From the NCBI GenBank assembly GCA_000995065.1, contig LBWX01000002.1, forward strand, positions 62,586 to 126,585: DNA of 64,000 nucleotides, in the 5' to 3' direction. The notes beneath the pieces were generated by a model that searched no databases, was not told where the DNA came from, and saw only the letters and a program-made list of their open reading frames with translations. Made by a program: the position numbers and the translations under genes. Origin of the DNA: a candidate division CPR2 bacterium GW2011_GWC2_39_35. Lineage in GTDB: Bacteria > Patescibacteriota > CPR2. Positions 1-64,000 of the stretch are shown one piece after another; within the stretch, counting starts at the first letter, position 1; every line of letters begins with the position of its first letter.

Positions 1-425
1 TTACCGGTCTTACTTTCGGCTCCTACTTCGTAATTACTGGCTTTCTCGGAAAGAAATATTCTTCCGCTACCATCACCTTTTGGTCGCAATTTTTTGGCGC
101 CCTTGGCATCTTGCCTCTAATATTTATCTTCGACAAACCAACATCTGTTTCGCTTAACTTAAGCCACTGGCTTCCGGTAATCGGAGCCGGATTTGCCGTT
201 TTTGTAGGCTACTATTTATTAAATTATGGGCTTACAAAGATTAGCGGCGCTGCTGGCAGCATTTTAAGCTTATTCGAGCCTTTAAGTTCGGTTTTTTACG
301 GCTTGCTCTTATTTTCGGAGCATCCTTCATCCTCAACTCTTATCGGAGCGTTCTTTATTCTATCTAGCATCTCTTATCTCACCTATTCTCAAACTAATCA
401 GAGCCAAAAAGCTTCTATAAATTAA
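1..425 (+). CDS. 5'-truncated DMT/EamA-like transporter, C-terminal fragment; the frame is open from base 3
   Basis: The frame stays open from the window start through 425. The protein is hydrophobic and rich in G/F/L/Y, consistent with an EamA-type membrane domain. Confidence 0.45.
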   Translation, partial: TGLTFGSYFVITGFLGKKYSSATITFWSQFFGALGILPLIFIFDKPTSVSLNLSHWLPVIGAGFAVFVGYYLLNYGLTKISGAAGSILSLFEPLSSVFYGLLLFSEHPSSSTLIGAFFILSSISYLTYSQTNQSQKASIN

Positions 426-593
426 CAAGCAAAAGACAATGTGACGAAATAATCAATCTATGAGTAGATAAGAAATTGTTGACTTAAATTGTCATTTGTG
501 ACATTATAAGACGTTGCTAAAGAGCATAACCAGTATGATTAAAAATTGAAGAAAATGTCATGTTAAGATTTTTACCCAAAGGAGTGAACGCAC

Positions 594-1262
594 TTGCCAA
601 AAGTAAAAAAAGCACCACCATTTGTAGCTGACATGATCATTAGACAAGTACAAGATACCCAAACACCACTAGATAAAGCTGAGTTCGAGGAAGGCCTTGG
701 TGATCTAAGAAGATCCCCGGTAATTGTAGCCGAAAAGCCCTATAACCACTATTTTTACACGTCAGAAAAGGAGCTGAGGCTGGAAGATTTTGAAAACATC
801 AAAGTTAGCATTCCTGGGTCTCTAGAAACCGGCATGATGTTTGTGGAGTATCCAAGACCACCAAAAAGAGCCTTTACGGGAGCCCTCGAGGGCCTCCGGT
901 ATCAAGACACGGAAAAGATGGCAGTAGCGATATCAATTATTGATGTCTCTAAGTATGGAATTCATGATGAAGTTTTTGCTTGCCTACGGGCAAGAGACTC
1001 GTGGGAACTTCTAGCCCTGGGGGTATCAACAATTTATGGCTTCCATTTCTACATCAAATATAAGGAGAAGGCCGTAGAACCCTTGGGCGTGTGCTTTATC
1101 CCTATCTCGAGCCGCGGAAAGATTATAACGAATCGGGGAATACCTTATAGCCCGAACTTTTTAAACTACCTGGTGCTCGATACCCAAGGTTTCAATGAAA
1201 TGGTCCTGCCGCTGGCAAATGTTGCCCTTACTACTTGCTCCTGTCCACTTATTCAAACCTGA
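594..1262 (+). CDS. hypothetical protein
   Basis: A 222-aa ORF with no recognisable motif. The region is slightly GC-richer than its surroundings. Confidence 0.35.
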   Translation: MPKVKKAPPFVADMIIRQVQDTQTPLDKAEFEEGLGDLRRSPVIVAEKPYNHYFYTSEKELRLEDFENIKVSIPGSLETGMMFVEYPRPPKRAFTGALEGLRYQDTEKMAVAISIIDVSKYGIHDEVFACLRARDSWELLALGVSTIYGFHFYIKYKEKAVEPLGVCFIPISSRGKIITNRGIPYSPNFLNYLVLDTQGFNEMVLPLANVALTTCSCPLIQT

Positions 1263-1573
1263 CACTCATTCCGTTTGAAATACCAAGCCAAAATGGTAAT
1301 GGAAGCGAGAGCAAGAATGGCAACGGACATCATGCAAGCCAAAATCCGCTTCTCGACTACTTCACCCTCGACTATAAAAACAAGAAATACCGTCGAATGG
1401 GGATTAGTAATGGCGAGCATCTGGTTAAAGACCATTCCCACACATACACAGGCGAAGAAGGTCATTGCTACATGGGCATACCTCACGAAGATGGTCAGCC
1501 GAAGCGCATCCTTATTCCTGGCTACATAAAGCCAAACCCTAGGAAAATGCGCACCGAGTTTGTCGCAGATTAA
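1235..1573 (+). CDS. hypothetical protein, possibly a frameshifted continuation of 594..1262
   Basis: A 112-aa ORF that overlaps the previous ORF in a different frame. Confidence 0.25.
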   Translation: MLLSTYSNLTLIPFEIPSQNGNGSESKNGNGHHASQNPLLDYFTLDYKNKKYRRMGISNGEHLVKDHSHTYTGEEGHCYMGIPHEDGQPKRILIPGYIKPNPRKMRTEFVAD

Positions 1574-1575
1574 AA

Positions 1576-1662
1576 ACAGCTTTAGCTGTTAAATCTCCGA
1601 ATGAAGTTACAATACTTTTAAGCTCATGCTTAAGTTTGTAACCATCATTCGGAGATTTTTAG
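1576..1662. terminator. long inverted repeat between convergent genes, a putative bidirectional terminator
   Basis: AAATCTCCGAATGA at 1591-1604 pairs with TCATTCGGAGATTT at 1646-1659. A small CAGCTttaAGCTG hairpin lies just after the stop of the + gene. Confidence 0.4.
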
Positions 1663-1668
1663 TTATTA

Positions 1669-3147
1669 TTACTCGTACCTTAAGGCTTCCACCGGATTAA
1701 GTTTAGCAGCCCTATGAGCTGGGTAAAGCCCAGACATCATTCCGATAAACGTTGTAAAAGCAACCACTGAAAGAATTAGCCACCAAGGAAAGTTACCGAT
1801 TTCTGAAATTGGAATATTACTCATAGCTGCCGATGTACTATTATTTACAAAATATTTCGCAATAGTCCCCAATATATAACTAATTCCCATTCCCAAAACA
1901 CCTCCCCAAAAGCCAAGCATTGCCGCTTCGAAAGTAAATAACCTTCTAATTGTCCTCTTTTTGGCCCCGCAGGCTCGCATCACTCCAATTTCTCTTGTTC
2001 TTTCGTACGTCGCCATGATCATAGTGTTTATAATTCCAATGGAAGCTACAAACAGCGATATACCGCCAATAACTGCCAGAATTATTCCTATGCCGGTTAA
2101 AATTTCATTTATTTGATCAAGCATTTCCTCGGCAGTATTTGCTCCATAACCTTGAACCTTCACTTCTTCAGCAAGTTTTTCAAGATTCTTTTGATCATCA
2201 ACTTTTAGAACAATCGATGAATATCCTTGACGCTCAAACCAACTATCTTTTTGTAGTTCCATTTGAGGCTGAGAGGCTTGAAAATTTTGTCCCTGATTCT
2301 TAGAATTCTGTTCCTGATGTTCTTTCTGCTCCTTTGTTTGCTCTGGATACCGCCAAGAGACTGAGGTCATTAATTTCTTTGCCCAGTCAAGCGTCACATA
2401 ACTTCCCCCGCTATCCATCATGCCATTATGTAAAACGCCAACAATCTCAGCCGGAATATCAGTACCTTTGTTTGACTCGGACTCCCACCATTCCTTATCT
2501 GCATTCTCCGGTGGTTTTTCTGGCAAAGGCCCCCAATCCGGAGCGCTACCGCCGCCCATTTTAATTGTCAAAATGACTTTTTTTCCTATTAGATCTTTCG
2601 GCGCTCCCTTAAAGCCAACTTCTTCTAGAAACCTTTGGCCTACAACTATTTTATCCATATCACCTTCGGTGAGTTTTCGTCCAGCCACGACCTCCATCCC
2701 AAAAACATTATTATTGGGATCAATTCCTAACACATTTCCCCAAGTCTTTTTTGCCTCTCCCTCTAAGCGCATGGTTCCGGCATTTACTTGCGTTGTTGGA
2801 GTGCCCTCGGCTACATGGTTTAGTTTGCGCATTGTTGCCAAGGTAGTATCATCAATCTTTTTCCCTTCATTTGGATCGCCATTGGTTCCAACCAAGCTAT
2901 GCGAATCAACAGAATTAGGATCGCGCATAACAGTAACCAGATTAAAGGCCCCTAACTCTTGGAATTGTTTAACAAGAGACTGCTTGATGCTGATAATAAT
3001 GGAAACCATCAGTATTAACGAAAGAGAGCCGACAGTAATTGCAACAATCGTTAAAAATGTCCTCGACTTTCGCCTCATCAAATTCTTATAGGCTGTCTTA
3101 ATATAATCGAAAAGACGCATTATAGCCTCGTGGCCGGATGGCCGCAT
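1669..3147 (-). CDS. ABC transporter permease, MacB/FtsX family, with a large extracytoplasmic domain
   Basis: N-terminal TM, a long periplasmic domain and a C-terminal FtsX-like four-TM region (GVMRACGAKKRTIRRLF...). The ABC ATPase gene is adjacent. Confidence 0.8.
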   Translation of the reverse strand: MRPSGHEAIMRLFDYIKTAYKNLMRRKSRTFLTIVAITVGSLSLILMVSIIISIKQSLVKQFQELGAFNLVTVMRDPNSVDSHSLVGTNGDPNEGKKIDDTTLATMRKLNHVAEGTPTTQVNAGTMRLEGEAKKTWGNVLGIDPNNNVFGMEVVAGRKLTEGDMDKIVVGQRFLEEVGFKGAPKDLIGKKVILTIKMGGGSAPDWGPLPEKPPENADKEWWESESNKGTDIPAEIVGVLHNGMMDSGGSYVTLDWAKKLMTSVSWRYPEQTKEQKEHQEQNSKNQGQNFQASQPQMELQKDSWFERQGYSSIVLKVDDQKNLEKLAEEVKVQGYGANTAEEMLDQINEILTGIGIILAVIGGISLFVASIGIINTMIMATYERTREIGVMRACGAKKRTIRRLFTFEAAMLGFWGGVLGMGISYILGTIAKYFVNNSTSAAMSNIPISEIGNFPWWLILSVVAFTTFIGMMSGLYPAHRAAKLNPVEALRYE

Positions 3148-3420
3148 TGCCGGATTGAGTCTTGAACCTTAAGCCCTGATGACTCAATAGACATTCGACA
3201 ACGTTTAATTAAATTTGTTATTTGTGATCTCGTAAATATCTGCAGTTAGCTGATGAGCTTTTTTTCCAAACTTCTATTTTTGTAAAGTTTCCCATATAAC
3301 TACTCCTCTTAGTTTGAATATTTTACCACCAGGCGATCCGGCTATGCGGCCATAGACCATCACTTATCCCATTTGCCTGCCAGGCGATCCGGCTATGCGG
3401 CCATGCGGCAATCCGGCAAT
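3130..3420. repeat. GC-rich repetitive insert containing a 25-bp direct repeat and inverted GCATTGCCGG/CCGGCAAT pairs
   Basis: CCAGGCGATCCGGCTATGCGGCCAT occurs at 3321-3345 and again at 3372-3396. GCCGGATGGCCGCATTGCCGGATTG lies near 3133-3160. The insert is GC-rich in an otherwise AT-rich genome. Confidence 0.4.
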
Positions 3421-4074
3421 ATTCCCATCCTGAATTGCAATTACTCTATCCGCCAAACGGGCCACATTTGGATCGTGGGTGATAATTATAAGCGTAATGT
3501 CTGTTCTTTTATTAAGTTCTCTAAGGAGTGCCATAATCTCTTGCCCCTTTTTAGAATCCAGGTTTCCGGTTGGTTCGTCAGCAATTATTATTTCCGGATC
3601 ATTCATTAGGGCTCTGGCGATACTTACTCTTTGGCGCTGGCCACCTGAAAGTTCGCTTGGTTTGTGATTCATCCGATCTTCTAAACCAACAGCTTTTAAG
3701 CATTTTTCCGCCTTTTCTTTTCTGTCAGCAGGTTTCATTTTAGAAAACAAAGCCGGCAACATGACGTTTTCTAAAGCTGTAAATGTGGGCTGAAGATTAA
3801 AAGATTGAAAAACAAAACCGATCTTTTTATTTCTATACTCAGAAAGATCATTATCTGATGTCTTAGCTAGATGCATATTATCAACAATAACATCACCGGA
3901 ATCAGCCTCATCTAAACCACCGATAATATTAGCCAGGGTTGTTTTTCCGGAACCGGATGGTCCGACGATAGCTAAAAATTCGCCTTCCTTAATAGAAAGG
4001 CTCACGCTATTTAGAGCATAGATAGTTTCGCCGCCTAAGCTATAGGTCCTGGTTATGTTTTTAAGCTCTATCAA
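3364..4074 (-). CDS. ABC transporter ATP-binding protein, MacB/LolD-like
   Basis: Walker A (GPSGSGKTT), the ABC signature (LSGGQRQRVSIARAL) and Walker B (IIIADEPTGNLD) are all present. The last ~17 aa (LPHGRIAGSPGRQMG) are encoded by the GC-rich repeat. Confidence 0.85.
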   Translation of the reverse strand: MIELKNITRTYSLGGETIYALNSVSLSIKEGEFLAIVGPSGSGKTTLANIIGGLDEADSGDVIVDNMHLAKTSDNDLSEYRNKKIGFVFQSFNLQPTFTALENVMLPALFSKMKPADRKEKAEKCLKAVGLEDRMNHKPSELSGGQRQRVSIARALMNDPEIIIADEPTGNLDSKKGQEIMALLRELNKRTDITLIIITHDPNVARLADRVIAIQDGNIAGLPHGRIAGSPGRQMG

Positions 4075-4298
4075 AGCTTACCCCTCCAGTTGTTGACTTA
4101 ATTGTAGGGCACTTAAGTATGCTTGCCAAGTAGATTATTGTCTTCAAATATATTATAGCCTAAATGTAATCCGAGCCAAATACCGCAAAGGCCTTTTTGG
4201 CTCCCAATTAAAAATGTGTTTAGACACTTGGATTGGAATCAAATAAGAGATGAATTTGAGGATTTTCATCGTTATAAACTAGCGCTTGTAAACTTGAA

Positions 4299-5108
4299 CT
4301 ACATATCTATATTTAAGGTTTTTATTAAATTCTCAAATTCTTGAAGGTGGTCTGTGTCTGTACTTCTTAACCAGTAAGTCGCTTTAAAAAGTCTATCCTT
4401 ACCTGAATCAACGTAATGGTATTCTACTGTTTTTGTTCCTGCAGGTATAAGGCCGCCAGCTCCACTCCAGGTTGTCTCTGTCCTTAGCATTTGTTTCCCA
4501 TTAATTTGCACATTCTTCCAGGTATGCGAAGTATAGTATCCCGTGTCTTTCTTTACGTCGTCGTAGTAATTTGGATAATCCTTGCTATAGTAAGAGGCTG
4601 AGTAATTCGTGGACAAAACGATTTGTGCGCTCTCGGGTAACTTTTGTCCAACACTCCACTTGGGAAGAGGATTCTTTTCTGGCGATAGCAAAACAGCGTA
4701 AAAGCTATAATTAGTCGTGGACATGCCACATGGCTGAAAAGACCATGATCCTGGATACGAAAAGCTAAAACCATAATCTTTTTCTTTGAATTCCTGTTTC
4801 TGATTGGGATCTTTTTGAACTACTGGTAACATTTTGGTAATATCAGTTGTAATAACTTCCTGGCTATTAAGATCTACATCTTTGGCGCCTTGTGCTGGTT
4901 CAAGTTGCGCAACTTCCATGTTTTCTTTGCTCTCCTTTGTCAACTTATCAACCTGACTGAGAAGGTTTACAGTCCTCATATCATTCTTCTTTACCTTTTG
5001 ATCCATGACATACCACGTTCCGCCAGTAGCAAGACCGGCAATCACAATGATCAAAACGATTGAAAGCCAAAGAGGCATTCCTTTTTTAATTTTGTTTTGT
5101 TCTTCCAT
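4299..5108 (-). CDS. hypothetical membrane-anchored protein
   Basis: An N-terminal TM helix (LWLSIVLIIVIAGLATGG) followed by a hydrophilic, Y/S-rich domain. Confidence 0.45.
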   Translation of the reverse strand: MEEQNKIKKGMPLWLSIVLIIVIAGLATGGTWYVMDQKVKKNDMRTVNLLSQVDKLTKESKENMEVAQLEPAQGAKDVDLNSQEVITTDITKMLPVVQKDPNQKQEFKEKDYGFSFSYPGSWSFQPCGMSTTNYSFYAVLLSPEKNPLPKWSVGQKLPESAQIVLSTNYSASYYSKDYPNYYDDVKKDTGYYTSHTWKNVQINGKQMLRTETTWSGAGGLIPAGTKTVEYHYVDSGKDRLFKATYWLRSTDTDHLQEFENLIKTLNIDM

Positions 5109-5493
5109 ATAACTCCTACTTAGTTAATACCTATTTATCATAACAGTTAAGATAATTATTAGGCAATAGAAAGGCATTTTGGCCTTTAACCAGGGGATCA
5201 GATTCAAACTTTTTAGATAACAAAAAATGGCTCTTTAAAGCCATTATCTTGTGGTTGGAATTAAGTCTTATCCGGTTCTATAAATTATTCAAACCGTTAT
5301 TTTAGCGTTTGCAGAGCCTTAATTACCATATTCTTCCATATTGGCTCCCCACTATGGTTCAGTACCATTTTTTGGCTAGTCTTAGCCTTAAAACAGAAGA
5401 TTGGCCTGCATATCAAGCGAAAATGAGACACTATAAAAAAGAGATGTCTTGTGTCTCATTAACTACCTAAAATATAGGTATCTTTAGTTAGAT

Positions 5494-5543
5494 CTCTAAA
5501 AAACAAGAAGGGTAGACATGTGCTTTTGGCACGGGTCTACCCG
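5494..5543 (-). terminator. putative rho-independent terminator for the minus-strand gene 5596..5928
   Basis: GGGTAGAC at 5510-5517 pairs with GTCTACCC at 5535-5542. On the minus strand the hairpin is followed by a T-run. Confidence 0.4.
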
Positions 5544-5595
5544 TAAATTGTAAATTCATATTTGTTTGGATTTCTTGCCTTGATTGCAGCCGATC

Positions 5596-5928
5596 CTAGA
5601 ATATGATTGGGAACATTCTCCTGTCCTCAACCTTTTGGGTCTTAATATCCCGAACAGCAATCTCGCAATCCAAGGTATATTCTTGAAGATCGTCAGCAGT
5701 TACCGCAGGAACAAGTATCATAAGATTATAATCTTGATTTGCCCCCTCAGACTGGCCTTCATACCTCAATACAAGCTCCTGGATTTGCCGGTTGAGTTGT
5801 TTAATATCAGTTCTGGGATCTTCAACTGCTTTCTGAAGAATTGATGTCACTTCTTTCTGAAAATCTAAGAATGGCCTTGCTAGACCTTCCCATCTTGGAT
5901 CCCCATCCATATTTATGTCTGTAGACAA
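5596..5928 (-). CDS. hypothetical protein
   Basis: A 110-aa ORF in a locally GC-richer patch. Confidence 0.4.
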   Translation of the reverse strand: MSTDINMDGDPRWEGLARPFLDFQKEVTSILQKAVEDPRTDIKQLNRQIQELVLRYEGQSEGANQDYNLMILVPAVTADDLQEYTLDCEIAVRDIKTQKVEDRRMFPIIF

Positions 5929-5963
5929 AATACCACCTTCTTCCTTTAGACATTATTGGATGA

Positions 5964-6839
5964 TTACCAGACGAATGATCCCTGCCATTTATCAGGCTCT
6001 TCGGTTAAGCGACGAATGATCTCCGGCAGGATGACGTCTCGCATGCCGAGAGCGTACGGCTTACGGCCGTTGATCTCGGTCATGATAGTTATCTTCTGGT
6101 CTTCTCCTACGAGAGTGAACTTGTGATACGCATGGCCATCAAGATGCTCCGGCGGAACACCCCACATTCCCCCTTGGACCGAAGGGTCACGCTCTGAATA
6201 GAGCACAGCACTTGTATCGGCACCAGCTCGGTCAAAAATGTCGATTACCTGTTTGGCCGTTCCCGAAGGATCCTTCTTTTTTGCTTGATGAGTTTCACCA
6301 GGAAGGAACCTAAGGCCAGTAAAGGCATTGGGGCTTTCCTGAGGAATAGTGCTTAAGGCTTTTAGAATGGCAGCAATTGCTGCGGCTCCGTTAGTAACAC
6401 GAGAAACAGTGAAATTATCATCCTTGTGTTCTTCGGCAAGAGCTGTAAGATCTTTCTCGTTCTCCGGATTCTTGAGTCCGATTGTACCCATGATGATAGT
6501 TGGCAAGCCGACCAGTACCGAAGCATAAAACTCCGCAACATCAGCTTGTCGTATGGTTGTGCAATCAACGACTAAAAAGCTACCCAGTTCCTCTTTATCT
6601 TGGAGTAGTTTTTCCGCGAATGCCGGTGAACCGAATGTGTAGGCCTCCATCTCGATGTGCCCACCGCGACCCTGATCCATGTAGCCTTCGAAATTGACTC
6701 CTAAAGATGTATTAGAGGTCGTGTAGGGAAGAACGTTGTAGCGCCCTTCTTTGTCACCAAGCAACGCCCAAGCTACTTGCTTTCCGAGATTGCCGTCTGC
6801 TCCAGCAATAAGTACGTGTGTCTTTTCCTTCGAAATCAT
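5964..6839 (-). CDS. DapB-family (4-hydroxy-tetrahydrodipicolinate reductase-like) NAD(P)-binding protein
   Basis: N-terminal Rossmann motif VLIAGADGNLGKQV and the DapB hallmark E-x-H-x-x-K-K-D-P-S-G-T-A (GETHQAKKKDPSGTAKQV). Confidence 0.55.
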   Translation of the reverse strand: MISKEKTHVLIAGADGNLGKQVAWALLGDKEGRYNVLPYTTSNTSLGVNFEGYMDQGRGGHIEMEAYTFGSPAFAEKLLQDKEELGSFLVVDCTTIRQADVAEFYASVLVGLPTIIMGTIGLKNPENEKDLTALAEEHKDDNFTVSRVTNGAAAIAAILKALSTIPQESPNAFTGLRFLPGETHQAKKKDPSGTAKQVIDIFDRAGADTSAVLYSERDPSVQGGMWGVPPEHLDGHAYHKFTLVGEDQKITIMTEINGRKPYALGMRDVILPEIIRRLTEEPDKWQGSFVW

Positions 6840-6890
6840 ACTTTTAGCCCCTTTCGTCTATTCTCTTGTTCCGGTGAAGCCAGGCTTACT

Positions 6891-7178
6891 CTATAGCCAC
6901 CCCCAGTCAACCATCGCCTGTTCGAATTCCTGCTCTGTGAGAAGTTGGACTTCTCTGATTGCACAACCTTCTTTCAACTTGTGTCCTGATAACGGTGTTT
7001 CTTTGACCCCGACCATTTGGGATTCGATGTCTTCGAAATGAATCGTTTTTACGAAGACTTGGCCCCAATATGATTGGTCTCGGTGCTTGGGAGCGTCTAC
7101 CTCGGATTGAGGTACTACCAAATGTTGTCCAAGGTGCCGTCCTTCTTCGATGCAAATCAACAATGCTGATTTAATCAT
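6891..7178 (-). CDS. hypothetical protein
   Basis: A 95-aa ORF that runs in the same direction as the upstream DapB-like gene. Confidence 0.3.
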   Translation of the reverse strand: MIKSALLICIEEGRHLGQHLVVPQSEVDAPKHRDQSYWGQVFVKTIHFEDIESQMVGVKETPLSGHKLKEGCAIREVQLLTEQEFEQAMVDWGWL

Positions 7179-7284
7179 ATCTATCCTCCTTCAGATACAG
7201 TCTCATTCCAACCTTCGTGAGGGGTATTTTACCATATTAAAGGCTTTTTGTAAATGTTGAGCTCACAAGACGCGATAGGAAGGC

Positions 7285-7596
7285 TTGAGTGTGTGTTATA
7301 ATTCAAATATGGCTACTTTGGAAGAACTAGAAAAAGAAGTTCAAGAAATCGAGAAAAGAAATCAGAGAGTCGAAGCCGATAAGGCGTGGGAAATCAGTAG
7401 CTCTAGAAAAATAATTATCTCGATTTTTACCTACTTTTTTGTTGGCCTCTTTCTGTCTTCAGTTGGTATCCAAAGACCTTGGATAAGTGCTCTAATACCA
7501 GTAATTGGATTTGTTCTTTCAACCCTTACATTGCCTTATTTCAAGAATCTCTGGACTGAGCATTTTCTGGAAGGCAAAAATAAAGAGCTCAATTAG
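7285..7596 (+). CDS. small membrane protein; a paralog of the partial ORF at 63746..64000
   Basis: A coiled-coil N-terminus (EKRNQRVEADKAWE) followed by two TM segments. The 3' partial ORF shares the RVEADKAWE motif. Confidence 0.5.
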   Translation: MSVCYNSNMATLEELEKEVQEIEKRNQRVEADKAWEISSSRKIIISIFTYFFVGLFLSSVGIQRPWISALIPVIGFVLSTLTLPYFKNLWTEHFLEGKNKELN

Positions 7597-7620
7597 TCAA
7601 TTGAATAGTAGTTCAAGCTG

Positions 7621-8235
7621 TCAACAATCTTGAATAGAAAAAAAAGCAATTCTTATAGATAACGAATGTTCAATACATAATATTTTCTTATTAACCGCTC
7701 CTTCTAAGGGGATTGTGGAAACTGGAACAATCTCATCATAAATCCCTCTAATAGTTATCACTTTTTGCCTTTGCACTTTGGTTAGAGATGGCTCAATTTT
7801 CTCAAATGTAAGAACAGATTCCTTAAAAGCCAGGCTCTTTCTGGCTACCTGTTCAAGAGATGGTCTTACGTTTTGGCCAGCCCTAAGCCTGCCGCAAATA
7901 TTAATTACCTTCGAAATATTATCACTCCTCTTTGCAAAAGCGTTTAAAGCAACACTGCCACCAGCACTTGATCCAATCAAGCCAACCTTATTATCACCAG
8001 TTGCTAAATCATCAATCAATTTAATCAGCTTTTGAAGCTTTTTATCAAAAGATTCATTATCTTGCCATCCCATCTTAAAAAAATGCAAAGTGATACCTTT
8101 TCTTTTGCAATAAAAAGCAAAGAAACGATAAGCTAAAGTTTTATTATCGTTATCTTTAAGGCCGGGGATAAAAATTATATGGTGATTAACAGATGAATTA
8201 GTTTGCATGACCTTATTATACCGGAAAGTAAGCAT
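7621..8235 (-). CDS. alpha/beta hydrolase-fold protein
   Basis: A G-x-S-x-G nucleophile elbow (GLIGSSAGGSVA) in an alpha/beta-like layout. Confidence 0.5.
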   Translation of the reverse strand: MLTFRYNKVMQTNSSVNHHIIFIPGLKDNDNKTLAYRFFAFYCKRKGITLHFFKMGWQDNESFDKKLQKLIKLIDDLATGDNKVGLIGSSAGGSVALNAFAKRSDNISKVINICGRLRAGQNVRPSLEQVARKSLAFKESVLTFEKIEPSLTKVQRQKVITIRGIYDEIVPVSTIPLEGAVNKKILCIEHSLSIRIAFFSIQDC

Positions 8236-8298
8236 GCTTGATGATAAATACTTAAAAGTTAGCCCTAAAGATATTTTTGAGTTTTAGCTTTAAAATTA

Positions 8299-9171
8299 CT
8301 AAGAAAAAACCCTTAACGAAATTACCCCAGCTACAACAATGGCGATAGCCAAATACTGATTAAAAGTCAGTCTTTCCTTGTGCACGATAGCACCATAAAC
8401 GGTAGCTACTATAGGATTTGAAGAATAAAGGGCCAGAATAATGGCGGGGTTTCCGTTCTTTAAACCATAATACAAACCCACTGTGGCAACCGTAACTAAG
8501 GCGATTGCTATTACTATGCTTACTGAAGTTCTAATTTCTGGTAATGTAATTTTTTTCTTTCTATATAGAAGGACAAAAGAACCAACAAGAAAAGAGCCGC
8601 TTTCAAAAGTTATTGGTGCAAGAATTGGTCCTAAAGTCCTCGTTGGGATTTGAGAGGCAAAAAGGAAAATACCCATAAGAACACCGGATATCAGAGCATA
8701 ATTTAGACTGGTTTTGTCATTCTTTGTTAGATGATCCCTTAATGCTTTTGGATCAAGTCTAATTAAGACTACCCCCGCCACTATAGCCGAAATAGCTATT
8801 ATTTGAACAACTGATAACTTTACTCCAAGAAAAACTGTGGTTAAAAGAATGGCAAAAACTACATTCACCGAGGAAACAGGACTTACCAAGCCAATCTTAC
8901 CGATATTTAATCCTCGATAAAGAAAATTTAAAGCAAAATAACCGATTAAAGTTAAAGAAAGCCCAAAAAGAATTTGGGTCAAATCAAAATGATATTCAAA
9001 TAAGCCAACAAAAAAGATACCTGTTAAAAATAGCACACAAAGGAAAGTGCGTATGACCATATACTGGTCTACCCCGACCTTGGCAGTAATATTCTTTGTC
9101 ATGGAATTGGCAATTCCTAGCGAGACCATTACTATAAGGCCAAGAAAAATGCTTAAAGTGATTATATCCAT
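8299..9171 (-). CDS. DMT/EamA family transporter
   Basis: A 290-aa protein with about 10 TM helices in the two-EamA-domain architecture. Confidence 0.7.
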   Translation of the reverse strand: MDIITLSIFLGLIVMVSLGIANSMTKNITAKVGVDQYMVIRTFLCVLFLTGIFFVGLFEYHFDLTQILFGLSLTLIGYFALNFLYRGLNIGKIGLVSPVSSVNVVFAILLTTVFLGVKLSVVQIIAISAIVAGVVLIRLDPKALRDHLTKNDKTSLNYALISGVLMGIFLFASQIPTRTLGPILAPITFESGSFLVGSFVLLYRKKKITLPEIRTSVSIVIAIALVTVATVGLYYGLKNGNPAIILALYSSNPIVATVYGAIVHKERLTFNQYLAIAIVVAGVISLRVFS

Positions 9172-9230
9172 AAAGACATAATAGCAATCTACCGCTTTAA
9201 TTAAAGCCTTTTTTGTAGTATGATAATCCC

Positions 9231-10118
9231 ATGAAAATACCTACGAAAAAACTAAAAAATGGTTTCGAATTACCAGTCTATGGGCTAGGCCTTTGGGAGG
9301 TTGGTGGTCGTTTAGAATCGGATATCAGCAAAGACAGCGAAGAAATTAAAGGGATACAAGCCAACCTTGATTCCGGAGTTACTCACATTGATACGGCAGA
9401 ACTTTATGGAAATGGGCATGCAGAAGAACTCTTGGGACAAGCAATCAGAGGATTTGATCGCGAGGAATTATTTATTGCCAGCAAAGTCGGCCATGATGGA
9501 AAATTATCTTACGATAGAGTACGCAAATCATTTGAGGCAAGTTTAAAACGAATTGGCACGGATTATCTCGATCTTTACTATTTACATCTTTACCCGAAAC
9601 ATGGATATTCTATTGAAGAAACGATGAAAGCTATGAACGAATTAAAAGATCAGGGCTTAATAAAGAATATCGGTCTTTCTAATGTTACGCCAAACCGATT
9701 CAAAGAAGCTCAAAAATATTCTGATCACAAGATTGTCTGCAACCAGGTGCATTATAATCTCCAATACCGAGAAGTCGAGGACAAAAAAGTTTTATCCTTT
9801 TGCCAAGATAATGATGTAATGTTAGTAGCTTGGCGACCACTACAAAAAGGATTGCTTCCAGAATCAGATTTAATATTAAAAATTGCCAAAAAATATGAAA
9901 AAACACCAGCTCAGATTGCCCTTAACTGGCTCATTTCTCAAGATAGCGTTGTTACTATAGTAAAAACAAGCAATGTTGATCACTTAAAAGAAAATCTTGG
10001 CGCAGTTGATTGGACGATGGAAAAAGAAGATATAGCAAGGATTAGAAAAGAATTCCCAAATCAAGAATTGGTTTCAGAGGCTATTCCGCTAGATTACGAA
10101 GGCGAAATAGCACCATAG
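9231..10118 (+). CDS. aldo/keto reductase
   Basis: AKR signatures are present (GLGLWEVGG, IDTAELYGNGHAEELLGQ, DLYYLHL) at a typical AKR length. Confidence 0.85.
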   Translation: MKIPTKKLKNGFELPVYGLGLWEVGGRLESDISKDSEEIKGIQANLDSGVTHIDTAELYGNGHAEELLGQAIRGFDREELFIASKVGHDGKLSYDRVRKSFEASLKRIGTDYLDLYYLHLYPKHGYSIEETMKAMNELKDQGLIKNIGLSNVTPNRFKEAQKYSDHKIVCNQVHYNLQYREVEDKKVLSFCQDNDVMLVAWRPLQKGLLPESDLILKIAKKYEKTPAQIALNWLISQDSVVTIVKTSNVDHLKENLGAVDWTMEKEDIARIRKEFPNQELVSEAIPLDYEGEIAP

Positions 10119-10140
10119 ATTAACACAAGACCAGATATCA

Positions 10141-10175
10141 AGAAAGAACGTTTAAACGTTCTTTCTTCTTCTTAT
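10141..10175 (+). terminator. rho-independent terminator of the AKR gene
   Basis: AGAAAGAACG-TTTAAA-CGTTCTTTCT hairpin followed by TCTTCTT. Confidence 0.55.
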
Positions 10176-10217
10176 ATCTGACGACTGACGGAGGTCGGTC
10201 GCCAGGAACATCACACA

Positions 10218-10279
10218 TTGGCTCCCCGGATTCGCACTCATTCAATATTCTGGAAGAACTTGCCAGTTTGATTGCTTAA
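10218..10279 (+). repeat. composite intergenic repeat, partial copy containing the TTGGCTCCCCGGAT module
   Basis: TTGGCTCCCCGGATTCGCACTCATTCAATATTCTGGAAGAACTTGCCAGTTTGATTGCTTA is nearly identical to 11667-11729. Confidence 0.7.
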
Positions 10280-10418
10280 TTGAACCGCTATGAGCCACTA
10301 TTTAACCAATAAGACCAGTTAGCGAAGTTGGAGGAATATTTTAAATGGCTTTCCGCAATATAAAAAGACCCTTTTAGGCAACCTACAAATGAGTAGGCGG
10401 GGTCTTGTACCTTTACTT

Positions 10419-10817
10419 CTAATGATCAGCTTCTGCCAAAATAACTTCAGATAAACCAAGCTCGTATTTGGCATTTAGCTCCCTAAGAGATATAGGCGAT
10501 TCCAAATCTTGTACTAGTTGATCGAGCTGTTCTACCTCCACCATTGTTATAGATTCTGCTGCTGTCTTTTTGTTCTCCTCGGAAAGATGAGAATAGAATG
10601 TCGAGATCAGATATTCTGCACCCTTTGGTTCATTTGGTAAAGCATTATCGCCATCAGGAAGTTGTAAGTATGGAATTTGAATGCGATCTTCTTCTTGCTT
10701 CTTAAATCGAAGTGCCATGCGATCGGCAATCCGATCCCAAACAGGTTTTTCGTCCGGCGTTAATACCGTTAGTGTCCCACCAGGAATAAATCGACTTTCA
10801 CTCATTTGTTTCACCAC
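10419..10817 (-). CDS. hypothetical protein
   Basis: A 132-aa acidic ORF. Confidence 0.4.
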   Translation of the reverse strand: MVKQMSESRFIPGGTLTVLTPDEKPVWDRIADRMALRFKKQEEDRIQIPYLQLPDGDNALPNEPKGAEYLISTFYSHLSEENKKTAAESITMVEVEQLDQLVQDLESPISLRELNAKYELGLSEVILAEADH

Positions 10818-10877
10818 CTTTCTGGCTCAGGAATATGTGGACTAATCTATCGTTATTTGTTCACCTTCTTTCCCTAA

Positions 10878-11408
10878 CTAGAGGTCGAAATGCGTATAAT
10901 CATTAGCCCTGACTATCCGTGTAGACGCTTCGCATAGCTTATCCCTAGGGCCACCACAGTTCATACACCCTTTACCATCACAAGGAGCTTCTTTAAGAGG
11001 TTTTTCGCAGCCATAACAGAAACAAACCTTGCCTTTGTGCTCTGGTTGAATATAGTTGTTGTGACAGATTATCGGAGACTGACAAAGCAGAATACTATAA
11101 CTCGGCGACTGCTCGAGAAAATAGCATGCTTGCTTAAAGGGTACTGGACAGATATCGCGACAGATCGGATCAGCTTCACGGCGTTGCTTTGCGATGAAAC
11201 GAATATTGCACTTGCAGACATGACAACTCTTCACATGATCTAGGTATGGCCTGACTGCTTTTTTAAGGCTGACGACACCATAAGGCACTTTTTCCAATTC
11301 ATCTCTTGGAACGTGCTTATCAGCGTCAGGATCGATGGTGAGCGGCTTAAAAGGTTGACCTAAAAGCTCCTTGGCATATTTATTCCAAACTTTAGACACA
11401 AAAATCAC
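10878..11408 (-). CDS. cysteine-rich hypothetical protein with about 14 Cys, a putative metal-binding protein
   Basis: Many cysteines arranged in clusters (CHVCKC, CRDICP, CFCYGC, CDGKGCMNCGG). Confidence 0.45.
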   Translation of the reverse strand: MIFVSKVWNKYAKELLGQPFKPLTIDPDADKHVPRDELEKVPYGVVSLKKAVRPYLDHVKSCHVCKCNIRFIAKQRREADPICRDICPVPFKQACYFLEQSPSYSILLCQSPIICHNNYIQPEHKGKVCFCYGCEKPLKEAPCDGKGCMNCGGPRDKLCEASTRIVRANDYTHFDL

Positions 11409-11532
11409 TCCTTCGATAAAGGTTTTTTTAACTTTATATAGAGCCTTAGAGGCGTTGGTGGATTGTAAATGTACGGGTTATACGGGATGAATCCAGAGGA
11501 TTGTCGCTTGAATTATATAACAAAGGGCTAAT

Positions 11533-11729
11533 TTTTCAATGATTTTGGGGAAACCAGGGGGTTGGATTCAAACCTTTCCAAAAAACAAAAATGGCTCGTT
11601 AAAGCCATTGTCTTGCAGTTTGAATAACGCCTAACCCAGGGTTATTAATGTTTTTAGTTGGAATCCTATTGGCTCCCCGGATTCGCACTCATTCAATATT
11701 CTGGAAGAGCTTGCCAGTTTGATTGCTTA
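11533..11729 (+). repeat. composite intergenic repeat, full copy of subtype A
   Basis: About 150 nt are identical to 13615-13760: TTCAATGATTTTGGGG, GGATTCAAACC, the hairpin AATGGCTCGTTAAAGCCATT and TTGGCTCCCCGGAT. The right end matches 10218-10279. Confidence 0.75.
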
Positions 11730-11768
11730 GACTTCTAAGACTGTTGTTGCCAAAAGTAATCGCAGGTC

Positions 11769-12143
11769 ATGCCTTATAAATCAGCGATTCTTATTATTGA
11801 CAAAAATTGTCCAAGAATCTATTATACGTTCATGAACGAAGCAGATAAAAAAGCAATTGAAGAACTCCTAAATAAACAAACAGAGCGCTTTAATCAAGCA
11901 ATGGATATCCGTTTTCAAGAGCAGGAAGAGCATCTTGAAAAGCGTATGGTAGGTATTTTTAATGAAGGCTTTGAACAGATTGTATTGCCTCATATCGCAA
12001 CATTAAGCGAAAAAGTAGATAGTCTGGATTCGAATACAGAAAGAATCGATAGAAAGCTTAATGCCATAGTCGATCGCCAAGACAACCAAGGAAAAGAAAT
12101 CCAAGGCATCAAAACGTTTGTTCAAATGCCGGAAATTGCATAA
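11769..12143 (+). CDS. hypothetical coiled-coil protein
   Basis: A 124-aa ORF. The true start may be an internal Met (MNEADKK). Confidence 0.35.
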   Translation: MPYKSAILIIDKNCPRIYYTFMNEADKKAIEELLNKQTERFNQAMDIRFQEQEEHLEKRMVGIFNEGFEQIVLPHIATLSEKVDSLDSNTERIDRKLNAIVDRQDNQGKEIQGIKTFVQMPEIA

Positions 12144-12371
12144 AACTATATTGAAAAATGAATGTTTTTAATGGCACTTAAAAGTGCCATTTTTGAATAG
12201 ATTGTTCCTGGTTTTTAGAGTAGTCGTAATTAAATATCTTTGCCTAAATATAAAAAAGGACTTCGTAAAACACATTTTAAAAATGTATAAGACAAAATCC
12301 TCTTAGCTTTAAGGACTCGGTCCATCGCCGAATCTCTTTTATAAAAAACGGTACTATAATGCTATGAAAGT

Positions 12372-13181
12372 TTATCTAAGCAAGGTTTCTTTTTTTTGAT
12401 ACTGATCTTGGTCCGCAATTTCGATAAGTAGCTTCTGGGCAATCAGACAATACCTATAATCCTCAGTCTCAATTTTTTTGTCTTCTTCCAGCTTTTGCAT
12501 ATTAAAGATCAAAGGGCACTCTACGGCTCTTAGTGGCAACGAAGGTGCTAATGAGCCTGAAGGCTCATATAACTTACGCAGGTCATGAAGATAGAGAATA
12601 AATTGCTCAGCACTAATATTGGGAATGTCCTTGATAACTGGCAAAACTCTTTCTTCGTAAATATCTTTAAGCCGTTCCTTGCTAGCAAACAAAGTCGATT
12701 TTTCAATCGCTTTTCCGCTAAACCCTTCTTCAGTCTCCTTTATCTCTGTTGCAAAAAGCGGCTTTTCTTGAAAATCAGTTAGAGCTATATGATTTAAAAT
12801 TAATCTTGATAGCTCAAAAAGGTTATCACTTCCAACTGGTTGATTGCCTAAATTTTGCATATCCAGAGCTAGAATGATTTCTACTCCTCTTAAAAATTCG
12901 ATACCCCCGTTAGCTTCAATTTTTTGGCTCAACAATTGGAGCTCTTTTGGATAACTTTCTGCGCCAAGAGTAATTCGTTCTTTGGCAAATGGAAGAAGCA
13001 CTTCGTTTAAAAAAACACGAGCTCCATTTTTATTGCATCTACAATTAAAATCCACTCTGTGTTCAATTTCATAACCTTCCGGCGTTTCTTCTATATGAGC
13101 TCTCATTTCTAATTCCTTCCGTGGTGAGGTCTGGTCATTAACAAAACCCAAGTTAAGATTACAAGGATTGATTGTCAGCAT
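12372..13181 (-). CDS. hypothetical protein, co-directional with and overlapping the ACP-like gene
   Basis: A 269-aa ORF that overlaps the upstream ACP-like ORF by 23 nt. The true start may be the internal MRAHIEE. Confidence 0.45.
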   Translation of the reverse strand: MLTINPCNLNLGFVNDQTSPRKELEMRAHIEETPEGYEIEHRVDFNCRCNKNGARVFLNEVLLPFAKERITLGAESYPKELQLLSQKIEANGGIEFLRGVEIILALDMQNLGNQPVGSDNLFELSRLILNHIALTDFQEKPLFATEIKETEEGFSGKAIEKSTLFASKERLKDIYEERVLPVIKDIPNISAEQFILYLHDLRKLYEPSGSLAPSLPLRAVECPLIFNMQKLEEDKKIETEDYRYCLIAQKLLIEIADQDQYQKKETLLR

Positions 13182-13470
13182 TGGCCATAGCCTGATTCGC
13201 TGCCTCTATTAAAGATATTGGCGTTGGATACTTATCGATTGCGTCTGCTATCCTAGAAGGAATGGCGCCCACCTCAATATCCTCAATGTTGAGGGATTCT
13301 TCTAGAGACATTATAATCTCCACAATATCTAGATTATCCAATCCAAGATCCCAAAAACTAGAATCGTTTTCTAAGGATTCTATGTCTTCCTCTTTAAGTC
13401 CAGGGACTTCTCTTAGGACACCTACAAGAGCACTCGAAACTCTGTTATCCAAATCAATTAACCGAGACAT
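13159..13470 (-). CDS. acyl-carrier-protein-like domain protein with Asn in place of the phosphopantetheine-attachment Ser
   Basis: SSFWDLGLDNLDIVEIIMSLEESLNIEDIE aligns with the canonical ACP segment [26 protein letters not shown], with the Ser of DSL replaced by Asn. Confidence 0.55.
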   Translation of the reverse strand: MSRLIDLDNRVSSALVGVLREVPGLKEEDIESLENDSSFWDLGLDNLDIVEIIMSLEESLNIEDIEVGAIPSRIADAIDKYPTPISLIEAANQAMANADNQSL

Positions 13471-13614
13471 TCCTTTTCCTCCTTTTAGATACGGTGAGCA
13501 TATTTAGACACCTATAAGTAAACTTCTTGGAAGCATAAATGAGTTGGTAACGTGCAAACTTAATAAGAATTGACTAGCGGATTGACGCTTGCAGTATATA
13601 TTAATTAGGCAATT

Positions 13615-13818
13615 ATTCAATGATTTTGGGCGAAACCAGGGGGTTGGATTCAAACCTTTCCAAAAAACAAAAATGGCTCGTTAAAGCCATTGTCTTGCAG
13701 TTTGAATAACGCCTAACCCAGGGTTATTAATTTTGGTTTGAATCCTATTGGCTCCCCGGATCGGACTATCTTCGAACTTTTGGAGTATTTGTGCCTGTGT
13801 GCTAGTGCTTAATACTAA
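13615..13818 (+). repeat. composite intergenic repeat, full copy of subtype A with a subtype-B right end
   Basis: Near-identical to 11533-11680. It then continues TTGGCTCCCCGGATCGGACTATCTTCGAACTTTTGGAG...GCTTAATACTA, as in the copies at 15479, 17714 and 19539. Confidence 0.75.
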
Positions 13819-13891
13819 TATAAAAAAACAAAAGCGGTCGCCAAATATTTCTGACGACCGCAAACGGTCTTCCATTCAATGATGCTATTTG

Positions 13892-15160
13892 CTATATACC
13901 CGTTAAGGCAATATCGGTGCGATAGCACATGTCTGGAAATTTGATCTTACTAACTGCTTCATACGCTCTTTCTCTGGCCTCACCAAAGTCCTTTCCAAGA
14001 GCACTCACATTGAGCACGCGTCCACCTGCTATATGGAATTCGCCATCTTTGATTGTTGTTCCGGCATGATAGATAGTAACACCTTCGATTCTGGATGCAT
14101 CATCAATACCCTGGATTTCCAGCTCGGGATAGTGATCCGTGCCTGGATAACCACCAGAAGCTATAACTACTGAAGCACAAACTTCTGGTTTCCATTTGAG
14201 CTTTACTCCTGAAAGATCGCCTTCCACTACGGCAAGCATAGGCTCCATGATATCGCTTTCGAGCCGCGGTATGATTGCTTGAGTTTCAGGATCACCGAAG
14301 CGACAATTAAACTCGATGACCTTAGGCCCATCTTCAGTAATCATGAGTCCGGCGTAGATGATCCCTTTGTAGGTCATACCTTCTTTTGCCATGGCTGTAA
14401 TGGTCGGCTTTAAGATGGACTCGATAATCTCCTCATAAAGCTCTGGCGTTACCTTTGGCACTGGTGAGTATGAACCCATGCCTCCGGTATTAGGACTGTT
14501 CTTTTCGGTGTCCAGACGTTTGTAGTCTTGAGCAGGAACCAAGGGTAAAATATTCCTACCATCTGAGAAGGCCAGCATTGAAAGCTCCCAGCCTTCTAGA
14601 CATTCCTCAATAAGAACAAGGTCATGAGGATTGATGTATTCTGACTTGGAAAAGCCTCTTCTAACCGCCGCCTCAGCTTCCTTGAGGTCACTTGTGACAA
14701 CTACACCCTTTCCTCCAGCTAAACCATCAACCTTAACTACATACGGTGGGGGCATCTTCTTTAGGAAGTCAATAGCATGATGGTATTCTGCAAATAGAGA
14801 GCTTTCACCAGTAGGAATACCGTAACGTTTCATAATGGTCTTGGCATAGTTCTTGCTACCTTCAAGCATGGCAGCGCCAGGTCCTGGACCAAACATCTTT
14901 TGGCTCCGGTAATCGAAATATCCTCCGATTCCGAGTACAAGCGGAACTTCAGGCCCCACTACGGTTAGTCCAACTCTGTTTCGCTTCGCAAAACGAACTA
15001 GCCGGGAGCAATCAGCGGCTGCAATATCAACATTGTGTGCAATTTCTCTAGTGCCACCATTGCCTGGAGCTACAAATACTTCACTTACTTCAGGCGATTC
15101 CAGGATTTTCTTGGTTAAAGCATGTTCTCTTCCGCCGCTACCAACAACTAATACTCGCAT
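13892..15160 (-). CDS. purD: phosphoribosylamine--glycine ligase
   Basis: MRVLVVGSGGREHAL at the N-terminus, ATP-grasp motifs, and a 422-aa length typical of PurD. Confidence 0.9.
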   Translation of the reverse strand: MRVLVVGSGGREHALTKKILESPEVSEVFVAPGNGGTREIAHNVDIAAADCSRLVRFAKRNRVGLTVVGPEVPLVLGIGGYFDYRSQKMFGPGPGAAMLEGSKNYAKTIMKRYGIPTGESSLFAEYHHAIDFLKKMPPPYVVKVDGLAGGKGVVVTSDLKEAEAAVRRGFSKSEYINPHDLVLIEECLEGWELSMLAFSDGRNILPLVPAQDYKRLDTEKNSPNTGGMGSYSPVPKVTPELYEEIIESILKPTITAMAKEGMTYKGIIYAGLMITEDGPKVIEFNCRFGDPETQAIIPRLESDIMEPMLAVVEGDLSGVKLKWKPEVCASVVIASGGYPGTDHYPELEIQGIDDASRIEGVTIYHAGTTIKDGEFHIAGGRVLNVSALGKDFGEARERAYEAVSKIKFPDMCYRTDIALTGI

Positions 15161-15270
15161 GGTTTCTCTCCTTCTATTCTAATAAACGTTTTTTGGAATA
15201 AAGTATAAATAAGCTTCCTAGGAAGCATTAATTGGTTGGGAATGTGCATGAATAGCAAGAAATATTTGAG

Positions 15271-15545
15271 GAATTGACGCTTGCACTATACAATAAAGGG
15301 CTGTTTTTTCAATGATTTTTGACCCCGGATCGGACTATCTTCGAACCAAAAAAATGGCTCGTAAAAGCCATTCTAGATAAATTAAGTTATTTATTTGTGC
15401 AAATCTCGGAAATTATTCGAACTTTTATTTTAGCTCTACAAAGCCCTAAAACGGCTTAATTTCCAGTTTCTGCCACATTGGCTCCCCGGATCGGGCAATC
15501 TTCGAACTTTTGGAGCGGTTGTGCCTTTACGCATCTGCTTAAGCT
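15271..15545 (+). repeat. composite intergenic repeat, subtype B (about 270 bp) with two tRNA-end-like modules
   Basis: Contains TTGACGCTTGCACTATA, TTCAATGATTTT, GACCCCGGATCGGACTATCTTCGAACC, the hairpin AATGGCTCGTAAAAGCCATT and TTGGCTCCCCGGATCGGGCAATCTTCGAAC. It is a homolog of 19375-19620. Confidence 0.75.
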
Positions 15546-16550
15546 TATTGCTTCTTCTTTTTTACAACCTTTTTCTTTGCTATCTGAGCAGCCGAGAGTG
15601 CCGCTGTGTCAAAATCAGTGTCTAGACTTTTTGCTTCGTTTTTCTTGTACTCATCAAAATGCTTTTCCGCTGTTTCTACTGCTAATTCGTGCGATACTTT
15701 ACCAGCACTGGTTAAGATATCTCTGTCGTTTAGTTTTAAGAAGCCATGTAGTTTTTCTATCCAATCCTTCATATACATTGGCACGCGTCGCATAGCCTGG
15801 CCTTCAGCAAACACAAGATATTGCTCGACAAGGTTGTTAAGGGCAAGAAGTTCCGGCTCTGTCAAATAGTTTTTAGCAATCGTCACATCGTCTTTGCGAG
15901 GCTTCGTCCCCCGCCATGAAGTAAGTCCCATATATGGCCTTGTGCTATCGGCACGAGAACTTATAATCTCGGATGCAGTTTGACCGGTAATGGCGTAGTG
16001 GACTTTGTTTTGGACTGTTTTAAAAAACAGAATACTTGTTTCATCGGTCGGATCATAGTCAACGCTGGTCGCATAGATATCGGTGATCTTTCTGTAAAAG
16101 CGCTTTTCGGAAGTGCGTATATCCTGAATACGGAGAAGTAATTCTTCGAAATAGTCAAAGGGTAGATCTGGATTTTTAAGACGTTCATCGTCTAGCACAA
16201 AACCCTTTACGATATATTCACTTAAACGGGCAGTCGCCCATTGACGAAAAGCTGTTGCAATAGAGCTTTTAACACGATAGCCAACGGAGATGATGAGATC
16301 GCTCATTTTGAACTATTCGGAATTTCCGAATAGTTGAATCTTTGCTCAATTCTCCTTCTTGATAAATGTTCTTTATGTGTTCGTTAATGGTTGGAACGGT
16401 AACCTGAAAAAGCTCGGCCAAGAGTTTTTGCGTAAGCCAAACCGTTTCGCCGTCAAAACGGACATCGATTTTAGTTTGACCGTCTTCGGATTTATAAATG
16501 ATTAGTTGTGAGTTAGGATCATTTTTCATAATGGTAAATTCGCTTTGCAT
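15545..16550 (-). pseudogene. RhuM-family (virulence RhuM-like) gene split by a frameshift into 93-aa and 253-aa ORFs
   Basis: The N-terminal ORF (IIYKSEDGQTKIDVRFDGETVWLTQKLLAELFQ) and the C-terminal ORF (ISVGYRVKS...GFVLDDERLKNPD) together cover a RhuM-like protein. The two ORFs overlap at 16269-16306 in different frames. Confidence 0.6.
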
Positions 16551-16765
16551 TACTTTGCGCCCTCATTATACACCAGGCGTGCGTGGGCTAAAATGGTATT
16601 TTGTCGCGTTGGTCTTTTCCGGATAAAACATCATTCTTAGATTCGTATTTTTTGAAATATTTAGAGCCATTATGCTTATGTGGTGCCTAATAGATTCCTT
16701 TTGTCATTGACCGACTTATAATGGTTTAGTAAGTTGGTACTATAACAGCATAGCAAGAGGTCCAT

Positions 16766-17623
16766 ATGAAAAGCAAATCACGCCGTTATGAAATTATAAG
16801 GGAGATTGCAGTAACTACTCTGTGGTCAATCCTTGCAGGCATTCTAGGATTGTTTGTGGTGATGCTGATCGGCCTTCTGGTATTTAAAACCAAGAGGCTC
16901 CCACCCGAATCAACGTTTGTCTTTTTTGTAACCGTGTGGCTAGTTGTCTATTTAAGACTCAAAAAGAGCGGTAAAACCTTTGCAGATATAGGCCTTGGGG
17001 AAAAGGGGCTTTTTAGTCGCTCAACAATAGGTTTGCTTATCGGCGCCGGATTCATGACGGCTACCTTCGCCTTTCTTCTTTCCATAAAAGCCGTTACTTT
17101 TACAGAACACACAATTAGCTCTTCCTTAGCTATAATTCTTGTTTCAGGCCTTGCCTATAGCATGATTCAAGCTAGTGTTGAAGAAGTGTTATTTAGGGGC
17201 TATTTCTTAAATATCCTGGCCTGGAAGAATCGCCTATCAGCGATTCTTGTAACCTCTGCCTTATTTTCCTTCCTTCACTTCTGGCATGGTGTTCATCTTA
17301 TCGGCTGGCTCAACATATTCCTTTTCGGGGTGTTTGCTGCTCAATCATTTTATTTATTCAAGAGCTTGTGGGTGCCTATAGGTTTCCATATCGGTTGGAA
17401 TTACTTCCAGAAATATGTCTTCACCTTTCCGATTTATGGAAGCGATAACACAAGAGGACTGCTTGCTCTAAACGATGCAAACAAGGGTTTATTGAGTGGC
17501 GGTAGTTTTGGTCCAGAAGGAAGCATAATCATAACTCTATTGTTAGTAATGACTATTGGGCTAATTTATTGGCGACAAAAAGAAACATTAATTGCGGTAA
17601 ATCCTCGGCTTGCTCAAAACTAG
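16766..17623 (+). CDS. CPBP-family intramembrane metalloprotease (CAAX protease/Abi-like)
   Basis: EEVLFRGYFLN, FSFLHFWHG and downstream His motifs in a polytopic membrane protein. Confidence 0.8.
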   Translation: MKSKSRRYEIIREIAVTTLWSILAGILGLFVVMLIGLLVFKTKRLPPESTFVFFVTVWLVVYLRLKKSGKTFADIGLGEKGLFSRSTIGLLIGAGFMTATFAFLLSIKAVTFTEHTISSSLAIILVSGLAYSMIQASVEEVLFRGYFLNILAWKNRLSAILVTSALFSFLHFWHGVHLIGWLNIFLFGVFAAQSFYLFKSLWVPIGFHIGWNYFQKYVFTFPIYGSDNTRGLLALNDANKGLLSGGSFGPEGSIIITLLLVMTIGLIYWRQKETLIAVNPRLAQN

Positions 17624-17660
17624 CCCATTACTGTACCCTATAACCGTAGGGAGACATCAC

Positions 17661-17689
17661 AAAATGCCTTTACAGAAGGCATTTTTATG
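17661..17689 (+). terminator. rho-independent terminator of the CPBP gene
   Basis: AAAATGCCTT-tacaga-AGGCATTTT hairpin followed by TAT. Confidence 0.5.
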
Positions 17690-17713
17690 GGTTGATTGAT
17701 GCGTCGAAAAACA

Positions 17714-17790
17714 CTGGCTCCCCGGATCGGGCAATCTTCGAACTTCTGGAGCAATTATGCTTATGTGCTAGTGCCTAATAATTTGCATTT
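17714..17790 (+). repeat. composite intergenic repeat, partial copy (TTGGCTCCCCGGATCGGGCAATCTTCGAAC module)
   Basis: CTGGCTCCCCGGATCGGGCAATCTTCGAACTTCTGGAGCAATTATGC...GCCTAATAAT matches the right half of subtype B. Confidence 0.7.
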
Positions 17791-17801
17791 TTTAAGTAGC
17801 C

Positions 17802-19235
17802 TTAGGGGATAAGATTATTGATGATCTTCTCCCCTAAGAATGAATAAATGCTTCCCTCTTTGTTGAAATCTATAGAATTATCGGCTACTAGTTCTGCAAG
17901 TGTCTGTCCAACTGCTACTTCCCATGGCTTAGAGCTTCCAGTGATGCCCACTAAATCGTTCCTAATGCTTTTAATATCATAATTCATCCGGTCAAAATCA
18001 CTTTCTTTAAACCCGGACATCACCAAGAAATTAGGGTGTGCTGTGTTAACATCGAGCCAATGTTCAATACCAGCCTGAAGCGCAGCCCAATCCATTCCAA
18101 GCTTACTCAGAACCTCATCAGTTAAGAGCAAATTTTCAGCATTTCTACATGATAGCTTCAACCGTACTACGGGCAGAATGTCATCTATCGTCCCATCGCT
18201 ATCATCTCGATCTCTTAACGAATAGGCCGTTGCATTGTCATAAACGGCTTGAATAATGTTCTTAGCTTCTTGTTCATAATCGTTCAGTTCACTAATCCCA
18301 CCAGTAGGGCAAGGATATACCTTGACTCTTCCATTTGATGACCGAACCGCTTGCTGCCATATACGCTCATCGTCTTCGCCCTCGACTAATAGCAATGGGG
18401 CTTCATTAAAAATGTTCGATAATGGATGTGCTCCAAAAACCGGCAGAATGCTTCTGTATACAGGAGTAATTGGTTTAAATTCTAAGCAGGTTTGCCCTGA
18501 CTTCATGAATGCGATATGAGCGTTATGTTGAGACTCTAGAGCCCCTAAAATTGCTGTACTATGTGTTGACAACACAATCTTAAATGCATTTTCTTCAACC
18601 AAATTTATAAGAAAATGCATTAGACGTACTTGCAAGTCTGGATGTAAATGAACGTCGGGCTCGTCAAGAAATAACATATTGTCTTTGTTCGGCACACATT
18701 CTTTGCTGAAAACTAAGCATTCGATACCTAAAGAGATTAATTCACTTTCCCCGCTACTAATCATCCCGGCATTAAGTTCTGTGTCATCTCCCTTTTGATA
18801 GATTTTAAAAGTGGTATCATCTCTCGCAATCCTGATATTATCAAGCAAGTCATTGATTTTATCTACATAAAGGTCAAATGTATAAGCATGATCGCTTCTT
18901 TTGCCTCTCTCTATCTCTCTTAATATCAACGTTTCCAACTTCCTGTACTGCACTACGCTTTGCTGTCTGAATTGGTTATATTGATTATTTCTACGGGTAT
19001 CGGGTAGCCATGAGGGGCTATCTGTTAAATTTTGTTCAATACCGGCTTCATAAATTAAGGATCCGCCTCGTTCGGGCGTTATATATTTAGCTTTACCAAA
19101 AGCAGGATTATTCGAAAGAAGGTTCTGCTCTACTGTTCTTATTAGCCTGCTCTTGCCACATCCATTTTTGCCGAGAACAATGTTAACGTTATTTAGATTT
19201 ATTAAGCTGTAACCACTGATATTAATAATTTCCAT
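17802..19235 (-). CDS. OLD-family ATP-dependent endonuclease (N-terminal ABC-like ATPase plus C-terminal TOPRIM), class-1-like and stand-alone
   Basis: Walker A (GKNGCGKSRL), Walker B plus H-loop (LFLDEPDVHLHPD...LSTHS), and a C-terminal TOPRIM-like LLLVEGEDDE. Confidence 0.75.
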   Translation of the reverse strand: MEIINISGYSLINLNNVNIVLGKNGCGKSRLIRTVEQNLLSNNPAFGKAKYITPERGGSLIYEAGIEQNLTDSPSWLPDTRRNNQYNQFRQQSVVQYRKLETLILREIERGKRSDHAYTFDLYVDKINDLLDNIRIARDDTTFKIYQKGDDTELNAGMISSGESELISLGIECLVFSKECVPNKDNMLFLDEPDVHLHPDLQVRLMHFLINLVEENAFKIVLSTHSTAILGALESQHNAHIAFMKSGQTCLEFKPITPVYRSILPVFGAHPLSNIFNEAPLLLVEGEDDERIWQQAVRSSNGRVKVYPCPTGGISELNDYEQEAKNIIQAVYDNATAYSLRDRDDSDGTIDDILPVVRLKLSCRNAENLLLTDEVLSKLGMDWAALQAGIEHWLDVNTAHPNFLVMSGFKESDFDRMNYDIKSIRNDLVGITGSSKPWEVAVGQTLAELVADNSIDFNKEGSIYSFLGEKIINNLIP

Positions 19236-19374
19236 AATTTCTCCATATTACTTGACTGTTTCGTCATCATCTAGTCCCTTGACTTAATCGTTATCTAAGA
19301 CATGTTCATTATACAGCAAACAGTTGTTCGATTATAGTTTAACAAAGCGGTTATGGACAAACGCTATATTAGCC

Positions 19375-19620
19375 AAATTTCAATGATTTTAGACCCCGGA
19401 TCGGTCAATCTTCGAACCAAAAAAATGGCTGTTCAGAGCCATTATCGATAAATTGGGTTATTTTTGGTCCAATCTTTTCCAAAAATTCGAACCGATATTT
19501 TAGCTCTACAGAGCCCTAAAACAGGCTAATTTACAGATTCTACCATATTGGCTCCCCGGATCGGGCAATCTTCGAACTTTTGGAGCGTTTGTGCTTATAT
19601 GCCAGCGCTTAATACTAAAT
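19375..19620 (+). repeat. composite intergenic repeat, full copy of subtype B
   Basis: Contains TTCAATGATTTTAGACCCCGGATCGGTCAATCTTCGAACC, the hairpin AATGGCTGTTCAGAGCCATT and TTGGCTCCCCGGATCGGGCAATCTTCGAACTTTTGGAGCG...GCTTAATACTA. Confidence 0.75.
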
Positions 19621-19625
19621 AAGAA

Positions 19626-20666
19626 CTAAGGTTTTTCAACCCTATCAATCATAAACTTAACTGTTTCATTCATATTGATTGGCTTTATAACAATATCCGG
19701 ATGTTTTGATTGAAACACTCTAAATATTTCATCAGCAAATGCCTGACCGATTGTAGGCACTTTGTCGAAGTCTAAAATTATAACCTTAAATTTTGACAAA
19801 TTTACCGTTACTCTTCTGGCCTGCGACCTTGAAACATAAATAGTACCCATGGCATATAGTTTGATTCTGATTTCTGTCTTATCAAAAGCCATTTCTTCCG
19901 AATCCGTTTGATATTTAGCAAAAACATCGCTGAGATGTTTCCCTGATTCGACTGAAATAGTAAACGTTACCCTAGTTCCTTTTTTGGCAGGCTTTATATC
20001 TTCGACAAAAACATCATTTATTAGATTATCTATTCTTAGCCGATATTCAAAACTATCCAAAACAAAGATATCTGCCGCTTTTGAAGTAAAAAAGATACCC
20101 TCGCCCGAATGAGCTTGAGGCGCCGTTGTTGTTTTGCCTTTTAAAAGATCCTGAATTGCTTCCAGTTCGGATTTTAAGCCTCTCTTTTTCATAATGTTTC
20201 TAAAAACCCCAATGCCAGAGTCCGAGATGGTAAACTTTAAATTATTATTCTCTTTAATAACTTCTATGTCGATTTCTGAAGACAGGGAATGCTCAATTGC
20301 ATTATTAAGCATCTCTGAAAACGCGAAAGTAAAGATGCTTAAAACATTCTCGGTTAGCTTGCCCAGGAAAGGCGTTTGTTTTTGGATTCGATCTAAAATC
20401 TCATGTTCCTGCAAATTAACATTTTTAAGTCTGATGTGGGTTCTATTTCTTAAAAGATCCGCATCCCGAGGAAGCGCATATTCGGTAAAACGACCGCCTC
20501 CAGAACGAATGAGTTCACCCTTTTGGACCAAGTCCTTTAATATCGAGGTAATATATTGCCTAGAAACCTCTATGTCTAAATTCGCTAAAATATCAGAAAG
20601 ACCAAGTTTTCCTTTTACATGTGCGACATTAAATATTGTTTGTGTCACTTTTTTCTTAATATCCAT
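19626..20666 (-). CDS. wHTH plus GHKL (histidine-kinase-like) ATPase plus C-terminal STAS-like (DUF4325-type) domain protein
   Basis: A winged-helix-like N-terminus, GHKL motifs (NNAIEH, DSGIG, GEG) and a C-terminal STAS-like fold (VIILDFDKV...). Confidence 0.55.
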   Translation of the reverse strand: MDIKKKVTQTIFNVAHVKGKLGLSDILANLDIEVSRQYITSILKDLVQKGELIRSGGGRFTEYALPRDADLLRNRTHIRLKNVNLQEHEILDRIQKQTPFLGKLTENVLSIFTFAFSEMLNNAIEHSLSSEIDIEVIKENNNLKFTISDSGIGVFRNIMKKRGLKSELEAIQDLLKGKTTTAPQAHSGEGIFFTSKAADIFVLDSFEYRLRIDNLINDVFVEDIKPAKKGTRVTFTISVESGKHLSDVFAKYQTDSEEMAFDKTEIRIKLYAMGTIYVSRSQARRVTVNLSKFKVIILDFDKVPTIGQAFADEIFRVFQSKHPDIVIKPINMNETVKFMIDRVEKP

Positions 20667-20703
20667 ATGAATCCTTCTTATTGTACGACTATTATAGTAT
20701 AAC

Positions 20704-20756
20704 GTAAACTCAATGTAAACAACAATATTTTCAATGTAAACTCAATGTAAACTGAG
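20704..20756. promoter_or_regulatory. CAATGTAAAC direct repeats (3-4 copies) upstream of the HTH-GHKL-STAS gene, putative operator iterons
   Basis: AAACTCAATGTAAAC...TTCAATGTAAACTCAATGTAAACTGA lies immediately upstream of the gene start at 20666. Confidence 0.45.
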
Positions 20757-20772
20757 GTTTTTTAGAGAAGTA

Positions 20773-20822
20773 AGGATCGAACTTTTGGAGCAGTTGTGCC
20801 TTTATGCAACTGCTTAATATAT
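20773..20822 (+). repeat. composite intergenic repeat, partial right-end copy
   Basis: GGATCGAACTTTTGGAGCAGTTGTGCCTTTATGCAACTGCTTAATATA matches the right ends of the subtype-B copies. Confidence 0.6.
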
Positions 20823-20935
20823 TATAGCCAAAGCCCTCTTTAAAAGAAACGTCCCCAGTATCAATAAATCAATACTGGGGACAGCCCCGCAAACCCTTAT
20901 GATGTTTTCTACCGCAGAAGGATGGAAGCGACCGA

Positions 20936-21472
20936 TTATTTTCGTTTTGCAAAGAACCTGTTCATTAGCCGGGTAAAAGTCCCTTGGTATTTTATAAGGT
21001 CCTTCTTGTCAATGCTCCACTGATCTTGCCCATCGACTGCAAAAGCCGCAATTTGGACATTGGGATAAAGCCTTACCCATGTACGCCGCCGAAGGTCTTG
21101 CGTTGACTCGATCACCTTTTTGCCTTCAACAAACCCTTCGGTTGATTGCAAGCCTGCATCTGTAAGCGTGATTTCGCGTCGTGTGTGCTCTGTGCCAATG
21201 GTTTCATCGAAGTAGAGCTTTCCGAAAGACATCTGAGAATCGCTTTCCCAAAAACGGTCTGACATGGTTGGCTCTAAATCGGGAACGAGCGCTTCCATCA
21301 GGGCTTGAAGTTTTTCGGCATCGTAGATACCTTGCTTAGGAGCCACATAAATATCAAACGTGTGGCTAAAGCCATTTTTGCCCGGCAGATAGTTGCTCTC
21401 CTGTATTTCCACGATCTCGATGTCCTTGTTTGCCTTTAATGCTTCCTGAACATGCGATGTTTTACTTTTCAC
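20936..21472 (-). CDS. hypothetical protein
   Basis: A 178-aa ORF. Confidence 0.4.
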   Translation of the reverse strand: MKSKTSHVQEALKANKDIEIVEIQESNYLPGKNGFSHTFDIYVAPKQGIYDAEKLQALMEALVPDLEPTMSDRFWESDSQMSFGKLYFDETIGTEHTRREITLTDAGLQSTEGFVEGKKVIESTQDLRRRTWVRLYPNVQIAAFAVDGQDQWSIDKKDLIKYQGTFTRLMNRFFAKRK

Positions 21473-21739
21473 CTTATTTCCTCCTTAACTGGCTCGCTAG
21501 GCGAGAATCCTACTTTTCCCTTGATGCAACAATCAAGCAACAGTTTTTATTACCTGGTTATTGCATCAAGAAATAAAACAAAAGGATTAATCTATATCCC
21601 AGCTACCTGAGGAATAAAGAGAAGTGTCAGTTCTGAAGTAGAAACTTTTGATGCAGGTTCTAAAGGGGCATCGAAATAAACAAGTGTTTATTTGACGCTT
21701 TATATTATCATAAAAACGTATTTTAGTCAAGTATCTAAA

Positions 21740-21905
21740 GGTTGGGTTCAAACCATTGAGTTGGCTTGGCAAAGCAAAAAAACAGGCTTATGGTTCGAAT
21801 CCTATCCGGGGTTTACTTTTCCACATACTAAAAAATGCCTATCTAAAGGCATTTTTCCAGATTTTTACATTGGCTCCCATACAAAAACGTGTTTAGAACT
21901 TTGGA
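21740..21905. repeat. tRNA-fragment-like repeat region containing an inverted GACCCCGGAT-type module and a TTGGCTCCCA module
   Basis: GGTTCGAATCCTATCCGGGGTTTAC is the reverse-complement homolog of GACCCCGGATCGGACTATCTTCGAACC. TTGGCTCCCATACAAAAACGTGTTTAGAACTTTGGATTGGGAG resembles 4199-4250. There is no complete tRNA cloverleaf. Confidence 0.5.
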
Positions 21906-22008
21906 TTGGGAGAAGATTGCTGAAGAATTAGAAATATTTCAAAGAATATCGCAATTTCAATTACAAAAAAATTAACATTCAAAAATTTCCTGCTAGATAA
22001 AATATGTC

Positions 22009-22413
22009 TTATCTTTTAGCTGAAGAGACTTTAAAAGTAGAGTGGTCTATATCAAATGCGAAAAAGAAAGCCATTCTATCATCGTTAGATAACCCAAAAA
22101 TAATTTTAAAAGCGCTTTTCCCATAGTCTACCCTAAAGAGATTCTTCTCATATCCGAACAAATTGACTAGCCTTTTACCCTCTTTGCTATTTGGCCTAAC
22201 CGGTTGAATGTCCGCCCCAACGCCTTTACTTTTTAGCTCCAATAAGCTTTCTGAGTCTATCAATGCGGAAATTAAATTTTTAACCTTAATAACGTGGGTA
22301 TCATCTAGATAAAGCTTTTCAACCGGAAAATGAGAATATTTATAATTAGAAAAACAAGGGAGAAAACCACGCTTTGCCATTTTATATATCGTTACTTTTA
22401 AAGTAGCTACCAA
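22009..22413 (-). CDS. putative toxin, RelE/ParE-like
   Basis: A 134-aa ORF downstream of and overlapping the Panacea-domain gene. The segment FRVDYGKSAFKIIFG resembles the RelE/ParE core. Confidence 0.35.
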   Translation of the reverse strand: MVATLKVTIYKMAKRGFLPCFSNYKYSHFPVEKLYLDDTHVIKVKNLISALIDSESLLELKSKGVGADIQPVRPNSKEGKRLVNLFGYEKNLFRVDYGKSAFKIIFGLSNDDRMAFFFAFDIDHSTFKVSSAKR

Positions 22414-22834
22414 TCTCAGCTTTCGGTATAATATTATTTTCCCCTTCTTGATAAAACTTATTCCAAGGCGTATTTGGCTTATGGGTTTGTTTTACTAAAA
22501 AAGAAGCAGAAAACTTACCAACATCTTCCCAAATCTTATTTAGAAAATCACCTAGTTGTTGGGATATATTTTGCGGTTCGGCAGGAACATCAAAAACAGT
22601 AATGGGGAAATTCCCACAACTTTTGAATGCACTATAAACATTTTTAACAACTGGGCCTAAGGCCCAAGCCTCTATTTCTTCATCAAAAATAGGATTCTTG
22701 TATTGAGCGATATATTTACCTTGAGCAAAATAAAGAAGCTTTTGAAGCTTTAAGTTTGTCAAATCGTTCTCGTCTATATGGCTTGCCAATACCACAAAAT
22801 AATTAGCTATGTCGATTGCATTTACTTTATCCAT
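22382..22834 (-). CDS. Panacea-domain (DUF4065, SocA/PanA-like) putative antitoxin
   Basis: KLQKLLYFAQGKYIAQY...EAWALGPVVKNVY matches the DUF4065/Panacea signature. Confidence 0.6.
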   Translation of the reverse strand: MDKVNAIDIANYFVVLASHIDENDLTNLKLQKLLYFAQGKYIAQYKNPIFDEEIEAWALGPVVKNVYSAFKSCGNFPITVFDVPAEPQNISQQLGDFLNKIWEDVGKFSASFLVKQTHKPNTPWNKFYQEGENNIIPKAEIGSYFKSNDI

Positions 22835-22977
22835 TTTTGTTTCCTCTACTAAAGCTTATTCTTATTAAATAATAATGCTTGTCTAATAAAATTATACTTT
22901 ATTATAGGAAAGATTTACAGAAATTCTATAATGCTATAATAATAACTAATAAGAATTAAATAAAGAAGTGATGAATT

Positions 22978-23766
22978 ATGTCTGACGAATTTAATGAAGG
23001 GCGATTTTCCGATGAGGAGCTAAAAGAATATGAAAAGATACATCAAATATATTTTGATAACAAGGGTTTTCAGAAAATGTGGAATTACTTTTTGGATATC
23101 ACCAAGAAAGAATACTTTAACGATGTTATAAAAGAGCTAAGAAAAAAATACGAAATTCCTCCGAACGGTTACAAGCCAGATGAAGACGGTTGCTATCGTT
23201 TTCCTCCACGAAACACAATTTTTGAAGACAATTTTCAAAAAGAACTAGCCCTTCGAAATGAAATAATCGAGAAAATATGTCGTAAATATCAACTTCATAA
23301 TTTCGATTTTTCTGACGTAGTGCTTCGTTATGTTTTTTATAATTATATTGAGTTATCAAACCAACTTGGAGCTTGCGGATTATTTATAGTATCCGATGTT
23401 ATTAAAGAAAAAGAAGACCCATTTAGTGAATTTGTTCAACAAAGCGATGATATGGCTTATCCTATTGCCATAAGAATAAGCCCTTATGCTAGCCAAAGAG
23501 ATTTAATTGATTTTATAAAAAACAAAATTGTTTGGAAAAAAGAAATTGAATTTTTGCAAAACAAATATAAGGACAAAAATATAAAAATTGGTAGAGTTAA
23601 AGCCAAAAACCAATCGACTCAGGAACGAAATGACTTTATATACCAAAATAGAGATAAAACATTAAAGGAGGTTAGGGAGCTTCTAGCCGATAAAAATATA
23701 TTCTTAGACGATGGACATATTGCAAAAATAATATCGCTTGAGAAGCAAAAAAGAAAAGAAGTGTAG
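22978..23766 (+). CDS. hypothetical protein
   Basis: A 262-aa ORF and the first gene of the co-directional block 22978-31427. Confidence 0.4.
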   Translation: MSDEFNEGRFSDEELKEYEKIHQIYFDNKGFQKMWNYFLDITKKEYFNDVIKELRKKYEIPPNGYKPDEDGCYRFPPRNTIFEDNFQKELALRNEIIEKICRKYQLHNFDFSDVVLRYVFYNYIELSNQLGACGLFIVSDVIKEKEDPFSEFVQQSDDMAYPIAIRISPYASQRDLIDFIKNKIVWKKEIEFLQNKYKDKNIKIGRVKAKNQSTQERNDFIYQNRDKTLKEVRELLADKNIFLDDGHIAKIISLEKQKRKEV

Positions 23767-23978
23767 TGCACAAGAAATGATATGTAACACATAAAGCTCT
23801 TATACTTATTTTTATCTATGAAATAACCTTTGGAATATAAGGTTATTTTTTATTTTAAAAACTATGGAAGAAACAAAGAGCGACAGATTAACAAACGAAA
23901 AACTTGAAGCCAAATACAATTTGACTGGCTTTTTTAAGTTGCTCTTAGAAATTGATATGAGAGTTAACCCACATTTAT

Positions 23979-24239
23979 ATGAAAATAACGGAAATACAAA
24001 TTATCCCGATCAAAGCAAATAACGGCTTAGTTGCCTTTGGCAGTGTTGTTATTAACGATAGCCTATATTTGGCTTCTATTGGGATACACAAGAAGAGAGA
24101 TGGGAGCGGTTATAGGATTACCTACCCCACTAAGAAAATCGGCAATAAAGATATGAATATTTTTCATCCAATCAATAAAGAAACAAGCAAACTAATTGAG
24201 GACGCAATAATATCAAAGGCTAAAGAAATATTAAATTAA
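23979..24239 (+). CDS. spoVG: SpoVG-family protein
   Basis: MKITEIQIIPIKANNGLVAFGSVVINDSLYLASIGIHKK..FHPIN aligns with SpoVG (MEVTDVRLRRV..GRMRAIASITLD..FVVHDIRVI....HPIN). Confidence 0.7.
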   Translation: MKITEIQIIPIKANNGLVAFGSVVINDSLYLASIGIHKKRDGSGYRITYPTKKIGNKDMNIFHPINKETSKLIEDAIISKAKEILN

Positions 24240-24271
24240 TTTAAAAATGTATTTAAGAAAAAAGTAATGAA

Positions 24272-25414
24272 ATGCTGGATACCATAATCTTACAAATTCA
24301 TATTGATAAGTGCTTTATGATTGACTTTAAAATGTTTAACACAACTAAAGAAGAAGTGTTTAATACGAAAACGTCATTTAAAAAATGGATGAATAATCCA
24401 ACGGCACAGGATAAAAAAGATGGGATTTATAAGCCTAGGCTGACGCTAATTAAAAGAGGTAGGGTATTTACTATAACGATTGAATTTTCTGCTCCAAAGA
24501 TAATTTTTAATAATAACTTAGACGAGTTAGAAGAAACTAATTTTGATAACGTTGTTAAAACATTACAGGAACGAATGAAAAGTATGGGAGTATGGATTTT
24601 GACGCTGAACATTGAAGAAGCTGATGTTTTATCTTTTCACCCGTCAAAAAACATAGCACTAAGCGGAGGCTATACGGCAAGTTTTGCAATAAGGGAATTA
24701 AGAAAAATAGATTTAAGTAAAAGGTTTGATCTTGACGAAAAGAAATTTAGAAATGGCGAAATTTTGCAGTTATATACCAAATCTCATTCCTTTGTTCTTT
24801 ACGATAAAATCAATGACCTTAAAAAACCTAAAAGCAGAGCAACAGACAAAGACCGGACACCTCAACAAATAGATTTGTTTGAATATATTCAGAAGGAAAA
24901 CAAAAGACTTGAAGTGTTGAGGCTAGAAGTAAGATTAAGCTCAAAACGAAAAATGAATGAACAATTGGAAAAACTGGGATATGCCCCAAATCCTCCGTTC
25001 AAAGAGATCTTTAAACAAGAATTATGCAAAAAAATTATTAACCAATACTGGAATGATTTTTTTAGCGACAACCAATTTATCTTTAACATCAATAGTAACC
25101 CACAAGATATATTACAGTTGATACTTCGGAGGTATCCAAAGATAAAAATTATAAAAGCTATCAATATTGTTGGCCTTTATTCGCTTTGTAGAGATGAGGA
25201 AGGAATGAGAGGATTTAGAAAAACAATTGATAGCCATAAACCCAAAAGCAATTGGGATACGGTAAAAAAATATATCAAGATGCTTGATGATGAAATTTTT
25301 GCTAATCCTACTTGGAAATTTATACCGGAAATAAAGCAACAAATTGATCGCTTTGAACCTTTTCGCACAGATAATTTATCCACAGAAAATGATTTGATGT
25401 GTAAAGAAAAGTAA
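24272..25414 (+). CDS. hypothetical protein (possible replication/initiator-like protein, guess only)
   Basis: A 380-aa basic protein with no confident motif match. The function is inferred from context only. Confidence 0.4.
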   Translation: MLDTIILQIHIDKCFMIDFKMFNTTKEEVFNTKTSFKKWMNNPTAQDKKDGIYKPRLTLIKRGRVFTITIEFSAPKIIFNNNLDELEETNFDNVVKTLQERMKSMGVWILTLNIEEADVLSFHPSKNIALSGGYTASFAIRELRKIDLSKRFDLDEKKFRNGEILQLYTKSHSFVLYDKINDLKKPKSRATDKDRTPQQIDLFEYIQKENKRLEVLRLEVRLSSKRKMNEQLEKLGYAPNPPFKEIFKQELCKKIINQYWNDFFSDNQFIFNINSNPQDILQLILRRYPKIKIIKAINIVGLYSLCRDEEGMRGFRKTIDSHKPKSNWDTVKKYIKMLDDEIFANPTWKFIPEIKQQIDRFEPFRTDNLSTENDLMCKEK

Positions 25415-25441
25415 AGTATAGTTTTATTTAGGTGTTATTAT

Positions 25442-27538
25442 ATGAACGAAGAATTTTATACAGCCCAAGAGCTAGCCGATAAACTAAAAGTCAATATAAT
25501 GACTATTTATAGGTATATTAACTCTGGGAAATTGAATGCTTATAAAACAGGCAAGGATTTTAGGGTTTCTAAAGAAGATTACGAAGTATTCCTAAAAAAT
25601 AAGCAAAGAAATTTGTTAGAAGAAAAAAATAACCAGATTTTGCAACTCTCCAAAGAGATTGAAAAGCTAAAAAGTAACATTAAAAAGCAAAGGTATGGAT
25701 TGGTTTGGGTAGATGTTCCGGAAGCTTTTGAGGACGATGTTGAAAATAAAATACCTATCCTTAAAGAAGAAAAATCTCTTGCTATTGAAAATAATGACGA
25801 TAAACCAACCCATCTTTTAATTGAAGGTGACAATTATCACGCCCTGACTTGCTTGAATTACACGCATAAGGGCAAGGTTGATGTAATCTATATTGATCCC
25901 CCCTACAACACGGGGAATGACGGATTTAGATACAAAGATAAGCGCATCCTTGATAAATACCCAGACGGAACAGATGTCCCCAAAGATAGCCCCTACAGAC
26001 ACAGTTATTGGTTATCATTTATGAAAAAGAGAATTGAGTTAGCAAAAACATTACTAACGAGCAATGGTGTTATGTTTATTTCAATCGGAAATGACGAAAT
26101 TGCACAATTGAAACTACTTTGCGATGAAATATTCGGGGAAAAAGATTCTCACAATATAATTCACTGGAAGAAGAACCAAAAACCACAGAACGCTTCGAAC
26201 ACAATTTCCGAATCTGCTGAGTATGTTTTAGTATATTTCAACGAGAAGCCTATTAAACTCGTTAGAGGTATGAAGGGAACAAGAACTGATGAAAGAGGTT
26301 CTTTTAAACCCTCTCCTCTCTTCACATTTGATGACAGAAAGAGAAGAACACAAACCGTGCCTAAAGGGACTCCAATTGAGTGCAAGGTATGGAAAAAGGG
26401 CAAACTTCAGGCAGTTAGGAATAAACTTGCCTATCTTAATATCCTTGATGAACCAATTATCAAAAATGGCATTCTGCAGAACGATGTAAGAGTAGATGGT
26501 CAGTGGAGAAAAACGGATACAAATGGTGAGTTTCAAAAAGTAGTAGAAGACAATCGCTTATTCGTTAACTCCAACGGCTTCCCAAATGAGAAGTCTTATC
26601 GTGACGAAGACTCTAAAAATGTTAATACCAATCTATGGCTTAATGCTGGCTATAATGAACTTGGAAAACAGTTATTAGATGAGATTTTAGGGCAAGACAA
26701 TGTTTTTCCTTATCCCAAACCCATAGAACTTATAAAAGAAATACTGAGATCAATAAACAAGCAAGATGCGATTATGCTCGACTTTTTCGCTGGTTCTGGA
26801 ACTTCAGGACACGCGCTATTAGACCTTAACAGAGAAGATGACGGCAAAAGACAATTTATATTAGTCACGGATAATGAGAACAACATAATGTCAGAAGTTT
26901 GCTACCCACGGATAAGAAATGTGATAAATGGATATGATTTTTCTGGAAAAGAGAAACAAGTCCTATTTGAAAAGACACTTACACTTACCGACCTAAAGAA
27001 AGCCGATGCTATATTGGAAGAAATTGACGGTATTACCAAAGAAAACGAAGAGTCAAAGAGGTGGGACAAGATTTCTAAGTCTATTAATGACGGCTTACTA
27101 AAGATGGTCGGAGAGAAGAACATTGAAGATAAGAAGGGTGGTCTTGGCAACTCCGTTAAGTTCTATAGGGCAGATTTCGTAGGTGAAAATAACATAATGC
27201 ACTCCACTGACAAAGATAAGTTAGAGTTAGCCTATAATGCTGGGGAATTATTAGCCATTGCAGAGAATACCCTCTATGAACAAAAGAAAAACCAATACTA
27301 TCAAATTTTTAAAGATAAAGATCGTTTTACTGCCATTTACTTCAGAGAAGAAATGGATGAATATGACGAGTTTATTGAAGAAGTTCGGGGCATTCGGGGT
27401 AAAGAAATCTCTGTTTATGTCTTTAGCTGGGAATCAGACGAGTCTATTTATGAGCTTGAGGACTTGAAAAATGTTCGAATAAAAACCATTCCTCAGCCAA
27501 TAGTAGAAATTTATAAACAAATTTATAACTTGATATAG
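25442..27538 (+). CDS. DNA methyltransferase (Type III Mod-like, beta-class N6A/N4C) with an N-terminal excisionase/MerR-type HTH
   Basis: N-terminal HTH (YTAQELADKLKVNIMTIYRYINSGKL), motif IV (DPPY, within VIYIDPPYNTG) upstream of motif I (DFFAGSGTSGHA). Confidence 0.8.
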   Translation: MNEEFYTAQELADKLKVNIMTIYRYINSGKLNAYKTGKDFRVSKEDYEVFLKNKQRNLLEEKNNQILQLSKEIEKLKSNIKKQRYGLVWVDVPEAFEDDVENKIPILKEEKSLAIENNDDKPTHLLIEGDNYHALTCLNYTHKGKVDVIYIDPPYNTGNDGFRYKDKRILDKYPDGTDVPKDSPYRHSYWLSFMKKRIELAKTLLTSNGVMFISIGNDEIAQLKLLCDEIFGEKDSHNIIHWKKNQKPQNASNTISESAEYVLVYFNEKPIKLVRGMKGTRTDERGSFKPSPLFTFDDRKRRTQTVPKGTPIECKVWKKGKLQAVRNKLAYLNILDEPIIKNGILQNDVRVDGQWRKTDTNGEFQKVVEDNRLFVNSNGFPNEKSYRDEDSKNVNTNLWLNAGYNELGKQLLDEILGQDNVFPYPKPIELIKEILRSINKQDAIMLDFFAGSGTSGHALLDLNREDDGKRQFILVTDNENNIMSEVCYPRIRNVINGYDFSGKEKQVLFEKTLTLTDLKKADAILEEIDGITKENEESKRWDKISKSINDGLLKMVGEKNIEDKKGGLGNSVKFYRADFVGENNIMHSTDKDKLELAYNAGELLAIAENTLYEQKKNQYYQIFKDKDRFTAIYFREEMDEYDEFIEEVRGIRGKEISVYVFSWESDESIYELEDLKNVRIKTIPQPIVEIYKQIYNLI

Positions 27539-27543
27539 GTAAT

Positions 27544-29922
27544 ATGAAACAATTTAATCCATTACAATTTCAGAGAGAAACAATCGATAAGTTATCAGAT
27601 ATTTTTGTTAAGTTATGGAAAGAAGACGGAAGAGCACTGCCTATTGTTTTAAAATCGCCTACTGGTAGCGGGAAGACTTTTATGGCTGCAAATTTAATTC
27701 GCAGCTTAAACCACCTTCCACAATGGCAAGAAGAAAAATCATTTATTTGGATCACGTTTAGTGACGATCTCTCTATGCAAAGTAAAAAGAAATTTGAAGA
27801 GTATTTTGAGAATAACCTTGAAAACAATTTGTTAACTGTAAATGAAATCAACAAGGGAAAGTTATCTAATAATGACATTATATTCCTTAATTGGCAAAAG
27901 ATAGTTTCTAAGAGTGCCGAAACTAGAGTATTAAGAAGGCCTGACGAGGAGATTATGCGAAAAGAGAAAGGGGCGTATTGGGAAGATTTTATTGATGGAA
28001 CTCAGGCCGATGAGAGGGAGATTATTCTTATTATTGATGAAGCCCATAAAAACAAAGGCACAACATTGGCTAAAGAGGTAATTGACTACATAAATCCTAA
28101 GATAATTCTGCACGTCACTGCCACCCCCAGTAAAGAAGATGCATTGGAAGCATATGAGCTTGGATCGATGATAAATGTTGATAGGAAAGAGGTTGTCGAA
28201 GAAGGATTGATTAAAGAAAAGATTGTCATTCAAACGGAAGAAGATCTTGAGAGGCATCAAGGGCAAGATTTTGATAAAGTCCTGCTTGATCTTGGAATCC
28301 AGAAAAGAAACGAACTAAAAGAAGAGTTAAAGTCTCTAGGTAAAGATATTAACCCTTTGATGCTTATACAATTACCTAATGATGACAATAAATTGATCGA
28401 GATGGCTAAGGAAACTAAAGAGTCTGTTGTTTGTGATTACTTAAAAGAAGTTGGAATCCCTGAAACAAAAATTGCTAAATGGTTTGATGGTAGACAGGAA
28501 AATATGGATTTAATAACTGAAAATGATAGTGACGTTGAAGTTATGTTATTTAAACAAGCGGCTGGGACTGGTTGGGACTGTCCCAGAGCCTCCGTCCTCA
28601 TAATGTTTAGGGAGATAAAATCAAATACATTTTATACCCAAACAGTTGGCCGAATATTAAGAATGCCTGAACCTGAATTAAAAGAGGATTATAAGAATAA
28701 CGAAAACTTGAGAACTGGTCATTTATATACCAATTACAAGCGTAATGAGGTTGAAATACCAGACCAATCAGCAAGGAACAAACCTTTTGTCAACTTTTCG
28801 AATATTAAAGAAGGCGTAAAAAATATTTCGTTACAGTCAGAGTATATTTCTCGAGTTGATTATGGAGACATCCCAAGATCTTATAAATTTCAAAAAGGCT
28901 TTATTGATTCGATGAATAGATATTTTGGTATAACGCAGGATGATATTTTGGGAAAAGCTCAAAGGAAATTAGAGAATAAGGGAATTGATTTAGATGGAAA
29001 GCTAACGAACCAGATTATTGTAAACGCAAAATTTGAAGATTTTGATCATTTGAATTATGAATTTAGTAAACAAGGTAAGGATCTTGAAATTGAAATGTCC
29101 ACTAATGATGTTGAGAAAACTTTTAATTATATCTGCTATCAACTTTTGCAGGAGCAAGACAACGAAAAAGCAAAATACACGAATATTGCAAGATCTTGGA
29201 GCACTATTAAATCGGCGATAAGAGTCTGGCTAAACCATACAGTTAGCGAGAATAGCGACCATTTTTATAGAATTTTTGTTAAGGACATAAATAAAGGTGC
29301 TTCAAGCAAATTTAGACCAGCAATAACACAAGCCTTGATTGACTTTAAGCCATTATGTGAACAAATAATCAACGAAAGAAAAGTTGCTCACGAGCAAAAG
29401 GAAGCACCTATTTTTTCTATTCAAGGTCAATATTCTTTCACTGAAGATTACGAAGAAATATCCCAGAAGATTTGCGCTCTCGGCAAATTTTATCTACCTA
29501 AAAAAGATTTTAAAGGAAAAAAGAACGAATTAGACTTTAAGGATTATATAGATAACCTAGATGATTCAATTGATTGGTGGTTTAAAAATGGAGATTATGG
29601 CAAATCTTATTATGCAATTAAATATTTTAATTCAACCGACAATAAGGAAGCTCTCTTTTATCCTGATTGGATAATTTTATTCAAAGATGGACGAATTGGG
29701 ATTTTTGATACCAAAGAGGGAGAAACTGCCAAATCTCAGGAGACTAAAGATAAAGCAGGCGCATTAGCACAAAAGTTAAATGATTTTGGATCTGGCTATG
29801 TTGGCGGTATTGTAGTTAAAGTTTCCGGAATCTGGTATTACAACGACACTTCAAGTTATGATTTCCGAGACGGTAATATTGAGCAAGATAAAAATTGGAA
29901 GAGATTTGAAGAGCTCTTATGA
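27544..29922 (+). CDS. Type III restriction enzyme Res subunit (SF2 helicase plus C-terminal PD-(D/E)xK nuclease)
   Basis: Helicase motif I (PTGSGKTF), motif II (IIDEAHKN), motif III (TATP), motif VI (QTVGRILR), and a C-terminal PD...D-x-K (YPDWIILFKDGRIGIFDTKEG). Confidence 0.75.
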   Translation: MKQFNPLQFQRETIDKLSDIFVKLWKEDGRALPIVLKSPTGSGKTFMAANLIRSLNHLPQWQEEKSFIWITFSDDLSMQSKKKFEEYFENNLENNLLTVNEINKGKLSNNDIIFLNWQKIVSKSAETRVLRRPDEEIMRKEKGAYWEDFIDGTQADEREIILIIDEAHKNKGTTLAKEVIDYINPKIILHVTATPSKEDALEAYELGSMINVDRKEVVEEGLIKEKIVIQTEEDLERHQGQDFDKVLLDLGIQKRNELKEELKSLGKDINPLMLIQLPNDDNKLIEMAKETKESVVCDYLKEVGIPETKIAKWFDGRQENMDLITENDSDVEVMLFKQAAGTGWDCPRASVLIMFREIKSNTFYTQTVGRILRMPEPELKEDYKNNENLRTGHLYTNYKRNEVEIPDQSARNKPFVNFSNIKEGVKNISLQSEYISRVDYGDIPRSYKFQKGFIDSMNRYFGITQDDILGKAQRKLENKGIDLDGKLTNQIIVNAKFEDFDHLNYEFSKQGKDLEIEMSTNDVEKTFNYICYQLLQEQDNEKAKYTNIARSWSTIKSAIRVWLNHTVSENSDHFYRIFVKDINKGASSKFRPAITQALIDFKPLCEQIINERKVAHEQKEAPIFSIQGQYSFTEDYEEISQKICALGKFYLPKKDFKGKKNELDFKDYIDNLDDSIDWWFKNGDYGKSYYAIKYFNSTDNKEALFYPDWIILFKDGRIGIFDTKEGETAKSQETKDKAGALAQKLNDFGSGYVGGIVVKVSGIWYYNDTSSYDFRDGNIEQDKNWKRFEELL

Positions 29923-31427
29923 AAGCAATAATCTTGGCCAGAGTTTCAACTGAAGAACAAAAGGAAGCAAATCACTCATTGCCAGCCCAATTAATAAGAT
30001 TGCAGAAATACTGCCAAGAGAAAAAACTGGATGTAGTTAAGGAATTTAGTTTTGACGAATCGGCTTGGAAAACCGAAAGGCAGCAGTTTGAGGAAATTGT
30101 TGAAATGCTTCAAAAATCAAAGGAAAAGATGGTTTTGTGTTGTGATAAGATTGATCGTTTAACAAGAAGCTTTAGTAAAGAATTAGTTACTCTAGAGGAT
30201 TTAAGAAGAACTGGCAAAATTGAACTACATTTTCCTTCTGATAATATCGTTTTGCATAGAGATTCACCTGCCACCGATTTATTTAGATTTACGATGGGCG
30301 TAAGCCTTGCCAAATACTATTCCGATACTACAAGCGATAATGTCAAAAGAGCCAACGAAACTAAAATTAAAAATGGCGAATGGGCTGGCTGGGCTCCAAT
30401 TGGCTACATCAATACAGAAGACGAAAAGGGTAATAAAGATATAGAAGTTGATGAGATAAGAAGCCCCTTTATTATAAAAATGTTTGAGCTATATGCTTCA
30501 GGTAACTATTCAATGAGGCAAATTAAAGAACAATTGGACAAGGTAGGACTAAAAAGCAAATCAAAAGACCCAAAACCCTTAACCATAAGTATGGTAAAAC
30601 ATACTCTAAACAACCCGTTCTATTACGGAATAATGAGGATTAAAGGCGAATTATATCCTCATAAATACCCTCCGCTAATTACTAAGCATTTATTTGATAA
30701 GGCCCAAGCGGTTAGTGCCGGATGGCATAAAAAACCCTTTAAATATGCCGCTAAGCCCTTTGTTCTTCGAGGCATGATAAAGTGTGCTGATTGCGGTTGC
30801 ACAATCACCCCTGAGACCTCTAAGGGGCATGCATATTACAGTTGCACCAACTATCACAGGATTCATCCAAAAAGGATTTACGTCAAAGAAGAAGACCTTT
30901 TAAAACAAATCTATGAAATTTTGGATAATATTCAATTAACAGACGAGCAAATAAAAGAGTTAACCGAGGACTTAAAGCAAACGAACAAAGCTGAGAACCG
31001 TTTCTTTAAGAACAGCGTTCAAGAATTATGGAAAGAATACAATAGATTTGAAAATCGTATTAGTAAGCTCACGGATGAAAAATATGACGGTAGTATTACT
31101 GAGGATTTCTACAACAAAAAGTTTAAGGAATATACTGAAAAACAATCTAAAATGATGGAAAGTATAAACAAACATCATAAGGCTAATCAAGAGCATCATA
31201 TTACTGCAAATAGTATCTTAAACCTTGCCAAACGAGCTCGTGAAATATTTGAAAGTTCTGAACCGGCAGAAAAAAGGCAATTATTAAATTACATACTTCA
31301 GAACCTAGAATTGAAGGACAAAAAACTCTTATATAAAGCAAAAACACCGTTTGATACGATGCTTTTGATACATGATAGTTCTAACTGGCTCCCGGGGTCG
31401 GATTCGAACCGACGACCAATTGGTTAA
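29919..31427 (+). CDS. large serine recombinase (resolvase-domain integrase)
   Basis: N-terminal resolvase catalytic region (AIILARVSTEEQ), a recombinase domain, a zinc ribbon (CADCGCTITPE...YYSC) and a coiled-coil C-terminus. The ORF overlaps the Res gene by 4 nt and runs into the tRNA-Asn gene. Confidence 0.85.
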   Translation: MKAIILARVSTEEQKEANHSLPAQLIRLQKYCQEKKLDVVKEFSFDESAWKTERQQFEEIVEMLQKSKEKMVLCCDKIDRLTRSFSKELVTLEDLRRTGKIELHFPSDNIVLHRDSPATDLFRFTMGVSLAKYYSDTTSDNVKRANETKIKNGEWAGWAPIGYINTEDEKGNKDIEVDEIRSPFIIKMFELYASGNYSMRQIKEQLDKVGLKSKSKDPKPLTISMVKHTLNNPFYYGIMRIKGELYPHKYPPLITKHLFDKAQAVSAGWHKKPFKYAAKPFVLRGMIKCADCGCTITPETSKGHAYYSCTNYHRIHPKRIYVKEEDLLKQIYEILDNIQLTDEQIKELTEDLKQTNKAENRFFKNSVQELWKEYNRFENRISKLTDEKYDGSITEDFYNKKFKEYTEKQSKMMESINKHHKANQEHHITANSILNLAKRAREIFESSEPAEKRQLLNYILQNLELKDKKLLYKAKTPFDTMLLIHDSSNWLPGSDSNRRPIG

Positions 31428-31460
31428 CAGCCAACTGCTCTACCACTGAGCTACCCGGGA
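31386..31460 (-). tRNA. tRNA-Asn (anticodon GTT)
   Basis: Minus-strand sequence TCCCGGGTAGCTCAGTGGTAGAGCAGTTGGCTGTTAACCAATTGGTCGTCGGTTCGAATCCGACCCCGGGAGCCA folds into a cloverleaf with GTT in the anticodon loop. Confidence 0.85.
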
Positions 31461-31663
31461 TCATATTATATGTTTTGCGGTTTATTCCAAATACAGGAAC
31501 AAAAAAAGCAAAAACTCTTTCAAAATACTGATAAATGATAACAGAAAATACCTGTAAAATCAATAGTTCGATAATAATTTTTGCTTAGTGTGTTGGGAGT
31601 CCGGAGACTGATAAATTTAGCCTCCGGACTACCAGATTTTTGAAAGGTCTTTGATATGAGTTC

Positions 31664-32128
31664 TTACATCGCCGCAACAAGATCGCTAGCCTTTATTTTT
31701 TGACTAGCATAAATGCTGAGGATTTTTTCGCCGAGAATAATGATTGTATTCTCATCAACTGGCAAACTTCCATCAGATAAACCCGCAAAGGCAATGCCAA
31801 TACCGCTTTCGCTGCGTACTTTTTCGAAAAAAATACCCGTAGTGGCAATCACCACATCCTCGTCTGTATAACCATCAGTTAGCCTAGAGGCATTCTCTCC
31901 TCCCAAAACCTTGTGTACAGTTCTTCCGATCGCATAGGAAAGACCAGGACTTACACTCCCATTTGCCCGAATCTTATTAAATGATAGAGCCGCACCCAGA
32001 AGCGATCCAAGGGCGCCTTGAGACATTCCTTTGGCGCTAAAGCACTTTTCAACAAAATTTGCAATCATTCTTACACTATCGCTTTTTCTACCTGTTATGT
32101 CATCTTGTATCAAAGAATTGTGCGTCAT
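31664..32128 (-). CDS. hypothetical protein
   Basis: A 154-aa G/A/S-rich ORF. Confidence 0.35.
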   Translation of the reverse strand: MTHNSLIQDDITGRKSDSVRMIANFVEKCFSAKGMSQGALGSLLGAALSFNKIRANGSVSPGLSYAIGRTVHKVLGGENASRLTDGYTDEDVVIATTGIFFEKVRSESGIGIAFAGLSDGSLPVDENTIIILGEKILSIYASQKIKASDLVAAM

Positions 32129-32141
32129 GTTTTACCTGCTT

Positions 32142-32468
32142 TCATATAGTGATTATCTGTACCTTATCCAATACTTTCACAAAAACTGTTATCCTCTGAT
32201 TGACTATTCTTTGAGTCATACCTTCAGGCATTCGACCATTATAGCCAAGCGGGGCTCCTGTTTCATCAAAGAATCCCACTGCATGATGGATAAGCATTTT
32301 TATTCCTTGTCTCCTCGAGATATCGTTCTCTTGGATAATGTCCATCAGGGCCTCTGATGTCTCTTGAAGTGCAACAATGTCCTTTTGTTCCTTGGCCTTA
32401 AGAACTTGATTAACAGCCTCAGAAAGCATCCATTTAACTTCCTCAATTTGTACATTAACAACCGCCAT
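32142..32468 (-). CDS. hypothetical protein
   Basis: A 108-aa ORF lying just upstream of and co-directional with 31664..32128. Confidence 0.35.
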   Translation of the reverse strand: MAVVNVQIEEVKWMLSEAVNQVLKAKEQKDIVALQETSEALMDIIQENDISRRQGIKMLIHHAVGFFDETGAPLGYNGRMPEGMTQRIVNQRITVFVKVLDKVQIITI

Positions 32469-32707
32469 AGTTTCTCCTTCCTATAGTGCCTTTTCATGAC
32501 ATATCAAAAGACCATATTTAGTTTTTCATGTACAATCAAAAAAGCCCGCGCCTTGCAAGCCGGACAATCTGATAAGAATAACGAAAAACCGCTTACAAAG
32601 CTTGGGGCTCTCTAAACCAAAAATAAAAGTAATTAAATTTTCGGTCAGGCATGTTCTTCATTAGATATAATTTTAGCAGCCTTATGAGTAAACGTCAATA
32701 ACCAAAT

Positions 32708-33430
32708 TTAGCTAATTCCGTAAATGTCCCAAAAATATGGTTCTTCTCCTTTGCCATCCATGTTTACAAAACCCATCGAGACTACATAATTGGAGTACCC
32801 AAGATCATTACTAATCTTATCAAGAATAGATAAACACTTAAGACAATAACTAATCTCTGTTTGGCTCAGGGGAGGGTAGTGTTTGAACTTAAGCAAATAT
32901 CCTTTCTTAGCTCTTACCAGCTCTTCGTCTTTTTGTTTTAACTTTTTAAAACAATCTTTTTGATAATTCTCGTCACTAACCAAAAATTGTCTTTCAATTT
33001 CGAAAGTGGGTTTAAGTTTAACTAACAACCTTTCATGAATATAGCCGTTTCTATTTAAGTCAGGGGCTATAAATCCCGGCCCAACCGCCTCAATTGTAAT
33101 TTCACTACCCAACCTTACAATATTTATGTTATGCGTGTTAAAAAGAGTATTTCCTGGATGGCTAATAATTACTTTATATCCTTTGTTAAGGAATCTTTTT
33201 ATGTCTGGAAGATTTTTATCTAAATTAGCATCAACAATGCTTGGCGCAAACATTTCGTTATTTTTTTCAATGGTTCTAATCAAAATAAGGGAAAGATTCT
33301 GCTCATTCATAAAAAATTTAATTTGCTCTTCAACTTTTTGAGGCTTCAAAACAAAGAATGGGAGATGAGGCAACCCATATTTCTTTAAAAGCAATATCCC
33401 TTCTAATTTCATCCTTTTTTTGTTTCTCAT
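32708..33430 (-). CDS. hypothetical protein
   Basis: A 240-aa ORF. Confidence 0.4.
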   Translation of the reverse strand: MRNKKRMKLEGILLLKKYGLPHLPFFVLKPQKVEEQIKFFMNEQNLSLILIRTIEKNNEMFAPSIVDANLDKNLPDIKRFLNKGYKVIISHPGNTLFNTHNINIVRLGSEITIEAVGPGFIAPDLNRNGYIHERLLVKLKPTFEIERQFLVSDENYQKDCFKKLKQKDEELVRAKKGYLLKFKHYPPLSQTEISYCLKCLSILDKISNDLGYSNYVVSMGFVNMDGKGEEPYFWDIYGIS

Positions 33431-33449
33431 AAGCTTTTTTTATCTCAGC

Positions 33450-35189
33450 CTAATGCGGATATTTGTCCGGCGATTCATAGCTGGATCTAAAAGTATCCGT
33501 CTTAATTAATTTATCGCCCTCATAGAGCAAACGATACCAGATAGACCTAACGGATCCTTTGCCGGCCCATTCCTGGTCGTAAAGAAGAGGCTTAATATCT
33601 TCTACTTTGAGGACTGCGTCCTGGCCTTCCGGATTGCTCGCAAACTTAGAAACAACCGGTTTTTTAGTGCCGTAAAACTCAAATTTTAGCGTGTTTCCCG
33701 AGACGCTAGTCTGAATTAAGATGTAGCTCGTCGAATCGTTTTTAAACTTAAAGTCGGGACTCGGCAGATAAATCGTCGCATCCGTGCCAAGAGGGTAATA
33801 GTAAACCACCGGATAAGCGTGATTCACTCGCTCCAAGATCGGAAAACCGGCATTTAGGGCTGCTCTAAACGAGGTGGAAGAAACCTGGCAAAGCCCGCCG
33901 CCGTATTCCGGCACCGTTTTGTTTTCTTTAATAACAAGTTCCGGCAAATAACCGGTAGAAGCATCCACCGGACCTAATATTTTGTTAAAAGAAAACGCTT
34001 CACCCGGTTTTATAATGACGCCATTAAACTTAGAAGCCCCGGTTTTAAAATTATGGATTCGATTAGAAGGGCTTCCAGAGAAATTAGACGTTCCTACCGA
34101 AACCAGCTCCTTTATTCCTAATTCTGCCAAATTGTCTTCTCTGACCTCCGCTTTTTTGGTTGCCACCTTTAACCTCACGGTCTTATCGCTGCCATTTACG
34201 GCACTTATTATATGGCTTGTAGCATCAGCCTTGTCCAGCTCCAAACCATCTTTAGAATCTTGGTCTACCACTATCTTGCCATTTTCGACTTTTAACACAG
34301 CGTTTTTGGCAGAAACATCAATTCCCTTAGATAGTTTCTCGACATACCGACTCACTTCCTCAGAATTTACTGTAGCAGTTACCTTGGTACTTTGATGTTT
34401 TGGCCATAGATAAGCCGTTAAAGCATAATCATCCTTCTCATTATGTAAAATAAACCACCCAATCATGTCCCCGGGATTAATCTGCCGAGACTTGCCGTTT
34501 TCATCTATAACAATCGGTTTTTTTACTTTATCCTCGATCATAGCAATATCTTTTTTATTAAGAATGATGTCCGGCTTTACTACTTCTTCTCTTAAGGATT
34601 CGTTATCATTTAAGTTCTTGACGTTATTTAGGAGTGCCAATTTTGTTTCGGTAATTAAAATACGCTTTCCGTTTTCACCCTCCGTATACTCTATCCCTTC
34701 TTTCCAAGCAATTTTAGAAGAGCCAACTTTGGTATTGTATTTGTCTGTTTCATCCAAAATAAATGCGCTAAGTTTTTCGTTTGTTTCGAGCTCGAGCCCA
34801 ATATTTTGTCTTTTTAAACCAGCTTTAAATCTTTCTTTAAAGCCTTTGATAATGTTGCTGCTCCGACCAAAAAAATAAGCCGTGTCTACAGTTTTGTCTA
34901 CGTTAAAAGTGATGCCGATATCTGTCGCCTTAACTTTACGGTTGCCGAACTTTGCACCCTCATAATTTATGATTTTGTCATCAAGAAGACTTTTTGCTTC
35001 TTCTTTGGTTTTTCCGGAAACGTCGATTCCGGCAATATAGATACCGGAATAAATACGGTTAGAACTATAAAAAGTACTTGCTAAAAAAACGATAGAGATA
35101 AAAGCAAAAAAGCCAAGCAAAGCAAGCAAAAGATCCAAGTCTCTTTTTTTAATTTTCTCTTTAGCTTTTTTTTTCTTCTTCGCTGCCAA
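33450..35189 (-). CDS. VanW-family protein (YoaR-like)
   Basis: An N-terminal TM helix after a Lys-rich tail, and a C-terminal VanW motif (GGGLCQVSSTSFRAALNAGFPILERVNHAYPVVYY). Confidence 0.75.
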   Translation of the reverse strand: MAAKKKKKAKEKIKKRDLDLLLALLGFFAFISIVFLASTFYSSNRIYSGIYIAGIDVSGKTKEEAKSLLDDKIINYEGAKFGNRKVKATDIGITFNVDKTVDTAYFFGRSSNIIKGFKERFKAGLKRQNIGLELETNEKLSAFILDETDKYNTKVGSSKIAWKEGIEYTEGENGKRILITETKLALLNNVKNLNDNESLREEVVKPDIILNKKDIAMIEDKVKKPIVIDENGKSRQINPGDMIGWFILHNEKDDYALTAYLWPKHQSTKVTATVNSEEVSRYVEKLSKGIDVSAKNAVLKVENGKIVVDQDSKDGLELDKADATSHIISAVNGSDKTVRLKVATKKAEVREDNLAELGIKELVSVGTSNFSGSPSNRIHNFKTGASKFNGVIIKPGEAFSFNKILGPVDASTGYLPELVIKENKTVPEYGGGLCQVSSTSFRAALNAGFPILERVNHAYPVVYYYPLGTDATIYLPSPDFKFKNDSTSYILIQTSVSGNTLKFEFYGTKKPVVSKFASNPEGQDAVLKVEDIKPLLYDQEWAGKGSVRSIWYRLLYEGDKLIKTDTFRSSYESPDKYPH

Positions 35190-35379
35190 TTAACAACTCG
35201 TTTAATAAATTAACTACCTGGGAATATTTCTCGCTAGATAGCGAGAAGTAGACTTTACCGGAATTTTGGCTTTCTAAAGGTAATAACTCTTTAGGAAAGC
35301 TTACCAGATTTCCGCCAATATCTAAAGTAACTTCTTTCTTGCCTATTTTCTTGATTTCAGCTTCGAATTCTTTAAACAT
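35161..35379 (-). CDS. small hypothetical protein
   Basis: A short ORF whose internal Met (MFKEF) lies just downstream of the ppaC stop. Coding status is uncertain. Confidence 0.3.
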   Translation of the reverse strand: MFKEFEAEIKKIGKKEVTLDIGGNLVSFPKELLPLESQNSGKVYFSLSSEKYSQVVNLLNELLIGSEEEKKS

Positions 35380-36286
35380 TTTCCAAATATTTCTGAAGTG
35401 ACGGCACCATTTGTTTTTTTCTAGACACAACGCCGGGAATCTTTAAGACGTCATCTTCCAAATCTCCTTTAAATATAGCCGTTGCCACTTCTTTTTCCTT
35501 ATCGGTGGGCATTATAAGATACGCCATATCGACTACAATGTCAACTACTGCAAAAAATATATAGTCGACGCCGGCTTCCTGCTGAAGCTCTCTTACTGCC
35601 TCGACAATTTCACCTTTTCTTTCCAGGGCAGGGGCAGGATCTACGGTTTCAAAAACGCCGATGCCAACATTGAATTTACCCATTTCAAATTCTTTATAGT
35701 CAGCTGAAACAACCCTAGAAATCGGCATGCCCGTTAAATCACTTTTGGCTTTAAACATTTTAGCTGCAAATTCATCGATTTTGATGCTTGTTTCTCTGGC
35801 AATTTCATTAGCCACCATTTTATCCGCTTCCGTTCCTGTAGGCGAACTGAAATTTAAAGTGTCTGAAAGAATGGAAGCAAGAAGCAGTTTTTTTATATTT
35901 TCTGGAATTTCTCTTGCTGCTTCTTTATAAAGCTTATAAATAATTGTTGCGGTACATCCCGTAGGCTCGATACGTATAAAGATCGGGGATAAAAGCGCTA
36001 AACCTCCTAGATTATGATGATCCACAATCATTTCTATCTTTGATTTATCTAATCCATCGAACATTTGAGCTTCTTGATTATGATCAACTAAAACAAAGCC
36101 TTCGACTTCATTAAGCTCTGGTAATTCAGGAGATTCTATGCCAAACTCATTTAAAACAAACAAGGACTCTTTGTTAAGGTCTCCGCTTCTTGCCGGCATA
36201 TAACCATCACCCAAAAAGTCAGCCATAGCAATTGCCGAGATAATCGAATCGGTATCCGGATTTTTATGTCCTAAAACGTACTTCAT
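35372..36286 (-). CDS. ppaC: manganese-dependent inorganic pyrophosphatase (family II, DHH)
   Basis: MKYVLGHKNPDTDSIISAIA...DHHN motifs, with DHH and DHHA2 domains. Confidence 0.85.
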   Translation of the reverse strand: MKYVLGHKNPDTDSIISAIAMADFLGDGYMPARSGDLNKESLFVLNEFGIESPELPELNEVEGFVLVDHNQEAQMFDGLDKSKIEMIVDHHNLGGLALLSPIFIRIEPTGCTATIIYKLYKEAAREIPENIKKLLLASILSDTLNFSSPTGTEADKMVANEIARETSIKIDEFAAKMFKAKSDLTGMPISRVVSADYKEFEMGKFNVGIGVFETVDPAPALERKGEIVEAVRELQQEAGVDYIFFAVVDIVVDMAYLIMPTDKEKEVATAIFKGDLEDDVLKIPGVVSRKKQMVPSLQKYLENV

Positions 36287-37305
36287 TTTTTTATCTCCTT
36301 TTTTGTTTTAAATGTGACGTTTCTTATTGAGATCATAAACAAAACGGCCAGCACAAACAAAAATATAGACTGTGTTTTAGTGACCTGGGTCGAAATGATG
36401 GCAACGACCCCTAAAATTAAATTTAAGGCATACATCATAAGAACCGCTTTTTTCTGGTCATATCCCTGGCCTAAAAATAAATGATGCAGATGCTCTCTAT
36501 CGGCCAGGTAAACCTTCTGCTTATTCTTGGCGCGCTTTAAAACAACCAAAGCCGTATCAATTATTGGAACGCCAACGGCAAGTATCGGGATTAGAAGAGA
36601 AATAAAAGCGGCTGACTTTAAGGTGCCAAGAATTGCCATCCCAGCCAGCACAAACCCCAAGAACTGAGAACCGGCGTCGCCCATAAAGATCTGAGCCGGA
36701 TGATAATTATATCTGAGAAAAGCGAGACTAGAGGCGCCAAGATACATCGCCATTGGCAAAATTTCCGGTCTGCCGGTAAGAAAAGCGATTACGGCAAGAA
36801 CTCCCGACGAGATAGAAACAATCCCGGCCGCAAGGCCGTCAAGACCGTCGATAAAATTAATAACATTCGTCATACCCACCACCCAAATGATGGTAAGAGG
36901 GACCGAAAGGTCGCCCAGCGCATAGACGCCGTCTATCGGGTTAGAAAGGATATCTATCTTAACCCCAAAACTAATAAGAACCAAAGCTCCGATAACCTGA
37001 GAAATGAGCTTCGGAAGAGCCTTAAGACCAACAATAGAATCGACAAAACCCATAATAAGCATTAAGGTGCCACCTAAAATAATGCCAAGCATTTCCCGCG
37101 AAAGCTCCTCCGAAAAAACAAAGGCCGTAATAAATCCCACGAAAATCGCCAAGCCACCGATGTTTGGCACCGATGTCTTATTAACCCGCCTTTCTTCCGG
37201 ATGGTCGAAAGCGCCAATCTCTAAAGCCACCCTCATTATAAAGGGGGTGATTATGTAAGTAATGGCAAAGGCCAGTGACGCAAATAAGATATATCGAAGA
37301 TTCAT
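36283..37305 (-). CDS. MraY/WecA-family polyprenyl-phosphate sugar-1-phosphate transferase
   Basis: A polytopic membrane protein carrying the motif NVINFIDGLDGLAAG. At 340 aa it is WecA/MraY-like. Confidence 0.8.
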   Translation of the reverse strand: MNLRYILFASLAFAITYIITPFIMRVALEIGAFDHPEERRVNKTSVPNIGGLAIFVGFITAFVFSEELSREMLGIILGGTLMLIMGFVDSIVGLKALPKLISQVIGALVLISFGVKIDILSNPIDGVYALGDLSVPLTIIWVVGMTNVINFIDGLDGLAAGIVSISSGVLAVIAFLTGRPEILPMAMYLGASSLAFLRYNYHPAQIFMGDAGSQFLGFVLAGMAILGTLKSAAFISLLIPILAVGVPIIDTALVVLKRAKNKQKVYLADREHLHHLFLGQGYDQKKAVLMMYALNLILGVVAIISTQVTKTQSIFLFVLAVLFMISIRNVTFKTKKEIKK

Positions 37306-38189
37306 AGCTTTGTCTTCACCTGGCTATCTTCACTAAGTTCGCCTATGAATTGCATCATTTCGCCTCTTAGGCTTGGATCCTGATAGGCTTCGTAAAGATT
37401 TGCTTTAAGATACCCAATCTTGTTTCCTGTATCAAAATGGCGGCCTTTAAAAACTTTTCCGTAAACTTTCTCGGTTTTTAAGAGCTCATTTATGCCGTTT
37501 GTAATATAATATTCGCCGTTAGGCGCAGGCTCGACTGCCTTTAGATATTTAAAAACATTAGGAGTTAAAAGATATCTGCCTACTGAAGCCAAGTTTGACG
37601 GTGCTTCTTCAGCCTTTGGCTTTTCCACAAACTCAGTGATTTCAACTTTGTCGTTATCCTTTTCGCCAGGACGTATTACACCGTAAGCCGAAACTTTATC
37701 CTGCGGCACTTCCTCTAGGCCTAAAACGGAAGACCCTGTTTGGTCGTGGATTTCCATCATTTGCTTTGTAAAAGGAATCTCGCTTAAAAATACATCATCA
37801 GGATATATAACCATGAAAGGCTCATCTCCGATAATTGATTCCGCTCTTAAAACGGCATCACCCGTACCAAACGGGCCCGGCTGACGTACAAAAAAGATAT
37901 TGGCCGAATTTGCAAATCGTGAAACAAGCGGAAGCAAGCTTTCTTTTCCCGTTTTTTTAAGAAGTTCTTCTAGCTCGGGATGAACATCAAGATAGTCCTC
38001 AATTGCTTTCTTATTTCTGGAAACCACAAAAATAAGATCCGTTATCCCTGAATCTAACGCTTCTTCGATAGCATAGTGAATAATCGGTTTGTCTACTATC
38101 GGCAGCATTTCTTTGGGCACGGTTTTAGTAACGGGGAGAAACCGAGTCCCAAATCCTGCTACTACGAATACAGCTTTTCTAACTCTCAT
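37302..38189 (-). CDS. galU: UTP--glucose-1-phosphate uridylyltransferase
   Basis: AVFVVAGFGTRFLPVTKTVPKEMLPIVDKP at the N-terminus. Confidence 0.85.
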   Translation of the reverse strand: MRVRKAVFVVAGFGTRFLPVTKTVPKEMLPIVDKPIIHYAIEEALDSGITDLIFVVSRNKKAIEDYLDVHPELEELLKKTGKESLLPLVSRFANSANIFFVRQPGPFGTGDAVLRAESIIGDEPFMVIYPDDVFLSEIPFTKQMMEIHDQTGSSVLGLEEVPQDKVSAYGVIRPGEKDNDKVEITEFVEKPKAEEAPSNLASVGRYLLTPNVFKYLKAVEPAPNGEYYITNGINELLKTEKVYGKVFKGRHFDTGNKIGYLKANLYEAYQDPSLRGEMMQFIGELSEDSQVKTKL

Positions 38190-38193
38190 ACGT

Positions 38194-38988
38194 CTACTTC
38201 TTTCTTTTTTTCTTCTTTTTGTCTTTTTTCTTCTCTACTTTTTGATTAACAGAAGTTTCTTCTAATACTTCAACATCTTTCTTCATTATAAGGTGCTGTT
38301 GAAGAATCGCAACCAAGCTCATGGCTGCCCAATATAGGCTCATAGCAATCGGGAAAGTGAAGCCGAAGAAAAGGATCATGACCGGGCCTAAGAAATTAAG
38401 TTTTGCCATCATCTTCTGTTGATCGTCTAAGTTCTGCTGTGGGGAAAGCATTTTTACCTGATAATACTGAAGGGCGGCGGCGGCAATAGGAAAGAGCGCA
38501 AATACAAGACCAGCCTTTCCGAGAGCTGACAAATCAATTCCAAAGAGAGTAGCGTTAAAGAGTGCTGGATCCGCAATTGCTTGCTTTACATAAGGGAGGC
38601 TTCTTACAAAAGCGTAAGTTCTATCTGCCAAAAATTCGGGCTTTAACCAGTACATAAAAACCTGGAACAGACCAATTAGAAAAGGGAATTGAACCAATAG
38701 GGGCAAACAGGAGGAAGAAACAGGATTGACTTCCTTTTCCTTATAGAGTTCCATGATCATCTTAGATTCTGCCTGCTTGTCTCCCTTTGCTTTTTCCTTT
38801 ATTTTGACAATTTCGGGCTGCAAGGACTGTAAGGCCTGCCGACCACGAAGACCCTTTTTATCTACCGGCCACATAGCAAGTCTAACAACAATAGTGGCTA
38901 GAATAATAGCAAGACCCAAGTCGTGAACAGGGAGAACGCCCCAGATTCCGACTAAGATGTTATAGATAAATTGGTATAAGTAATACAT
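38194..38988 (-). CDS. yidC: membrane protein insertase YidC/Oxa1 family
   Basis: A short YidC with the conserved TM core. It sits in the rpmH-rnpA-yidD-yidC synteny next to dnaA. Confidence 0.85.
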   Translation of the reverse strand: MYYLYQFIYNILVGIWGVLPVHDLGLAIILATIVVRLAMWPVDKKGLRGRQALQSLQPEIVKIKEKAKGDKQAESKMIMELYKEKEVNPVSSSCLPLLVQFPFLIGLFQVFMYWLKPEFLADRTYAFVRSLPYVKQAIADPALFNATLFGIDLSALGKAGLVFALFPIAAAALQYYQVKMLSPQQNLDDQQKMMAKLNFLGPVMILFFGFTFPIAMSLYWAAMSLVAILQQHLIMKKDVEVLEETSVNQKVEKKKDKKKKKRKK

Positions 38989-39046
38989 ATATCTCCTTTA
39001 TTTTTTTATCTTCTATATTTACCTATTAACCCATTCGCCCATTAGC

Positions 39047-39280
39047 CTACTTAACCGGATCATCCCCGCCCTTGGACCAAGGATTACATCTAAGAATCCT
39101 CCGGCTTCCCATCGCTGACCCTTTTATAAAACCATATTTTTCAATCGCTTCCAAGGTGTAAGCCGAGCAAGTAGGGGTGAAGCGGCAAACTCCATGAGGG
39201 AACACCCCTTTAACTAAGCCGTGATCCGGTGATATTGTTTTCTGATAAATTTTAATAAGACTGACTGCGATCTTTTTCAT
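39047..39280 (-). CDS. yidD: membrane protein insertion efficiency factor YidD
   Basis: [11 protein letters not shown]...[19 protein letters not shown] matches the YidD signature. Confidence 0.85.
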
Positions 39281-39620
39281 ATTTTAGTAAATTTCCTCTA
39301 TTTAATAAAGCGAGTAATGATTTCTCTAAGTTTTGATATTCTACCTCCGCCAAATCTCTTTTGGAAGTAATAATGAGATCAAAACCCGGCCGCAACTTTG
39401 CAAAGTTCAGCCTTACGATTTCCTGCAAACGCCTCCTCGCCAAGTTTCGCTTTGTTGCTTTTTTAGTATGTTTTTTTAAGATAACAACTGCAACTCGAGA
39501 AAAAGACGATCTATTTGGAAGAGACCGAACGGTATATTCGCCATTACCAAAGAATTTACCTTTTTGGTAAATTCTTTTAAATTCGTTTTCCTTAGTTATG
39601 CGAAATTCTTTTCTAAGCAT
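39252..39620 (-). CDS. rnpA: ribonuclease P protein component
   Basis: A basic ~120-aa protein located between rpmH and yidD. Confidence 0.8.
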
Positions 39621-39754
39621 TAAACGGTTAATTTAGTTCTGCCCTTAGCTCGTCTTCTTTTAAGTACGTTTCGGCCATCTTTAGTGCTCATTCTTTCTAA
39701 AAAGCCGTGTACCCTAAAGCGTCTTCTTTTTTTCGGTTGATAAGTTCTTTTCAT
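39620..39754 (-). CDS. rpmH: 50S ribosomal protein L34
   Basis: The minus strand translates to [44 protein letters not shown]. This ORF is not in the supplied track because it is under 60 aa. Confidence 0.85.
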
Positions 39755-39774
39755 TATTTCCTCTCGTATTCCTT

Positions 39775-39913
39775 CTTAAGACCTATGTATTTTATAACGA
39801 TTTGCCTTAAAAGTCAATTTGAATTGTTTTCAACATGGGGCTTGCTTTTTTGTGGATAATTGTCTAACATAATAAGCACTTGTGGAAAAGTATTAATTTA
39901 AAGGGGTTTTTTA
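39775..39913. promoter_or_regulatory. dnaA upstream region with DnaA-box-like 9-mers
   Basis: TGTGGATAA at 39851-39859 and TGTGGAAAA at 39881-39889. Confidence 0.5.
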
Positions 39914-41281
39914 ATGGACAATACGAGTCTTTGGCAAGCCGTACTCGGCCAGCTTGAGGTTACTCTATCCAAAGCTAATTTTGCGACTTGGTTTAAGAAT
40001 ACCTCTGTACTCGAACAACAAGACCAAAAGGTTGTTATTTCGGTTCCAAACGTGTTTACCAAAGAGTGGCTCGAAAAAAAGTATCACCACGATATTTTTA
40101 ATGCCCTAAGAGATATTTTAAATGGACACTTAGAGGCTATTGAGTATAAGGTAGGTTCCGGCAAATCACTTGTCCACAAAAGAACCCAGAGCCAGCCCAC
40201 AATGGTTGCCGAAGAGGCTCTTGTTCAAATAGAAGAAACGCCGATATCCACAGAGCCCACGACCTTAAATTCTAAACTTACATTCGATACTTTTGTTGTC
40301 GGTACTTCAAACCGGCTTGCCTATGCCGCCTGTCAATCCGTCTCCAACAATCCCGGACATACCTACAATCCTCTTTTCTTATATGGCGGCGTTGGCCTTG
40401 GCAAAACCCACCTCATGCAAGCCATAGGCAATGAGATTCTAAGGAAAAATCCAAAAAAGAAGATCGAATATATCACTTCCGAACGCTTTACTAACGAATT
40501 CATCAGTTCGATCGGCTCCAGAAAAACAAATGAGTTTAAAGATAAATATCGAGCAATCGATGTCTTATTAATCGACGACATGCAATTTTTGGCTGGGAAA
40601 GAACAAACTCAGGAAGAGTTTTTTCATACATTTAACGCTCTCCATCAAACAAATAAACAGATTGTCCTCACTTCGGACAGGCCTCCAAAAGCTATTCCAA
40701 CTATAGAAGATAGGCTCCGCTCGAGATTCGAATGGGGCATGATTGCCGATATCCAGCCGCCGGACCTGGAGACCCGGATCGCCATTTTACAGCGAAAAGC
40801 ACAGACCAAAGGCTTTGACATCCCCTTAGAGATAATCGATTACATTGCAAAGAATGTTCAGCATAATATTAGGGAATTGGAAGGCGCTCTAACAAGGATT
40901 ATTGCTTTTTGCGAGCTTAACGGTTCAAGGCCCTCAGTTACCATCGCCCAGTCACTGCTAGGCAACATCATTTCCAATCCCAAAAGAAGAGCCCTAACAC
41001 CAAAACAAGTGATAGAGCAGATAGCCGCTTTTTATGATCTCCAGACAGACGATATAACCGGGCCTAGAAGAGATAAAAACATTGTTGTGCCTCGCCAGAT
41101 CGGTATGTATCTGATGCGGGATGAGCTAAACCTCTCTTTTCCAAAGATTGCCCAAGCCTTGGGAGGAAGAGATCATACGACGATAATGCACGGTTGTTCG
41201 AAAATAGAAAAAGAGATTGATATTAACGAGCGCTTAAGACAAGAGATCAATCTTATTAAAGAACGTCTTTATATGCCGTAG
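39914..41281 (+). CDS. dnaA: chromosomal replication initiator DnaA
   Basis: AAA+ Walker A (GGVGLGKTHL), sensor motifs and a C-terminal DNA-binding domain in a 455-aa protein. Confidence 0.95.
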   Translation: MDNTSLWQAVLGQLEVTLSKANFATWFKNTSVLEQQDQKVVISVPNVFTKEWLEKKYHHDIFNALRDILNGHLEAIEYKVGSGKSLVHKRTQSQPTMVAEEALVQIEETPISTEPTTLNSKLTFDTFVVGTSNRLAYAACQSVSNNPGHTYNPLFLYGGVGLGKTHLMQAIGNEILRKNPKKKIEYITSERFTNEFISSIGSRKTNEFKDKYRAIDVLLIDDMQFLAGKEQTQEEFFHTFNALHQTNKQIVLTSDRPPKAIPTIEDRLRSRFEWGMIADIQPPDLETRIAILQRKAQTKGFDIPLEIIDYIAKNVQHNIRELEGALTRIIAFCELNGSRPSVTIAQSLLGNIISNPKRRALTPKQVIEQIAAFYDLQTDDITGPRRDKNIVVPRQIGMYLMRDELNLSFPKIAQALGGRDHTTIMHGCSKIEKEIDINERLRQEINLIKERLYMP

Positions 41282-41801
41282 CTAGGTGAATTGGCTAATA
41301 GGTCGATGGATAACCGGGTTTTAAGAAATGATTGACGAACAACGCAACAGCTAAATCCAAAGGCTAGTTACAAACACCTTCAAATAATCTGAATCACCCT
41401 CACTTCCGTCAATATGAACTCTAGTGAAAAAGAGGAGGCGGGTCTTTAAAATAAACTTGCCAAAGATGAGGAAATATTGGATAAATCTGTGGATAACCCT
41501 TGTTTTTTTGGGGAAAAGAGTGGACAATCTGGGTAAAACTTTCGTAATCAAGCGCTTGTTATCGCTTCGTCCTAGAGAACGCCAAAAAAATAAACTTATC
41601 CTCAACTTATCCCTAAATAATAAAAACTTATGCATAGTTTATCCCGAAACTGTCAACATCCATTAAACCCAAGAAGCGCTCAGCAAGGGTATTAATAAAA
41701 CTTATACCCAGTATCCACATCCCTTACTATCAATACTATTATTAAATATTTAAAAGATTTATAATAAGAGAAACCTGTGTAAAAGAAATAAGGAGAGAAA
41801 A
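41282..41801. other. putative oriC: the dnaA-dnaN intergenic region with clustered DnaA boxes and an AT-rich DUE
   Basis: TTGGATAAA at 41477-41485, TGTGGATAA at 41488-41496, AGTGGACAA near 41519, TTATCC variants at 41595-41634, and AT-rich sequence at 41700-41790. Confidence 0.65.
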
Positions 41802-42902
41802 ATGCAAGTCAGTGTACTAAAAGAAAATTTAAGTAAAGCACTTAACACGGTAGGGAGAATTGTCAGTACAAAAGGATCATTGCCTGTTTTATCCCATGTC
41901 TTAATTAATACGGAGGATGGAAGGCTTAAATTATCCAGCACAAATCTAGAATTAGGTATTACTTATAAGATAGGTGGTAAGGTTGAAAAAAATGGCAGCA
42001 TTACGGTCCCCTCTCGGCTTTTTACTGATTTTGTAAATTCTCTTCCTAATGAAAAGATAGACTTAACCTTAAAAGAGCTTACTTTAAAAGCTAAATGTTC
42101 TAATTATAACTCTGAAATCAAGGGACTCTCCTCCGATGAATTTCCTTTAATTCCTAACGTAAAGGAAAATAAGGTTTTAAGCATTGATTCTAAGACTCTA
42201 AAAGAAGCCATTAGATTGGTTTCATTTGCTGCGGCTGTAGACGATGCTCGTCCGGTGCTTTCCGGAGTTTATTTTAGCAAAGAAGGAAAAAGGCTTACTT
42301 TGGTTGCAACCGATAGTTATCGGCTGGCCGAGAAAGCCGTAACCCTTACTAAAGATTCTAAAACAGACTTTTCTATTATTATTCCGGTCAAGACGATTCA
42401 AGAATTGTTTAAGATAATAAGTGATTTGGAGGGAGAGGTTGAAGTCTATCTAAGCGATAATCAAATTCTTTTTGAGATTGATGGCGTCGAACTTATGTCG
42501 CGGCTTATCGAAGGTCAGTTTCCAAATTATAAACAAATTATTCCCGATTCTTCGGAAACCAAAGCTACCGTAAATAGCGCTGAGTTTGTAAATGCGCTAA
42601 AGGTAACTATTCTTTTTGCCAAAGAGAACGCTAATACGATAAATGTTCAGATTAATCCGAAAGGCAAAATTGAACTTCAGGTGGAAGCTAACCAGATCGG
42701 AAGCAGCGATTCTTTTGTGGAAGCGGATGTCGAAGGAAAAGGCGGCGAAATTTCGTTTAACGGCCGATTTCTTGCCGATGCGTTGCAAAACATCAGCTCC
42801 AAAGACGTAACTTTGGAAATCAGCAGCAAATTAACGCCTGGCATTGTAAGAGCTAAAGAAATTAAGGATTATACGTATATAATAATGCCACTACGAAGCT
42901 AG
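41802..42902 (+). CDS. dnaN: DNA polymerase III beta sliding clamp
   Basis: A 366-aa three-domain beta clamp (MQVSVLKENLSKAL...). Confidence 0.9.
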   Translation: MQVSVLKENLSKALNTVGRIVSTKGSLPVLSHVLINTEDGRLKLSSTNLELGITYKIGGKVEKNGSITVPSRLFTDFVNSLPNEKIDLTLKELTLKAKCSNYNSEIKGLSSDEFPLIPNVKENKVLSIDSKTLKEAIRLVSFAAAVDDARPVLSGVYFSKEGKRLTLVATDSYRLAEKAVTLTKDSKTDFSIIIPVKTIQELFKIISDLEGEVEVYLSDNQILFEIDGVELMSRLIEGQFPNYKQIIPDSSETKATVNSAEFVNALKVTILFAKENANTINVQINPKGKIELQVEANQIGSSDSFVEADVEGKGGEISFNGRFLADALQNISSKDVTLEISSKLTPGIVRAKEIKDYTYIIMPLRS

Positions 42903-43047
42903 AAAAAAAGTTCTAATTGATCTAATTTCTATTATCTAATAAAATCCCAATCAATAAATGACCAACGTCCAAAAAAAAATTTAGTCATTTTGCTATTTAA
43001 TCATTCTTTAGGTCAATTAGAGAATTAGAAATTAGGAATTTAAAATC

Positions 43048-44133
43048 GTGTCTCTAAAAGCAATAGCCTTACAAAATTATAGAACCTATGCCAAAGCTTC
43101 TGCCGAACTTAGCGGCATTAATGTTCTAATTGGCGCCAATACTCAGGGGAAAACCAATTTTTTAGAAGCTATTTCGTATCTTACCTTTGGCAAATCTTTT
43201 CGTTCTTCGGATCGGGATCTTATAAAATGGGGCGAGGATTTCTTTAGGATTGAAGCCACAACTTCCGAAAATAAGAAAATCGAAGTTTTTTATAGTTTGA
43301 ATCCTCAAAAAAAGATGGTTAGGATTGATAATCAGGCGAAGAAACAGTCCGAATTATTCGGCCACAATTTGGCCGTTCTTTTTAGTCCGGAAGACATTAA
43401 TCTAATAGCAGCGCCACCGGAGAAGAAAAGGCGTTATTTAGATATGATAATATCTCAGGTTGATAAGCTATACTTAGTGGATCTGATTAGCTATAAAAAA
43501 ATATTAAAACAGAGGAATTCGCTTCTTCTAAGAATTAGAGAAGGAAGCGGCGGCACAAAGGAACTAGAGGTGTGGTCGGAAAAACTAGTTGAAAGAGGCT
43601 TGCCACTTATACAAAAACGCCATGAATTTTTTATAGATTTCGAAGAGGATTTAAAAAAAGCTTATAGAAATTTTGGGGAGCAAGATTTGTGGCTAAAGTT
43701 TGTAAGCAGCACTCCAAATTCCAAAGAAGGTTTTGAAGCAGCGCTTAAAAAGGCGGAGGCGACAGACATTGTTAGCGCTAAAACCTCTCTGGGGCCTCAC
43801 AGAGACGATTTTGTATTTTATCTGGAAGATAAGGAGATAGAAAGCATTGGATCCAGAGGAGAGTTCAGAAGTGCCGTTTTAGCCCTAAAGCTAGCAGAGA
43901 TTAAGTATCTCGAAAAAAAGACCGGCAAAAAAGCAATATTTCTCCTGGATGATGTTTTCTCGGAGCTGGATGAATCTAGGAGGGATGCGTTGTATAATCT
44001 GATAGGAGATTACCAGACCATTATTACAAGCACGGACTTAGATCATTTAAGTGAGGAGCTTCTAAAAAAAGCAGCAATATTTAAAATAGAGAATTACGAG
44101 ATAATTAATCAGGAAATAGGAAATAGGAAATAG
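43048..44133 (+). CDS. recF: DNA replication/repair protein RecF
   Basis: Walker A (GANTQGKTNFLEAI) in an SMC-like ABC ATPase of 361 aa. Confidence 0.9.
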   Translation: MSLKAIALQNYRTYAKASAELSGINVLIGANTQGKTNFLEAISYLTFGKSFRSSDRDLIKWGEDFFRIEATTSENKKIEVFYSLNPQKKMVRIDNQAKKQSELFGHNLAVLFSPEDINLIAAPPEKKRRYLDMIISQVDKLYLVDLISYKKILKQRNSLLLRIREGSGGTKELEVWSEKLVERGLPLIQKRHEFFIDFEEDLKKAYRNFGEQDLWLKFVSSTPNSKEGFEAALKKAEATDIVSAKTSLGPHRDDFVFYLEDKEIESIGSRGEFRSAVLALKLAEIKYLEKKTGKKAIFLLDDVFSELDESRRDALYNLIGDYQTIITSTDLDHLSEELLKKAAIFKIENYEIINQEIGNRK

Positions 44134-44147
44134 GAAATAGGAAATCA
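44110..44147. repeat. (AGGAAAT)4 heptanucleotide tandem repeat at the recF 3' end
   Basis: AGGAAATAGGAAATAGGAAATAGGAAAT encodes the final EIGNRK residues of RecF and extends past the stop. Confidence 0.7.
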
Positions 44148-44254
44148 AATTGTAACTGCTCACTATCGGTCATTGCGAGCGACCCAAAGGAGCGTGGCAA
44201 TCTTGTTTCGAACATAAAGGGATTGCTTCGTTCCTGCAATGACTAATGGGGTTG
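44142..44254. repeat. GTCATTGCGAG...CTGCAATGAC-family structured inverted-repeat element (copy A)
   Basis: An outer 12-bp stem (GTAACTGCTCAC/GTGAGCAGTTAC), inner GTCATTGCGAG/CCTGCAATGAC arms and an internal GCAATC/GATTGC pair. Confidence 0.6.
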
Positions 44255-44264
44255 TGAGCAGTTA

Positions 44265-44300
44265 CATCAAATTTTCTCCCTCTCCTCTTTAGGAGAGGGA
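44265..44300. repeat. CCCTCTCCT/AGGAGAGGG hairpin followed by TGGGGCGAGG (copy A)
   Basis: A perfect 9-bp stem upstream of the DUF721 gene. A homolog lies at 61110-61155. Confidence 0.5.
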
Positions 44301-44325
44301 TGGGGCGAGGTAAATGAGGTAGAAA

Positions 44326-44598
44326 ATGGATAATTTAGAAAAAACATTTCAAAAAAGATTAAAGAAGCTTGGGATCGCGAAACAAGTGGAAGCAGCAATG
44401 GTTTGCGAAGAAGCTCAAAAGTTTATAAATGATCTTTTTGGTAAAGATGTCAGCCAGGAAGCCGCAGTTATTTCGTTTGATAGGGGTGTTCTTAAAATAA
44501 AGACATCTGGCAGTCTTTGGGCTCAAGAAATATTCTTACAAGCGGAAAAAATAAAGGATAAATTACCTTCGATAAAAAACGTGAGAACTATTCTTTAA
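44326..44598 (+). CDS. DUF721-family (DciA-like) protein
   Basis: A small protein downstream of recF with the motif GSLWAQEIFLQ, typical of DUF721. Confidence 0.55.
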   Translation: MDNLEKTFQKRLKKLGIAKQVEAAMVCEEAQKFINDLFGKDVSQEAAVISFDRGVLKIKTSGSLWAQEIFLQAEKIKDKLPSIKNVRTIL

Positions 44599-44632
44599 GG
44601 CTAACATAATTTGACTTTATAACTCTAAAGAA

Positions 44633-45802
44633 TCAGGGCTCTAGGCCATGCCACTCAAAGTGCATGGCGTCTGGGTTCCTCCAATCTCCTCCCCAGATAA
44701 ATCCCTTGCTTTTCATAACATCAACAAATCCCGCCGGATATGCGTCTTTATTATAATATCCGGTAACGCTTGGGTTAATGTCAATCGCAATCCCCCACGA
44801 ATGGCGGCTTAAACTGGAGGAAACTACACCTGGTTTAGGCTTGGCATGCCGATATTGATAACCACCACCAGAACTTATTGTATAATTGATTCCGCGGTTT
44901 TTCATTTCTTGCTGTGCTTGTAGCAAGCAAGCGGCTATCTTCTTATTGACAGTATAGTTACGCGTTAGGAAATTAACATTGATTAGGTTTTCAGTTTTCC
45001 ACACTGGAGAATCAGAGTTAGTACCAAATAGCTTTGCCATATCTCCTGCCGAGTAGAACTGTTTTTTTATTGAGCATTCGCCTGTAGTATCGGTATAATT
45101 ACCATTTGTAGATCCTTCATCAGAGTCGACCGAAAAACCATCACTTGATTCACTTTCTATATTATCAAGGCCGCCGCTTGATAGGCCAATCGCCATGGAT
45201 CCCAATAAAACAAAAAAAGCAAAACCGGCAATTATAGCCAACACGACTCCCACTATAGGAGCGGCTGCTGTCGCCTCTACTGCTACGGCGGCCTCTTCGC
45301 CAATTTCGGCTAGTTCTGCTGCAGTTTCAGCGCCTTCCGCGGCCGCAGATTCTGCCGCCGTTTCTTCTTCTGCGACTTCCGGTCCTCTTTCTTCCATATC
45401 GTTCCCAGGACCTTCTATACTATCATCGTCATCATCTTCCGATTCGTCTTCCTCGTAATCCCTATTCCCCATGCCAAAAAGAGGTTCTCGGCCAAGCTTT
45501 CTTCCCATGGCGTCGCTTATCCCGTCCGGATTAGCGGGATCGTTTTTCTCTGCTTCCTTCTTACTCTTCCAGTCGTTAAGGTCTACAACGTTGTCCGGAA
45601 TATCTTCCTCGCCATCGTCGTATTGAGGAGAATCATCGCCCCCGGGTATTACTGTTAACTCTGGTCTAGAAGACGGTGGCTGTCCATCAAGCTGCGGAGC
45701 AGCGCTTCCATCGGCATAAGCCAATAAAAGCCCATAAGGAGCGTTAGATATCCTTTTAAGGTTTTCTAAAACCTTATCTCTTGTGTGTTCCATCCGATTC
45801 AT
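44633..45802 (-). CDS. M15-family (VanY-like D-Ala-D-Ala carboxypeptidase) peptidase with a long acidic N-terminal region and one TM helix
   Basis: C-terminal SRHSWGIAIDINP...HFEW zinc-peptidase motifs. The N-terminus is acidic, low-complexity and GC-rich. Confidence 0.7.
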   Translation of the reverse strand: MNRMEHTRDKVLENLKRISNAPYGLLLAYADGSAAPQLDGQPPSSRPELTVIPGGDDSPQYDDGEEDIPDNVVDLNDWKSKKEAEKNDPANPDGISDAMGRKLGREPLFGMGNRDYEEDESEDDDDDSIEGPGNDMEERGPEVAEEETAAESAAAEGAETAAELAEIGEEAAVAVEATAAAPIVGVVLAIIAGFAFFVLLGSMAIGLSSGGLDNIESESSDGFSVDSDEGSTNGNYTDTTGECSIKKQFYSAGDMAKLFGTNSDSPVWKTENLINVNFLTRNYTVNKKIAACLLQAQQEMKNRGINYTISSGGGYQYRHAKPKPGVVSSSLSRHSWGIAIDINPSVTGYYNKDAYPAGFVDVMKSKGFIWGGDWRNPDAMHFEWHGLEP

Positions 45803-45814
45803 CTTTTACCCAAG

Positions 45815-46171
45815 TTATTTATATAAATCTTCTTCATCAACATCTACGTCCTTTGCCGCAAAGATGATGACATTCTCTTTTGAGGTATCAATACCCTTTT
45901 TCTTTAGATAAGCAAACGCAAGTTGCTTATATTCGGCAAAAGGATTTTTAGTAATAGTTATTGTTACCTTCCCATCCTTTAAATAGCCGATTTTAAAGCC
46001 GTCTTCTTTTAACACACCGCCTACCGAATTATTCACGTCTTGTCTTATTCCCTCTTTTGCTTGCTCAAGTTTTAACTTACGTTGCTTGTTTGAATAAGAC
46101 AAAGCAAACAAAAGGCCTAGGATGATGAGGGTCCCTACGGAGATAGCGATAATTAATTTTTTTCTATCCAT
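45815..46171 (-). CDS. small membrane-anchored protein
   Basis: An N-terminal TM helix (LIIAISVGTLIILGLLFAL). Confidence 0.4.
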   Translation of the reverse strand: MDRKKLIIAISVGTLIILGLLFALSYSNKQRKLKLEQAKEGIRQDVNNSVGGVLKEDGFKIGYLKDGKVTITITKNPFAEYKQLAFAYLKKKGIDTSKENVIIFAAKDVDVDEEDLYK

Positions 46172-46182
46172 AAAGCTTGTCC

Positions 46183-46866
46183 TTAAGTGCTAATTTGAAC
46201 CATCTTATAATGTCTTAGGGTTTGTTCGCAGTAATTAAAGCCGTTGGTGCCACAGGCTTTTCCGGTGCAAGCGCCACAGTAAGACATCCCAATTGCCTCT
46301 ATGCAATCATCGTCATTCCAGTCGGCCACATTGCCAGACGCATCAAAAGTGCAGGCTTTTTTTATGGCCGGATGCCAGGTAGTTTTGCCTTTTATTACAA
46401 GTCCAGCGGCGAGGAAAGCGTCGTAGTAACGGCATCTATCAGGTGCTGTAATCCCGAATTGAGACTCTAACGCCCTAGCCGGACTAGACCACGTGCTATT
46501 CGTAATTTGCATTGGCCCCACTGCACCGGCGAAACTTGTTTCGCAGTCATCATCGCGTGCATTAAGGGAAGGAATATCTTTACCAAAAGTATCCGTGTGA
46601 TGCTCAGTTAGATAGATTGCAGCAATTAAGGATGCCGGAACCTTTGTTTTGCTGCCAGCATCTTTAAAAAGGGTCGCAAAATTTGTCGGTACGACGGTGG
46701 AAAAATTTGTGTTATCAGTAAAGGTGCTAGGATCGATATTAAGCTCCGTAGCGTCCGCGTTGTGAAGTAAGCTTCCGCCGCCCTGACTAAACATTCCTAT
46801 AAACACGAGCGATATTACAAGGATAAACACGCATCCGAGAGCGCTTATCCCATACAGGTGCTTCAC
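46183..46866 (-). CDS. lytic-transglycosylase-like (SLT/VirB1-like) secreted protein
   Basis: A signal/TM N-terminus, the motif ETSFAGAVGPMQIT resembling the SLT E-S...GxMQ core, and a Cys-rich C-terminus. Confidence 0.5.
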   Translation of the reverse strand: MKHLYGISALGCVFILVISLVFIGMFSQGGGSLLHNADATELNIDPSTFTDNTNFSTVVPTNFATLFKDAGSKTKVPASLIAAIYLTEHHTDTFGKDIPSLNARDDDCETSFAGAVGPMQITNSTWSSPARALESQFGITAPDRCRYYDAFLAAGLVIKGKTTWHPAIKKACTFDASGNVADWNDDDCIEAIGMSYCGACTGKACGTNGFNYCEQTLRHYKMVQIST

Positions 46867-48642
46867 TTACTTTCCCTCCATCTCCAAAACTTGCTTTGGA
46901 TTTGTGGTTACAATTTGATCTTCCAAGTACGAGGCCATCATCTGGATTGCCACGTGGTTAAGGCCGGCAAAGAATAAACCTTCTCCAACCTCGGCGTTCA
47001 AAAGAAAATATTTTTCGGCTTCGGTGAGGTTAAAAGTCTTAACAACCATGTCTACGGCGGCCGGATGCTGTTTTAAAAGAAGCGATAAGGAAGAGTTGGT
47101 AACAATCGCTTTGCCATAAGGAGAACCCAAAAAGTCTTCCACGTCTTGGCTGATGGTAGTAAGCCCCAAATAATATTTTCTGGCTCTTTTGGCAATGCTG
47201 AACAAGAACTGGGCGGAATCCTCATGTTTTAATAAGTACCAGGCCTCGTCTACCACCAATATTCGGCGGGTCATCTCGGATTTTACTTTGTTCCAGATAT
47301 AATTAAGAACGATATACATGGCAATCGGCCTTAACTCGTCTTCCAAGTCCCTAATGCTAAACACGACAAACGGGTTGTCGAGATTTATATTAGTTTGTTC
47401 GTTAAATAGGCCGGCGAAAGACCCGGAAGTAAACTTTCGAAGCATAAGGGCTAGTTCATTACCGCCGGTAATGCTTAAAAGCACTCGTTGCAAATCTTCC
47501 ATGGTTGGTGGTTTAAGGTGATGGGTCGAGGGGTCGCTGGTGATGCCTTTTGAGGCATAAGTTTCGATAAGCGCCTTATCTAGGATGTCGTCCTGTTTGG
47601 CATCAAGTTTACCAAAAATAAGTTTCATTAATCCGTGAAGAGTAATGACATTCGATCGGAGAGCATCTCGGCTATCCTCCTTGTTTGCCAATTTCGGCAG
47701 GTCAAAAGGATTGATGCGCTTTGGTGAGTTTAAGGATAAGTTTAGATAACTCCCGCCGACGGCATCGCAAAGCTTTTTGTACTCATTTTCGGGGTCGATT
47801 ATTATAACTTCCGTGCCAAGCATCAGGCTTCTTAATATCTCTAATTTAACGGAATAAGATTTACCGGCGCCCGCTTTGGCCAGGACTACGGAATTGGCGT
47901 TTTCGAGATCAAACCGATCGAAAAGAACCAAGCCGTTATTGTGCCTATTAATTCCGTATAGAATGCCGGTATTAGAAGAAAGCTCGGAACTCACAAAAGG
48001 AAAACAGGTGGAGAGGGCGGATGTGTCCATGTTGTGCAGAATTTTAAGCTTGTCTTTACATAGCGGCAGACATGAATCAAATCCTTGCTCTTGTTGGAGG
48101 TTAGCTTGTTTTACGTAAACAAGCTGGGAGTTTAAAGCGCTTTCCAATTGCTTGGTGGCTTCATCCAGTTCTTCTTTTTCTTTGGCATAGATTGTAAAAT
48201 ATAGGGCAAAATGGAATAGCTTGGATTCGCCGCGGGACAATAAATCTCTTAGAGCTTCTATATCTTGATAAGCTGTTTCTAATTGCGGATCCCGAGGCAA
48301 ACCTTTTTGCGCCTCCATGGTAGCCCGAGACTCAATCTGTCCCACCTTATTTTTTAAGGTTTTCATGATCATCGCCGTATCGATGGGGTAGATAAAAAGC
48401 GAAGTATCCATTGTGATATCAAAGTTGATGATCGGGCTTAGCCACTCCGTGTATAAGTATCTGGGGTAAGTTAAAACAAAGAATGACCTTACGTGGTAAT
48501 TGCCAAGGCGAAGATAATTAAAATTAATCTCAAAAGCTTCGGGGGCAATAATATCCCGTAAGGTAGTTATCCCCTCGCGGTAAACCCTCTGAGCCTCCTC
48601 GATCTCGGCAAAATGATTGTCTTGTTGTTTTTTTCTAAACAT
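46867..48642 (-). CDS. VirB4/TrbE/CagE-family conjugal transfer ATPase
   Basis: Walker A (LAKAGAGKSYS) and Walker B (VVDEAWYLL) in a 591-aa protein. Confidence 0.85.
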   Translation of the reverse strand: MFRKKQQDNHFAEIEEAQRVYREGITTLRDIIAPEAFEINFNYLRLGNYHVRSFFVLTYPRYLYTEWLSPIINFDITMDTSLFIYPIDTAMIMKTLKNKVGQIESRATMEAQKGLPRDPQLETAYQDIEALRDLLSRGESKLFHFALYFTIYAKEKEELDEATKQLESALNSQLVYVKQANLQQEQGFDSCLPLCKDKLKILHNMDTSALSTCFPFVSSELSSNTGILYGINRHNNGLVLFDRFDLENANSVVLAKAGAGKSYSVKLEILRSLMLGTEVIIIDPENEYKKLCDAVGGSYLNLSLNSPKRINPFDLPKLANKEDSRDALRSNVITLHGLMKLIFGKLDAKQDDILDKALIETYASKGITSDPSTHHLKPPTMEDLQRVLLSITGGNELALMLRKFTSGSFAGLFNEQTNINLDNPFVVFSIRDLEDELRPIAMYIVLNYIWNKVKSEMTRRILVVDEAWYLLKHEDSAQFLFSIAKRARKYYLGLTTISQDVEDFLGSPYGKAIVTNSSLSLLLKQHPAAVDMVVKTFNLTEAEKYFLLNAEVGEGLFFAGLNHVAIQMMASYLEDQIVTTNPKQVLEMEGK

Positions 48643-48708
48643 CAGTCGCTTTCACTATGATTTTATATCTCTATTATAACTCGCTATCTCAAAACTCAAA
48701 ACGCAAAT

Positions 48709-49185
48709 GTCAAAACAGTATCTCTCTAAATCCAAATGTCAAAGCTCAAATTTCAAATGAATGTCAAATGCTTAAATATTAAAACTAGCTGTTCCTTATA
48801 ATGCTTGAAAATATTAAAATTAATTCTTGTGCTTCTTTCCATAAATTCCGAGATTGTTCTTTTAGATTAGGATTGGCTACCTGAATCATTCTTAACCAAT
48901 GTTTGGTCTCTTTAGCTTCTTTTTTGCAAATACTTATCTTGTGTTTAAACTCTTTTTTAGACTCTGCCCCATCGGCTTCACAGTAATTGGCCCCAATGCT
49001 AGTTGCTGATCTAACTACCTGAGAGATTAAAGGCAGTGATATTGGGTCTTTTGACATTAAACGAGCAAATCTAATTATATCTTCTCCGAATAAGGCTGTT
49101 CTTTCTTCTAGATCATATTTGGCATTAGTGCTTTGGATTTGATTTGACATTTGTAATTTGGATTTTGACATTAAATTTTTTTAGC
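48709..49185. mobile_element. small element carrying the four-helix-bundle gene between terminal inverted repeats rich in CAAATGTCAAA/TTTGACATTTG
   Basis: The left arm (48709-48775) is the inverted complement of the right arm (49124-49185). Gene-less derivatives lie at 49953-50091, 57558-57740 and 58505-58697. Confidence 0.6.
48785..49171 (-). CDS. four-helix-bundle protein (the TIGR02436-like family encoded in 23S rRNA intervening sequences)
   Basis: FGEDIIRFARLM...SIGANYCEADGAESKKEFKHKISICKKEAKETKHWLRM is the hallmark of this family. Confidence 0.75.
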   Translation of the reverse strand: MSKSKLQMSNQIQSTNAKYDLEERTALFGEDIIRFARLMSKDPISLPLISQVVRSATSIGANYCEADGAESKKEFKHKISICKKEAKETKHWLRMIQVANPNLKEQSRNLWKEAQELILIFSSIIRNS

Positions 49186-49908
49186 CTATATTTCCATCAA
49201 CTCCGTTCCTTCGGGCTTATCTTCGGCGGCCGTTATTATGTTATTCGTTATCTGATCCACAGCTACAAGTTTTTGATTTTGAGCAGTGTCGGGGTTGTAG
49301 CTCGCATAGAATAAATCAATTAATTCCTGTGTGTCTAAAGAGGCGCACCTAAGCTCCATGCCGCTTAGCTGGCCGACTACTACATCCACCCTTTGCATAA
49401 GCTGAATTCGGTTTTCCTCAAAGTTTCCCATATGTACCGGGCCGTTTCCGGCTGGCTTAATGGCGTCTTTTATTTTACTCGCAAATCCGCTAGTTGCCTG
49501 AACTACGTTGGGGTAAAAGGGCACGACTACAAAAAATTTCTTGTCCATAATGTTGGCTACCTCCAAAAGAGATTCGATAAAGGATATGTAGGCGTTTGTT
49601 TGGTCTCTGAGCTGCGGGTTTTTCTGTTTTTTGGCCACCTCGTTCATGTTTTTCATGTAATCTCTTAAGTCCAAGCGCCTTGACCTTATAAGCACTTGAA
49701 TATCAAAAGTGAGGTAATTTAAGAAATTTTGAAAATTAAAGATGATGGCGTCTTTTTCCTTTTCGGATTTTAAGGCAAAATTGACGGACGATACCATCAG
49801 AACGGCTCTTAGCGACCCGTCTTTTAAAACCACCACTCCGTCATGAATCTCCGCAATATCCAAATATTGCTGGGTGCTGGGTCTTTTTGTCTTGCTAGTA
49901 TTAGCCAT
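49186..49908 (-). CDS. hypothetical protein within the T4SS-like cluster
   Basis: A 240-aa protein with no TM segment, positioned between VirB4 and the VirB3-like gene. Confidence 0.4.
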   Translation of the reverse strand: MANTSKTKRPSTQQYLDIAEIHDGVVVLKDGSLRAVLMVSSVNFALKSEKEKDAIIFNFQNFLNYLTFDIQVLIRSRRLDLRDYMKNMNEVAKKQKNPQLRDQTNAYISFIESLLEVANIMDKKFFVVVPFYPNVVQATSGFASKIKDAIKPAGNGPVHMGNFEENRIQLMQRVDVVVGQLSGMELRCASLDTQELIDLFYASYNPDTAQNQKLVAVDQITNNIITAAEDKPEGTELMEI

Positions 49909-49952
49909 GGTTAAATTCTAACAGAACGGCTGATGAGATGCAAAGGGCTTTA

Positions 49953-50091
49953 AAATCCAAAACAGTATCTCTCTAAATCCAAATGTCAAAGCTCAAATTT
50001 CAAATGAATGTCAAATGCTTAAGTGCTTAATTTTTTTAACATTAGTGCTTTGGATTTGATTTGACATTTGTAATTTGGGTTTTGACATTAA
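49953..50091. repeat. gene-less MITE-like derivative of the four-helix-bundle element
   Basis: The first ~65 nt are identical to 48712-48775. The right arm retains the first ~17 codons of the 4HB gene (MSKPKLQMSNQIQSTNV) followed by a stop. Confidence 0.65.
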
Positions 50092-50128
50092 TATTGTTAA
50101 ATTGGTAATTGAAAATTAAAAGATACGA

Positions 50129-50857
50129 TTATTTTTTTGCTTCCTTATTCCCCGTATAGTTTTTCGCCATTTGGATGATGTCGTCATCTGCTAGCTGCAT
50201 CTGATCGGAGTAGTATTTAAAGTCTTTTTTAGGGTCGACGGTGGCGAGGTCGGAGACGGAAGGCTCGGTAGCCATCTTTGGCTTGTGGTGTTCGGCAATT
50301 TTCTCTAGGTATTCTAAAACCATGCCTTTTTTACCTCTTACTTTGTCCTCTAGGGGGTCAATTAGCGTAGTGTCTTCCTTGGTTTCGGTGCCGGGAGAAA
50401 TAACCCTTTTGGCATTGTTATCAATACCCTCTTTGCCCCAGCCTTGATTGTCCACAATCCTAGCTAAATTTTCCAATTGGCTTCTAGCCGGCGGCTCTTT
50501 CGCCACTATTTCTTTGCTTTTATCCTTATTTCCTATTTCCTGCTTCCTATTTCCTGCTTCTTGTACTTCCCTGCTCCAGATTCTTTGGCGGGGTTTTACA
50601 AAGAAGCTAATGGCTGATGCGAACATGACGTCCATGGGCCGGTCGTTTGGTTTAAAAAATCCCAGCATGCCGGCAATAAGCCAAACGGGGCTTATGATGA
50701 AGGCAAAGATAAAGAGGTTCTCGGGATTAATAATCTTGTAGAGGATGGCCGTTACGGCAAAAGCGGCAAATAAAAACATGAACTGCCGCAGGGTAAGCGG
50801 CCCTATTACTTTATCTTCTATATCGATGTTTTCGGGGACTCTATATTGTAGGGACAT
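50129..50857 (-). CDS. VirB3-like (PrgI/TcpD-like) membrane protein with a C-terminal hydrophilic extension
   Basis: An N-terminal two-TM hairpin after a short cytoplasmic segment, located next to VirB4. An (AGGAAAT)-type heptad repeat sits inside the gene at 50523-50557. Confidence 0.45.
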   Translation of the reverse strand: MSLQYRVPENIDIEDKVIGPLTLRQFMFLFAAFAVTAILYKIINPENLFIFAFIISPVWLIAGMLGFFKPNDRPMDVMFASAISFFVKPRQRIWSREVQEAGNRKQEIGNKDKSKEIVAKEPPARSQLENLARIVDNQGWGKEGIDNNAKRVISPGTETKEDTTLIDPLEDKVRGKKGMVLEYLEKIAEHHKPKMATEPSVSDLATVDPKKDFKYYSDQMQLADDDIIQMAKNYTGNKEAKK

Positions 50858-50913
50858 AGTTTATTAATTAATATCTTAAATATTTAAGATACACAGATTT
50901 GTTATCTCCTAAA

Positions 50914-52926
50914 TCATGAACCTGGAGGCGACCACTCACCTTTAGATCCTTCTTCGTTGGAAGTTAGAGTACTCGCACTGCTATTGGCATCCAACATCAA
51001 TTTTATTTGATCCTGCGAAGGAAAGTTTTCATGTCCTCTTATTGCTCTTTTGGGGCTTTGCTCTAAATCAGTATTAAGACCGGCTTTATAATATTTGCCC
51101 AGCACCCTAACAGCTGGAGCATTTTCACCATCTATGTGGTGTACGATTCTCCTGCCTTGTTCATCTAGTTTATACGCGCCCCATCCTTCGACCCATTTCT
51201 TAACTTTGGTATTTTTATCTACTATTTCTGTGCTATCCTCACGTTCATAGTGAATAGTGGGCGGTCGCCTTTCCATTTTGTTGGTTAAGGTTGCAAGACC
51301 AATTCTGCCCTTTTCGAGCTTCTTCATATCCTCGTCGGTAATCTTTTTATCTGCATACAACTTGGAAAGATAGCTAGGCCAACTTTTACGATTGAATGGT
51401 TGACCTTTAGCTTTTTGCTCATTAAAAGACTTGTATAGAAATTCATCGACAGATGTGCCATCTGATAGTTTTTCCTGAAGAACTAGTTCATCTACTTCAG
51501 AAACTGTCCATCCGGCTTGATCGCGACGCCAAACTGAATCGCGATCTACGTTTGCTTCACCACCTATTTCTTTGTACATCTCCTTTTTGCTCAATTCTCT
51601 TTTATCAGGCCTCCATTGGTTTAATCTATCTTCCCTACTATTTAGAGTACCGGCATTAGCAGCTGCCCAAACTTTCTGCTTCTCCTGGCTCGATACGTTG
51701 GCTTCATGCATGTCATCTATATATTGCTGTCTTAAACCTCTCCTCCAGAATCCAAGCTTATTTCTTAACCCAAAGGTTCCTTTGCCGTCACCTTTTCCAG
51801 TCCACGCCTTATTAAAGGCCATTTCACGGCCTTTGCCAAGAGCCTTATTCATTGGCTTGGTAAAGGATGACATGAGTTTGCCACCCAGGCTTTGGGGTGC
51901 GGTAGCGGCAGCTACAAGTAGAGCGATGGCTAGTACCGGCTTGACCCAGAAGGGACCATGTGTCTCCGAGTAAGAATACATGAGCCTCTCCCCGACGCTT
52001 AAGACAAATTCCACGACTGCCCCCATAAAAACCCAGCTTGTAAATGTGCTCCACCATTGGCTTTCTAGTTTTTTGGTAAAAGGGAGAAGTCCCATACCAA
52101 AAGCAATGGGTGAGGCCGCAATTAGAATCCAAAGTACCACGACTCTTATTGCCATAAGTATTGTTACATAAAGGCTGACAATAAAGCCGGCGATAAAGAG
52201 AATAAACACCAGCAATAAGTTTAAGACAGTACCCGTGAGATCATTAAGTCCTTCAGAAAGACTGAAGGCACCTTCGATATTGTGAGTTCCAATGTCTTTA
52301 TTGATATTGATGAGAGATTCGGTAACCACGTTAGCAAAATCAACCACGAAGTTAGCGATAACCCAGCTAAAATTAACCATAATAATGGTTATAAAGAATC
52401 TTGGGAGTAATATCTTGATATCATAATCCCGCATGTTTATTCTTAGCATATTGGCAAAGGCGATGATGATGAGGGCGGCACCGAATAAGGCGTTGGTAAA
52501 GTTTCTGACCATCATCCAGATGCCTTTAAGGGCGGTATCATTGGTGTTTGTAATAACAGAGGCATTTATAAAAGATTTGGTAAGAGAAATGCCATAGGAT
52601 GCAAAGTTAGAAAAAAACCTAGAAGCGACAGTAAATATATTAATAAAGGCGCATTCTGCCGCATCGCCCTTTACGTATGCCAGAAGATCGCAATCGCTAA
52701 CTTCTTTTTGTTTCGGTGGCAAGATGTCTTTGCCAAACATGCTACTGGTATTCTCCTGTTCTTCCCCGATGGAATTAAGAATATCTTCGCCGTATGGTTT
52801 CGGACTTTCTTGGTTAGTAGCTGTATTATCTTCAGTGGCGGTTGCGGTGCCTACTCTCGATAACAAAAGAGGGACGCTTATAAAAAGTGCTAATAAACTT
52901 ATAGTTAGTAGATTTTTCCCTCTCAT
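50914..52926 (-). CDS. VirB6/TrbL-like polytopic membrane protein
   Basis: A signal peptide, an extracellular N-terminal domain, a cluster of five or more TM helices and a long C-terminal tail. Confidence 0.5.
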   Translation of the reverse strand: MRGKNLLTISLLALFISVPLLLSRVGTATATEDNTATNQESPKPYGEDILNSIGEEQENTSSMFGKDILPPKQKEVSDCDLLAYVKGDAAECAFINIFTVASRFFSNFASYGISLTKSFINASVITNTNDTALKGIWMMVRNFTNALFGAALIIIAFANMLRINMRDYDIKILLPRFFITIIMVNFSWVIANFVVDFANVVTESLININKDIGTHNIEGAFSLSEGLNDLTGTVLNLLLVFILFIAGFIVSLYVTILMAIRVVVLWILIAASPIAFGMGLLPFTKKLESQWWSTFTSWVFMGAVVEFVLSVGERLMYSYSETHGPFWVKPVLAIALLVAAATAPQSLGGKLMSSFTKPMNKALGKGREMAFNKAWTGKGDGKGTFGLRNKLGFWRRGLRQQYIDDMHEANVSSQEKQKVWAAANAGTLNSREDRLNQWRPDKRELSKKEMYKEIGGEANVDRDSVWRRDQAGWTVSEVDELVLQEKLSDGTSVDEFLYKSFNEQKAKGQPFNRKSWPSYLSKLYADKKITDEDMKKLEKGRIGLATLTNKMERRPPTIHYEREDSTEIVDKNTKVKKWVEGWGAYKLDEQGRRIVHHIDGENAPAVRVLGKYYKAGLNTDLEQSPKRAIRGHENFPSQDQIKLMLDANSSASTLTSNEEGSKGEWSPPGS

Positions 52927-53055
52927 ATATTAAAGTATAATATAAATAAGTTAAAAATAAAGAAAAACTATTCATAAATAAAAGAAGCAGAGGCAGTAGT
53001 TGGCGCTTTGGTAAGCGGGTCTCATGACCATCAACTACAAATCCTCTGCTTTTTC

Positions 53056-53301
53056 TTACTCCTTCTCGATTTCTGCCTTCATAGAAGACAATTTCTTAAT
53101 GCCGAGATAAGTGGCGGCGGACACGACAAATATGATTATCGCGTCTATGAACAGGCTGGCGCCTGCCTCCGGGTGGGTGGGGAGCAAAGTAATCCCTTGA
53201 AAGATTCCAATGACCGCGAGTGTTATAAATATTGCTGCGAAGAATAACCATGCTCCTTTTGTTTTCTTCATGTCCTCTACACTCCTTTTTCCGATTTCCA
53301 A
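53056..53301 (-). CDS. small two-TM membrane protein
   Basis: An 81-aa protein with two hydrophobic helices. Confidence 0.35.
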   Translation of the reverse strand: MEIGKRSVEDMKKTKGAWLFFAAIFITLAVIGIFQGITLLPTHPEAGASLFIDAIIIFVVSAATYLGIKKLSSMKAEIEKE

Positions 53302-53462
53302 TGAATAATGAGATATTTAAAGGCTTTAGCCTTACTGTTTTCCTTTTTATGTCAACGAGCATCTCTCGTGGGATTAGTATGACAACAATAGCATATTATA
53401 TCTAATATGTCAAGGGTTTTGTGCTGACCCACGTGCGCTTTTTCTAAAAACGTTTTTGAGGC

Positions 53463-53531
53463 GTCATTGCGAATGAAATGAAGCAATCTCATTCGTCTCA
53501 TGGCAGGATCGCCACGCTTCGCTCGCAATGA
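53463..53531. repeat. GTCATTGCGA...CTCGCAATGAC structured inverted-repeat element (copy B)
   Basis: GTCATTGCGAATGAAATGAAGCAATCTCATTCG...CGCTCGCAATGAC. Confidence 0.6.
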
Positions 53532-53653
53532 CCATTACGGGTTTATCTAAAAAGTGAGTGCTTCAGAGATTTATTCCGATATCATAAATACTTAAACCAA
53601 ATAAAAAAACCTCCAGATTCACTGAAGGTTTTTTGTGATTTTATTCTCAGCTA

Positions 53654-54052
53654 TTACTGTGGATTAACAGGTACCGGTGTATCTATAAATTGTTCCGGCT
53701 GTCCACCGACAAGATTAATGACAATCTTAACAATCACATATGCAAGAAGAATAATGATTAGGCCGATTACTGAATATAAAATAGTATTTTTGGCTGATTC
53801 CACGGAGTCGGCATTACCGGCTGAAATAACATATCTTAAACCGCCGATGATAAGAAAGATGACGGCAATAATGGCAGAAACGCTTAGGAGCAGCGTTACT
53901 ACGTAATTCAAGATATCATAGATTGTATTCCACTCTTTTTTGGAAGCGAATCCAACTCCTTCCGGAATGTTTTGTGGGTCTGCGAAGGCAATACTTGGCA
54001 AAAACATTAATGCTCCTGCAATAAATCGATAATAATACTTTTTCATTTTCAC
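53654..54052 (-). CDS. VirB2/TrbC-like T4SS pilin
   Basis: A signal peptide followed by two hydrophobic helices joined by GGLRYVISAGNADSVESAKNT. Confidence 0.6.
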   Translation of the reverse strand: MKMKKYYYRFIAGALMFLPSIAFADPQNIPEGVGFASKKEWNTIYDILNYVVTLLLSVSAIIAVIFLIIGGLRYVISAGNADSVESAKNTILYSVIGLIIILLAYVIVKIVINLVGGQPEQFIDTPVPVNPQ

Positions 54053-54087
54053 CTCCTTTGGAATGGTTTTGGATTTGTTATTTTATT

Positions 54088-55407
54088 TTATAATCCCGGT
54101 AAGTTGTAGTTAAAGAAATTAGCCAAAAATAGGATAGCGGCTTTAGCAACTAATATTATTATGAGACCCACTACGGCCGCTGTCAACCCACTTTTAGCCG
54201 CCATAATTGAGTCCATATTGCCGGCAGACGTTACCATTCTGATGCCGCCAAGCAGTATAAAAATAATAGCCACAATAGCCGCAATGCTTAAAAGAAACTG
54301 GGTCAAGGTAATAATAAGCACTGTTACCTTGTTTAAGGTCGGTACCTCGTCGCATCCCAAAAAGCCAATTATGCTCTTTTTATTCTGGTCGAGCGAGCAT
54401 TCGAACTCAGGCTTTTCGGTCAGTGGCTTAGATATCTCATGATTGAAGGTAGCGTCTTTTGAGAACAGATTCCCCCATTCACTAATAACGTTACTCGTGC
54501 CTTGTAATTGCTCTACTTTTTGTTCATCGGTAAGTGCAGGGTTGCTTATGATTTTCTGAGCCTCGTCTAATTTATTTTTTAGGCCTATAGTTTCCTTATC
54601 TATCTTTTCTTTATCATAAAATAAGCTGCAGTTATTTTGGAATCCCGTAATCGCTTTATTCGCTTCTTCAATTGTAAACTCAGTAAAATCTAAGGTACCG
54701 CCCTTTATTAAGGCGTCTAGTTGGCTAGTTTGCTTTTTGATTTCGTCTAAATAGTAGCCTGTGCATTGAGTATATTGGTCATATATGGATTGTTTTGTTT
54801 TCGGTGCCGCCCATCCTTTTATTTTATAGGGAGGCGTTTTAGATGTTAAGCCTGTGATAGTAGTTCCTCCGTCTATCTTCTTTTCAATGTCATCAGGGAG
54901 ATTTTGGTTTTTGTAGTTATAGACGGGTATATTATTTTTACTACCATTCCTGCTAAGAGTAACCGCTAAACTACCGTCATTTTTTATAAAGAGATAGAAG
55001 TTTTCTTTGGTAGGAGCGTACATTTTGTATAAATAGCCATGCGTGTCATTACTATCTATATACCAGTCGATAAAAATTCCGTCTTCAGCGGTATTGCTGT
55101 AGTTGCCTTTTTCAGTCCCATTTTCGCCCAAATAAGCAAATTTTATCTCATAGTTTTTATCGTCGACCGTAGTAAATGTAATTCCAGCAATTCCTGATCC
55201 GCTTTTATCTGATGCTTTTCCCTCTGAAAAGCTCAATTTAGTTTTAGTATTTCCTAACATAGAACTATAATCTTCTACGCTAGGAGAGGCAAACAGTATA
55301 CCTGGTGTTAATATTAGAAAGGATAAGGTGAGTAAGATTAATGGTAGAAGTTTATTCATGCTTGTAGCTACTTTTTTTGATTTTGAGACGCTGCTGCTCT
55401 GTGACAT
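54088..55407 (-). CDS. surface protein with a C-terminal VirB2/TrbC-like pilin domain
   Basis: A ~330-aa extracellular N-terminus plus a C-terminus (GGIRMVTSAGNMDSIMAAKSGL...) paralogous to 53654..54052. Confidence 0.55.
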   Translation of the reverse strand: MSQSSSVSKSKKVATSMNKLLPLILLTLSFLILTPGILFASPSVEDYSSMLGNTKTKLSFSEGKASDKSGSGIAGITFTTVDDKNYEIKFAYLGENGTEKGNYSNTAEDGIFIDWYIDSNDTHGYLYKMYAPTKENFYLFIKNDGSLAVTLSRNGSKNNIPVYNYKNQNLPDDIEKKIDGGTTITGLTSKTPPYKIKGWAAPKTKQSIYDQYTQCTGYYLDEIKKQTSQLDALIKGGTLDFTEFTIEEANKAITGFQNNCSLFYDKEKIDKETIGLKNKLDEAQKIISNPALTDEQKVEQLQGTSNVISEWGNLFSKDATFNHEISKPLTEKPEFECSLDQNKKSIIGFLGCDEVPTLNKVTVLIITLTQFLLSIAAIVAIIFILLGGIRMVTSAGNMDSIMAAKSGLTAAVVGLIIILVAKAAILFLANFFNYNLPGL

Positions 55408-55408
55408 T

Positions 55409-56737
55409 TTACCCTCCGAACCAATTTAAGCCCACCGTATTAAATATTACTTTAGCGAGCAGAAGAACGGCCATACTGGTAATGGCGCCGAGTATCCAGG
55501 ATTTGGCATTCGAGATAGAGTCCGGGTTGCCGCCGCTAGTCATGTATAAAAAGCCGCCAAAAGTGGTAATAAGAATAGTTAAGAGGAAGCCGGCAAAAAG
55601 ACCCCAGTTGAAAACTTTATTGGTATAATCAGTAATAGCGTTTTTGCCGCTAAAACAGCCGAATAAGGTCTCAACGCCATCACACCCGGGCTTCTTATTA
55701 TCCTTGGCCGCGTTATTTTTGCACTCGGTTGCTCTTTCCTTCCATTCGCTTTCGCTTTTTGGAGCACCTTCTTTGTATATGCAATCGCAAATATCGGAAT
55801 AACCCCTTGTGGCACACTCATTCTGCCTCGATTCATTAAGTCTGCCAAGTGAGTCTTGTTCGGCTTGATTGGCCCTATCTAGCTTGTAGTAAGCATTTAA
55901 TACGGCCTTTAGATTATCGGATTCCCGTATCGGAATAACATTTGTTGACCCATTACTATTACAAAGGAGAGAAGCATTCTTGAAATTGTAGGAAGTTTGG
56001 TCGGTTCCCGCTGACCAGGGGCTCTGAATATCTATGGTGTCTCCTTTGGCCGAATTAAAGCTCCAGTCTCTGGTAACGAATAATATTGGTTTTCCGTTTT
56101 GTCTGGCATTCATATTATCTTTTATCTCGGCGTTTGTTTCTGCAGTTGTTGCTTCTCTTAAACCCTCTTTCATTTTAAAAACTTCGCCGTTATCGCTTGT
56201 AATTTGGATATCCGAAGGATTCAGAGCCAAATCCCATGAAAAAGTATCGCCACTATTGTAGCAAGACTTCTTAACATCATTCTTTGGTGCTAATAATGTT
56301 ATGGTCTGAATTGCTTGATCTGACCATCCGCCAATACTGCTAAAAGTATAGTGATATATTCTAGCACTAGCATTTGTGGTTAAATTCATAGCGGAGGGAA
56401 GATTAGACGATTGAAATTCGATATAATAAACATGCATCACATCGAAACTAAGCCTTTTTTCCCAATATTCATATCGGTAATAAGCGTTAGCGCTCAAACC
56501 GCCAGAAGCTACGTTCGGTCCTTTCATGCCCCCGATATCATTATTGACGGTCAAACTGTTTCCGAGCTCATCAAAGAGAAATGTTCCCAAGGGTCCGGTT
56601 ATTGTTTCGTAGTCATCGCTTAGTTGGTAGTTATCGGAGGCTTGAGCAGATGACAAAAAAAGGGGGGAGAATAATGCGATAGTTGCAATAAGTAAGGACG
56701 TTATTAGAGTTTTAATTAGTTTGGCGACGATACTCAT
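55409..56737 (-). CDS. surface protein with a C-terminal VirB2/TrbC-like pilin domain
   Basis: A signal peptide, a Cys-containing extracellular domain and a C-terminus (GGFLYMTSGGNPDSISNAKSWIL...) of the same pilin-like type. Confidence 0.55.
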   Translation of the reverse strand: MSIVAKLIKTLITSLLIATIALFSPLFLSSAQASDNYQLSDDYETITGPLGTFLFDELGNSLTVNNDIGGMKGPNVASGGLSANAYYRYEYWEKRLSFDVMHVYYIEFQSSNLPSAMNLTTNASARIYHYTFSSIGGWSDQAIQTITLLAPKNDVKKSCYNSGDTFSWDLALNPSDIQITSDNGEVFKMKEGLREATTAETNAEIKDNMNARQNGKPILFVTRDWSFNSAKGDTIDIQSPWSAGTDQTSYNFKNASLLCNSNGSTNVIPIRESDNLKAVLNAYYKLDRANQAEQDSLGRLNESRQNECATRGYSDICDCIYKEGAPKSESEWKERATECKNNAAKDNKKPGCDGVETLFGCFSGKNAITDYTNKVFNWGLFAGFLLTILITTFGGFLYMTSGGNPDSISNAKSWILGAITSMAVLLLAKVIFNTVGLNWFGG

Positions 56738-57018
56738 GTTCCCATATTATCATACCGGTCTTTTATTTATCAATAAAAAGCCTATTTATCAAGGATCCGA
56801 TATCCTTTGATAATTAAAGTAGATATTCGAATCTTTAAGTCTAAATTTTCATAAAAAATAAATTTATCTAAAGAACTAGGTTTAAAGGATTTGGTAAATG
56901 TTTAAATTAAGTAAGAACGAGTCTTTAATATTAGATGTTAAAATAAAAGCACATAAATTAAGCAGCCATTTTAAGGCTGCTTAAAGGTTTATTACTTTTT
57001 GTTAACCGTTTATTGATC

Positions 57019-57468
57019 TTACTCCGCAGATACTTTAATTTTTCTGACTTTGGCTTGATCGGCCTTGGGCAGCCTTATGCTTAGAATCCCGTTTTTAAAA
57101 GAAGCTTGGGCTTTATCGGAAACAGTAGCAACCGGAAGGATTACTGATCTGGAAAAAGCGCCCCAATAACATTCCTGGGCAAAATAATGCTCGCTTTCTA
57201 CTTCTTTAGTATCTTGTCTGTGGCCCTTTATGGTAACCACATCGTCTGTAATGGCGATATCGATATCATCGGGCTTAACGCCGGCGATCGGAGCTTTAAT
57301 AACTAGCTCATCCTTATTTTGATAAACATCGACTGCGAGCTGGCCTTCTGTTTCGGAGAGCCAATCTTCGCTTCCGGCAGCATCGTTTACAGATTGAAAA
57401 AAGTCTTCCTCGGTAATTAAAGCCTCAGCTTGCTCTTTAAGCTTCGAAATTGGTGAGTTATTAGTCAT
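57019..57468 (-). CDS. Hsp20/alpha-crystallin family small heat shock protein
   Basis: An alpha-crystallin domain (LAVDVYQNKDELVIKAPIAGVKPDDIDI...ILSIRLPK). Confidence 0.85.
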   Translation of the reverse strand: MTNNSPISKLKEQAEALITEEDFFQSVNDAAGSEDWLSETEGQLAVDVYQNKDELVIKAPIAGVKPDDIDIAITDDVVTIKGHRQDTKEVESEHYFAQECYWGAFSRSVILPVATVSDKAQASFKNGILSIRLPKADQAKVRKIKVSAE

Positions 57469-57557
57469 TATGTACCCTCCTTAGTTCATAATTTGAAATC
57501 TAATATTATTTTACGAGATATAAGCCAAATTGCAAGGTTTTTTATAGCAACAGAAGA

Positions 57558-57740
57558 ATTAAAATCCAAATGCCAAAGTTCAAATTCCAAATGAATGACC
57601 AATGACTAAATTTTAAATTTTTAAGCATTGAGAATTAGGCCTTCGGATCTGAGGTCTTCGACCGTGAGGCTCAGACCGAATCGGCTCAGGCTCGAAGAGG
57701 CTTAATTTGGCATTTGGAATTTGAGCTTTGACATTTATAT
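57558..57740. repeat. MITE-like element related to the 4HB-element arms, with a GC-rich structured core
   Basis: AATCCAAATGCCAAAGTTCAAATTCCAAATGAATG and its inverse AATTTGGCATTTGGAATTTGAGCTTTGACATTT flank a GC-rich hairpin at 57640-57700. Confidence 0.55.
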
Positions 57741-57783
57741 GTACTGTGTAGAAGTAATATCATTTTAGGCCTATAATACTTAT

Positions 57784-58503
57784 ATGAAACCAAAATATCT
57801 AATTATGCGCCAAATTGCCCCTTTTCTAAAGGATTTATTATTTCCTAGAAGGTGTGTTAGCTGCGGTAAAATCGATACCTTCCTATGCGATAAGTGTGCA
57901 TCTATGATGCTGTCTGTTTCTAGCCATAAATGCCTATTTTGCAAAAAGATGATTGATGGCCAGATTTGTGATTCTTGCAAGAAAGAGTTTCGCGTAAAAA
58001 ATGCCTACGTATCGGTTTATTATAGGGAAGGTCCGGCAAGAGATTTGATAGTAAATTTAAAGTTTAAGGGTAAAAAAGAGATCGCGGGATTGATGGGAAC
58101 GATGGTGGCAGAAAAAATGCTGCAGTCATGGAGGGTTCGACCCTTCAGAGGGTCGAACCCTTTTAAGGACTATGTTTTGGTTCCGGTTCCTTTGGACAAA
58201 AGAAGAAAAAATGAGCGGGGATTTAATCAGAGCGAGCTTTTGGCTCGCGAGCTGGGAAGAAGCCTTGGCCTAGAAGTTCGGAAAATTCTTGGCAAACGTC
58301 TTAGGGCGCCGCAAATGGGCTTAAATAGAAAAGAGCGCCAACAAAATCTAAAGGGTGCTTTTTATGGTATTTCTAAACCACCAAAAAAAGTATTACTGGT
58401 GGATGATGTTCTAACAACCGGCGCGACAGTTAAAGAATGTACGCGGGTTTTAAAGGAAAATGGAGCCAGAGAAGTAGCGGTGGCAGTGTTTGCGAGAGAC
58501 TAA
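57784..58503 (+). CDS. comF: ComF-family protein (double zinc ribbon plus phosphoribosyltransferase domain)
   Basis: CVSCG...CDKC...CLFCKK...CDSC zinc ribbons and a PRTase motif (VLLVDDVLTTGATV). Confidence 0.8.
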   Translation: MKPKYLIMRQIAPFLKDLLFPRRCVSCGKIDTFLCDKCASMMLSVSSHKCLFCKKMIDGQICDSCKKEFRVKNAYVSVYYREGPARDLIVNLKFKGKKEIAGLMGTMVAEKMLQSWRVRPFRGSNPFKDYVLVPVPLDKRRKNERGFNQSELLARELGRSLGLEVRKILGKRLRAPQMGLNRKERQQNLKGAFYGISKPPKKVLLVDDVLTTGATVKECTRVLKENGAREVAVAVFARD

Positions 58504-58504
58504 A

Positions 58505-58697
58505 GGTTAATGTCAAATGACAAAATCCAAATTTCAAATGAATATTAAATGAATTAATGTCAAATAATTACAATCTCCTTATTCTTTTAAATAAATCTAA
58601 AAAGAGTTTCATGTTTTGACCATTCATATTTTTGTATTACTTAAGATTTGGAAATTAGAATTTGATTTGATATTTGACATTTGAGCTTTGACATTAA
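58505..58697. repeat. MITE-like element related to the 4HB-element arms
   Basis: AATGTCAAATGACAAAATCCAAATTTCAAATGAATATTAAATG...TTGATTTGATATTTGACATTTGAGCTTTGACATT. Confidence 0.55.
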
Positions 58698-58701
58698 ACG
58701 G

Positions 58702-60318
58702 TCACTCCTTCACCGTCTTTAAAATCTCATCTACCGTTGTTATTCCGGCAAGAGCCTTAAGAAGTCCGTCTTGTTCCATGGTGAGCATGCCGTTTTTGAT
58801 GGCTGCTGCTTGGATGACGCTTGGCAAGGCGCGCGTCATAATAAGTTGCTGCATGTCTGTGGTTACTTTTAGCATCTCGTAAATTCCAATTCGTCCTTTA
58901 TATCCAATGTTAAAGCAGCGGTCGCACCCTTTTCCCTTAAAGAATTGAAGGTTTTTATAGTGAGTGCGGTATTTCTCCGGCAAGGTCTCGAAAATATGCT
59001 TGGCGACAGCCAGTTTATCTGTGCCTAGACCCTCTTCCGATCGGCAATAAGGGCAGATTTTTCTTACCAATCTTTGAGCAACGATCAGGTTTATTGAAGA
59101 AGAAATAAGGGAAACATCTCCGACCATGTCCGAAAGTCGGGCTATGGCAATAGCCGCATTATTGGCGTGAAAAGTAGTAAGAAGAAGGTGGCCGGTTAAG
59201 GCTGATTGGAGGGCTGTTTTGGCAGTGTCGTTGTCCCTAATCTCACCGATCATAATAATGTCCGGATCTTCTCTTAAAACGGCTTTTAAGCGATCTAAGA
59301 ATATTTCTCCTTGGTTAACTTGCGATTGGGAAATCCCGGGAAGCTCATATTCCACCGGATCTTCGAGGGTTACTATTTTCCTTTCCGGCGAGTTAAGTTC
59401 CCCCAGGAGGGCATATAAGGTGGATGTTTTTCCCGAACCGGTTGGTCCGACTACGATTACCATGCCATGGGGTCTTAAAAGTATCTCTTTGATATTAGGA
59501 TAAGCCTCCTTAGTGATTCCAAGATCGGTAAGCCTTAGTTCCTGGGCTTCGTTATGAAACAACCTCATCACAACTTCCTGGCCATGAAGAACGGGAATGG
59601 TCTCCACTCTGATGTCCACGCCGCTAATGTTTACATTTTCGGATTGGGTATGAAGCCGTCCATTCTGAGGTTTGCCCGCATCCATCTGAAGACTGCTGTT
59701 AATAAAGACTTCCGAGAGAAGATAGTTATGCCGGTCCTTTGGTAATTGTGCTATCGGATGAAGTACACCATCAATTCTAAAGCGGATATTGGCGCCATCG
59801 CTTCTTGGTTCGATATGAATATCCGAACTTTTGGTTTGAATTGCCGCCGCTAAAATATCAGCGAGAAGAAACTGAATACCGTCTGTCTGGAGCTTGCTGC
59901 CGAGCGAAGACAGATCAGTCTTTTCACCGGATTCCAAAATAATAGTCCCCGGTTCGAGCTCAATTTTTTTGTTTATGACAAAATCATCATACCTAACAAT
60001 ATTATCGACAAAACTTGACTGAGAGATTAAAACTAAGACAACGTCGTGTTCGCCTTTAAGGCTTTCTACAAATTCGGCAAGTCCGCTAATTTGAGGACTG
60101 ACGATACCCAGGTAAAATAAGCCATTCCTTACGGCAATCGGAATGGTTTTGTATTGACGCGCATCATTGGCCGGTATTAGTTGCATATCATCGTCGGAGG
60201 GGACGATTTGTCTTAGATCAGCATACTTTAGCCCCATTGACTCGGCGCGCTGCAATGTATCTTGCTCTTCTGAATCTCTAAAAGCTTTATCTTTAAGCTC
60301 AGTTGACGAATAAGCCAT
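58702..60318 (-). CDS. pilB: type IV pilus/type II secretion assembly ATPase (PilB/GspE family)
   Basis: Walker A (VVGPTGSGKTSTL), Asp box, His box and a C-terminal tetracysteine (CPYC...CDRC). Confidence 0.85.
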   Translation of the reverse strand: MAYSSTELKDKAFRDSEEQDTLQRAESMGLKYADLRQIVPSDDDMQLIPANDARQYKTIPIAVRNGLFYLGIVSPQISGLAEFVESLKGEHDVVLVLISQSSFVDNIVRYDDFVINKKIELEPGTIILESGEKTDLSSLGSKLQTDGIQFLLADILAAAIQTKSSDIHIEPRSDGANIRFRIDGVLHPIAQLPKDRHNYLLSEVFINSSLQMDAGKPQNGRLHTQSENVNISGVDIRVETIPVLHGQEVVMRLFHNEAQELRLTDLGITKEAYPNIKEILLRPHGMVIVVGPTGSGKTSTLYALLGELNSPERKIVTLEDPVEYELPGISQSQVNQGEIFLDRLKAVLREDPDIIMIGEIRDNDTAKTALQSALTGHLLLTTFHANNAAIAIARLSDMVGDVSLISSSINLIVAQRLVRKICPYCRSEEGLGTDKLAVAKHIFETLPEKYRTHYKNLQFFKGKGCDRCFNIGYKGRIGIYEMLKVTTDMQQLIMTRALPSVIQAAAIKNGMLTMEQDGLLKALAGITTVDEILKTVKE

Positions 60319-60339
60319 TAACCCTCCAAGATAATTATA

Positions 60340-60367
60340 GCAGGAAATAGGAAGTAGGAAATAGTAA
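60340..60367. repeat. degenerate (AGGAAAT)4 heptanucleotide repeat
   Basis: AGGAAATAGGAAGTAGGAAATAGTAAGT lies immediately upstream of the pilB start. Confidence 0.5.
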
Positions 60368-60469
60368 GTCGAAAAGTCTTATATTCTGATTGAAAATTGT
60401 TATTTTTCGGGTTATAATCATTGAGTAATTTTAAAAGATCATGCATTTCGCGTTTTAACTGCCAACACA

Positions 60470-60555
60470 GTCATTGCGAGGAAGCTCTGTTATGAAGCAA
60501 TCTCATTTGCGTGCAGAAAAGGATTGCCGCGTTCCCTCTGGTCGCTCGCAATGAC
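60470..60555. repeat. GTCATTGCGAG...CTCGCAATGAC structured inverted-repeat element (copy C)
   Basis: A perfect 11-bp terminal inverted repeat enclosing GAAGCAATC...GGATTGCC. Confidence 0.6.
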
Positions 60556-60588
60556 AAAGTGCGAAATGCGTGAAGATACTGGATTTTT

Positions 60589-60678
60589 GGAAGGGTGGCA
60601 GAGCGGACGAATGCGGCAGTCTTGAAAACTGTTGAACTCGCAAGGGTTCCGTGGGTTCGAATCCCACCCCTTCCGCCA
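60589..60678 (+). tRNA. tRNA-Ser (anticodon TGA)
   Basis: GGAAGGGTGGCAGAGCGG...CTTGAAA...GGGTTCGAATCCCACCCCTTCCGCCA, with a long variable arm and TGA in the anticodon loop. Confidence 0.8.
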
Positions 60679-60792
60679 TTTGTATATTATAATTAAGATG
60701 GTTTTTAGCAGAAAATTTGATAATATAGTGAAAAGATTAAAGAAGTTAATTACCATAATTTTGACCTTTGATTTTTAACTTTTGAAATATTC

Positions 60793-60887
<95 letters not shown>

Positions 60888-61109
60888 TTACGCCGATGGG
60901 GCGGAAAATGCCCTTCGCAGCTCTATACGCCCGGCCTTCGTAGCCACTTCGGCGGAGTAGGCAAGTAGGGCTCTGTCCAATTTTTGCAACAAAGTTTTAA
61001 AAAATAGCTTCAAATGGCAAGCCAGCAAATCATAATAATTTTGCTTATTGAATAAAATACTAAAGATTTCCGCGGAGGCGGAATTTTTATGTAAAAACTC
61101 CTATTCTTT

Positions 61110-61155
61110 CTTTATTCCCTCTCCCTTGAGGAAGAGGGTTGGGGTGAGGGGGGGG
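61110..61155. repeat. CCCTCTCCC/GGAAGAGGG hairpin followed by TTGGGGTGAGGG (copy B)
   Basis: A homolog of 44265-44300, lying upstream of the gene at 61245. Confidence 0.45.
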
Positions 61156-61244
61156 TAGGATGACAAGTTTGGCTGATGCATAAAATAGAGTACTTTAAAA
61201 AACTACAGTTGCCGAATTTTGAGGATTAGTGCTAATATTAGATT

Positions 61245-61754
61245 ATGGCAGAAGAAATATCTTCAAATGAGCAAACCGAAACCGACGAGACTAATCGACC
61301 AATTTTAGCGTGGGAGACGCATGAGTTTTCGCATTTTGATCGGGGTAAAGTTTGGTATATAGGCATAGGGACGTTTTTTGTCATCCTAATCGGTTATTTT
61401 GCCTTTTTTAGACAGTGGACATCGGTATTTGTTTTTATTGCTTTGGCAATAGTGTTATTTAGATTTATTAAATCCGAGCCGGAGTACGTGTCTTGTGAGA
61501 TTCTGGATGCCGGAGTGAGATTTAATAATCGGTTTTATAGCTATGGGGATTTGCACTCTTTTTCTATTGCTTACAATGACGCTACCAAATTTCTACAGCT
61601 ACTAACCAACTATCGCTATATGTATGCTATTAAAATCCCTCTAAGTAATGATGTTAATCCTTTAGATGTTAGGGAGCTTCTAGTAAGACATATTCCAGAG
61701 CAGCCTTATGAGGAAGATTTAATAGATAAGGTGTCAAAGTTCTTAAAGATTTAG
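61245..61754 (+). CDS. hypothetical membrane protein
   Basis: Two TM helices after an acidic N-terminus. Confidence 0.4.
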   Translation: MAEEISSNEQTETDETNRPILAWETHEFSHFDRGKVWYIGIGTFFVILIGYFAFFRQWTSVFVFIALAIVLFRFIKSEPEYVSCEILDAGVRFNNRFYSYGDLHSFSIAYNDATKFLQLLTNYRYMYAIKIPLSNDVNPLDVRELLVRHIPEQPYEEDLIDKVSKFLKI

Positions 61755-61918
61755 GACTTCGTGTTTTTTTTACACTAACTAGAGGTCAATTTAAGCACAA
61801 ATAGATAGTTTTTTTTTAACACTAAGTGTGTTAATTCATCTTAAATCTAAAGATTTAATTAAAATAAAGCAAGTAGTTAGTGTATTTTTGTCACTAAGTA
61901 CTTACGGTTGATGTGTAT

Positions 61919-61994
61919 GCCCCTGTAGCTCAGTGGATAGAGCGCCAGCTTGCGGAGCTGAAGGTCGCCCGTTCGAGTCGGGCCAGGGGTACCA
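61919..61994 (+). tRNA. tRNA-Arg (anticodon read as GCG; one mismatch in the anticodon stem)
   Basis: GCCCCTGTAGCTCAGTGGATAGAGCGCCAGCTTGCGGAGCTGAAGGTCGCCCGTTCGAGTCGGGCCAGGGGTACCA. Confidence 0.65.
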
Positions 61995-62138
61995 GGGACA
62001 GCTAAAAATTTAAAGTTCAAATTGCAAAGTTACAAAGCAAAACTGTAGAAGTAATGAATTTATTATCAAATTGTTCCACGTGAAACAATCTGAAGGTAGT
62101 AGCGAAAAGTTATGGGCTATAAGTGACCGCAGGTCCAT

Positions 62139-62229
62139 GGAGAGGTGTCCGAGTGGTTGAAGGTGCCGCTCTCGAAAAGCGGTGGGGGCCAAAAGCTCCT
62201 CGTGGGTTCGAATCCCACCCTCTCCGCCA
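62139..62229 (+). tRNA. tRNA-Ser (anticodon CGA)
   Basis: GGAGAGGTGTCCGAGTGGTTGAAGGTGCCGCTCTCGAAAAGCGG...GGGTTCGAATCCCACCCTCTCCGCCA. Confidence 0.8.
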
Positions 62230-62347
62230 AAAAACAATCAATAATTAGTTAGGCGAAGATATTGATAGTATGTTAGAGTTCTCGGCCCAAGACCGACCCG
62301 CCTTGGGCGGGGAATCCTCGCCCCCCCGACGATAGGAGAAATACATT

Positions 62348-63151
62348 ATGCAAATCGACTATGGAAAATTTCCTTACAGTTATCCGATATCAACAGCCAA
62401 GAAAAAATGTAAGGAAAGGTATGTGGGTTTTAGGTTCTTGACTAAGGTTCCAAAGATTATATTTCCCAATAAGGACATTTATGCCTTGTCTTATGCCTAC
62501 TTCAGATGGTTTGACGATATAGTAGACTCAATTAAGCTCGGGAAAGAGGATGTCGGATATATTATAAAAAGGCAAAAAGATTTCTTAAATGAACTTTACC
62601 TAAAGGGCTTTCCCGAAGAAATTGCTACCGAGGAACTATTTTTAGCTCATTTTGTTAGGTTCGATCAGTTGGAAAAGCGAAGGCTGAAGACTCATATTGT
62701 GGAATTGGTTAAAACGCTTGAGTTCGATTTTGATAGGAGAGGTAGAGTGATTTCGGCTCAGGAACTCGAATCATATATAAATAGCAACGTGAGTTCGTAT
62801 ATTGCAATCTCTCTTTCGATATTTGATCTACCGAGGAGGTTTAAGGAGAGTTTTTATCAGATTTCGTATGCTGCATTCGTGATAGATTATATATATGATT
62901 TAAGGAGTGATATACGGCTTGGTTTTATAAATATTCCTGAAGAAGAAATTGAAGAATTTAAGCTTAATCCAGCTAGTTTAGATAGCGAAGAAGCTAAAAA
63001 TTGGATAAAATGTAAAATAAACAGCATTGAAAAGAATTTTTATAAGCCGCTACCAAAAGGTTTGCCAATTCTGCCTTATATCATGATCCGGTTGATGATT
63101 CTTAAGAGAAAATTTAAGTTAAAGCAGATTAAGGGCCATGTATTAACATGA
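62348..63151 (+). CDS. squalene/phytoene synthase-family (head-to-head isoprenoid synthase-like) protein
   Basis: The first Asp-rich motif (YALSYAYFRWFDDIVDS) and a second motif region (DYIYDLRSDIRLGFINIPEEE). Confidence 0.55.
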   Translation: MQIDYGKFPYSYPISTAKKKCKERYVGFRFLTKVPKIIFPNKDIYALSYAYFRWFDDIVDSIKLGKEDVGYIIKRQKDFLNELYLKGFPEEIATEELFLAHFVRFDQLEKRRLKTHIVELVKTLEFDFDRRGRVISAQELESYINSNVSSYIAISLSIFDLPRRFKESFYQISYAAFVIDYIYDLRSDIRLGFINIPEEEIEEFKLNPASLDSEEAKNWIKCKINSIEKNFYKPLPKGLPILPYIMIRLMILKRKFKLKQIKGHVLT

Positions 63152-63176
63152 TTGTAAAAATATTTGGAGGCAAGTA

Positions 63177-63749
63177 ATGTCAAATGACATCGAAATTGAA
63201 ATTAAGGTACGGATAAAGGATAAGGCGCCTTTACTGAGCTTTTTATCCAAGAATGCGAAGTTTAGATCTACAAACCATCAAATTGATGAGTATTATACGC
63301 CGGCACATCGTAATTTTCTGGAGGCAAACCCCGTAAAAGAGTGGCTAAGGCTTAGGGATAATGACGGTATTTATTCTTTAGACTACAAGAATTGGCATTT
63401 TGAGCCAGATGACAGAAGCTCTTACTGTGACGAATACGAAGCCAAAATCGAAAACATGGGTCAGATGAGAAAGATATTAGGCGTACTTGATGCTAAACCA
63501 ATTGTAATAGTTGATAAAATGCGGGAAATTTGGGATTATAATGACTATGAGATTGGGATTGATTCGGTTGTAAACCTGGGTGATTTTGTTGAAATCGAAT
63601 ATACTGGTAATCATGAAAAAACTGATTCTAAAAAGATAACTGATGAAATGATGAGTTTCCTTAAAGAAATTGGTTGCAAAGACATTAAGAGAGATTATGT
63701 CGGTTACCCTCATATGTTGCTATATGGTATAAGTGGGGCAAATAAATGA
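63177..63749 (+). CDS. CYTH-domain protein (class IV adenylate cyclase / triphosphate tunnel metalloenzyme family)
   Basis: An N-terminal EIEIKVRI motif matching the ExExK signature. Confidence 0.65.
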   Translation: MSNDIEIEIKVRIKDKAPLLSFLSKNAKFRSTNHQIDEYYTPAHRNFLEANPVKEWLRLRDNDGIYSLDYKNWHFEPDDRSSYCDEYEAKIENMGQMRKILGVLDAKPIVIVDKMREIWDYNDYEIGIDSVVNLGDFVEIEYTGNHEKTDSKKITDEMMSFLKEIGCKDIKRDYVGYPHMLLYGISGANK

Positions 63750-64000
63750 TCAATGAGTTAGAAAACATCAAAAAGGAATTAATGGCGATAAAGGCTAGAA
63801 ACGCTCGGGTTGAAGCTGATAAAGCGTGGGAAAGAAGCAAAACGCGAGTGTTTGCACTTACTTTCACAACTTACATTGTTGCTTCTATTGTCTTAAACAT
63901 TATTGGTAATGCAAATTACTTATTATCGGGGCTTATCCCTGCTATCGGATATTTTCTCTCTACCCAGTCTTTACCATTCGTAAAAGAATGGTGGTTGAAT
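63746..64000 (+). CDS. small membrane protein, 3'-truncated by the window end; a paralog of 7285..7596
   Basis: ATG at 63746 overlaps the CYTH stop as ATGA. The protein (MINELENIKKELMAIKARNARVEADKAWERSK...) carries hydrophobic segments. It is absent from the ORF track because the stop lies beyond the window. Confidence 0.5.
   Translation, partial: MINELENIKKELMAIKARNARVEADKAWERSKTRVFALTFTTYIVASIVLNIIGNANYLLSGLIPAIGYFLSTQSLPFVKEWWLN

What the first reader, a model, noticed from the sequence alone, without database searches (positions are those of the whole stretch)
44633..56737. T4SS/conjugation-like cluster with three pilin-domain paralogs, two fused to large extracellular domains
A run of minus-strand genes makes up the cluster: an M15 peptidase, a small membrane protein, an SLT-like hydrolase, VirB4, a hypothetical protein, a VirB3-like protein, a VirB6/TrbL-like protein, a small membrane protein, and three genes whose C-termini share a VirB2/TrbC-like two-helix pilin domain (GG(L/I/F)(R/L)Y/M..S.GN.DS...AK).

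Two of the three pilin-domain proteins carry N-terminal surface domains of about 330-360 aa. They may be adhesin-pilin fusions.

No VirD4 coupling protein, relaxase, or VirB8/9/10/11 component is visible in the window. PilB/GspE and ComF lie nearby. The apparatus may function in DNA uptake or host-cell attachment rather than classical conjugation.
Basis: partly seen in the sequence, partly recalled or inferred. Interest (0 to 1): 0.6.

Follow-up and report, generated by a model that had tools for sequence, protein, structure and literature searches.

The report
Patescibacteria T4SS locus with giant pilins
This is the chromosomal, non-conjugative type IV secretion gene cluster already described for ultrasmall Patescibacteria (CPR) bacteria; the only part not yet described is that two of its three pilin genes carry large, fast-evolving outer domains that may recognise the host cell.

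Summary
Window 44633-56737 (minus strand) encodes, in transcription order:
- three PF18895 pilin-domain proteins (442, 439 and 132 aa)
- a 2-TM protein
- a VirB6-like protein
- PrgI/VirB3
- a TrsD-like protein (VirB4 N-domain homolog)
- an inserted four-helix-bundle gene
- VirB4
- a 1-TM protein
- a membrane-anchored M15 peptidase

The organism is candidate division CPR2 bacterium GW2011_GWC1_41_48, and the locus lies beside dnaA-dnaN-recF.

This is the "Patescibacteria T4SS" already published (Wang 2023; Quinonero-Coronel 2025). Published features include the pilin arrays, the separate TrsD, the lysozyme and peptidase after virB4, the absence of a relaxase, and the location near oriC. The order VirB6-PrgI-TrsD-VirB4, with a nearby pilin array in about half, recurs in about 70 of 80 related loci.

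The papers I read do not describe the N-extended pilins. Each has a signal peptide, an ectodomain of about 330 aa, and a C-terminal pilin hairpin. The ectodomains have no homolog among 1.84 billion representative proteins, not even in a sister species whose VirB4 is 81% identical. The first gene of an array is usually the longest (18 of 26 arrays).

An adhesin or minor-pilin role is plausible but untested. AlphaFold could not model the ectodomain of the 442-aa pilin, the one submitted.

The parts
55409..56737 (-). pilL1: 442-aa N-extended pilin. Signal peptide (AQA|SD), orphan ectodomain of about 330 aa with 8 Cys, a beta-hairpin/Cys loop with a TxFG motif, and a C-terminal two-helix T4SS_pilin domain (about residues 366-434).
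   Evidence: PF18895 E 1e-8. TM topology. AlphaFold pilin domain pLDDT 75-92, ectodomain below 50. All 1196 hits among 1.84e9 representatives fall on residues about 307-442 only.
54088..55407 (-). pilL2: 439-aa N-extended pilin. Signal peptide (LFA|SP), orphan ectodomain of about 320 aa, and a C-terminal pilin domain (about residues 360-428).
   Evidence: PF18895 25.5 bits, just under the gathering score. Pilin domain 45% identical to CPR2 pilin P0004, with no similarity in the N-region. Found by the family HMM. Topology.
53654..54052 (-). pilS: 132-aa canonical short VirB2-like pilin (signal peptide AFA|DP plus 2 TM). Candidate major subunit.
   Evidence: PF18895 E 6e-12, TrbC E 1e-5, NCBIfam Mbov_0395 pilin-like E 8e-9. 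59% identical to the sister-species ortholog.
56746..56773 (-). Promoter-like site directly upstream of pilL1 (TTGATA-16-GATAAT).
   Evidence: Consensus match only.
53604..53634 (-). Intrinsic-terminator-like hairpin (13-bp stem plus T run) 20 nt after the pilS stop. It would end or attenuate the pilin transcript.
53385..53413 (-). Promoter-like site (TTGACA-17-TATTGT with TG) upstream of the machinery genes.
   Evidence: Consensus match only.
53056..53301 (-). Small 2-TM membrane protein (about 71-81 aa), with no homolog in 80 related loci.
50914..52926 (-). VirB6/TrbL-like polytopic membrane protein (670 aa) with a hydrophilic C-terminal extension of about 300 aa.
   Evidence: Pfam TrbL E 0.014. 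41% identical to the syntenic CPR2 protein that carries a precomputed TrbL_3 hit. Homologs sit at the same position in 53-60 ORFs of related loci. TM segments.
50129..50857 (-). PrgI-family (VirB3-like) 2-TM protein, 242 aa.
   Evidence: PF12666 E 7e-12. Same position in 64-69 related loci.
49958..50098 (-). 'Empty' palindromic repeat element in the PrgI-TrsD spacer. It has the same arms as those flanking the 4HB gene.
49186..49908 (-). TrsD-like protein: a separate polypeptide homologous to the N-terminal domain of full-length VirB4.
   Evidence: NCBIfam VirB4 families, positions 3-134 (E 5e-7 to 8e-10), and TrsD E 7e-6, all below curated cut-offs. Homologs directly upstream of VirB4 in 70 loci. 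Described in PMC12102498.
48785..49171 (-). Four-helix-bundle (23S rRNA IVS protein family) gene inserted between TrsD and VirB4. It is flanked by inverted repeats 48712-48751 and 49142-49181. Probably a passenger element rather than a T4SS part.
   Evidence: TIGR02436 E 9.5e-22, PF05635 E 1.2e-15. Repeats. Found at this position in none of the 80 related loci.
46867..48642 (-). VirB4 ATPase (591 aa) lacking the N-terminal domain. Walker A (AKAGAGKS) and Walker B (ILVVDEAW) are intact.
   Evidence: NCBIfam CD1110 family E 3.5e-116, positions 179-733 of 752. 48-81% identical to 80 CPR VirB4s. Motifs read from the sequence.
46183..46866 (-). Membrane-anchored SLT/GH23-fold (lysozyme-like) peptidoglycan hydrolase. 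Functional VirB1 analog. Invariant E88 (LTEHH), GPMQ motif, 8 Cys in the ectodomain.
45815..46171 (-). 118-aa single-TM protein with a small ectodomain.
   Evidence: Weak similarity to ORFs at comparable positions in some related loci, including an Ig-like (Big_5) protein in L001.
44633..45802 (-). Membrane-anchored M15 (VanY-like) peptidase: acidic N-terminal region, TM at about 183-212, C-terminal catalytic domain with SRHSWGIAID and MHFEWH motifs.
   Evidence: PF13539 E 1.7e-16. PHROG endolysin hits. TM.

Best explanation
The region is the chromosomal Patescibacteria-type T4SS of candidate division CPR2 bacterium GW2011_GWC1_41_48. It is a monoderm machine derived from the MPF_FATA class and lies next to the replication origin.

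Shown by the analysis:
- There are two predicted transcription units. One is a pilin unit, pilL1-pilL2-pilS, with its own promoter-like site and a strong terminator-like hairpin. The other is a machinery unit: a 2-TM protein, VirB6-like, PrgI/VirB3-like, TrsD-like, VirB4, an SLT-fold glycosidase, a 1-TM protein and an M15 peptidase.
- No coupling protein or relaxase is nearby.

Inferred:
- VirB4, together with the separate TrsD-like N-domain protein and PrgI, energises a VirB6 channel in the single membrane.
- The two membrane-anchored wall hydrolases open the peptidoglycan locally, as VirB1 does in other systems.
- The Sec-exported pilin hairpins are extracted from the membrane and polymerised into a VirB2-type filament or conduit that contacts the bacterial host of this presumed epibiont. 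The substrate (protein, nucleotides, DNA, lipids) is unknown.
- The short pilin is the bulk subunit.
- The two N-extended pilins are low-copy subunits. They are probably incorporated first, which would place them at the tip. [quoted passage not shown] This would explain why these domains diverge beyond recognition while the pilin module stays 45-59% identical between sister species.
For: Identity of the system:
- Family hits for VirB4, PrgI, pilins, the TrsD-like protein and the M15 peptidase.
- The order VirB6-PrgI-TrsD-VirB4, with a nearby pilin array in about half, in about 70 of 80 CPR loci.
- Near-identical synteny, including recF-dnaN-dnaA, in L084, and a conserved pilin-VirB6-PrgI block in the sister CPR2 genome.
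- Agreement with the published description: TrsD next to virB4, pilin arrays of 2-11 genes, lysozyme and peptidase after virB4, no relaxase, proximity to dnaA (PMC12102498). The system is essential in Southlakia epibionticum (PMC10633639).

Pilins:
- SPase-I-type signal peptides plus two C-terminal TM helices in all three.
- A confident helix-loop-helix model for the pilin domain.
- An N-terminal extension would point outward, by analogy with TraA, whose N terminus 'extends out' of the F pilus (PMC5018250).

Hypervariable ectodomains:
- All 1196 hits among 1.84e9 representative proteins fall within the C-terminal ~135 residues, i.e. the pilin domain and a short stretch before it.
- Against the sister species (VirB4 81% identical), the pilin domains are 53%, 45% and 59% identical, while the N-regions show no similarity and differ in length.
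- Among 17 long pilins, 103 of 136 pairs are similar in the pilin domain, against 6 pairs in the N-region.

Array position: the first-transcribed pilin is the longest in 18 of 26 arrays.

Operon signals.
Against: - No filament made by a Patescibacteria T4SS has been seen (PMC12206443; PMC12857230).
- The link from PF18895 to solved VirB2/TraA pilins is weak. TrbC scores just below its gathering score. A family profile retrieves no solved pilin. The Foldseek match to the CedA1 pilus is not significant.
- The ectodomains match no adhesin family, and AlphaFold could not model the one submitted. 'Adhesin' therefore rests only on topology, divergence and gene order.
- A 35-kDa domain on every subunit would not pack on a VirB2-type pilus, so the low-copy or tip role is an assumption.
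- The rest of the genome could not be searched for a T4CP or relaxase.
- The VirB6 assignment rests on weak sequence evidence. The TrbL_3 hit on the ortholog was not reproduced with the Pfam copy used here.
Confidence: 0.55

Rival explanations
1. The long pilin-domain proteins are not filament subunits. They are surface proteins that use the VirB2-like helical hairpin only as a membrane anchor. They could serve as cell-surface adhesins, or as structural parts of the T4SS channel or stalk that stand in for the missing VirB5/VirB8/VirB10-type components.
For: - The ectodomain is too bulky for stoichiometric packing in a pilus (inference).
- No VirB8/9/10 was detected in the locus, and VirB8 is rarely detected in CPR.
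- The family also contains proteins with C-terminal extensions and with 2-8 tandem pilin domains, which are hard to reconcile with simple polymerising subunits.
- No CPR T4SS pilus has been observed yet.
Against: - The pilin module of the long proteins keeps the family's invariant residues (GG...S.GN.DS..AK) as well as the short pilin does, which suggests the same interactions.
- The long pilins are co-transcribed, and nearly translationally coupled, with the short pilin (gaps of 1 and 35 nt).
- The long-first order is conserved across arrays.
Confidence: 0.25
2. The N-terminal region of about 330 aa is a pro-region or a separately functioning secreted domain. It is cleaved from the pilin module near the conserved Cys-loop/TxFG motif, so the mature pilins are all short.
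For: - Known VirB2/TraA/TrbC pilins undergo leader removal and further processing (established knowledge; PMC9905601).
- A conserved T-x-F-G motif and a Cys-Cys loop lie exactly at the boundary between ectodomain and pilin domain in the pilL1 subfamily. This segment is modelled as a beta-hairpin.
Against: - There is no hydrophobic h-region or AXA site at the boundary, so signal peptidase I cannot cut there (sequence).
- No dedicated protease gene such as TraF is present in the locus.
- A disposable pro-region would not be expected to be maintained at 150-450 aa, with ordered-looking, Cys-containing sequence, in many lineages.
Confidence: 0.1
3. The apparatus is a DNA-uptake machine, like H. 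pylori ComB or the archaeal Ced/Ted systems. It would cooperate with the neighbouring ComF and PilB genes to import host DNA as a source of nucleotides or genes.
For: - The minimal VirB2/VirB6/VirB4 composition resembles Ced/Ted (PMC9905601).
- VirB4 gives a weak CedB hit (E 2e-15).
- ComF and PilB are conserved neighbours in two CPR2 genomes, and comF is common near T4SS genes in class ABY1.
- Nucleotide acquisition through the T4SS has been proposed (PMC11665869).
Against: - The CedB score (56 bits) is far below the family cut-off of 700.
- The VirB4 clade is reported as sister to conjugative MPF_FATA, not to Ced/Ted.
- In S. epibionticum the T4SS is essential while comEC-dependent competence is dispensable, so the two are functionally separable.
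- ComF and PilB belong to the type IV pilus / competence pathway, and their adjacency may be coincidental.
Confidence: 0.12
4. It is part of a classical conjugative element (ICE) whose relaxase, coupling protein and oriT lie elsewhere in the genome.
For: - VirB4 belongs to a family named for conjugative transposons (CD1110).
- T4CP homologs occur in many CPR genomes away from virB4.
- A serine recombinase island lies 13 kb away, at 22-31.4 kb.
Against: - The locus sits between recF/dciA and Hsp20 in the core oriC region, with conserved synteny in distantly related CPR genomes.
- GC content is not atypical.
- No relaxase or T4CP was found among the ORFs scanned in the 64-kb window, or in the next 10 kb.
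- Relaxases occur in only 103 of 3,035 CPR genomes.
- The recombinase island carries restriction-modification genes, not transfer genes.
Confidence: 0.04

Closest known systems
Patescibacteria-clade T4SS (Southlakia epibionticum SEML1_0006-0019; survey by Quinonero-Coronel et al. 2025, PMC12102498; Wang et al. 2023, PMC10633639)
   Same: - VirB4 lacking its N-domain, with a separate TrsD-like protein directly upstream.
- PrgI/VirB3 and VirB6.
- A tandem array of divergent PF18895/VirB2-like pilins.
- Lysozyme-like and peptidase genes after virB4.
- No relaxase or T4CP nearby.
- A chromosomal position near dnaA/dnaN.
   Different: - Two of the three pilins here carry ectodomains of about 330 aa. 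These are the largest N-extensions among 26 arrays examined. The texts I read do not mention this architecture.
- A four-helix-bundle gene is inserted between TrsD and VirB4 (0 of 80 other loci).
- The pilin genes are co-directional with the machinery genes, not divergent as in most Saccharimonadia loci.
MPF_FATA conjugative T4SS of Gram-positive bacteria (pCF10 Prg, pGO1 Trs, C. difficile CTn2 CD1110 family)
   Same: - Monoderm architecture.
- VirB4 of the CD1110 family (above the NCBIfam cut-off), PrgI, a TrsD-type protein, a VirB6-like channel protein, and cell-wall hydrolases.
   Different: - Those systems have a relaxase, a T4CP and oriT, and use surface adhesins such as PrgB instead of VirB2 pilins.
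- Here there is no relaxase or T4CP in the locus, and there are three pilin genes.
VirB2/TraA/TrbC conjugative pilins of diderm T4SS (F, pED208, T-pilus, RP4)
   Same: - Sec signal peptide plus a two-helix hydrophobic hairpin with a short polar loop.
- Encoded next to VirB3/VirB4/VirB6 homologs.
- The TrbC Pfam model is hit at E 1e-5.
   Different: - Known pilins mature to about 60-80 residues, and some are cyclised. I know of none with a folded N-terminal domain of several hundred residues.
- Sequence similarity is below family thresholds.
- Polymerisation has not been shown for any CPR pilin.
Archaeal Ced/Ted DNA-import systems
   Same: A domesticated, relaxase-free minimal set of VirB2-like pilin, VirB6-like channel and VirB4-like ATPase, used for something other than plasmid export.
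   Different: - Only a weak VirB4 similarity (CedB 56 bits against a cut-off of 700).
- No PrgI, TrsD or hydrolases in Ced/Ted.
- The direction and substrate of transport are unknown here.
Minor or tip pilins with bulky domains in other filament systems (type IV pilus minor pilins such as CofB; T2SS GspK)
   Same: The concept: a pilin-fold module that integrates into the filament, fused to a large domain that caps the tip or mediates adhesion. Such subunits are encoded with the major subunit and present in low copy.
   Different: - An unrelated pilin fold and assembly machine (type IV pilin against VirB2-type).
- This resemblance is recalled from general knowledge and was not tested here.

Membership tests
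Patescibacteria-clade T4SS (MPF_FATA-related) | VirB4 ATPase related to CPR / MPF_FATA VirB4 | tested here: met
   NCBIfam NF045971 (CD1110 family), 389 bits against a cut-off of 325. 48-81% identical over the full length to VirB4 of 80 CPR genomes. No phylogeny was built.
Patescibacteria-clade T4SS (MPF_FATA-related) | Separate TrsD-like (VirB4 N-domain) gene next to virB4 | tested here: met
   49186-49908 matches VirB4 N-terminal positions and TrsD. Homologs lie directly upstream of VirB4 in 70 loci. Here a 543-nt spacer (48643-49185) carrying the 4HB gene separates them.
Patescibacteria-clade T4SS (MPF_FATA-related) | PrgI/VirB3 and VirB6 membrane components adjacent | tested here: met
   PrgI E 7e-12. 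For VirB6 the direct hit is weak (E 0.014), but orthology, synteny and topology support the assignment.
Patescibacteria-clade T4SS (MPF_FATA-related) | Array of VirB2-like (PF18895) pilin genes near virB4 | tested here: met
   Three tandem genes.
Patescibacteria-clade T4SS (MPF_FATA-related) | No relaxase or T4CP associated; chromosomal, often near dnaA | tested here: met
   None found among the ORFs scanned in the window or in the next 10 kb. dnaA-dnaN-recF-dciA lie immediately adjacent. The whole genome was not searched.
Classical conjugative T4SS / ICE | Relaxase, VirD4-type coupling protein and oriT | tested here: not met
   Absent from the ORFs scanned in the 64-kb window and the next 10 kb. 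The rest of the genome is not testable with these tools.
Diderm MPF_T-type T4SS | VirB7/9/10 outer-membrane core, VirB8, VirB11, VirB5 | tested here: not met
   No Pfam or NCBIfam hits in the locus.
T4SS_pilin (PF18895) / TrbC-VirB2 (PF04956) | Score above the Pfam gathering threshold | tested here: met
   PF18895: pilS 45.9 bits and pilL1 35.6 bits (gathering score 26.6). pilL2 scores 25.5, just below, but is supported by BLASTP E 2e-11 to a family member and by a family HMM. PF04956: pilS 26.1 bits against 27.9, not met.
VirB2-type pilus subunit (functional) | Polymerises into an extracellular filament | not testable with these tools
   Only a helical-hairpin prediction. No solved pilin was retrieved by the profile. 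Foldseek was not significant.
SLT / GH23 lytic transglycosylase (VirB1 analog) | Lysozyme-like fold with a catalytic Glu at the end of the first core helix | tested here: met
Peptidase M15 (VanY-like) | Pfam M15_4 above threshold, with Zn-ligand motifs | tested here: met
   61 bits against a cut-off of 25. SRHSWGIAID and MHFEWH motifs are present.
Ced/Ted DNA-import system | CedB/TedB-type ATPase with CedA/CedA1 | tested here: not met
   CedB 56 bits against a cut-off of 700; CedD 17 bits.
Diversity-generating retroelement target | TR/VR repeat pair and a reverse transcriptase near the variable gene | tested here: not met
   No repeat involves the pilin genes. No RT was found among the ORFs scanned. 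The Avd-like 4HB gene is explained by a repeat-flanked insertion.

The most novel reading that the evidence does not exclude
The N-extended pilins are modular host-recognition subunits. Each is an exchangeable, rapidly diversifying receptor-binding ectodomain covalently fused to a VirB2-type pilin module. It is incorporated first, and therefore sits at the tip of a T4SS filament in a monoderm. This would make them the first pilus-integrated adhesins known for any type IV secretion system, and a genomic read-out of host range in Patescibacteria. The rule that the first pilin gene of an array is N-extended (18 of 26 arrays) would then be general, with CPR2 as the extreme case.
Probability: 0.3. 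Interest if true: 0.7.

Novelty: new variant of a known kind. Interest (0 to 1): 0.4.

Why it matters
The Patescibacteria T4SS is essential for epibiotic growth in the one species where it has been tested, yet its substrate and mode of action are unknown and no filament has been seen.

If the bulky, hypervariable pilin ectodomains are the host-contacting part of this machine, three things follow:
- They give a concrete handle for experiments such as antibodies, domain swaps and pull-downs of host receptors.
- They give a sequence marker for predicting host specificity from metagenomes.
- They would extend the known repertoire of VirB2-type pilins, until now seen only as peptides of about 7 kDa, to large multidomain subunits.

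The cluster as a whole is an ordinary member of a published system and needs no further attention.

Tried and rejected
1. Broken or split virB4 pseudogene: rejected. The 240-aa ORF is the TrsD-type protein, which is separate from VirB4 in 70 related loci and in the literature.

2. Structure of the ectodomains: AlphaFold on the 442-aa protein gave pLDDT below 50 for residues 32-352, because no homologs exist. The second structure job was therefore spent on the SLT-like ORF rather than on pilL2. Foldseek with the low-confidence model was uninformative.

3. Homologs of the ectodomains: none found in
- two word-indexed searches of 5.8e9 proteins
- one exhaustive HMMER scan of 1.84e9 representatives, run with the 442-aa pilin only
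- Pfam, NCBIfam and PHROGs
- PDB sequences
- 80 related loci
The only full-length matches were the protein itself.

4. DGR-driven hypervariability: no TR/VR repeats.

5. Recognised adhesin domains in long pilins of other genomes: none in 10 tested.

6. Sequence-profile link from CPR pilins to solved VirB2/TraA structures: only spurious hits.

7. Apparent strain variation in pilL1 in another assembly (L086): this is a 10-N scaffold gap, and the sequence is 99.6% identical.

8. The TrbL_3 hit on the VirB6 ortholog, taken from the precomputed table, was not reproduced with the Pfam copy available here.

9. The supplement of PMC12102498 did not mention this genome in the text that is held.

Full report
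**What is there**

On the minus strand between 44633 and 56737 lies an uninterrupted run of genes. In transcription order they are:
- pilL1 (55409-56737, 442 aa)
- pilL2 (54088-55407, 439 aa)
- pilS (53654-54052, 132 aa)
- a small 2-TM protein (53056-53301)
- a 670-aa polytopic membrane protein (50914-52926)
- a PrgI-family protein (50129-50857)
- a 240-aa protein (49186-49908)
- a 128-aa four-helix-bundle protein (48785-49171)
- VirB4 (46867-48642)
- a 227-aa membrane-anchored protein (46183-46866)
- a 118-aa single-TM protein (45815-46171)
- a 389-aa membrane-anchored M15 peptidase (44633-45802)

Most of the gene gaps are between 0 and 56 nt. The exceptions are four spacers of 129, 142, 220 and 352 nt, and the last three contain repeat elements.

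The flanks are dnaA, dnaN, recF and dciA on one side, and Hsp20, a ComF-like PRTase, PilB/GspE and tRNA genes on the other. The 442-aa protein is 100% identical to UU65_C0002G0187 of candidate division CPR2 bacterium GW2011_GWC1_41_48.

**Check of the observation**

The family assignments hold:
- M15_4: E 1.7e-16.
- PrgI: E 7e-12.
- VirB4: NCBIfam CD1110 family, 389 bits against a cut-off of 325.
- PF18895 T4SS_pilin in all three pilin genes (45.9, 25.5 and 35.6 bits; gathering score 26.6).

Each pilin has an SPase-I-type signal peptide and two C-terminal TM helices. The pilin domains of the long proteins begin at residues 363 and 370.

The VirB6 assignment has only a weak direct hit (TrbL E 0.014). 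It is supported by 41% identity to the syntenic CPR2 protein, by its conserved position in related loci and by its topology.

One correction is needed. The 'hypothetical protein' is two genes:
- The 240-aa protein matches the N-terminal 130 residues of full-length VirB4 families and TrsD. VirB4 itself covers only positions 179-733 of the 752-position family model.
- The 128-aa gene belongs to the 23S-rRNA-IVS / four-helix-bundle family (TIGR02436, E 9.5e-22).

**Comparison with related loci**

A scan of one genome per species with VirB4 returned 80 CPR loci at 48-81% identity. Searching their ORFs with the window proteins and a pilin HMM showed that the order VirB6-PrgI-TrsD-VirB4 is nearly universal, with a nearby pilin array in about half of the loci. 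TrsD abuts VirB4 in all 70 loci where upstream sequence is available. Pilin arrays hold 2-8 genes.

A locus from another CPR genome (L084) has the same layout down to an SLT-like gene that starts at the VirB4 stop codon. It continues with a small protein and a large amidase/M74 peptidase, and then with convergent recF-dnaN-dnaA. In the sister CPR2 genome the block PilB-ComF-Hsp20-pilin(251)-pilin(344)-pilin(126)-VirB6-PrgI-4HB is conserved, but the VirB4 half lies on the other side of recF, on the opposite strand.

**What is already known**

The locus is the 'Patescibacteria T4SS'. Quinonero-Coronel et al. 2025 (PMC12102498) describe:
- a CPR-specific VirB4 clade related to MPF_FATA
- TrsD next to virB4 in 1,664 cases
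- PrgI/VirB3 and VirB6
- 441 VirB2-like pilin arrays of 2-11 genes, averaging about 25% identity
- near absence of relaxases
- proximity to dnaA/dnaN
- comF nearby in class ABY1

Wang et al. 2023 (PMC10633639) showed by Tn-seq that the T4SS, its pilin series, and the peptidase and lysozyme genes after virB4 are essential for epibiotic growth of Southlakia epibionticum. Reviews state that the function is unknown and that a pilus is only hypothesised. Cryo-ET of a Saccharibacterium has not assigned any filament to the T4SS.

It also agrees with the absence of a T4CP or relaxase among the ORFs scanned in the window, and from the 10 kb beyond it.

**The part not covered by the literature I could read: the N-extended pilins**

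None of the texts mentions pilins fused to large domains.

The two ectodomains appear to be orphans:
- Word-indexed searches of 5.8e9 proteins found only the proteins themselves, plus two CPR2 proteins (342 and 344 aa) that match in the pilin region.
- An exhaustive HMMER scan of 1.84e9 representatives with the 442-aa protein gave 1196 hits, all confined to the C-terminal ~135 residues. The 439-aa pilin was not run through this scan.
- PDB sequence searches found nothing.

Against the sister species, whose VirB4 is 81% identical, the three pilin modules are 53%, 45% and 59% identical. The N-regions are not alignable and differ in length: 330 against 150 aa, and 320 against 240 aa.

The architecture itself is not rare. 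Among the 150 best family representatives:
- about 37 have a single C-terminal pilin domain behind an N-extension of 100-457 aa
- 46 have 2-8 tandem pilin domains
- 52 are canonical short pilins

Ten long pilins from other genomes also lack any Pfam domain in the extension. Among 17 long pilins, 103 of 136 pairs are similar in the pilin module, but only 6 pairs are similar in the N-region.

In 18 of 26 arrays with three or more genes, the first-transcribed pilin is the longest. The median start of the pilin domain is residue 83 in the first gene, against 36-46 in the second and third. The window has the largest extensions of all 26 arrays, and it has two of them.

**Structure**

AlphaFold on the 442-aa protein modelled the pilin module confidently. 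The model shows a beta-hairpin at 354-363, a helix at 367-399, a five-residue loop and a helix at 405-434, with pLDDT 75-92. The ectodomain was left below pLDDT 50, as expected without homologs.

A family profile does not retrieve solved VirB2/TraA pilins. Foldseek with this model is not significant, although the Aeropyrum CedA1 conjugation pilus has the highest match probability in the list (0.54). 'Pilin' is therefore a well-supported family label (PF18895) and a topological inference. It is not a demonstrated function.

**Most likely mechanism**

Shown:
- the gene content
- the topology
- two promoter-like sites (56773-56746 and 53413-53385)
- a strong terminator-like hairpin immediately after pilS (53634-53604)

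These signals suggest a highly expressed pilin transcript and a separate or attenuated machinery transcript.

Inferred:
- VirB4, together with TrsD and PrgI, powers extraction of the membrane-inserted pilin hairpins and their assembly on a VirB6 platform.
- The membrane-anchored SLT-fold glycosidase and M15 peptidase open the wall locally.
- pilS forms the bulk of a filament or conduit.
- pilL1 and pilL2 are low-copy subunits whose ectodomains face outward. By analogy, the TraA N terminus 'extends out' of the F pilus (PMC5018250). They would bind host surface structures, which would explain their extreme divergence.

The rivals are a membrane-anchored surface or channel protein, a cleaved pro-region, a DNA-uptake machine, and a true ICE. 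They are listed with their evidence in the rival explanations.

**Verdict**

The undescribed feature is the hypervariable N-extended pilin architecture and its preferred first position in arrays. It is worth a modest follow-up, but its function could not be tested here.

Noticed in passing
window 48711-49181; 49958-50098; 57562-57740; 58507-58697: A palindromic repeat element of about 140-180 nt occurs four times in intergenic spacers of the T4SS/ComF/PilB region. In one copy the two arms (48712-48751 and 49142-49181) enclose the four-helix-bundle (23S rRNA IVS-family) ORF, like an rRNA intervening sequence but inside an mRNA operon between TrsD and VirB4. The 'empty' copy in the PrgI-TrsD spacer shares a 65-nt stretch that is 100% identical. 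As RNA it folds only moderately better than shuffled sequence (z = -1.95). No other of the 80 CPR loci has a gene between TrsD and VirB4.
   Followed up: partly
L001 14490-14849; L004; L049 2008; L084 5036-5329: The same operon spacers attract small selfish-looking genes in other genomes. The sister CPR2 genome has the 4HB gene right after PrgI, at the point where the cluster is rearranged (the VirB4 half lies on the opposite strand beyond recF). L049 has a 4HB gene upstream of PrgI. L084 has a 97-aa GIY-YIG gene between PrgI and TrsD.
   Followed up: partly
window 44169-44182, 53463-53532, 60470-60555: The motif GTCATTGCGAGCGA occurs 5 times, against 0.27 expected. It occurs as two inverted pairs (in the pilS-machinery spacer and downstream of PilB) plus a single copy after recF. 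A 50-nt inverted repeat (44169-44218 and 60506-60555) brackets the whole 16-kb T4SS-Hsp20-ComF-PilB block, which could promote inversion.
   Followed up: partly
proteins P0013, P0022, P0036, P0061, P0142 and others: Many PF18895 family members in public data are single polypeptides with 2-8 tandem pilin domains (up to 933 aa), i.e. covalently concatenated VirB2-like hairpins. Others carry C-terminal rather than N-terminal extensions (L051, L054). The papers I read do not discuss these.
   Followed up: no
window about 22000-31460: A low-GC island (31-35% against about 40%) carries an HTH-N6/N4 DNA methylase (25442-27538), a ResIII/SNF2 helicase (27544-29922) and a large serine recombinase (29919-31427). 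The recombinase gene overlaps tRNA-Asn (31386-31460) at its 3' end. A SocA/Panacea antitoxin-like gene lies at 22382-22834. This is probably an integrated restriction-modification island.
   Followed up: partly
window about 10200-21950 (e.g. 13746-13818, 15476-15548, 17712-17784, 19546-19618, 20777-20817): Each minus-strand gene in this stretch is followed, right after its stop codon, by a conserved repeat of 70-130 nt (core TTGGCTCCCCGGATCGGGCAATCTTCGAACTTTTGGAGC). The genes include purD, RhuM, an AAA_15/AbiEii-like ATPase, a HATPase-DUF4325 protein and hypothetical proteins. The layout resembles a cassette array or a family of 3' structured elements. No integrase was identified next to it.
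   Followed up: partly
window 44096-44144, 60327-60375, 50528-50563: GGAAATA heptamer repeats lie at the 3' end of recF and downstream of PilB. An inverted copy inside the PrgI gene encodes a repeated (Q)EIGN(R)K peptide.
   Followed up: no
L086 2861-2870 (= window pilL1, about residue 270-400 region): An independent assembly of the same population (99.6% identical over 10.9 kb) has a 10-N scaffold gap inside pilL1, which splits the gene call into 271-aa and 44-aa pieces. This may be only an assembly artefact, or it may hint at population heterogeneity in the ectodomain-coding region.
   Followed up: partly

Follow-up and report, generated by a model that had tools for sequence, protein, structure and literature searches.

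Inside a T4SS-like operon of a candidate division CPR2 bacterium, a small gene for a four-helix-bundle (4HB) protein lies between inverted arms, and the locus raises the question of what kind of element carries it. In a first-pass annotation, it had been proposed that the 4HB gene rides on a small selfish element with a MITE-like derivative. This was upheld in part: the data fit a conserved, horizontally distributed unit of the 23S rRNA intervening sequence (IVS) kind, and speak against a MITE or a transposon. In the window, which is the whole stretch of 64,000 nucleotides (64 kb) that was analysed, five elements were identified, one with the gene (E1) and four gene-less ones (E2 to E5) (Table 1). 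With a probability of roughly one half, E1 is a promoterless cassette of the S23p-type 23S rRNA IVS kind located in the gap of a protein-coding operon, and E2 to E5 are its gene-less relatives, either decayed cassettes or unoccupied hairpins. The link to the IVS is based on architecture and family, since a conserved-motif scan placed none of the best 80 loci of the subfamily in an rRNA gene.

Table 1. Elements identified in the window (positions counted from its first nucleotide)
Feature	Position	Strand	Details and evidence
E1 5' arm	49116..49177	-	nhmmer arm profile E=1e-10; inverted repeats I1/I7
E1 4HB gene	48785..49171	-	128 aa; PF05635 1.2e-15, TIGR02436 9.5e-22
E1 3' arm	48711..48776	-	nhmmer E=1e-6 (48727-48776); direct repeat D2, inverted repeats I1/I7
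Outer heptad remnant	48686..48717		family D1, inverted repeats I3/I4; weak nhmmer match E=5
E2, arm-only	49958..50098		arms 49974-50022 and 50033-50093, interior 10 nt; nhmmer 2e-6, 1e-8
E3	57551..57741		arms 57551-57609 and 57700-57741; nhmmer 8e-7, 2e-4
E4, arm-only	58505..58697		nhmmer 1e-7, 5e-7; sequence; fold
E5, arm-only, CTAAT heptad type	42897..43060		nhmmer 4e-3, 1.6; sequence

The 4HB gene and its arms

The gene had been described as enclosed by inverted arms, with the first ~17 residues of the protein encoded in the right arm, and both points were confirmed. By PF05635 and TIGR02436 the product is a bona fide 4HB protein, and codons 1-17 lie together with the start codon inside the E1 5' arm. 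On the sense strand of the gene, this arm is an A-rich heptad array which begins 9 nt after the stop codon of the upstream TraC-like gene, and the 3' arm is a T-rich heptad array which begins 9 nt past the 4HB stop codon; a VirB4-like gene is located downstream. A 47-nt string quoted for the arms is present at 48724-48770 and again at 49971-50017. Contrary to the earlier description, the arms of E1 are not exact reverse complements but imperfect ones, 84-88% complementary over 25 nt and 73% over 40 nt. The outer heptad remnant adjoins the VirB4-like start on the upstream side and was also identified in L091 and L092, the two closest relatives. Since it is shared with them, it is probably an older layer or the VirB4 promoter region.

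In general, the arms are imperfect inverted arrays of degenerate 7-nt repeats, 25-40 nt in length and 73-88% complementary, in which the spacing of CAAA peaks at 7, 14 and 21 nt and at 18, 25 and 32 nt. The arms in the window include the conserved 11-mer AATCAAATCC. Matches to AAATGTCAAA with at most one mismatch were found 35 times in the window versus 13.2 +/- 3.3 times in shuffles, none of 100 shuffles reached 35, and 23 of the 35 matches fall in four elements. An nhmmer arm profile, built from arms of other genomes and run on the 64-kb window, matched nine of the ten element arms at E 1e-11 to 4e-3, and the tenth, the right arm of E5, weakly; elsewhere in the 64 kb only two further weak matches were obtained.

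The same layout was identified in 76 of 78 homologous loci, which were drawn from CPR, Planctomycetota, Chloroflexota, Nitrospirota, Cloacimonadota and others. Here, the region before the YDLEERT codon was compared with ~60 nt past the stop, and the inverted repeat reached a median score of 19 versus 9 in direct-orientation and shuffle controls. An arm matches the other arm of its own locus better than the arms of other loci (24.5 versus 18.1), and the heptad class is the same in both arms of 62 of the 66 elements with both arms classable. Heptad sequences are fully different between lineages while matching between the two arms of one element. Protein identity is 0.655 within a heptad class and 0.603 between classes; the heptad type tracks the protein lineage, and ORF and arms were therefore co-inherited over long periods. 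The 4HB gene and its arms form one conserved unit, in which the two arrays bracket the ORF exactly; the inner end of the 5' arm contains the start codon, and the 3' arm follows directly on the stop codon. Gene-less arm elements are common as well, accounting for 24 of 98 arm pairs.

In the AlphaFold model, residues 1-18 are disordered (pLDDT <50) and are followed by a confident four-helix bundle (AF2 pLDDT 87.8; four helices at 21-126). Low-complexity N-termini of the MSNDKIQMSNQ... type are translated arm and lie outside the fold, which matters for annotation. In the public annotation, the E1 gene is UU65_C0002G0194 with a start at Met8 and 121 aa; because the gene call begins there, the 128-aa ORF has no exact record in the look-up. 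The window protein is 100% identical to P0001. The nearest solved structure is 2RLD, a fold match was also obtained to 2GSC, and each of these entries contains five chains. By analogy to its solved relatives the protein probably forms a pentameric nucleic-acid-binding ring. Among 21 sequences from different phyla sharing 63-73% identity with the window protein, 43 columns are invariant, and as judged from this alignment the protein is under selection. PF05635 is its sole Pfam match, the bAvd model PF22296 is absent among the matches, no transposase domain was found by Pfam, and no match was obtained in PADLOC or PHROG. The family comprises at least 7,999 clusters at 90% identity in a protein search, a second search gave 7,242 representatives at 50% identity, and few unexplained small genes are as common in metagenomes as those for 4HB proteins.

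Gene-less elements and operon junctions

As stated in the first-pass annotation, both copies noticed in the T4SS-like operon occupy intergenic gaps, E1 between the TraC-like and VirB4-like genes and E2 between a PrgI-family gene and the TraC-like gene. The left arms of E1 and E2 show 100% identity over 65 nt (48711-48775 and 49958-50022; D2) and the right arms 91% over 64 nt (49118-49181 and 50035-50098; D3), whereas over the 64 kb covered the arms of E3 to E5 are divergent. The two arms of E2 itself (I6) are 88% complementary over 25 nt. E2 had been described as having the same arms and the first 17 codons of the gene before a stop. The arms are the same; in the reading frame, MSKPKLQMSNQIQSTNV is followed by eight unrelated codons and then by the stop, and the 4HB-gene sequence retained in E2 is limited to arm-encoded codons. 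E2 may have arisen from E1 by deletion, or it may be a hairpin without cargo whose arms were copied or converted.

Two further arm-only variants, noted at 57558-57740 and 58505-58697, were verified by nhmmer as E3 and E4. The four elements noticed earlier are thus real, while a fifth one, E5, had been missed. E3 occupies the divergent gap between an HSP20 gene and a ComF-like gene (neighbours assigned by Pfam) and encloses a GC-rich branched hairpin of ~65 nt, for which neither an Rfam match nor another copy was found. E4 takes up the gap in which the ComF-like gene and a T2SSE/MshE ATPase gene converge, and for both E3 and E4 no Rfam family was identified at E up to 1. E5 takes up the dnaN-recF gap, with the GTG start of recF inside its right arm, and two arm types, CAAAT and CTAAT, coexist in one genome. 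No convincing 4HB remnants were found within E3, E4 or E5.

Among the homologous loci, the cassette sits between co-directional genes and abuts the upstream stop codon, with E1alpha|E1beta, HsdS|HsdR, RND adaptor|permease and avd|RT as examples of the junctions used. It is co-oriented with its upstream neighbour in 69 of 75 cases (92% sense, p=1e-14) and with its downstream neighbour in 67 of 74 (p=2e-13). Directional insertion, and not a requirement for read-through expression, could be the cause of this bias. The GC-skew profile of the window follows the coding strand and is no guide to replication orientation.

A comparison of insertion sites revealed that the presence of the element varies at the same operon junction among related genomes, as expected for the element proposed at first. 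The gene order PrgI - TraC-like - VirB4 is kept in ~70 operons without an intervening 4HB gene; at the E1 junction, an arm-only element is present in L091, and another cassette, which is degraded, in L092. In the latter, only N- and C-terminal 4HB parts remain between the arms after internal deletion of the ORF. The ORF is decaying in place, and the path from ORF-bearing to ORF-less forms is therefore real. One filled/empty pair was identified, in which a ~405-nt segment of L065 is missing from L061. An apparent variant in L006 was rejected, as it is a scaffold gap of Ns.

The gene-less elements could also belong to the host. The heptad palindromes would then be terminators or mRNA-stabilising or processing signals, comparable to REP/BIME or the cyanobacterial STRRs, the 4HB ORF would home to their loops or be captured in them, and E2 to E5 would be empty sites. 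Such a view, which we consider unlikely, gains from the 4:1 ratio of arm-only to ORF-bearing elements in a window that was not chosen for its 4HB gene, and from the VirB4-collected loci, in which several arm-only pairs were found and a 4HB subfamily gene only in the contig of the window strain itself. It also accounts for elements that occupy entire intergenic gaps, with E4 at a convergent gene end, for the other cargo within some arms (E3, L092), and for the lack of gene sequence in E2 beyond the arm-encoded codons. Against it, the heptad type tracks the protein lineage, two arm types exist in one genome, and the ORF of L092 decays in place by internal deletion. Moreover, the divergent promoter gap of E3 and the operon-internal sites of E2 and E5 are not terminator positions.

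Transposition, RNA folding and expression

Inverted arms of repeated short motifs resemble multi-site transposon ends, and for a DNA transposon with MITEs the arms would be TIRs with multiple sites for a transposase supplied in trans, and E2 to E5 still-mobile deletion derivatives. The 100% and 91% identity between E1 and E2 arms, the frequent arm-only elements and the filled/empty pair are consistent with this, as are arm mismatches that look like neutral DNA divergence without a wobble excess. Nevertheless, the transposon is a quite improbable explanation. No target-site duplication was found at E1 and E2, where the left and right flanks of the shared segment have different bases, and no clear one at the L065/L061 junctions. 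A transposase was identified neither near the window elements nor in the cassette neighbourhoods shown; no autonomous partner was found, the only ORF between arms being 4HB, which has no transposase domain. No RAYT (Y1) transposase is present in the annotated parts of the window, and a weak Y1_Tnp match was obtained 2 kb from the cassette in L178 only. The only recombinase seen in the window belongs to a separate island at tRNA-Asn. In addition, the 92% sense bias in operons is unexpected for cut-and-paste insertion, and the heptads are so varied that each lineage would need a cognate transposase. Identical-sequence look-ups placed each of four 4HB proteins (P0001, P0014, P0020, P0052) in one genomic context only, no relative was found among the 2.9 million viral contigs of IMG/VR, and GenBank phages gave two weak matches. 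Transposition appears to be rare.

The folding of the arms was compared with controls. Arm hairpins reach -35.5 kcal/mol on average versus -20.4 in the control, which they surpass at 73 of 76 loci. E3 folds with -66.6 kcal/mol (z=-5.3), and the arm hairpin of E5 with -23 to -27 kcal/mol versus -16.7 +/- 2.1 in shuffles. For E2, the plus (antisense) strand folds with -45.4 kcal/mol (z=-4.9) and the minus (transcribed) strand no better than shuffles (z=-1.4). Over the 76 loci, folding is slightly better on the antisense strand (p=0.006), probably because the non-coding arm is freer to mutate. Arm mismatches comprise 321 transitions versus 520 transversions, and because no G:U excess was found, the arms could equally act as DNA. 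A reading of the arms as promoter or terminator structures was rejected, as the number of consensus sites in 48550-50200 does not exceed that in shuffles; of the promoter-like sites in this region, the best one has the antisense direction.

For E1 as a promoterless cassette of the IVS kind, the following course is proposed. Read-through from the host operon would transcribe the cassette, and in the transcript the arms would pair over 25-55 bp to form an A/U-rich stem whose loop contains the ORF. By analogy to the Coxiella IVS, for which this is experimental, the stem may be a substrate of RNase III, and the cut would release the cassette RNA without damage to the cistrons on either side; such a release would explain why insertions are tolerated within tight operons and rRNA. 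Ribosomes ending at the upstream stop, 14 nt before the E1 ATG, may open the stem and thereby permit 4HB translation. New copies may form when heptad arrays recombine with or convert one another, or by an RNA-mediated route.

A full RNA-mediated mobility, in which 4HB as a structural relative of Avd would act with an RT supplied in trans and the stem-loop RNA would be copied into transcribed regions, is very unlikely: the Avd-like fold (4DWL and 8UBE, target-normalised TM 0.73-0.76 at weak E-values), the sense bias and the lack of target duplications, one member inside a DGR between avd and RT, and the known relatives in rRNA (PMC4990558; PMC11270868) would suit it, but no RT was found in the window or beside the cassettes seen except in one DGR, which comes with an Avd (PF22296) of its own. 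The window protein is matched only by PF05635, selection for expression would account equally well for the orientation bias, and no sign of a cDNA step was found.

Relation to known elements

Knowledge of IVSs and their S23p ORFs dates back to the early 1990s. S23p-type IVSs occur in Leptospira, Coxiella, Brucella and Xanthomonas, and are also present among the rRNA insertions of CPR. To our knowledge, neither the function of these IVSs and ORFs nor their means of spread is known. In the Coxiella IVS, a terminal inverted-repeat stem is present, tandem heptamers (GACAGAT) are located just before the S23p ORF, and RNase III cuts at the first heptamer repeat (PMC4990558). The cassette is similar in that a PF05635 ORF occupies the loop of a terminal inverted-repeat stem (PMC4990558; PMC11270868), with tandem heptamers directly 5' of the ORF (PMC4990558), and in its sporadic, horizontal-looking spread with ORF decay to ORF-less forms (PMC4990558; PMC11270868). 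In contrast to the IVS, which is inserted in helix 25 or 45 of 23S rRNA, the cassette lies between protein-coding genes. Its ORF has stayed intact with strong conservation, that of Coxiella is in decay and probably not translated, and RNase III excision is proven for the rRNA copies only. The rRNA copies now look like a special case of a general sense-oriented operon cassette. In the 64-kb window no rRNA match was obtained and tRNAs were the only known RNA families identified by Rfam; L035, the only candidate for a location in rRNA, was rejected since it gave no Rfam match. In the literature, no account was found of heptad arms around 4HB genes outside rRNA.

REP/BIME, REPIN-RAYT and the Correia/ERIC MITEs are likewise short imperfect intergenic palindromes with gene-less copies, are co-transcribed with their neighbours and can be RNase III or terminator-like structures. 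The cassette differs from them by the lack of RAYT, transposase and target duplication, by the internal 7-nt periodicity, by a small non-enzymatic helical protein as cargo, and by a low intra-genome identity except for E1/E2. With integron cassettes it shares a promoterless ORF, an imperfect inverted-repeat site, uniform orientation and an upstream host promoter, but here no integrase, attI or cassette array is present and heptad-array repeats are found on both flanks of the ORF. The Avd proteins of DGRs have the same four-helix-bundle fold and Pfam neighbourhood. However, no RT, template or variable repeat adjoins the E1 4HB gene, whose neighbours are T4SS-like, and the cassette in L178 is an extra gene beside the true avd.

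A wider proposal, which we regard as unlikely, is that non-DGR TIGR02436/PF05635 genes are generally the cargo of one widespread selfish cassette class riding on operons and rRNA, with the 4HB ring recognising or maintaining the heptad arms by excision, protection or copying. If true, this would bring the 23S rRNA IVS, the cyanobacterial STRRs and thousands of orphan 4HB genes under one mechanism without a conventional transposase.

Cyanobacterial STRRs were reportedly described by Mazel et al. in 1990 as tandem heptanucleotide repeats. They have been regarded as repeat families without a gene, and no paper was found that ties them to 4HB genes or inverted pairs. Like the STRRs, the window arms are intergenic tandem 7-nt arrays, with a periodicity of 7/14/21 nt; they differ in being degenerate and in containing the conserved 11-mer. 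The cassette may supply a biological context for these repeats. The inverted-heptad layout around the 4HB family was identified in at least eight phyla, and distant paralogues (34-38% identity) show the same arrangement of gene and arms. The plasmid copies, too, are distant paralogues. For 12 of 13 plasmid copies from cultured bacteria of five phyla, the arm score is above every shuffle, and perfect arrays contain four repeats on each side in L171, L175 and L212, and four plus five in L210. The 4HB genes of Nostoc, Dolichospermum and Planktothrix are flanked by perfect heptad arrays, as in the Nostoc example (TTCAAAA)4...(TTTTGAA)4. Perfect-arm cassettes are present in the cultured strains Nostoc punctiforme PCC 73102, on pNPUN01 at 162.6-163.1 kb, and Anabaena cylindrica PCC 7122, and the question is therefore open to experiment.

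Arm elements in the CPR2 genome

The four-helix-bundle (4HB) gene predicted by the first-pass annotation was confirmed by matches to PF05635 (1.2e-15) and TIGR02436 (9.5e-22), both starting at residue 24. Its product has the same sequence as UU65_C0002G0194 from candidate division CPR2 bacterium GW2011_GWC1_41_48. In its AlphaFold model, residues 1-18 are disordered and are followed by a confident four-helix bundle, with 2RLD and 2GSC as the nearest solved structures and Avd of diversity-generating retroelements (DGRs) further off. No match to a defence or phage family and no relative in IMG/VR were found for the protein. The gene is located in a minus-strand T4SS-like operon with genes for T4SS pilins, TrbL_3, PrgI, a TraC-like protein and a VirB4-like ATPase, in a neighbourhood which dnaA, dnaN and recF adjoin.

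The 4HB-carrying cassette E1 and the gene-less element E2 have common arms, as had been described, with 100% identity over 65 nt on the left and 91% over 64 nt on the right, and the first 17 codons of the gene are encoded by arm sequence. Inverted arms are likewise present around the gene; however, they are not the exact reverse complements which had been proposed, being only 73-88% complementary within one element. The arms are degenerate arrays of heptads (…ATGTCAA AGCTCAA ATTTCAA…) broken by one 11-mer, AATCAAATCC, a layout deduced from the CAAA spacing, which peaks at 7/14/21 and 18/25/32 nt. The core motif occurs 35 times in the window versus 13 times in shuffles.

A profile derived from arms in other genomes and run over the 64-kb window recovered E1 and E2 together with the two arm-only elements claimed earlier (E3, E4) and one which had been overlooked (E5); only two weak matches were obtained besides. 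The GTG start of recF lies within the right arm of E5. Since E5 differs in heptad type from other elements of the window, at least two arm lineages are present in one genome. All five elements occupy their intergenic gaps almost wholly. The interior of E3 is a branched hairpin of ~65 nt with ~60% GC, compared to 39% in the genome, between CAAAT-type arms; no Rfam match and no second copy in the window or the compared loci were identified. In locus L092, GTCATTCC...GGAATCCAG palindromes occur in an interior that is likewise GC-rich and looks foreign. In the public scaffold of L006, a run of Ns lies exactly at the repeated E2 arm; short-read assemblies are broken or confused by such arms.

Positions of the elements and other features in the window and in compared loci
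Feature	Sequence	Position	Remarks
E1	window	48711-49177	between TraC-like and VirB4 genes
4HB gene	window	48785-49171, minus strand	inside E1
E2	window	49958-50098	gene-less
E3	window	57551-57741	gene-less
E3 interior	window	57610-57700	
E4	window	58505-58697	gene-less
E5	window	42897-43060	arm-only; CTAAT-type heptads; fills dnaN-recF gap
GC-rich interior	L092	2471-2860	
Run of Ns	L006	~2100-2140	
Cassette between true avd and RT (reverse transcriptase) of a DGR	L178 (JGI Ga0376497_007315)	989-3641	same subfamily as window; CAAAT arms
Two cassettes in one type IV pilus operon	L022, Kuenenbacteria	2990-3480, 4900-5420	differing heptad types
Cassette with perfect (CAATTCG)4 arms	L212, Nostoc sp. 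ATCC 53789 pNsp_c	564-1460	
Low-GC island	window	~22000-31460	GC 0.32-0.35
tRNA-Asn	window	31386-31460	
tRNA cluster	window	60589-62229	tRNA-Ser (tga, gct, cga), tRNA-Arg (gcg)

Distribution, gain and loss of the cassette

The 4HB family is very large, with at least 7,999 clusters in one search and 7,242 representatives at 50% identity in another. Among the matches listed, members 63-77% identical to the window protein share its odd N-terminus, MTNDKAQMSNQAQNPNDK…; among the few with a named source are a Nitrospirae bacterium, Candidatus Paceibacterota, Komeilibacteria and a Methanoperedenaceae archaeon. When the ~56 nt leading up to the conserved YDLEERT codon were compared with ~60 nt after the stop codon, an inverted repeat was identified in 76 of 78 testable copies from 80 genome loci (median score 19 versus 9 for controls). 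The two arms of an element match each other better than the arms of other loci. The heptad core varies by lineage (CAAAT, CTAAT, CGAAT) and tracks the protein lineage; both arms have the same core in 62 of 66 elements. The same layout with other heptads was found in distant paralogues of 34-38% identity (L057, L080, L085, L134) and in a degraded one (L092). It also occurs in 13 copies carried on plasmids of cultured Cyanobacteriota, Bacteroidota, Spirochaetota, Bacillota and Chloroflexota, with arms such as (TTCAAAA)4…(TTTTGAA)4 in Nostoc flagelliforme, (GTAATTC)4…(GAATTAC)4 in Dolichospermum, (CAATTCG)4…(CGAATTG)4 in Nostoc ATCC 53789 and GTCGGAG/CTCCGAC in N. punctiforme, all of them heptanucleotide arrays of the STRR kind. 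Of the 98 arm pairs found, 24 are gene-less. Capture of the 4HB ORF by host hairpins is considered unlikely beside the common lineage of gene and arms.

The order PrgI, TraC-like, VirB4 is kept in ~70 related operons, in all of which a 4HB gene between the TraC-like and VirB4 genes is absent. When relatives were compared, the two closest (VirB4 81% identical) were found to differ precisely at this junction. L091 contains an arm-only element here, with a 5' arm ~80% like that of E1 as judged by eye, and L092 a different arm type and a 4HB gene of another subfamily without its middle; both have additional arm elements in the adjacent gap, one with a GC-rich non-4HB interior like that of E3. In a more distant lineage, this junction is occupied by an arm-only element in L154, L157 and L162, but is a gap of 41 nt in their relative L169. 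A ~405-nt segment with an arm pair in L065 is missing in L061, the flanks being 95-98% identical. E2 may have arisen by deletion from E1 or may be an older hairpin converted by the arms of E1; deletion inside arms does occur, as L092 demonstrates.

Such presence and absence could also result from a DNA transposon or a MITE mobilised in trans; a MITE-like derivative had been named in the first-pass annotation. Such an origin is improbable: no target-site duplications were identified at the E1, E2 or L065/L061 junctions, no transposase or RT was present in the neighbourhoods seen, save for the DGR hosting one copy, and four 4HB proteins followed by exact-sequence look-up each occupy one site across all contigs carrying them.

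Position in operons and relation to rRNA intervening sequences

In 69 of 75 loci (p=1e-14) the cassette points the same way as the gene upstream, and in 67 of 74 (p=2e-13) the same way as the gene downstream; 60 of 73 cassettes are flanked on both sides by same-strand genes. The 5' arm begins a median of ~14 nt past the upstream gene. From the 4HB stop to the next gene, which begins just past the 3' arm, the distance is ~78 nt. From the upstream stop codon to the first in-frame ATG, the median distance is 32 nt (14 nt in E1). Cassettes were found inside tight functional units, among them TraC-like/VirB4 in the window, E1alpha/E1beta, HsdS/HsdR, RND adaptor/permease, helicase/methylase, avd/RT of a DGR, one type IV pilus operon with two cassettes and, in CRISPR-cas loci, csx2/cas1 (L177, Pseudanabaena pPg_04) and cas2/cas1 (L176, Anabaena cylindrica pANACY.01), the last being one among few antisense cases. 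Type I restriction-modification operons and helicase/methylase operons host the cassettes of L175, L206, L207 and L211. In the pilus operon, the ORF of the second cassette has a stop codon in frame and probably represents a copy in decay. On pNsp_c, the cassette is flanked by a 76-aa fragment with a DNA cytosine methyltransferase annotation and by a 92-aa hypothetical ORF; it may have inserted into a decayed methyltransferase gene or next to one. Downstream of the DGR cassette, an ORF is weakly Y1-transposase-like.

Mini-hairpins of the arms are far more stable than those of controls, the difference being seen in 73 of 76 loci (-35.5 versus -20.4 kcal/mol), and the plus-strand folds of E2 and E3 have z ~-5. 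The arm mismatches are mainly transversions and a G:U excess is absent, so that the pairing is not assignable to RNA; relative to the gene, the antisense strand has a slight folding advantage overall and a clear one in E1 and E2. Mobility by an RNA route of the RT/Avd-like type, for which the copy inside a DGR might speak, is considered very doubtful.

Intervening sequences (IVS) that combine an S23p ORF with inverted repeats are already known. In the Coxiella 23S IVS, terminal inverted repeats form a stem, tandem heptamers (GACAGAT) lie immediately 5' of the S23p ORF, and the first repeat is the RNase III cleavage point (PMC4990558). For insertions in CPR 16S and 23S rRNA, 23S_rRNA_IVP ORFs have likewise been reported (PMC11270868). 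The window elements have this architecture in common with the Coxiella IVS but, unlike it, are located outside rRNA, as are all 80 loci of the window subfamily (0/80 within rRNA). We assign a probability of about one half to a promoterless IVS-type cassette, through which transcription of the host operon would read. The arms would pair into an RNase III-type stem, making the insertion harmless to neighbouring genes, and the 4HB start codon would be buried in this stem; its closeness to the upstream stop codon suggests coupled translation. Architecture, conservation, orientation and presence or absence of the cassette are directly observed; its transcription, cleavage and coupling are deduced from the Coxiella work and from geometry. 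In the literature, of which coverage is incomplete and in which earlier accounts may exist, neither the same cassette in operons of many phyla, nor its orientation rule, nor its tie to heptanucleotide repeat arrays was found described.

Other features of the window

The low-GC island has strongly positive GC and AT skew and contains genes for an HTH-N6/N4 DNA methylase, a type III restriction res-subunit helicase and a large serine recombinase, which ends at tRNA-Asn. It is probably an integrated element with a restriction-modification system. A cluster of three tRNA-Ser genes and one tRNA-Arg gene was also identified.
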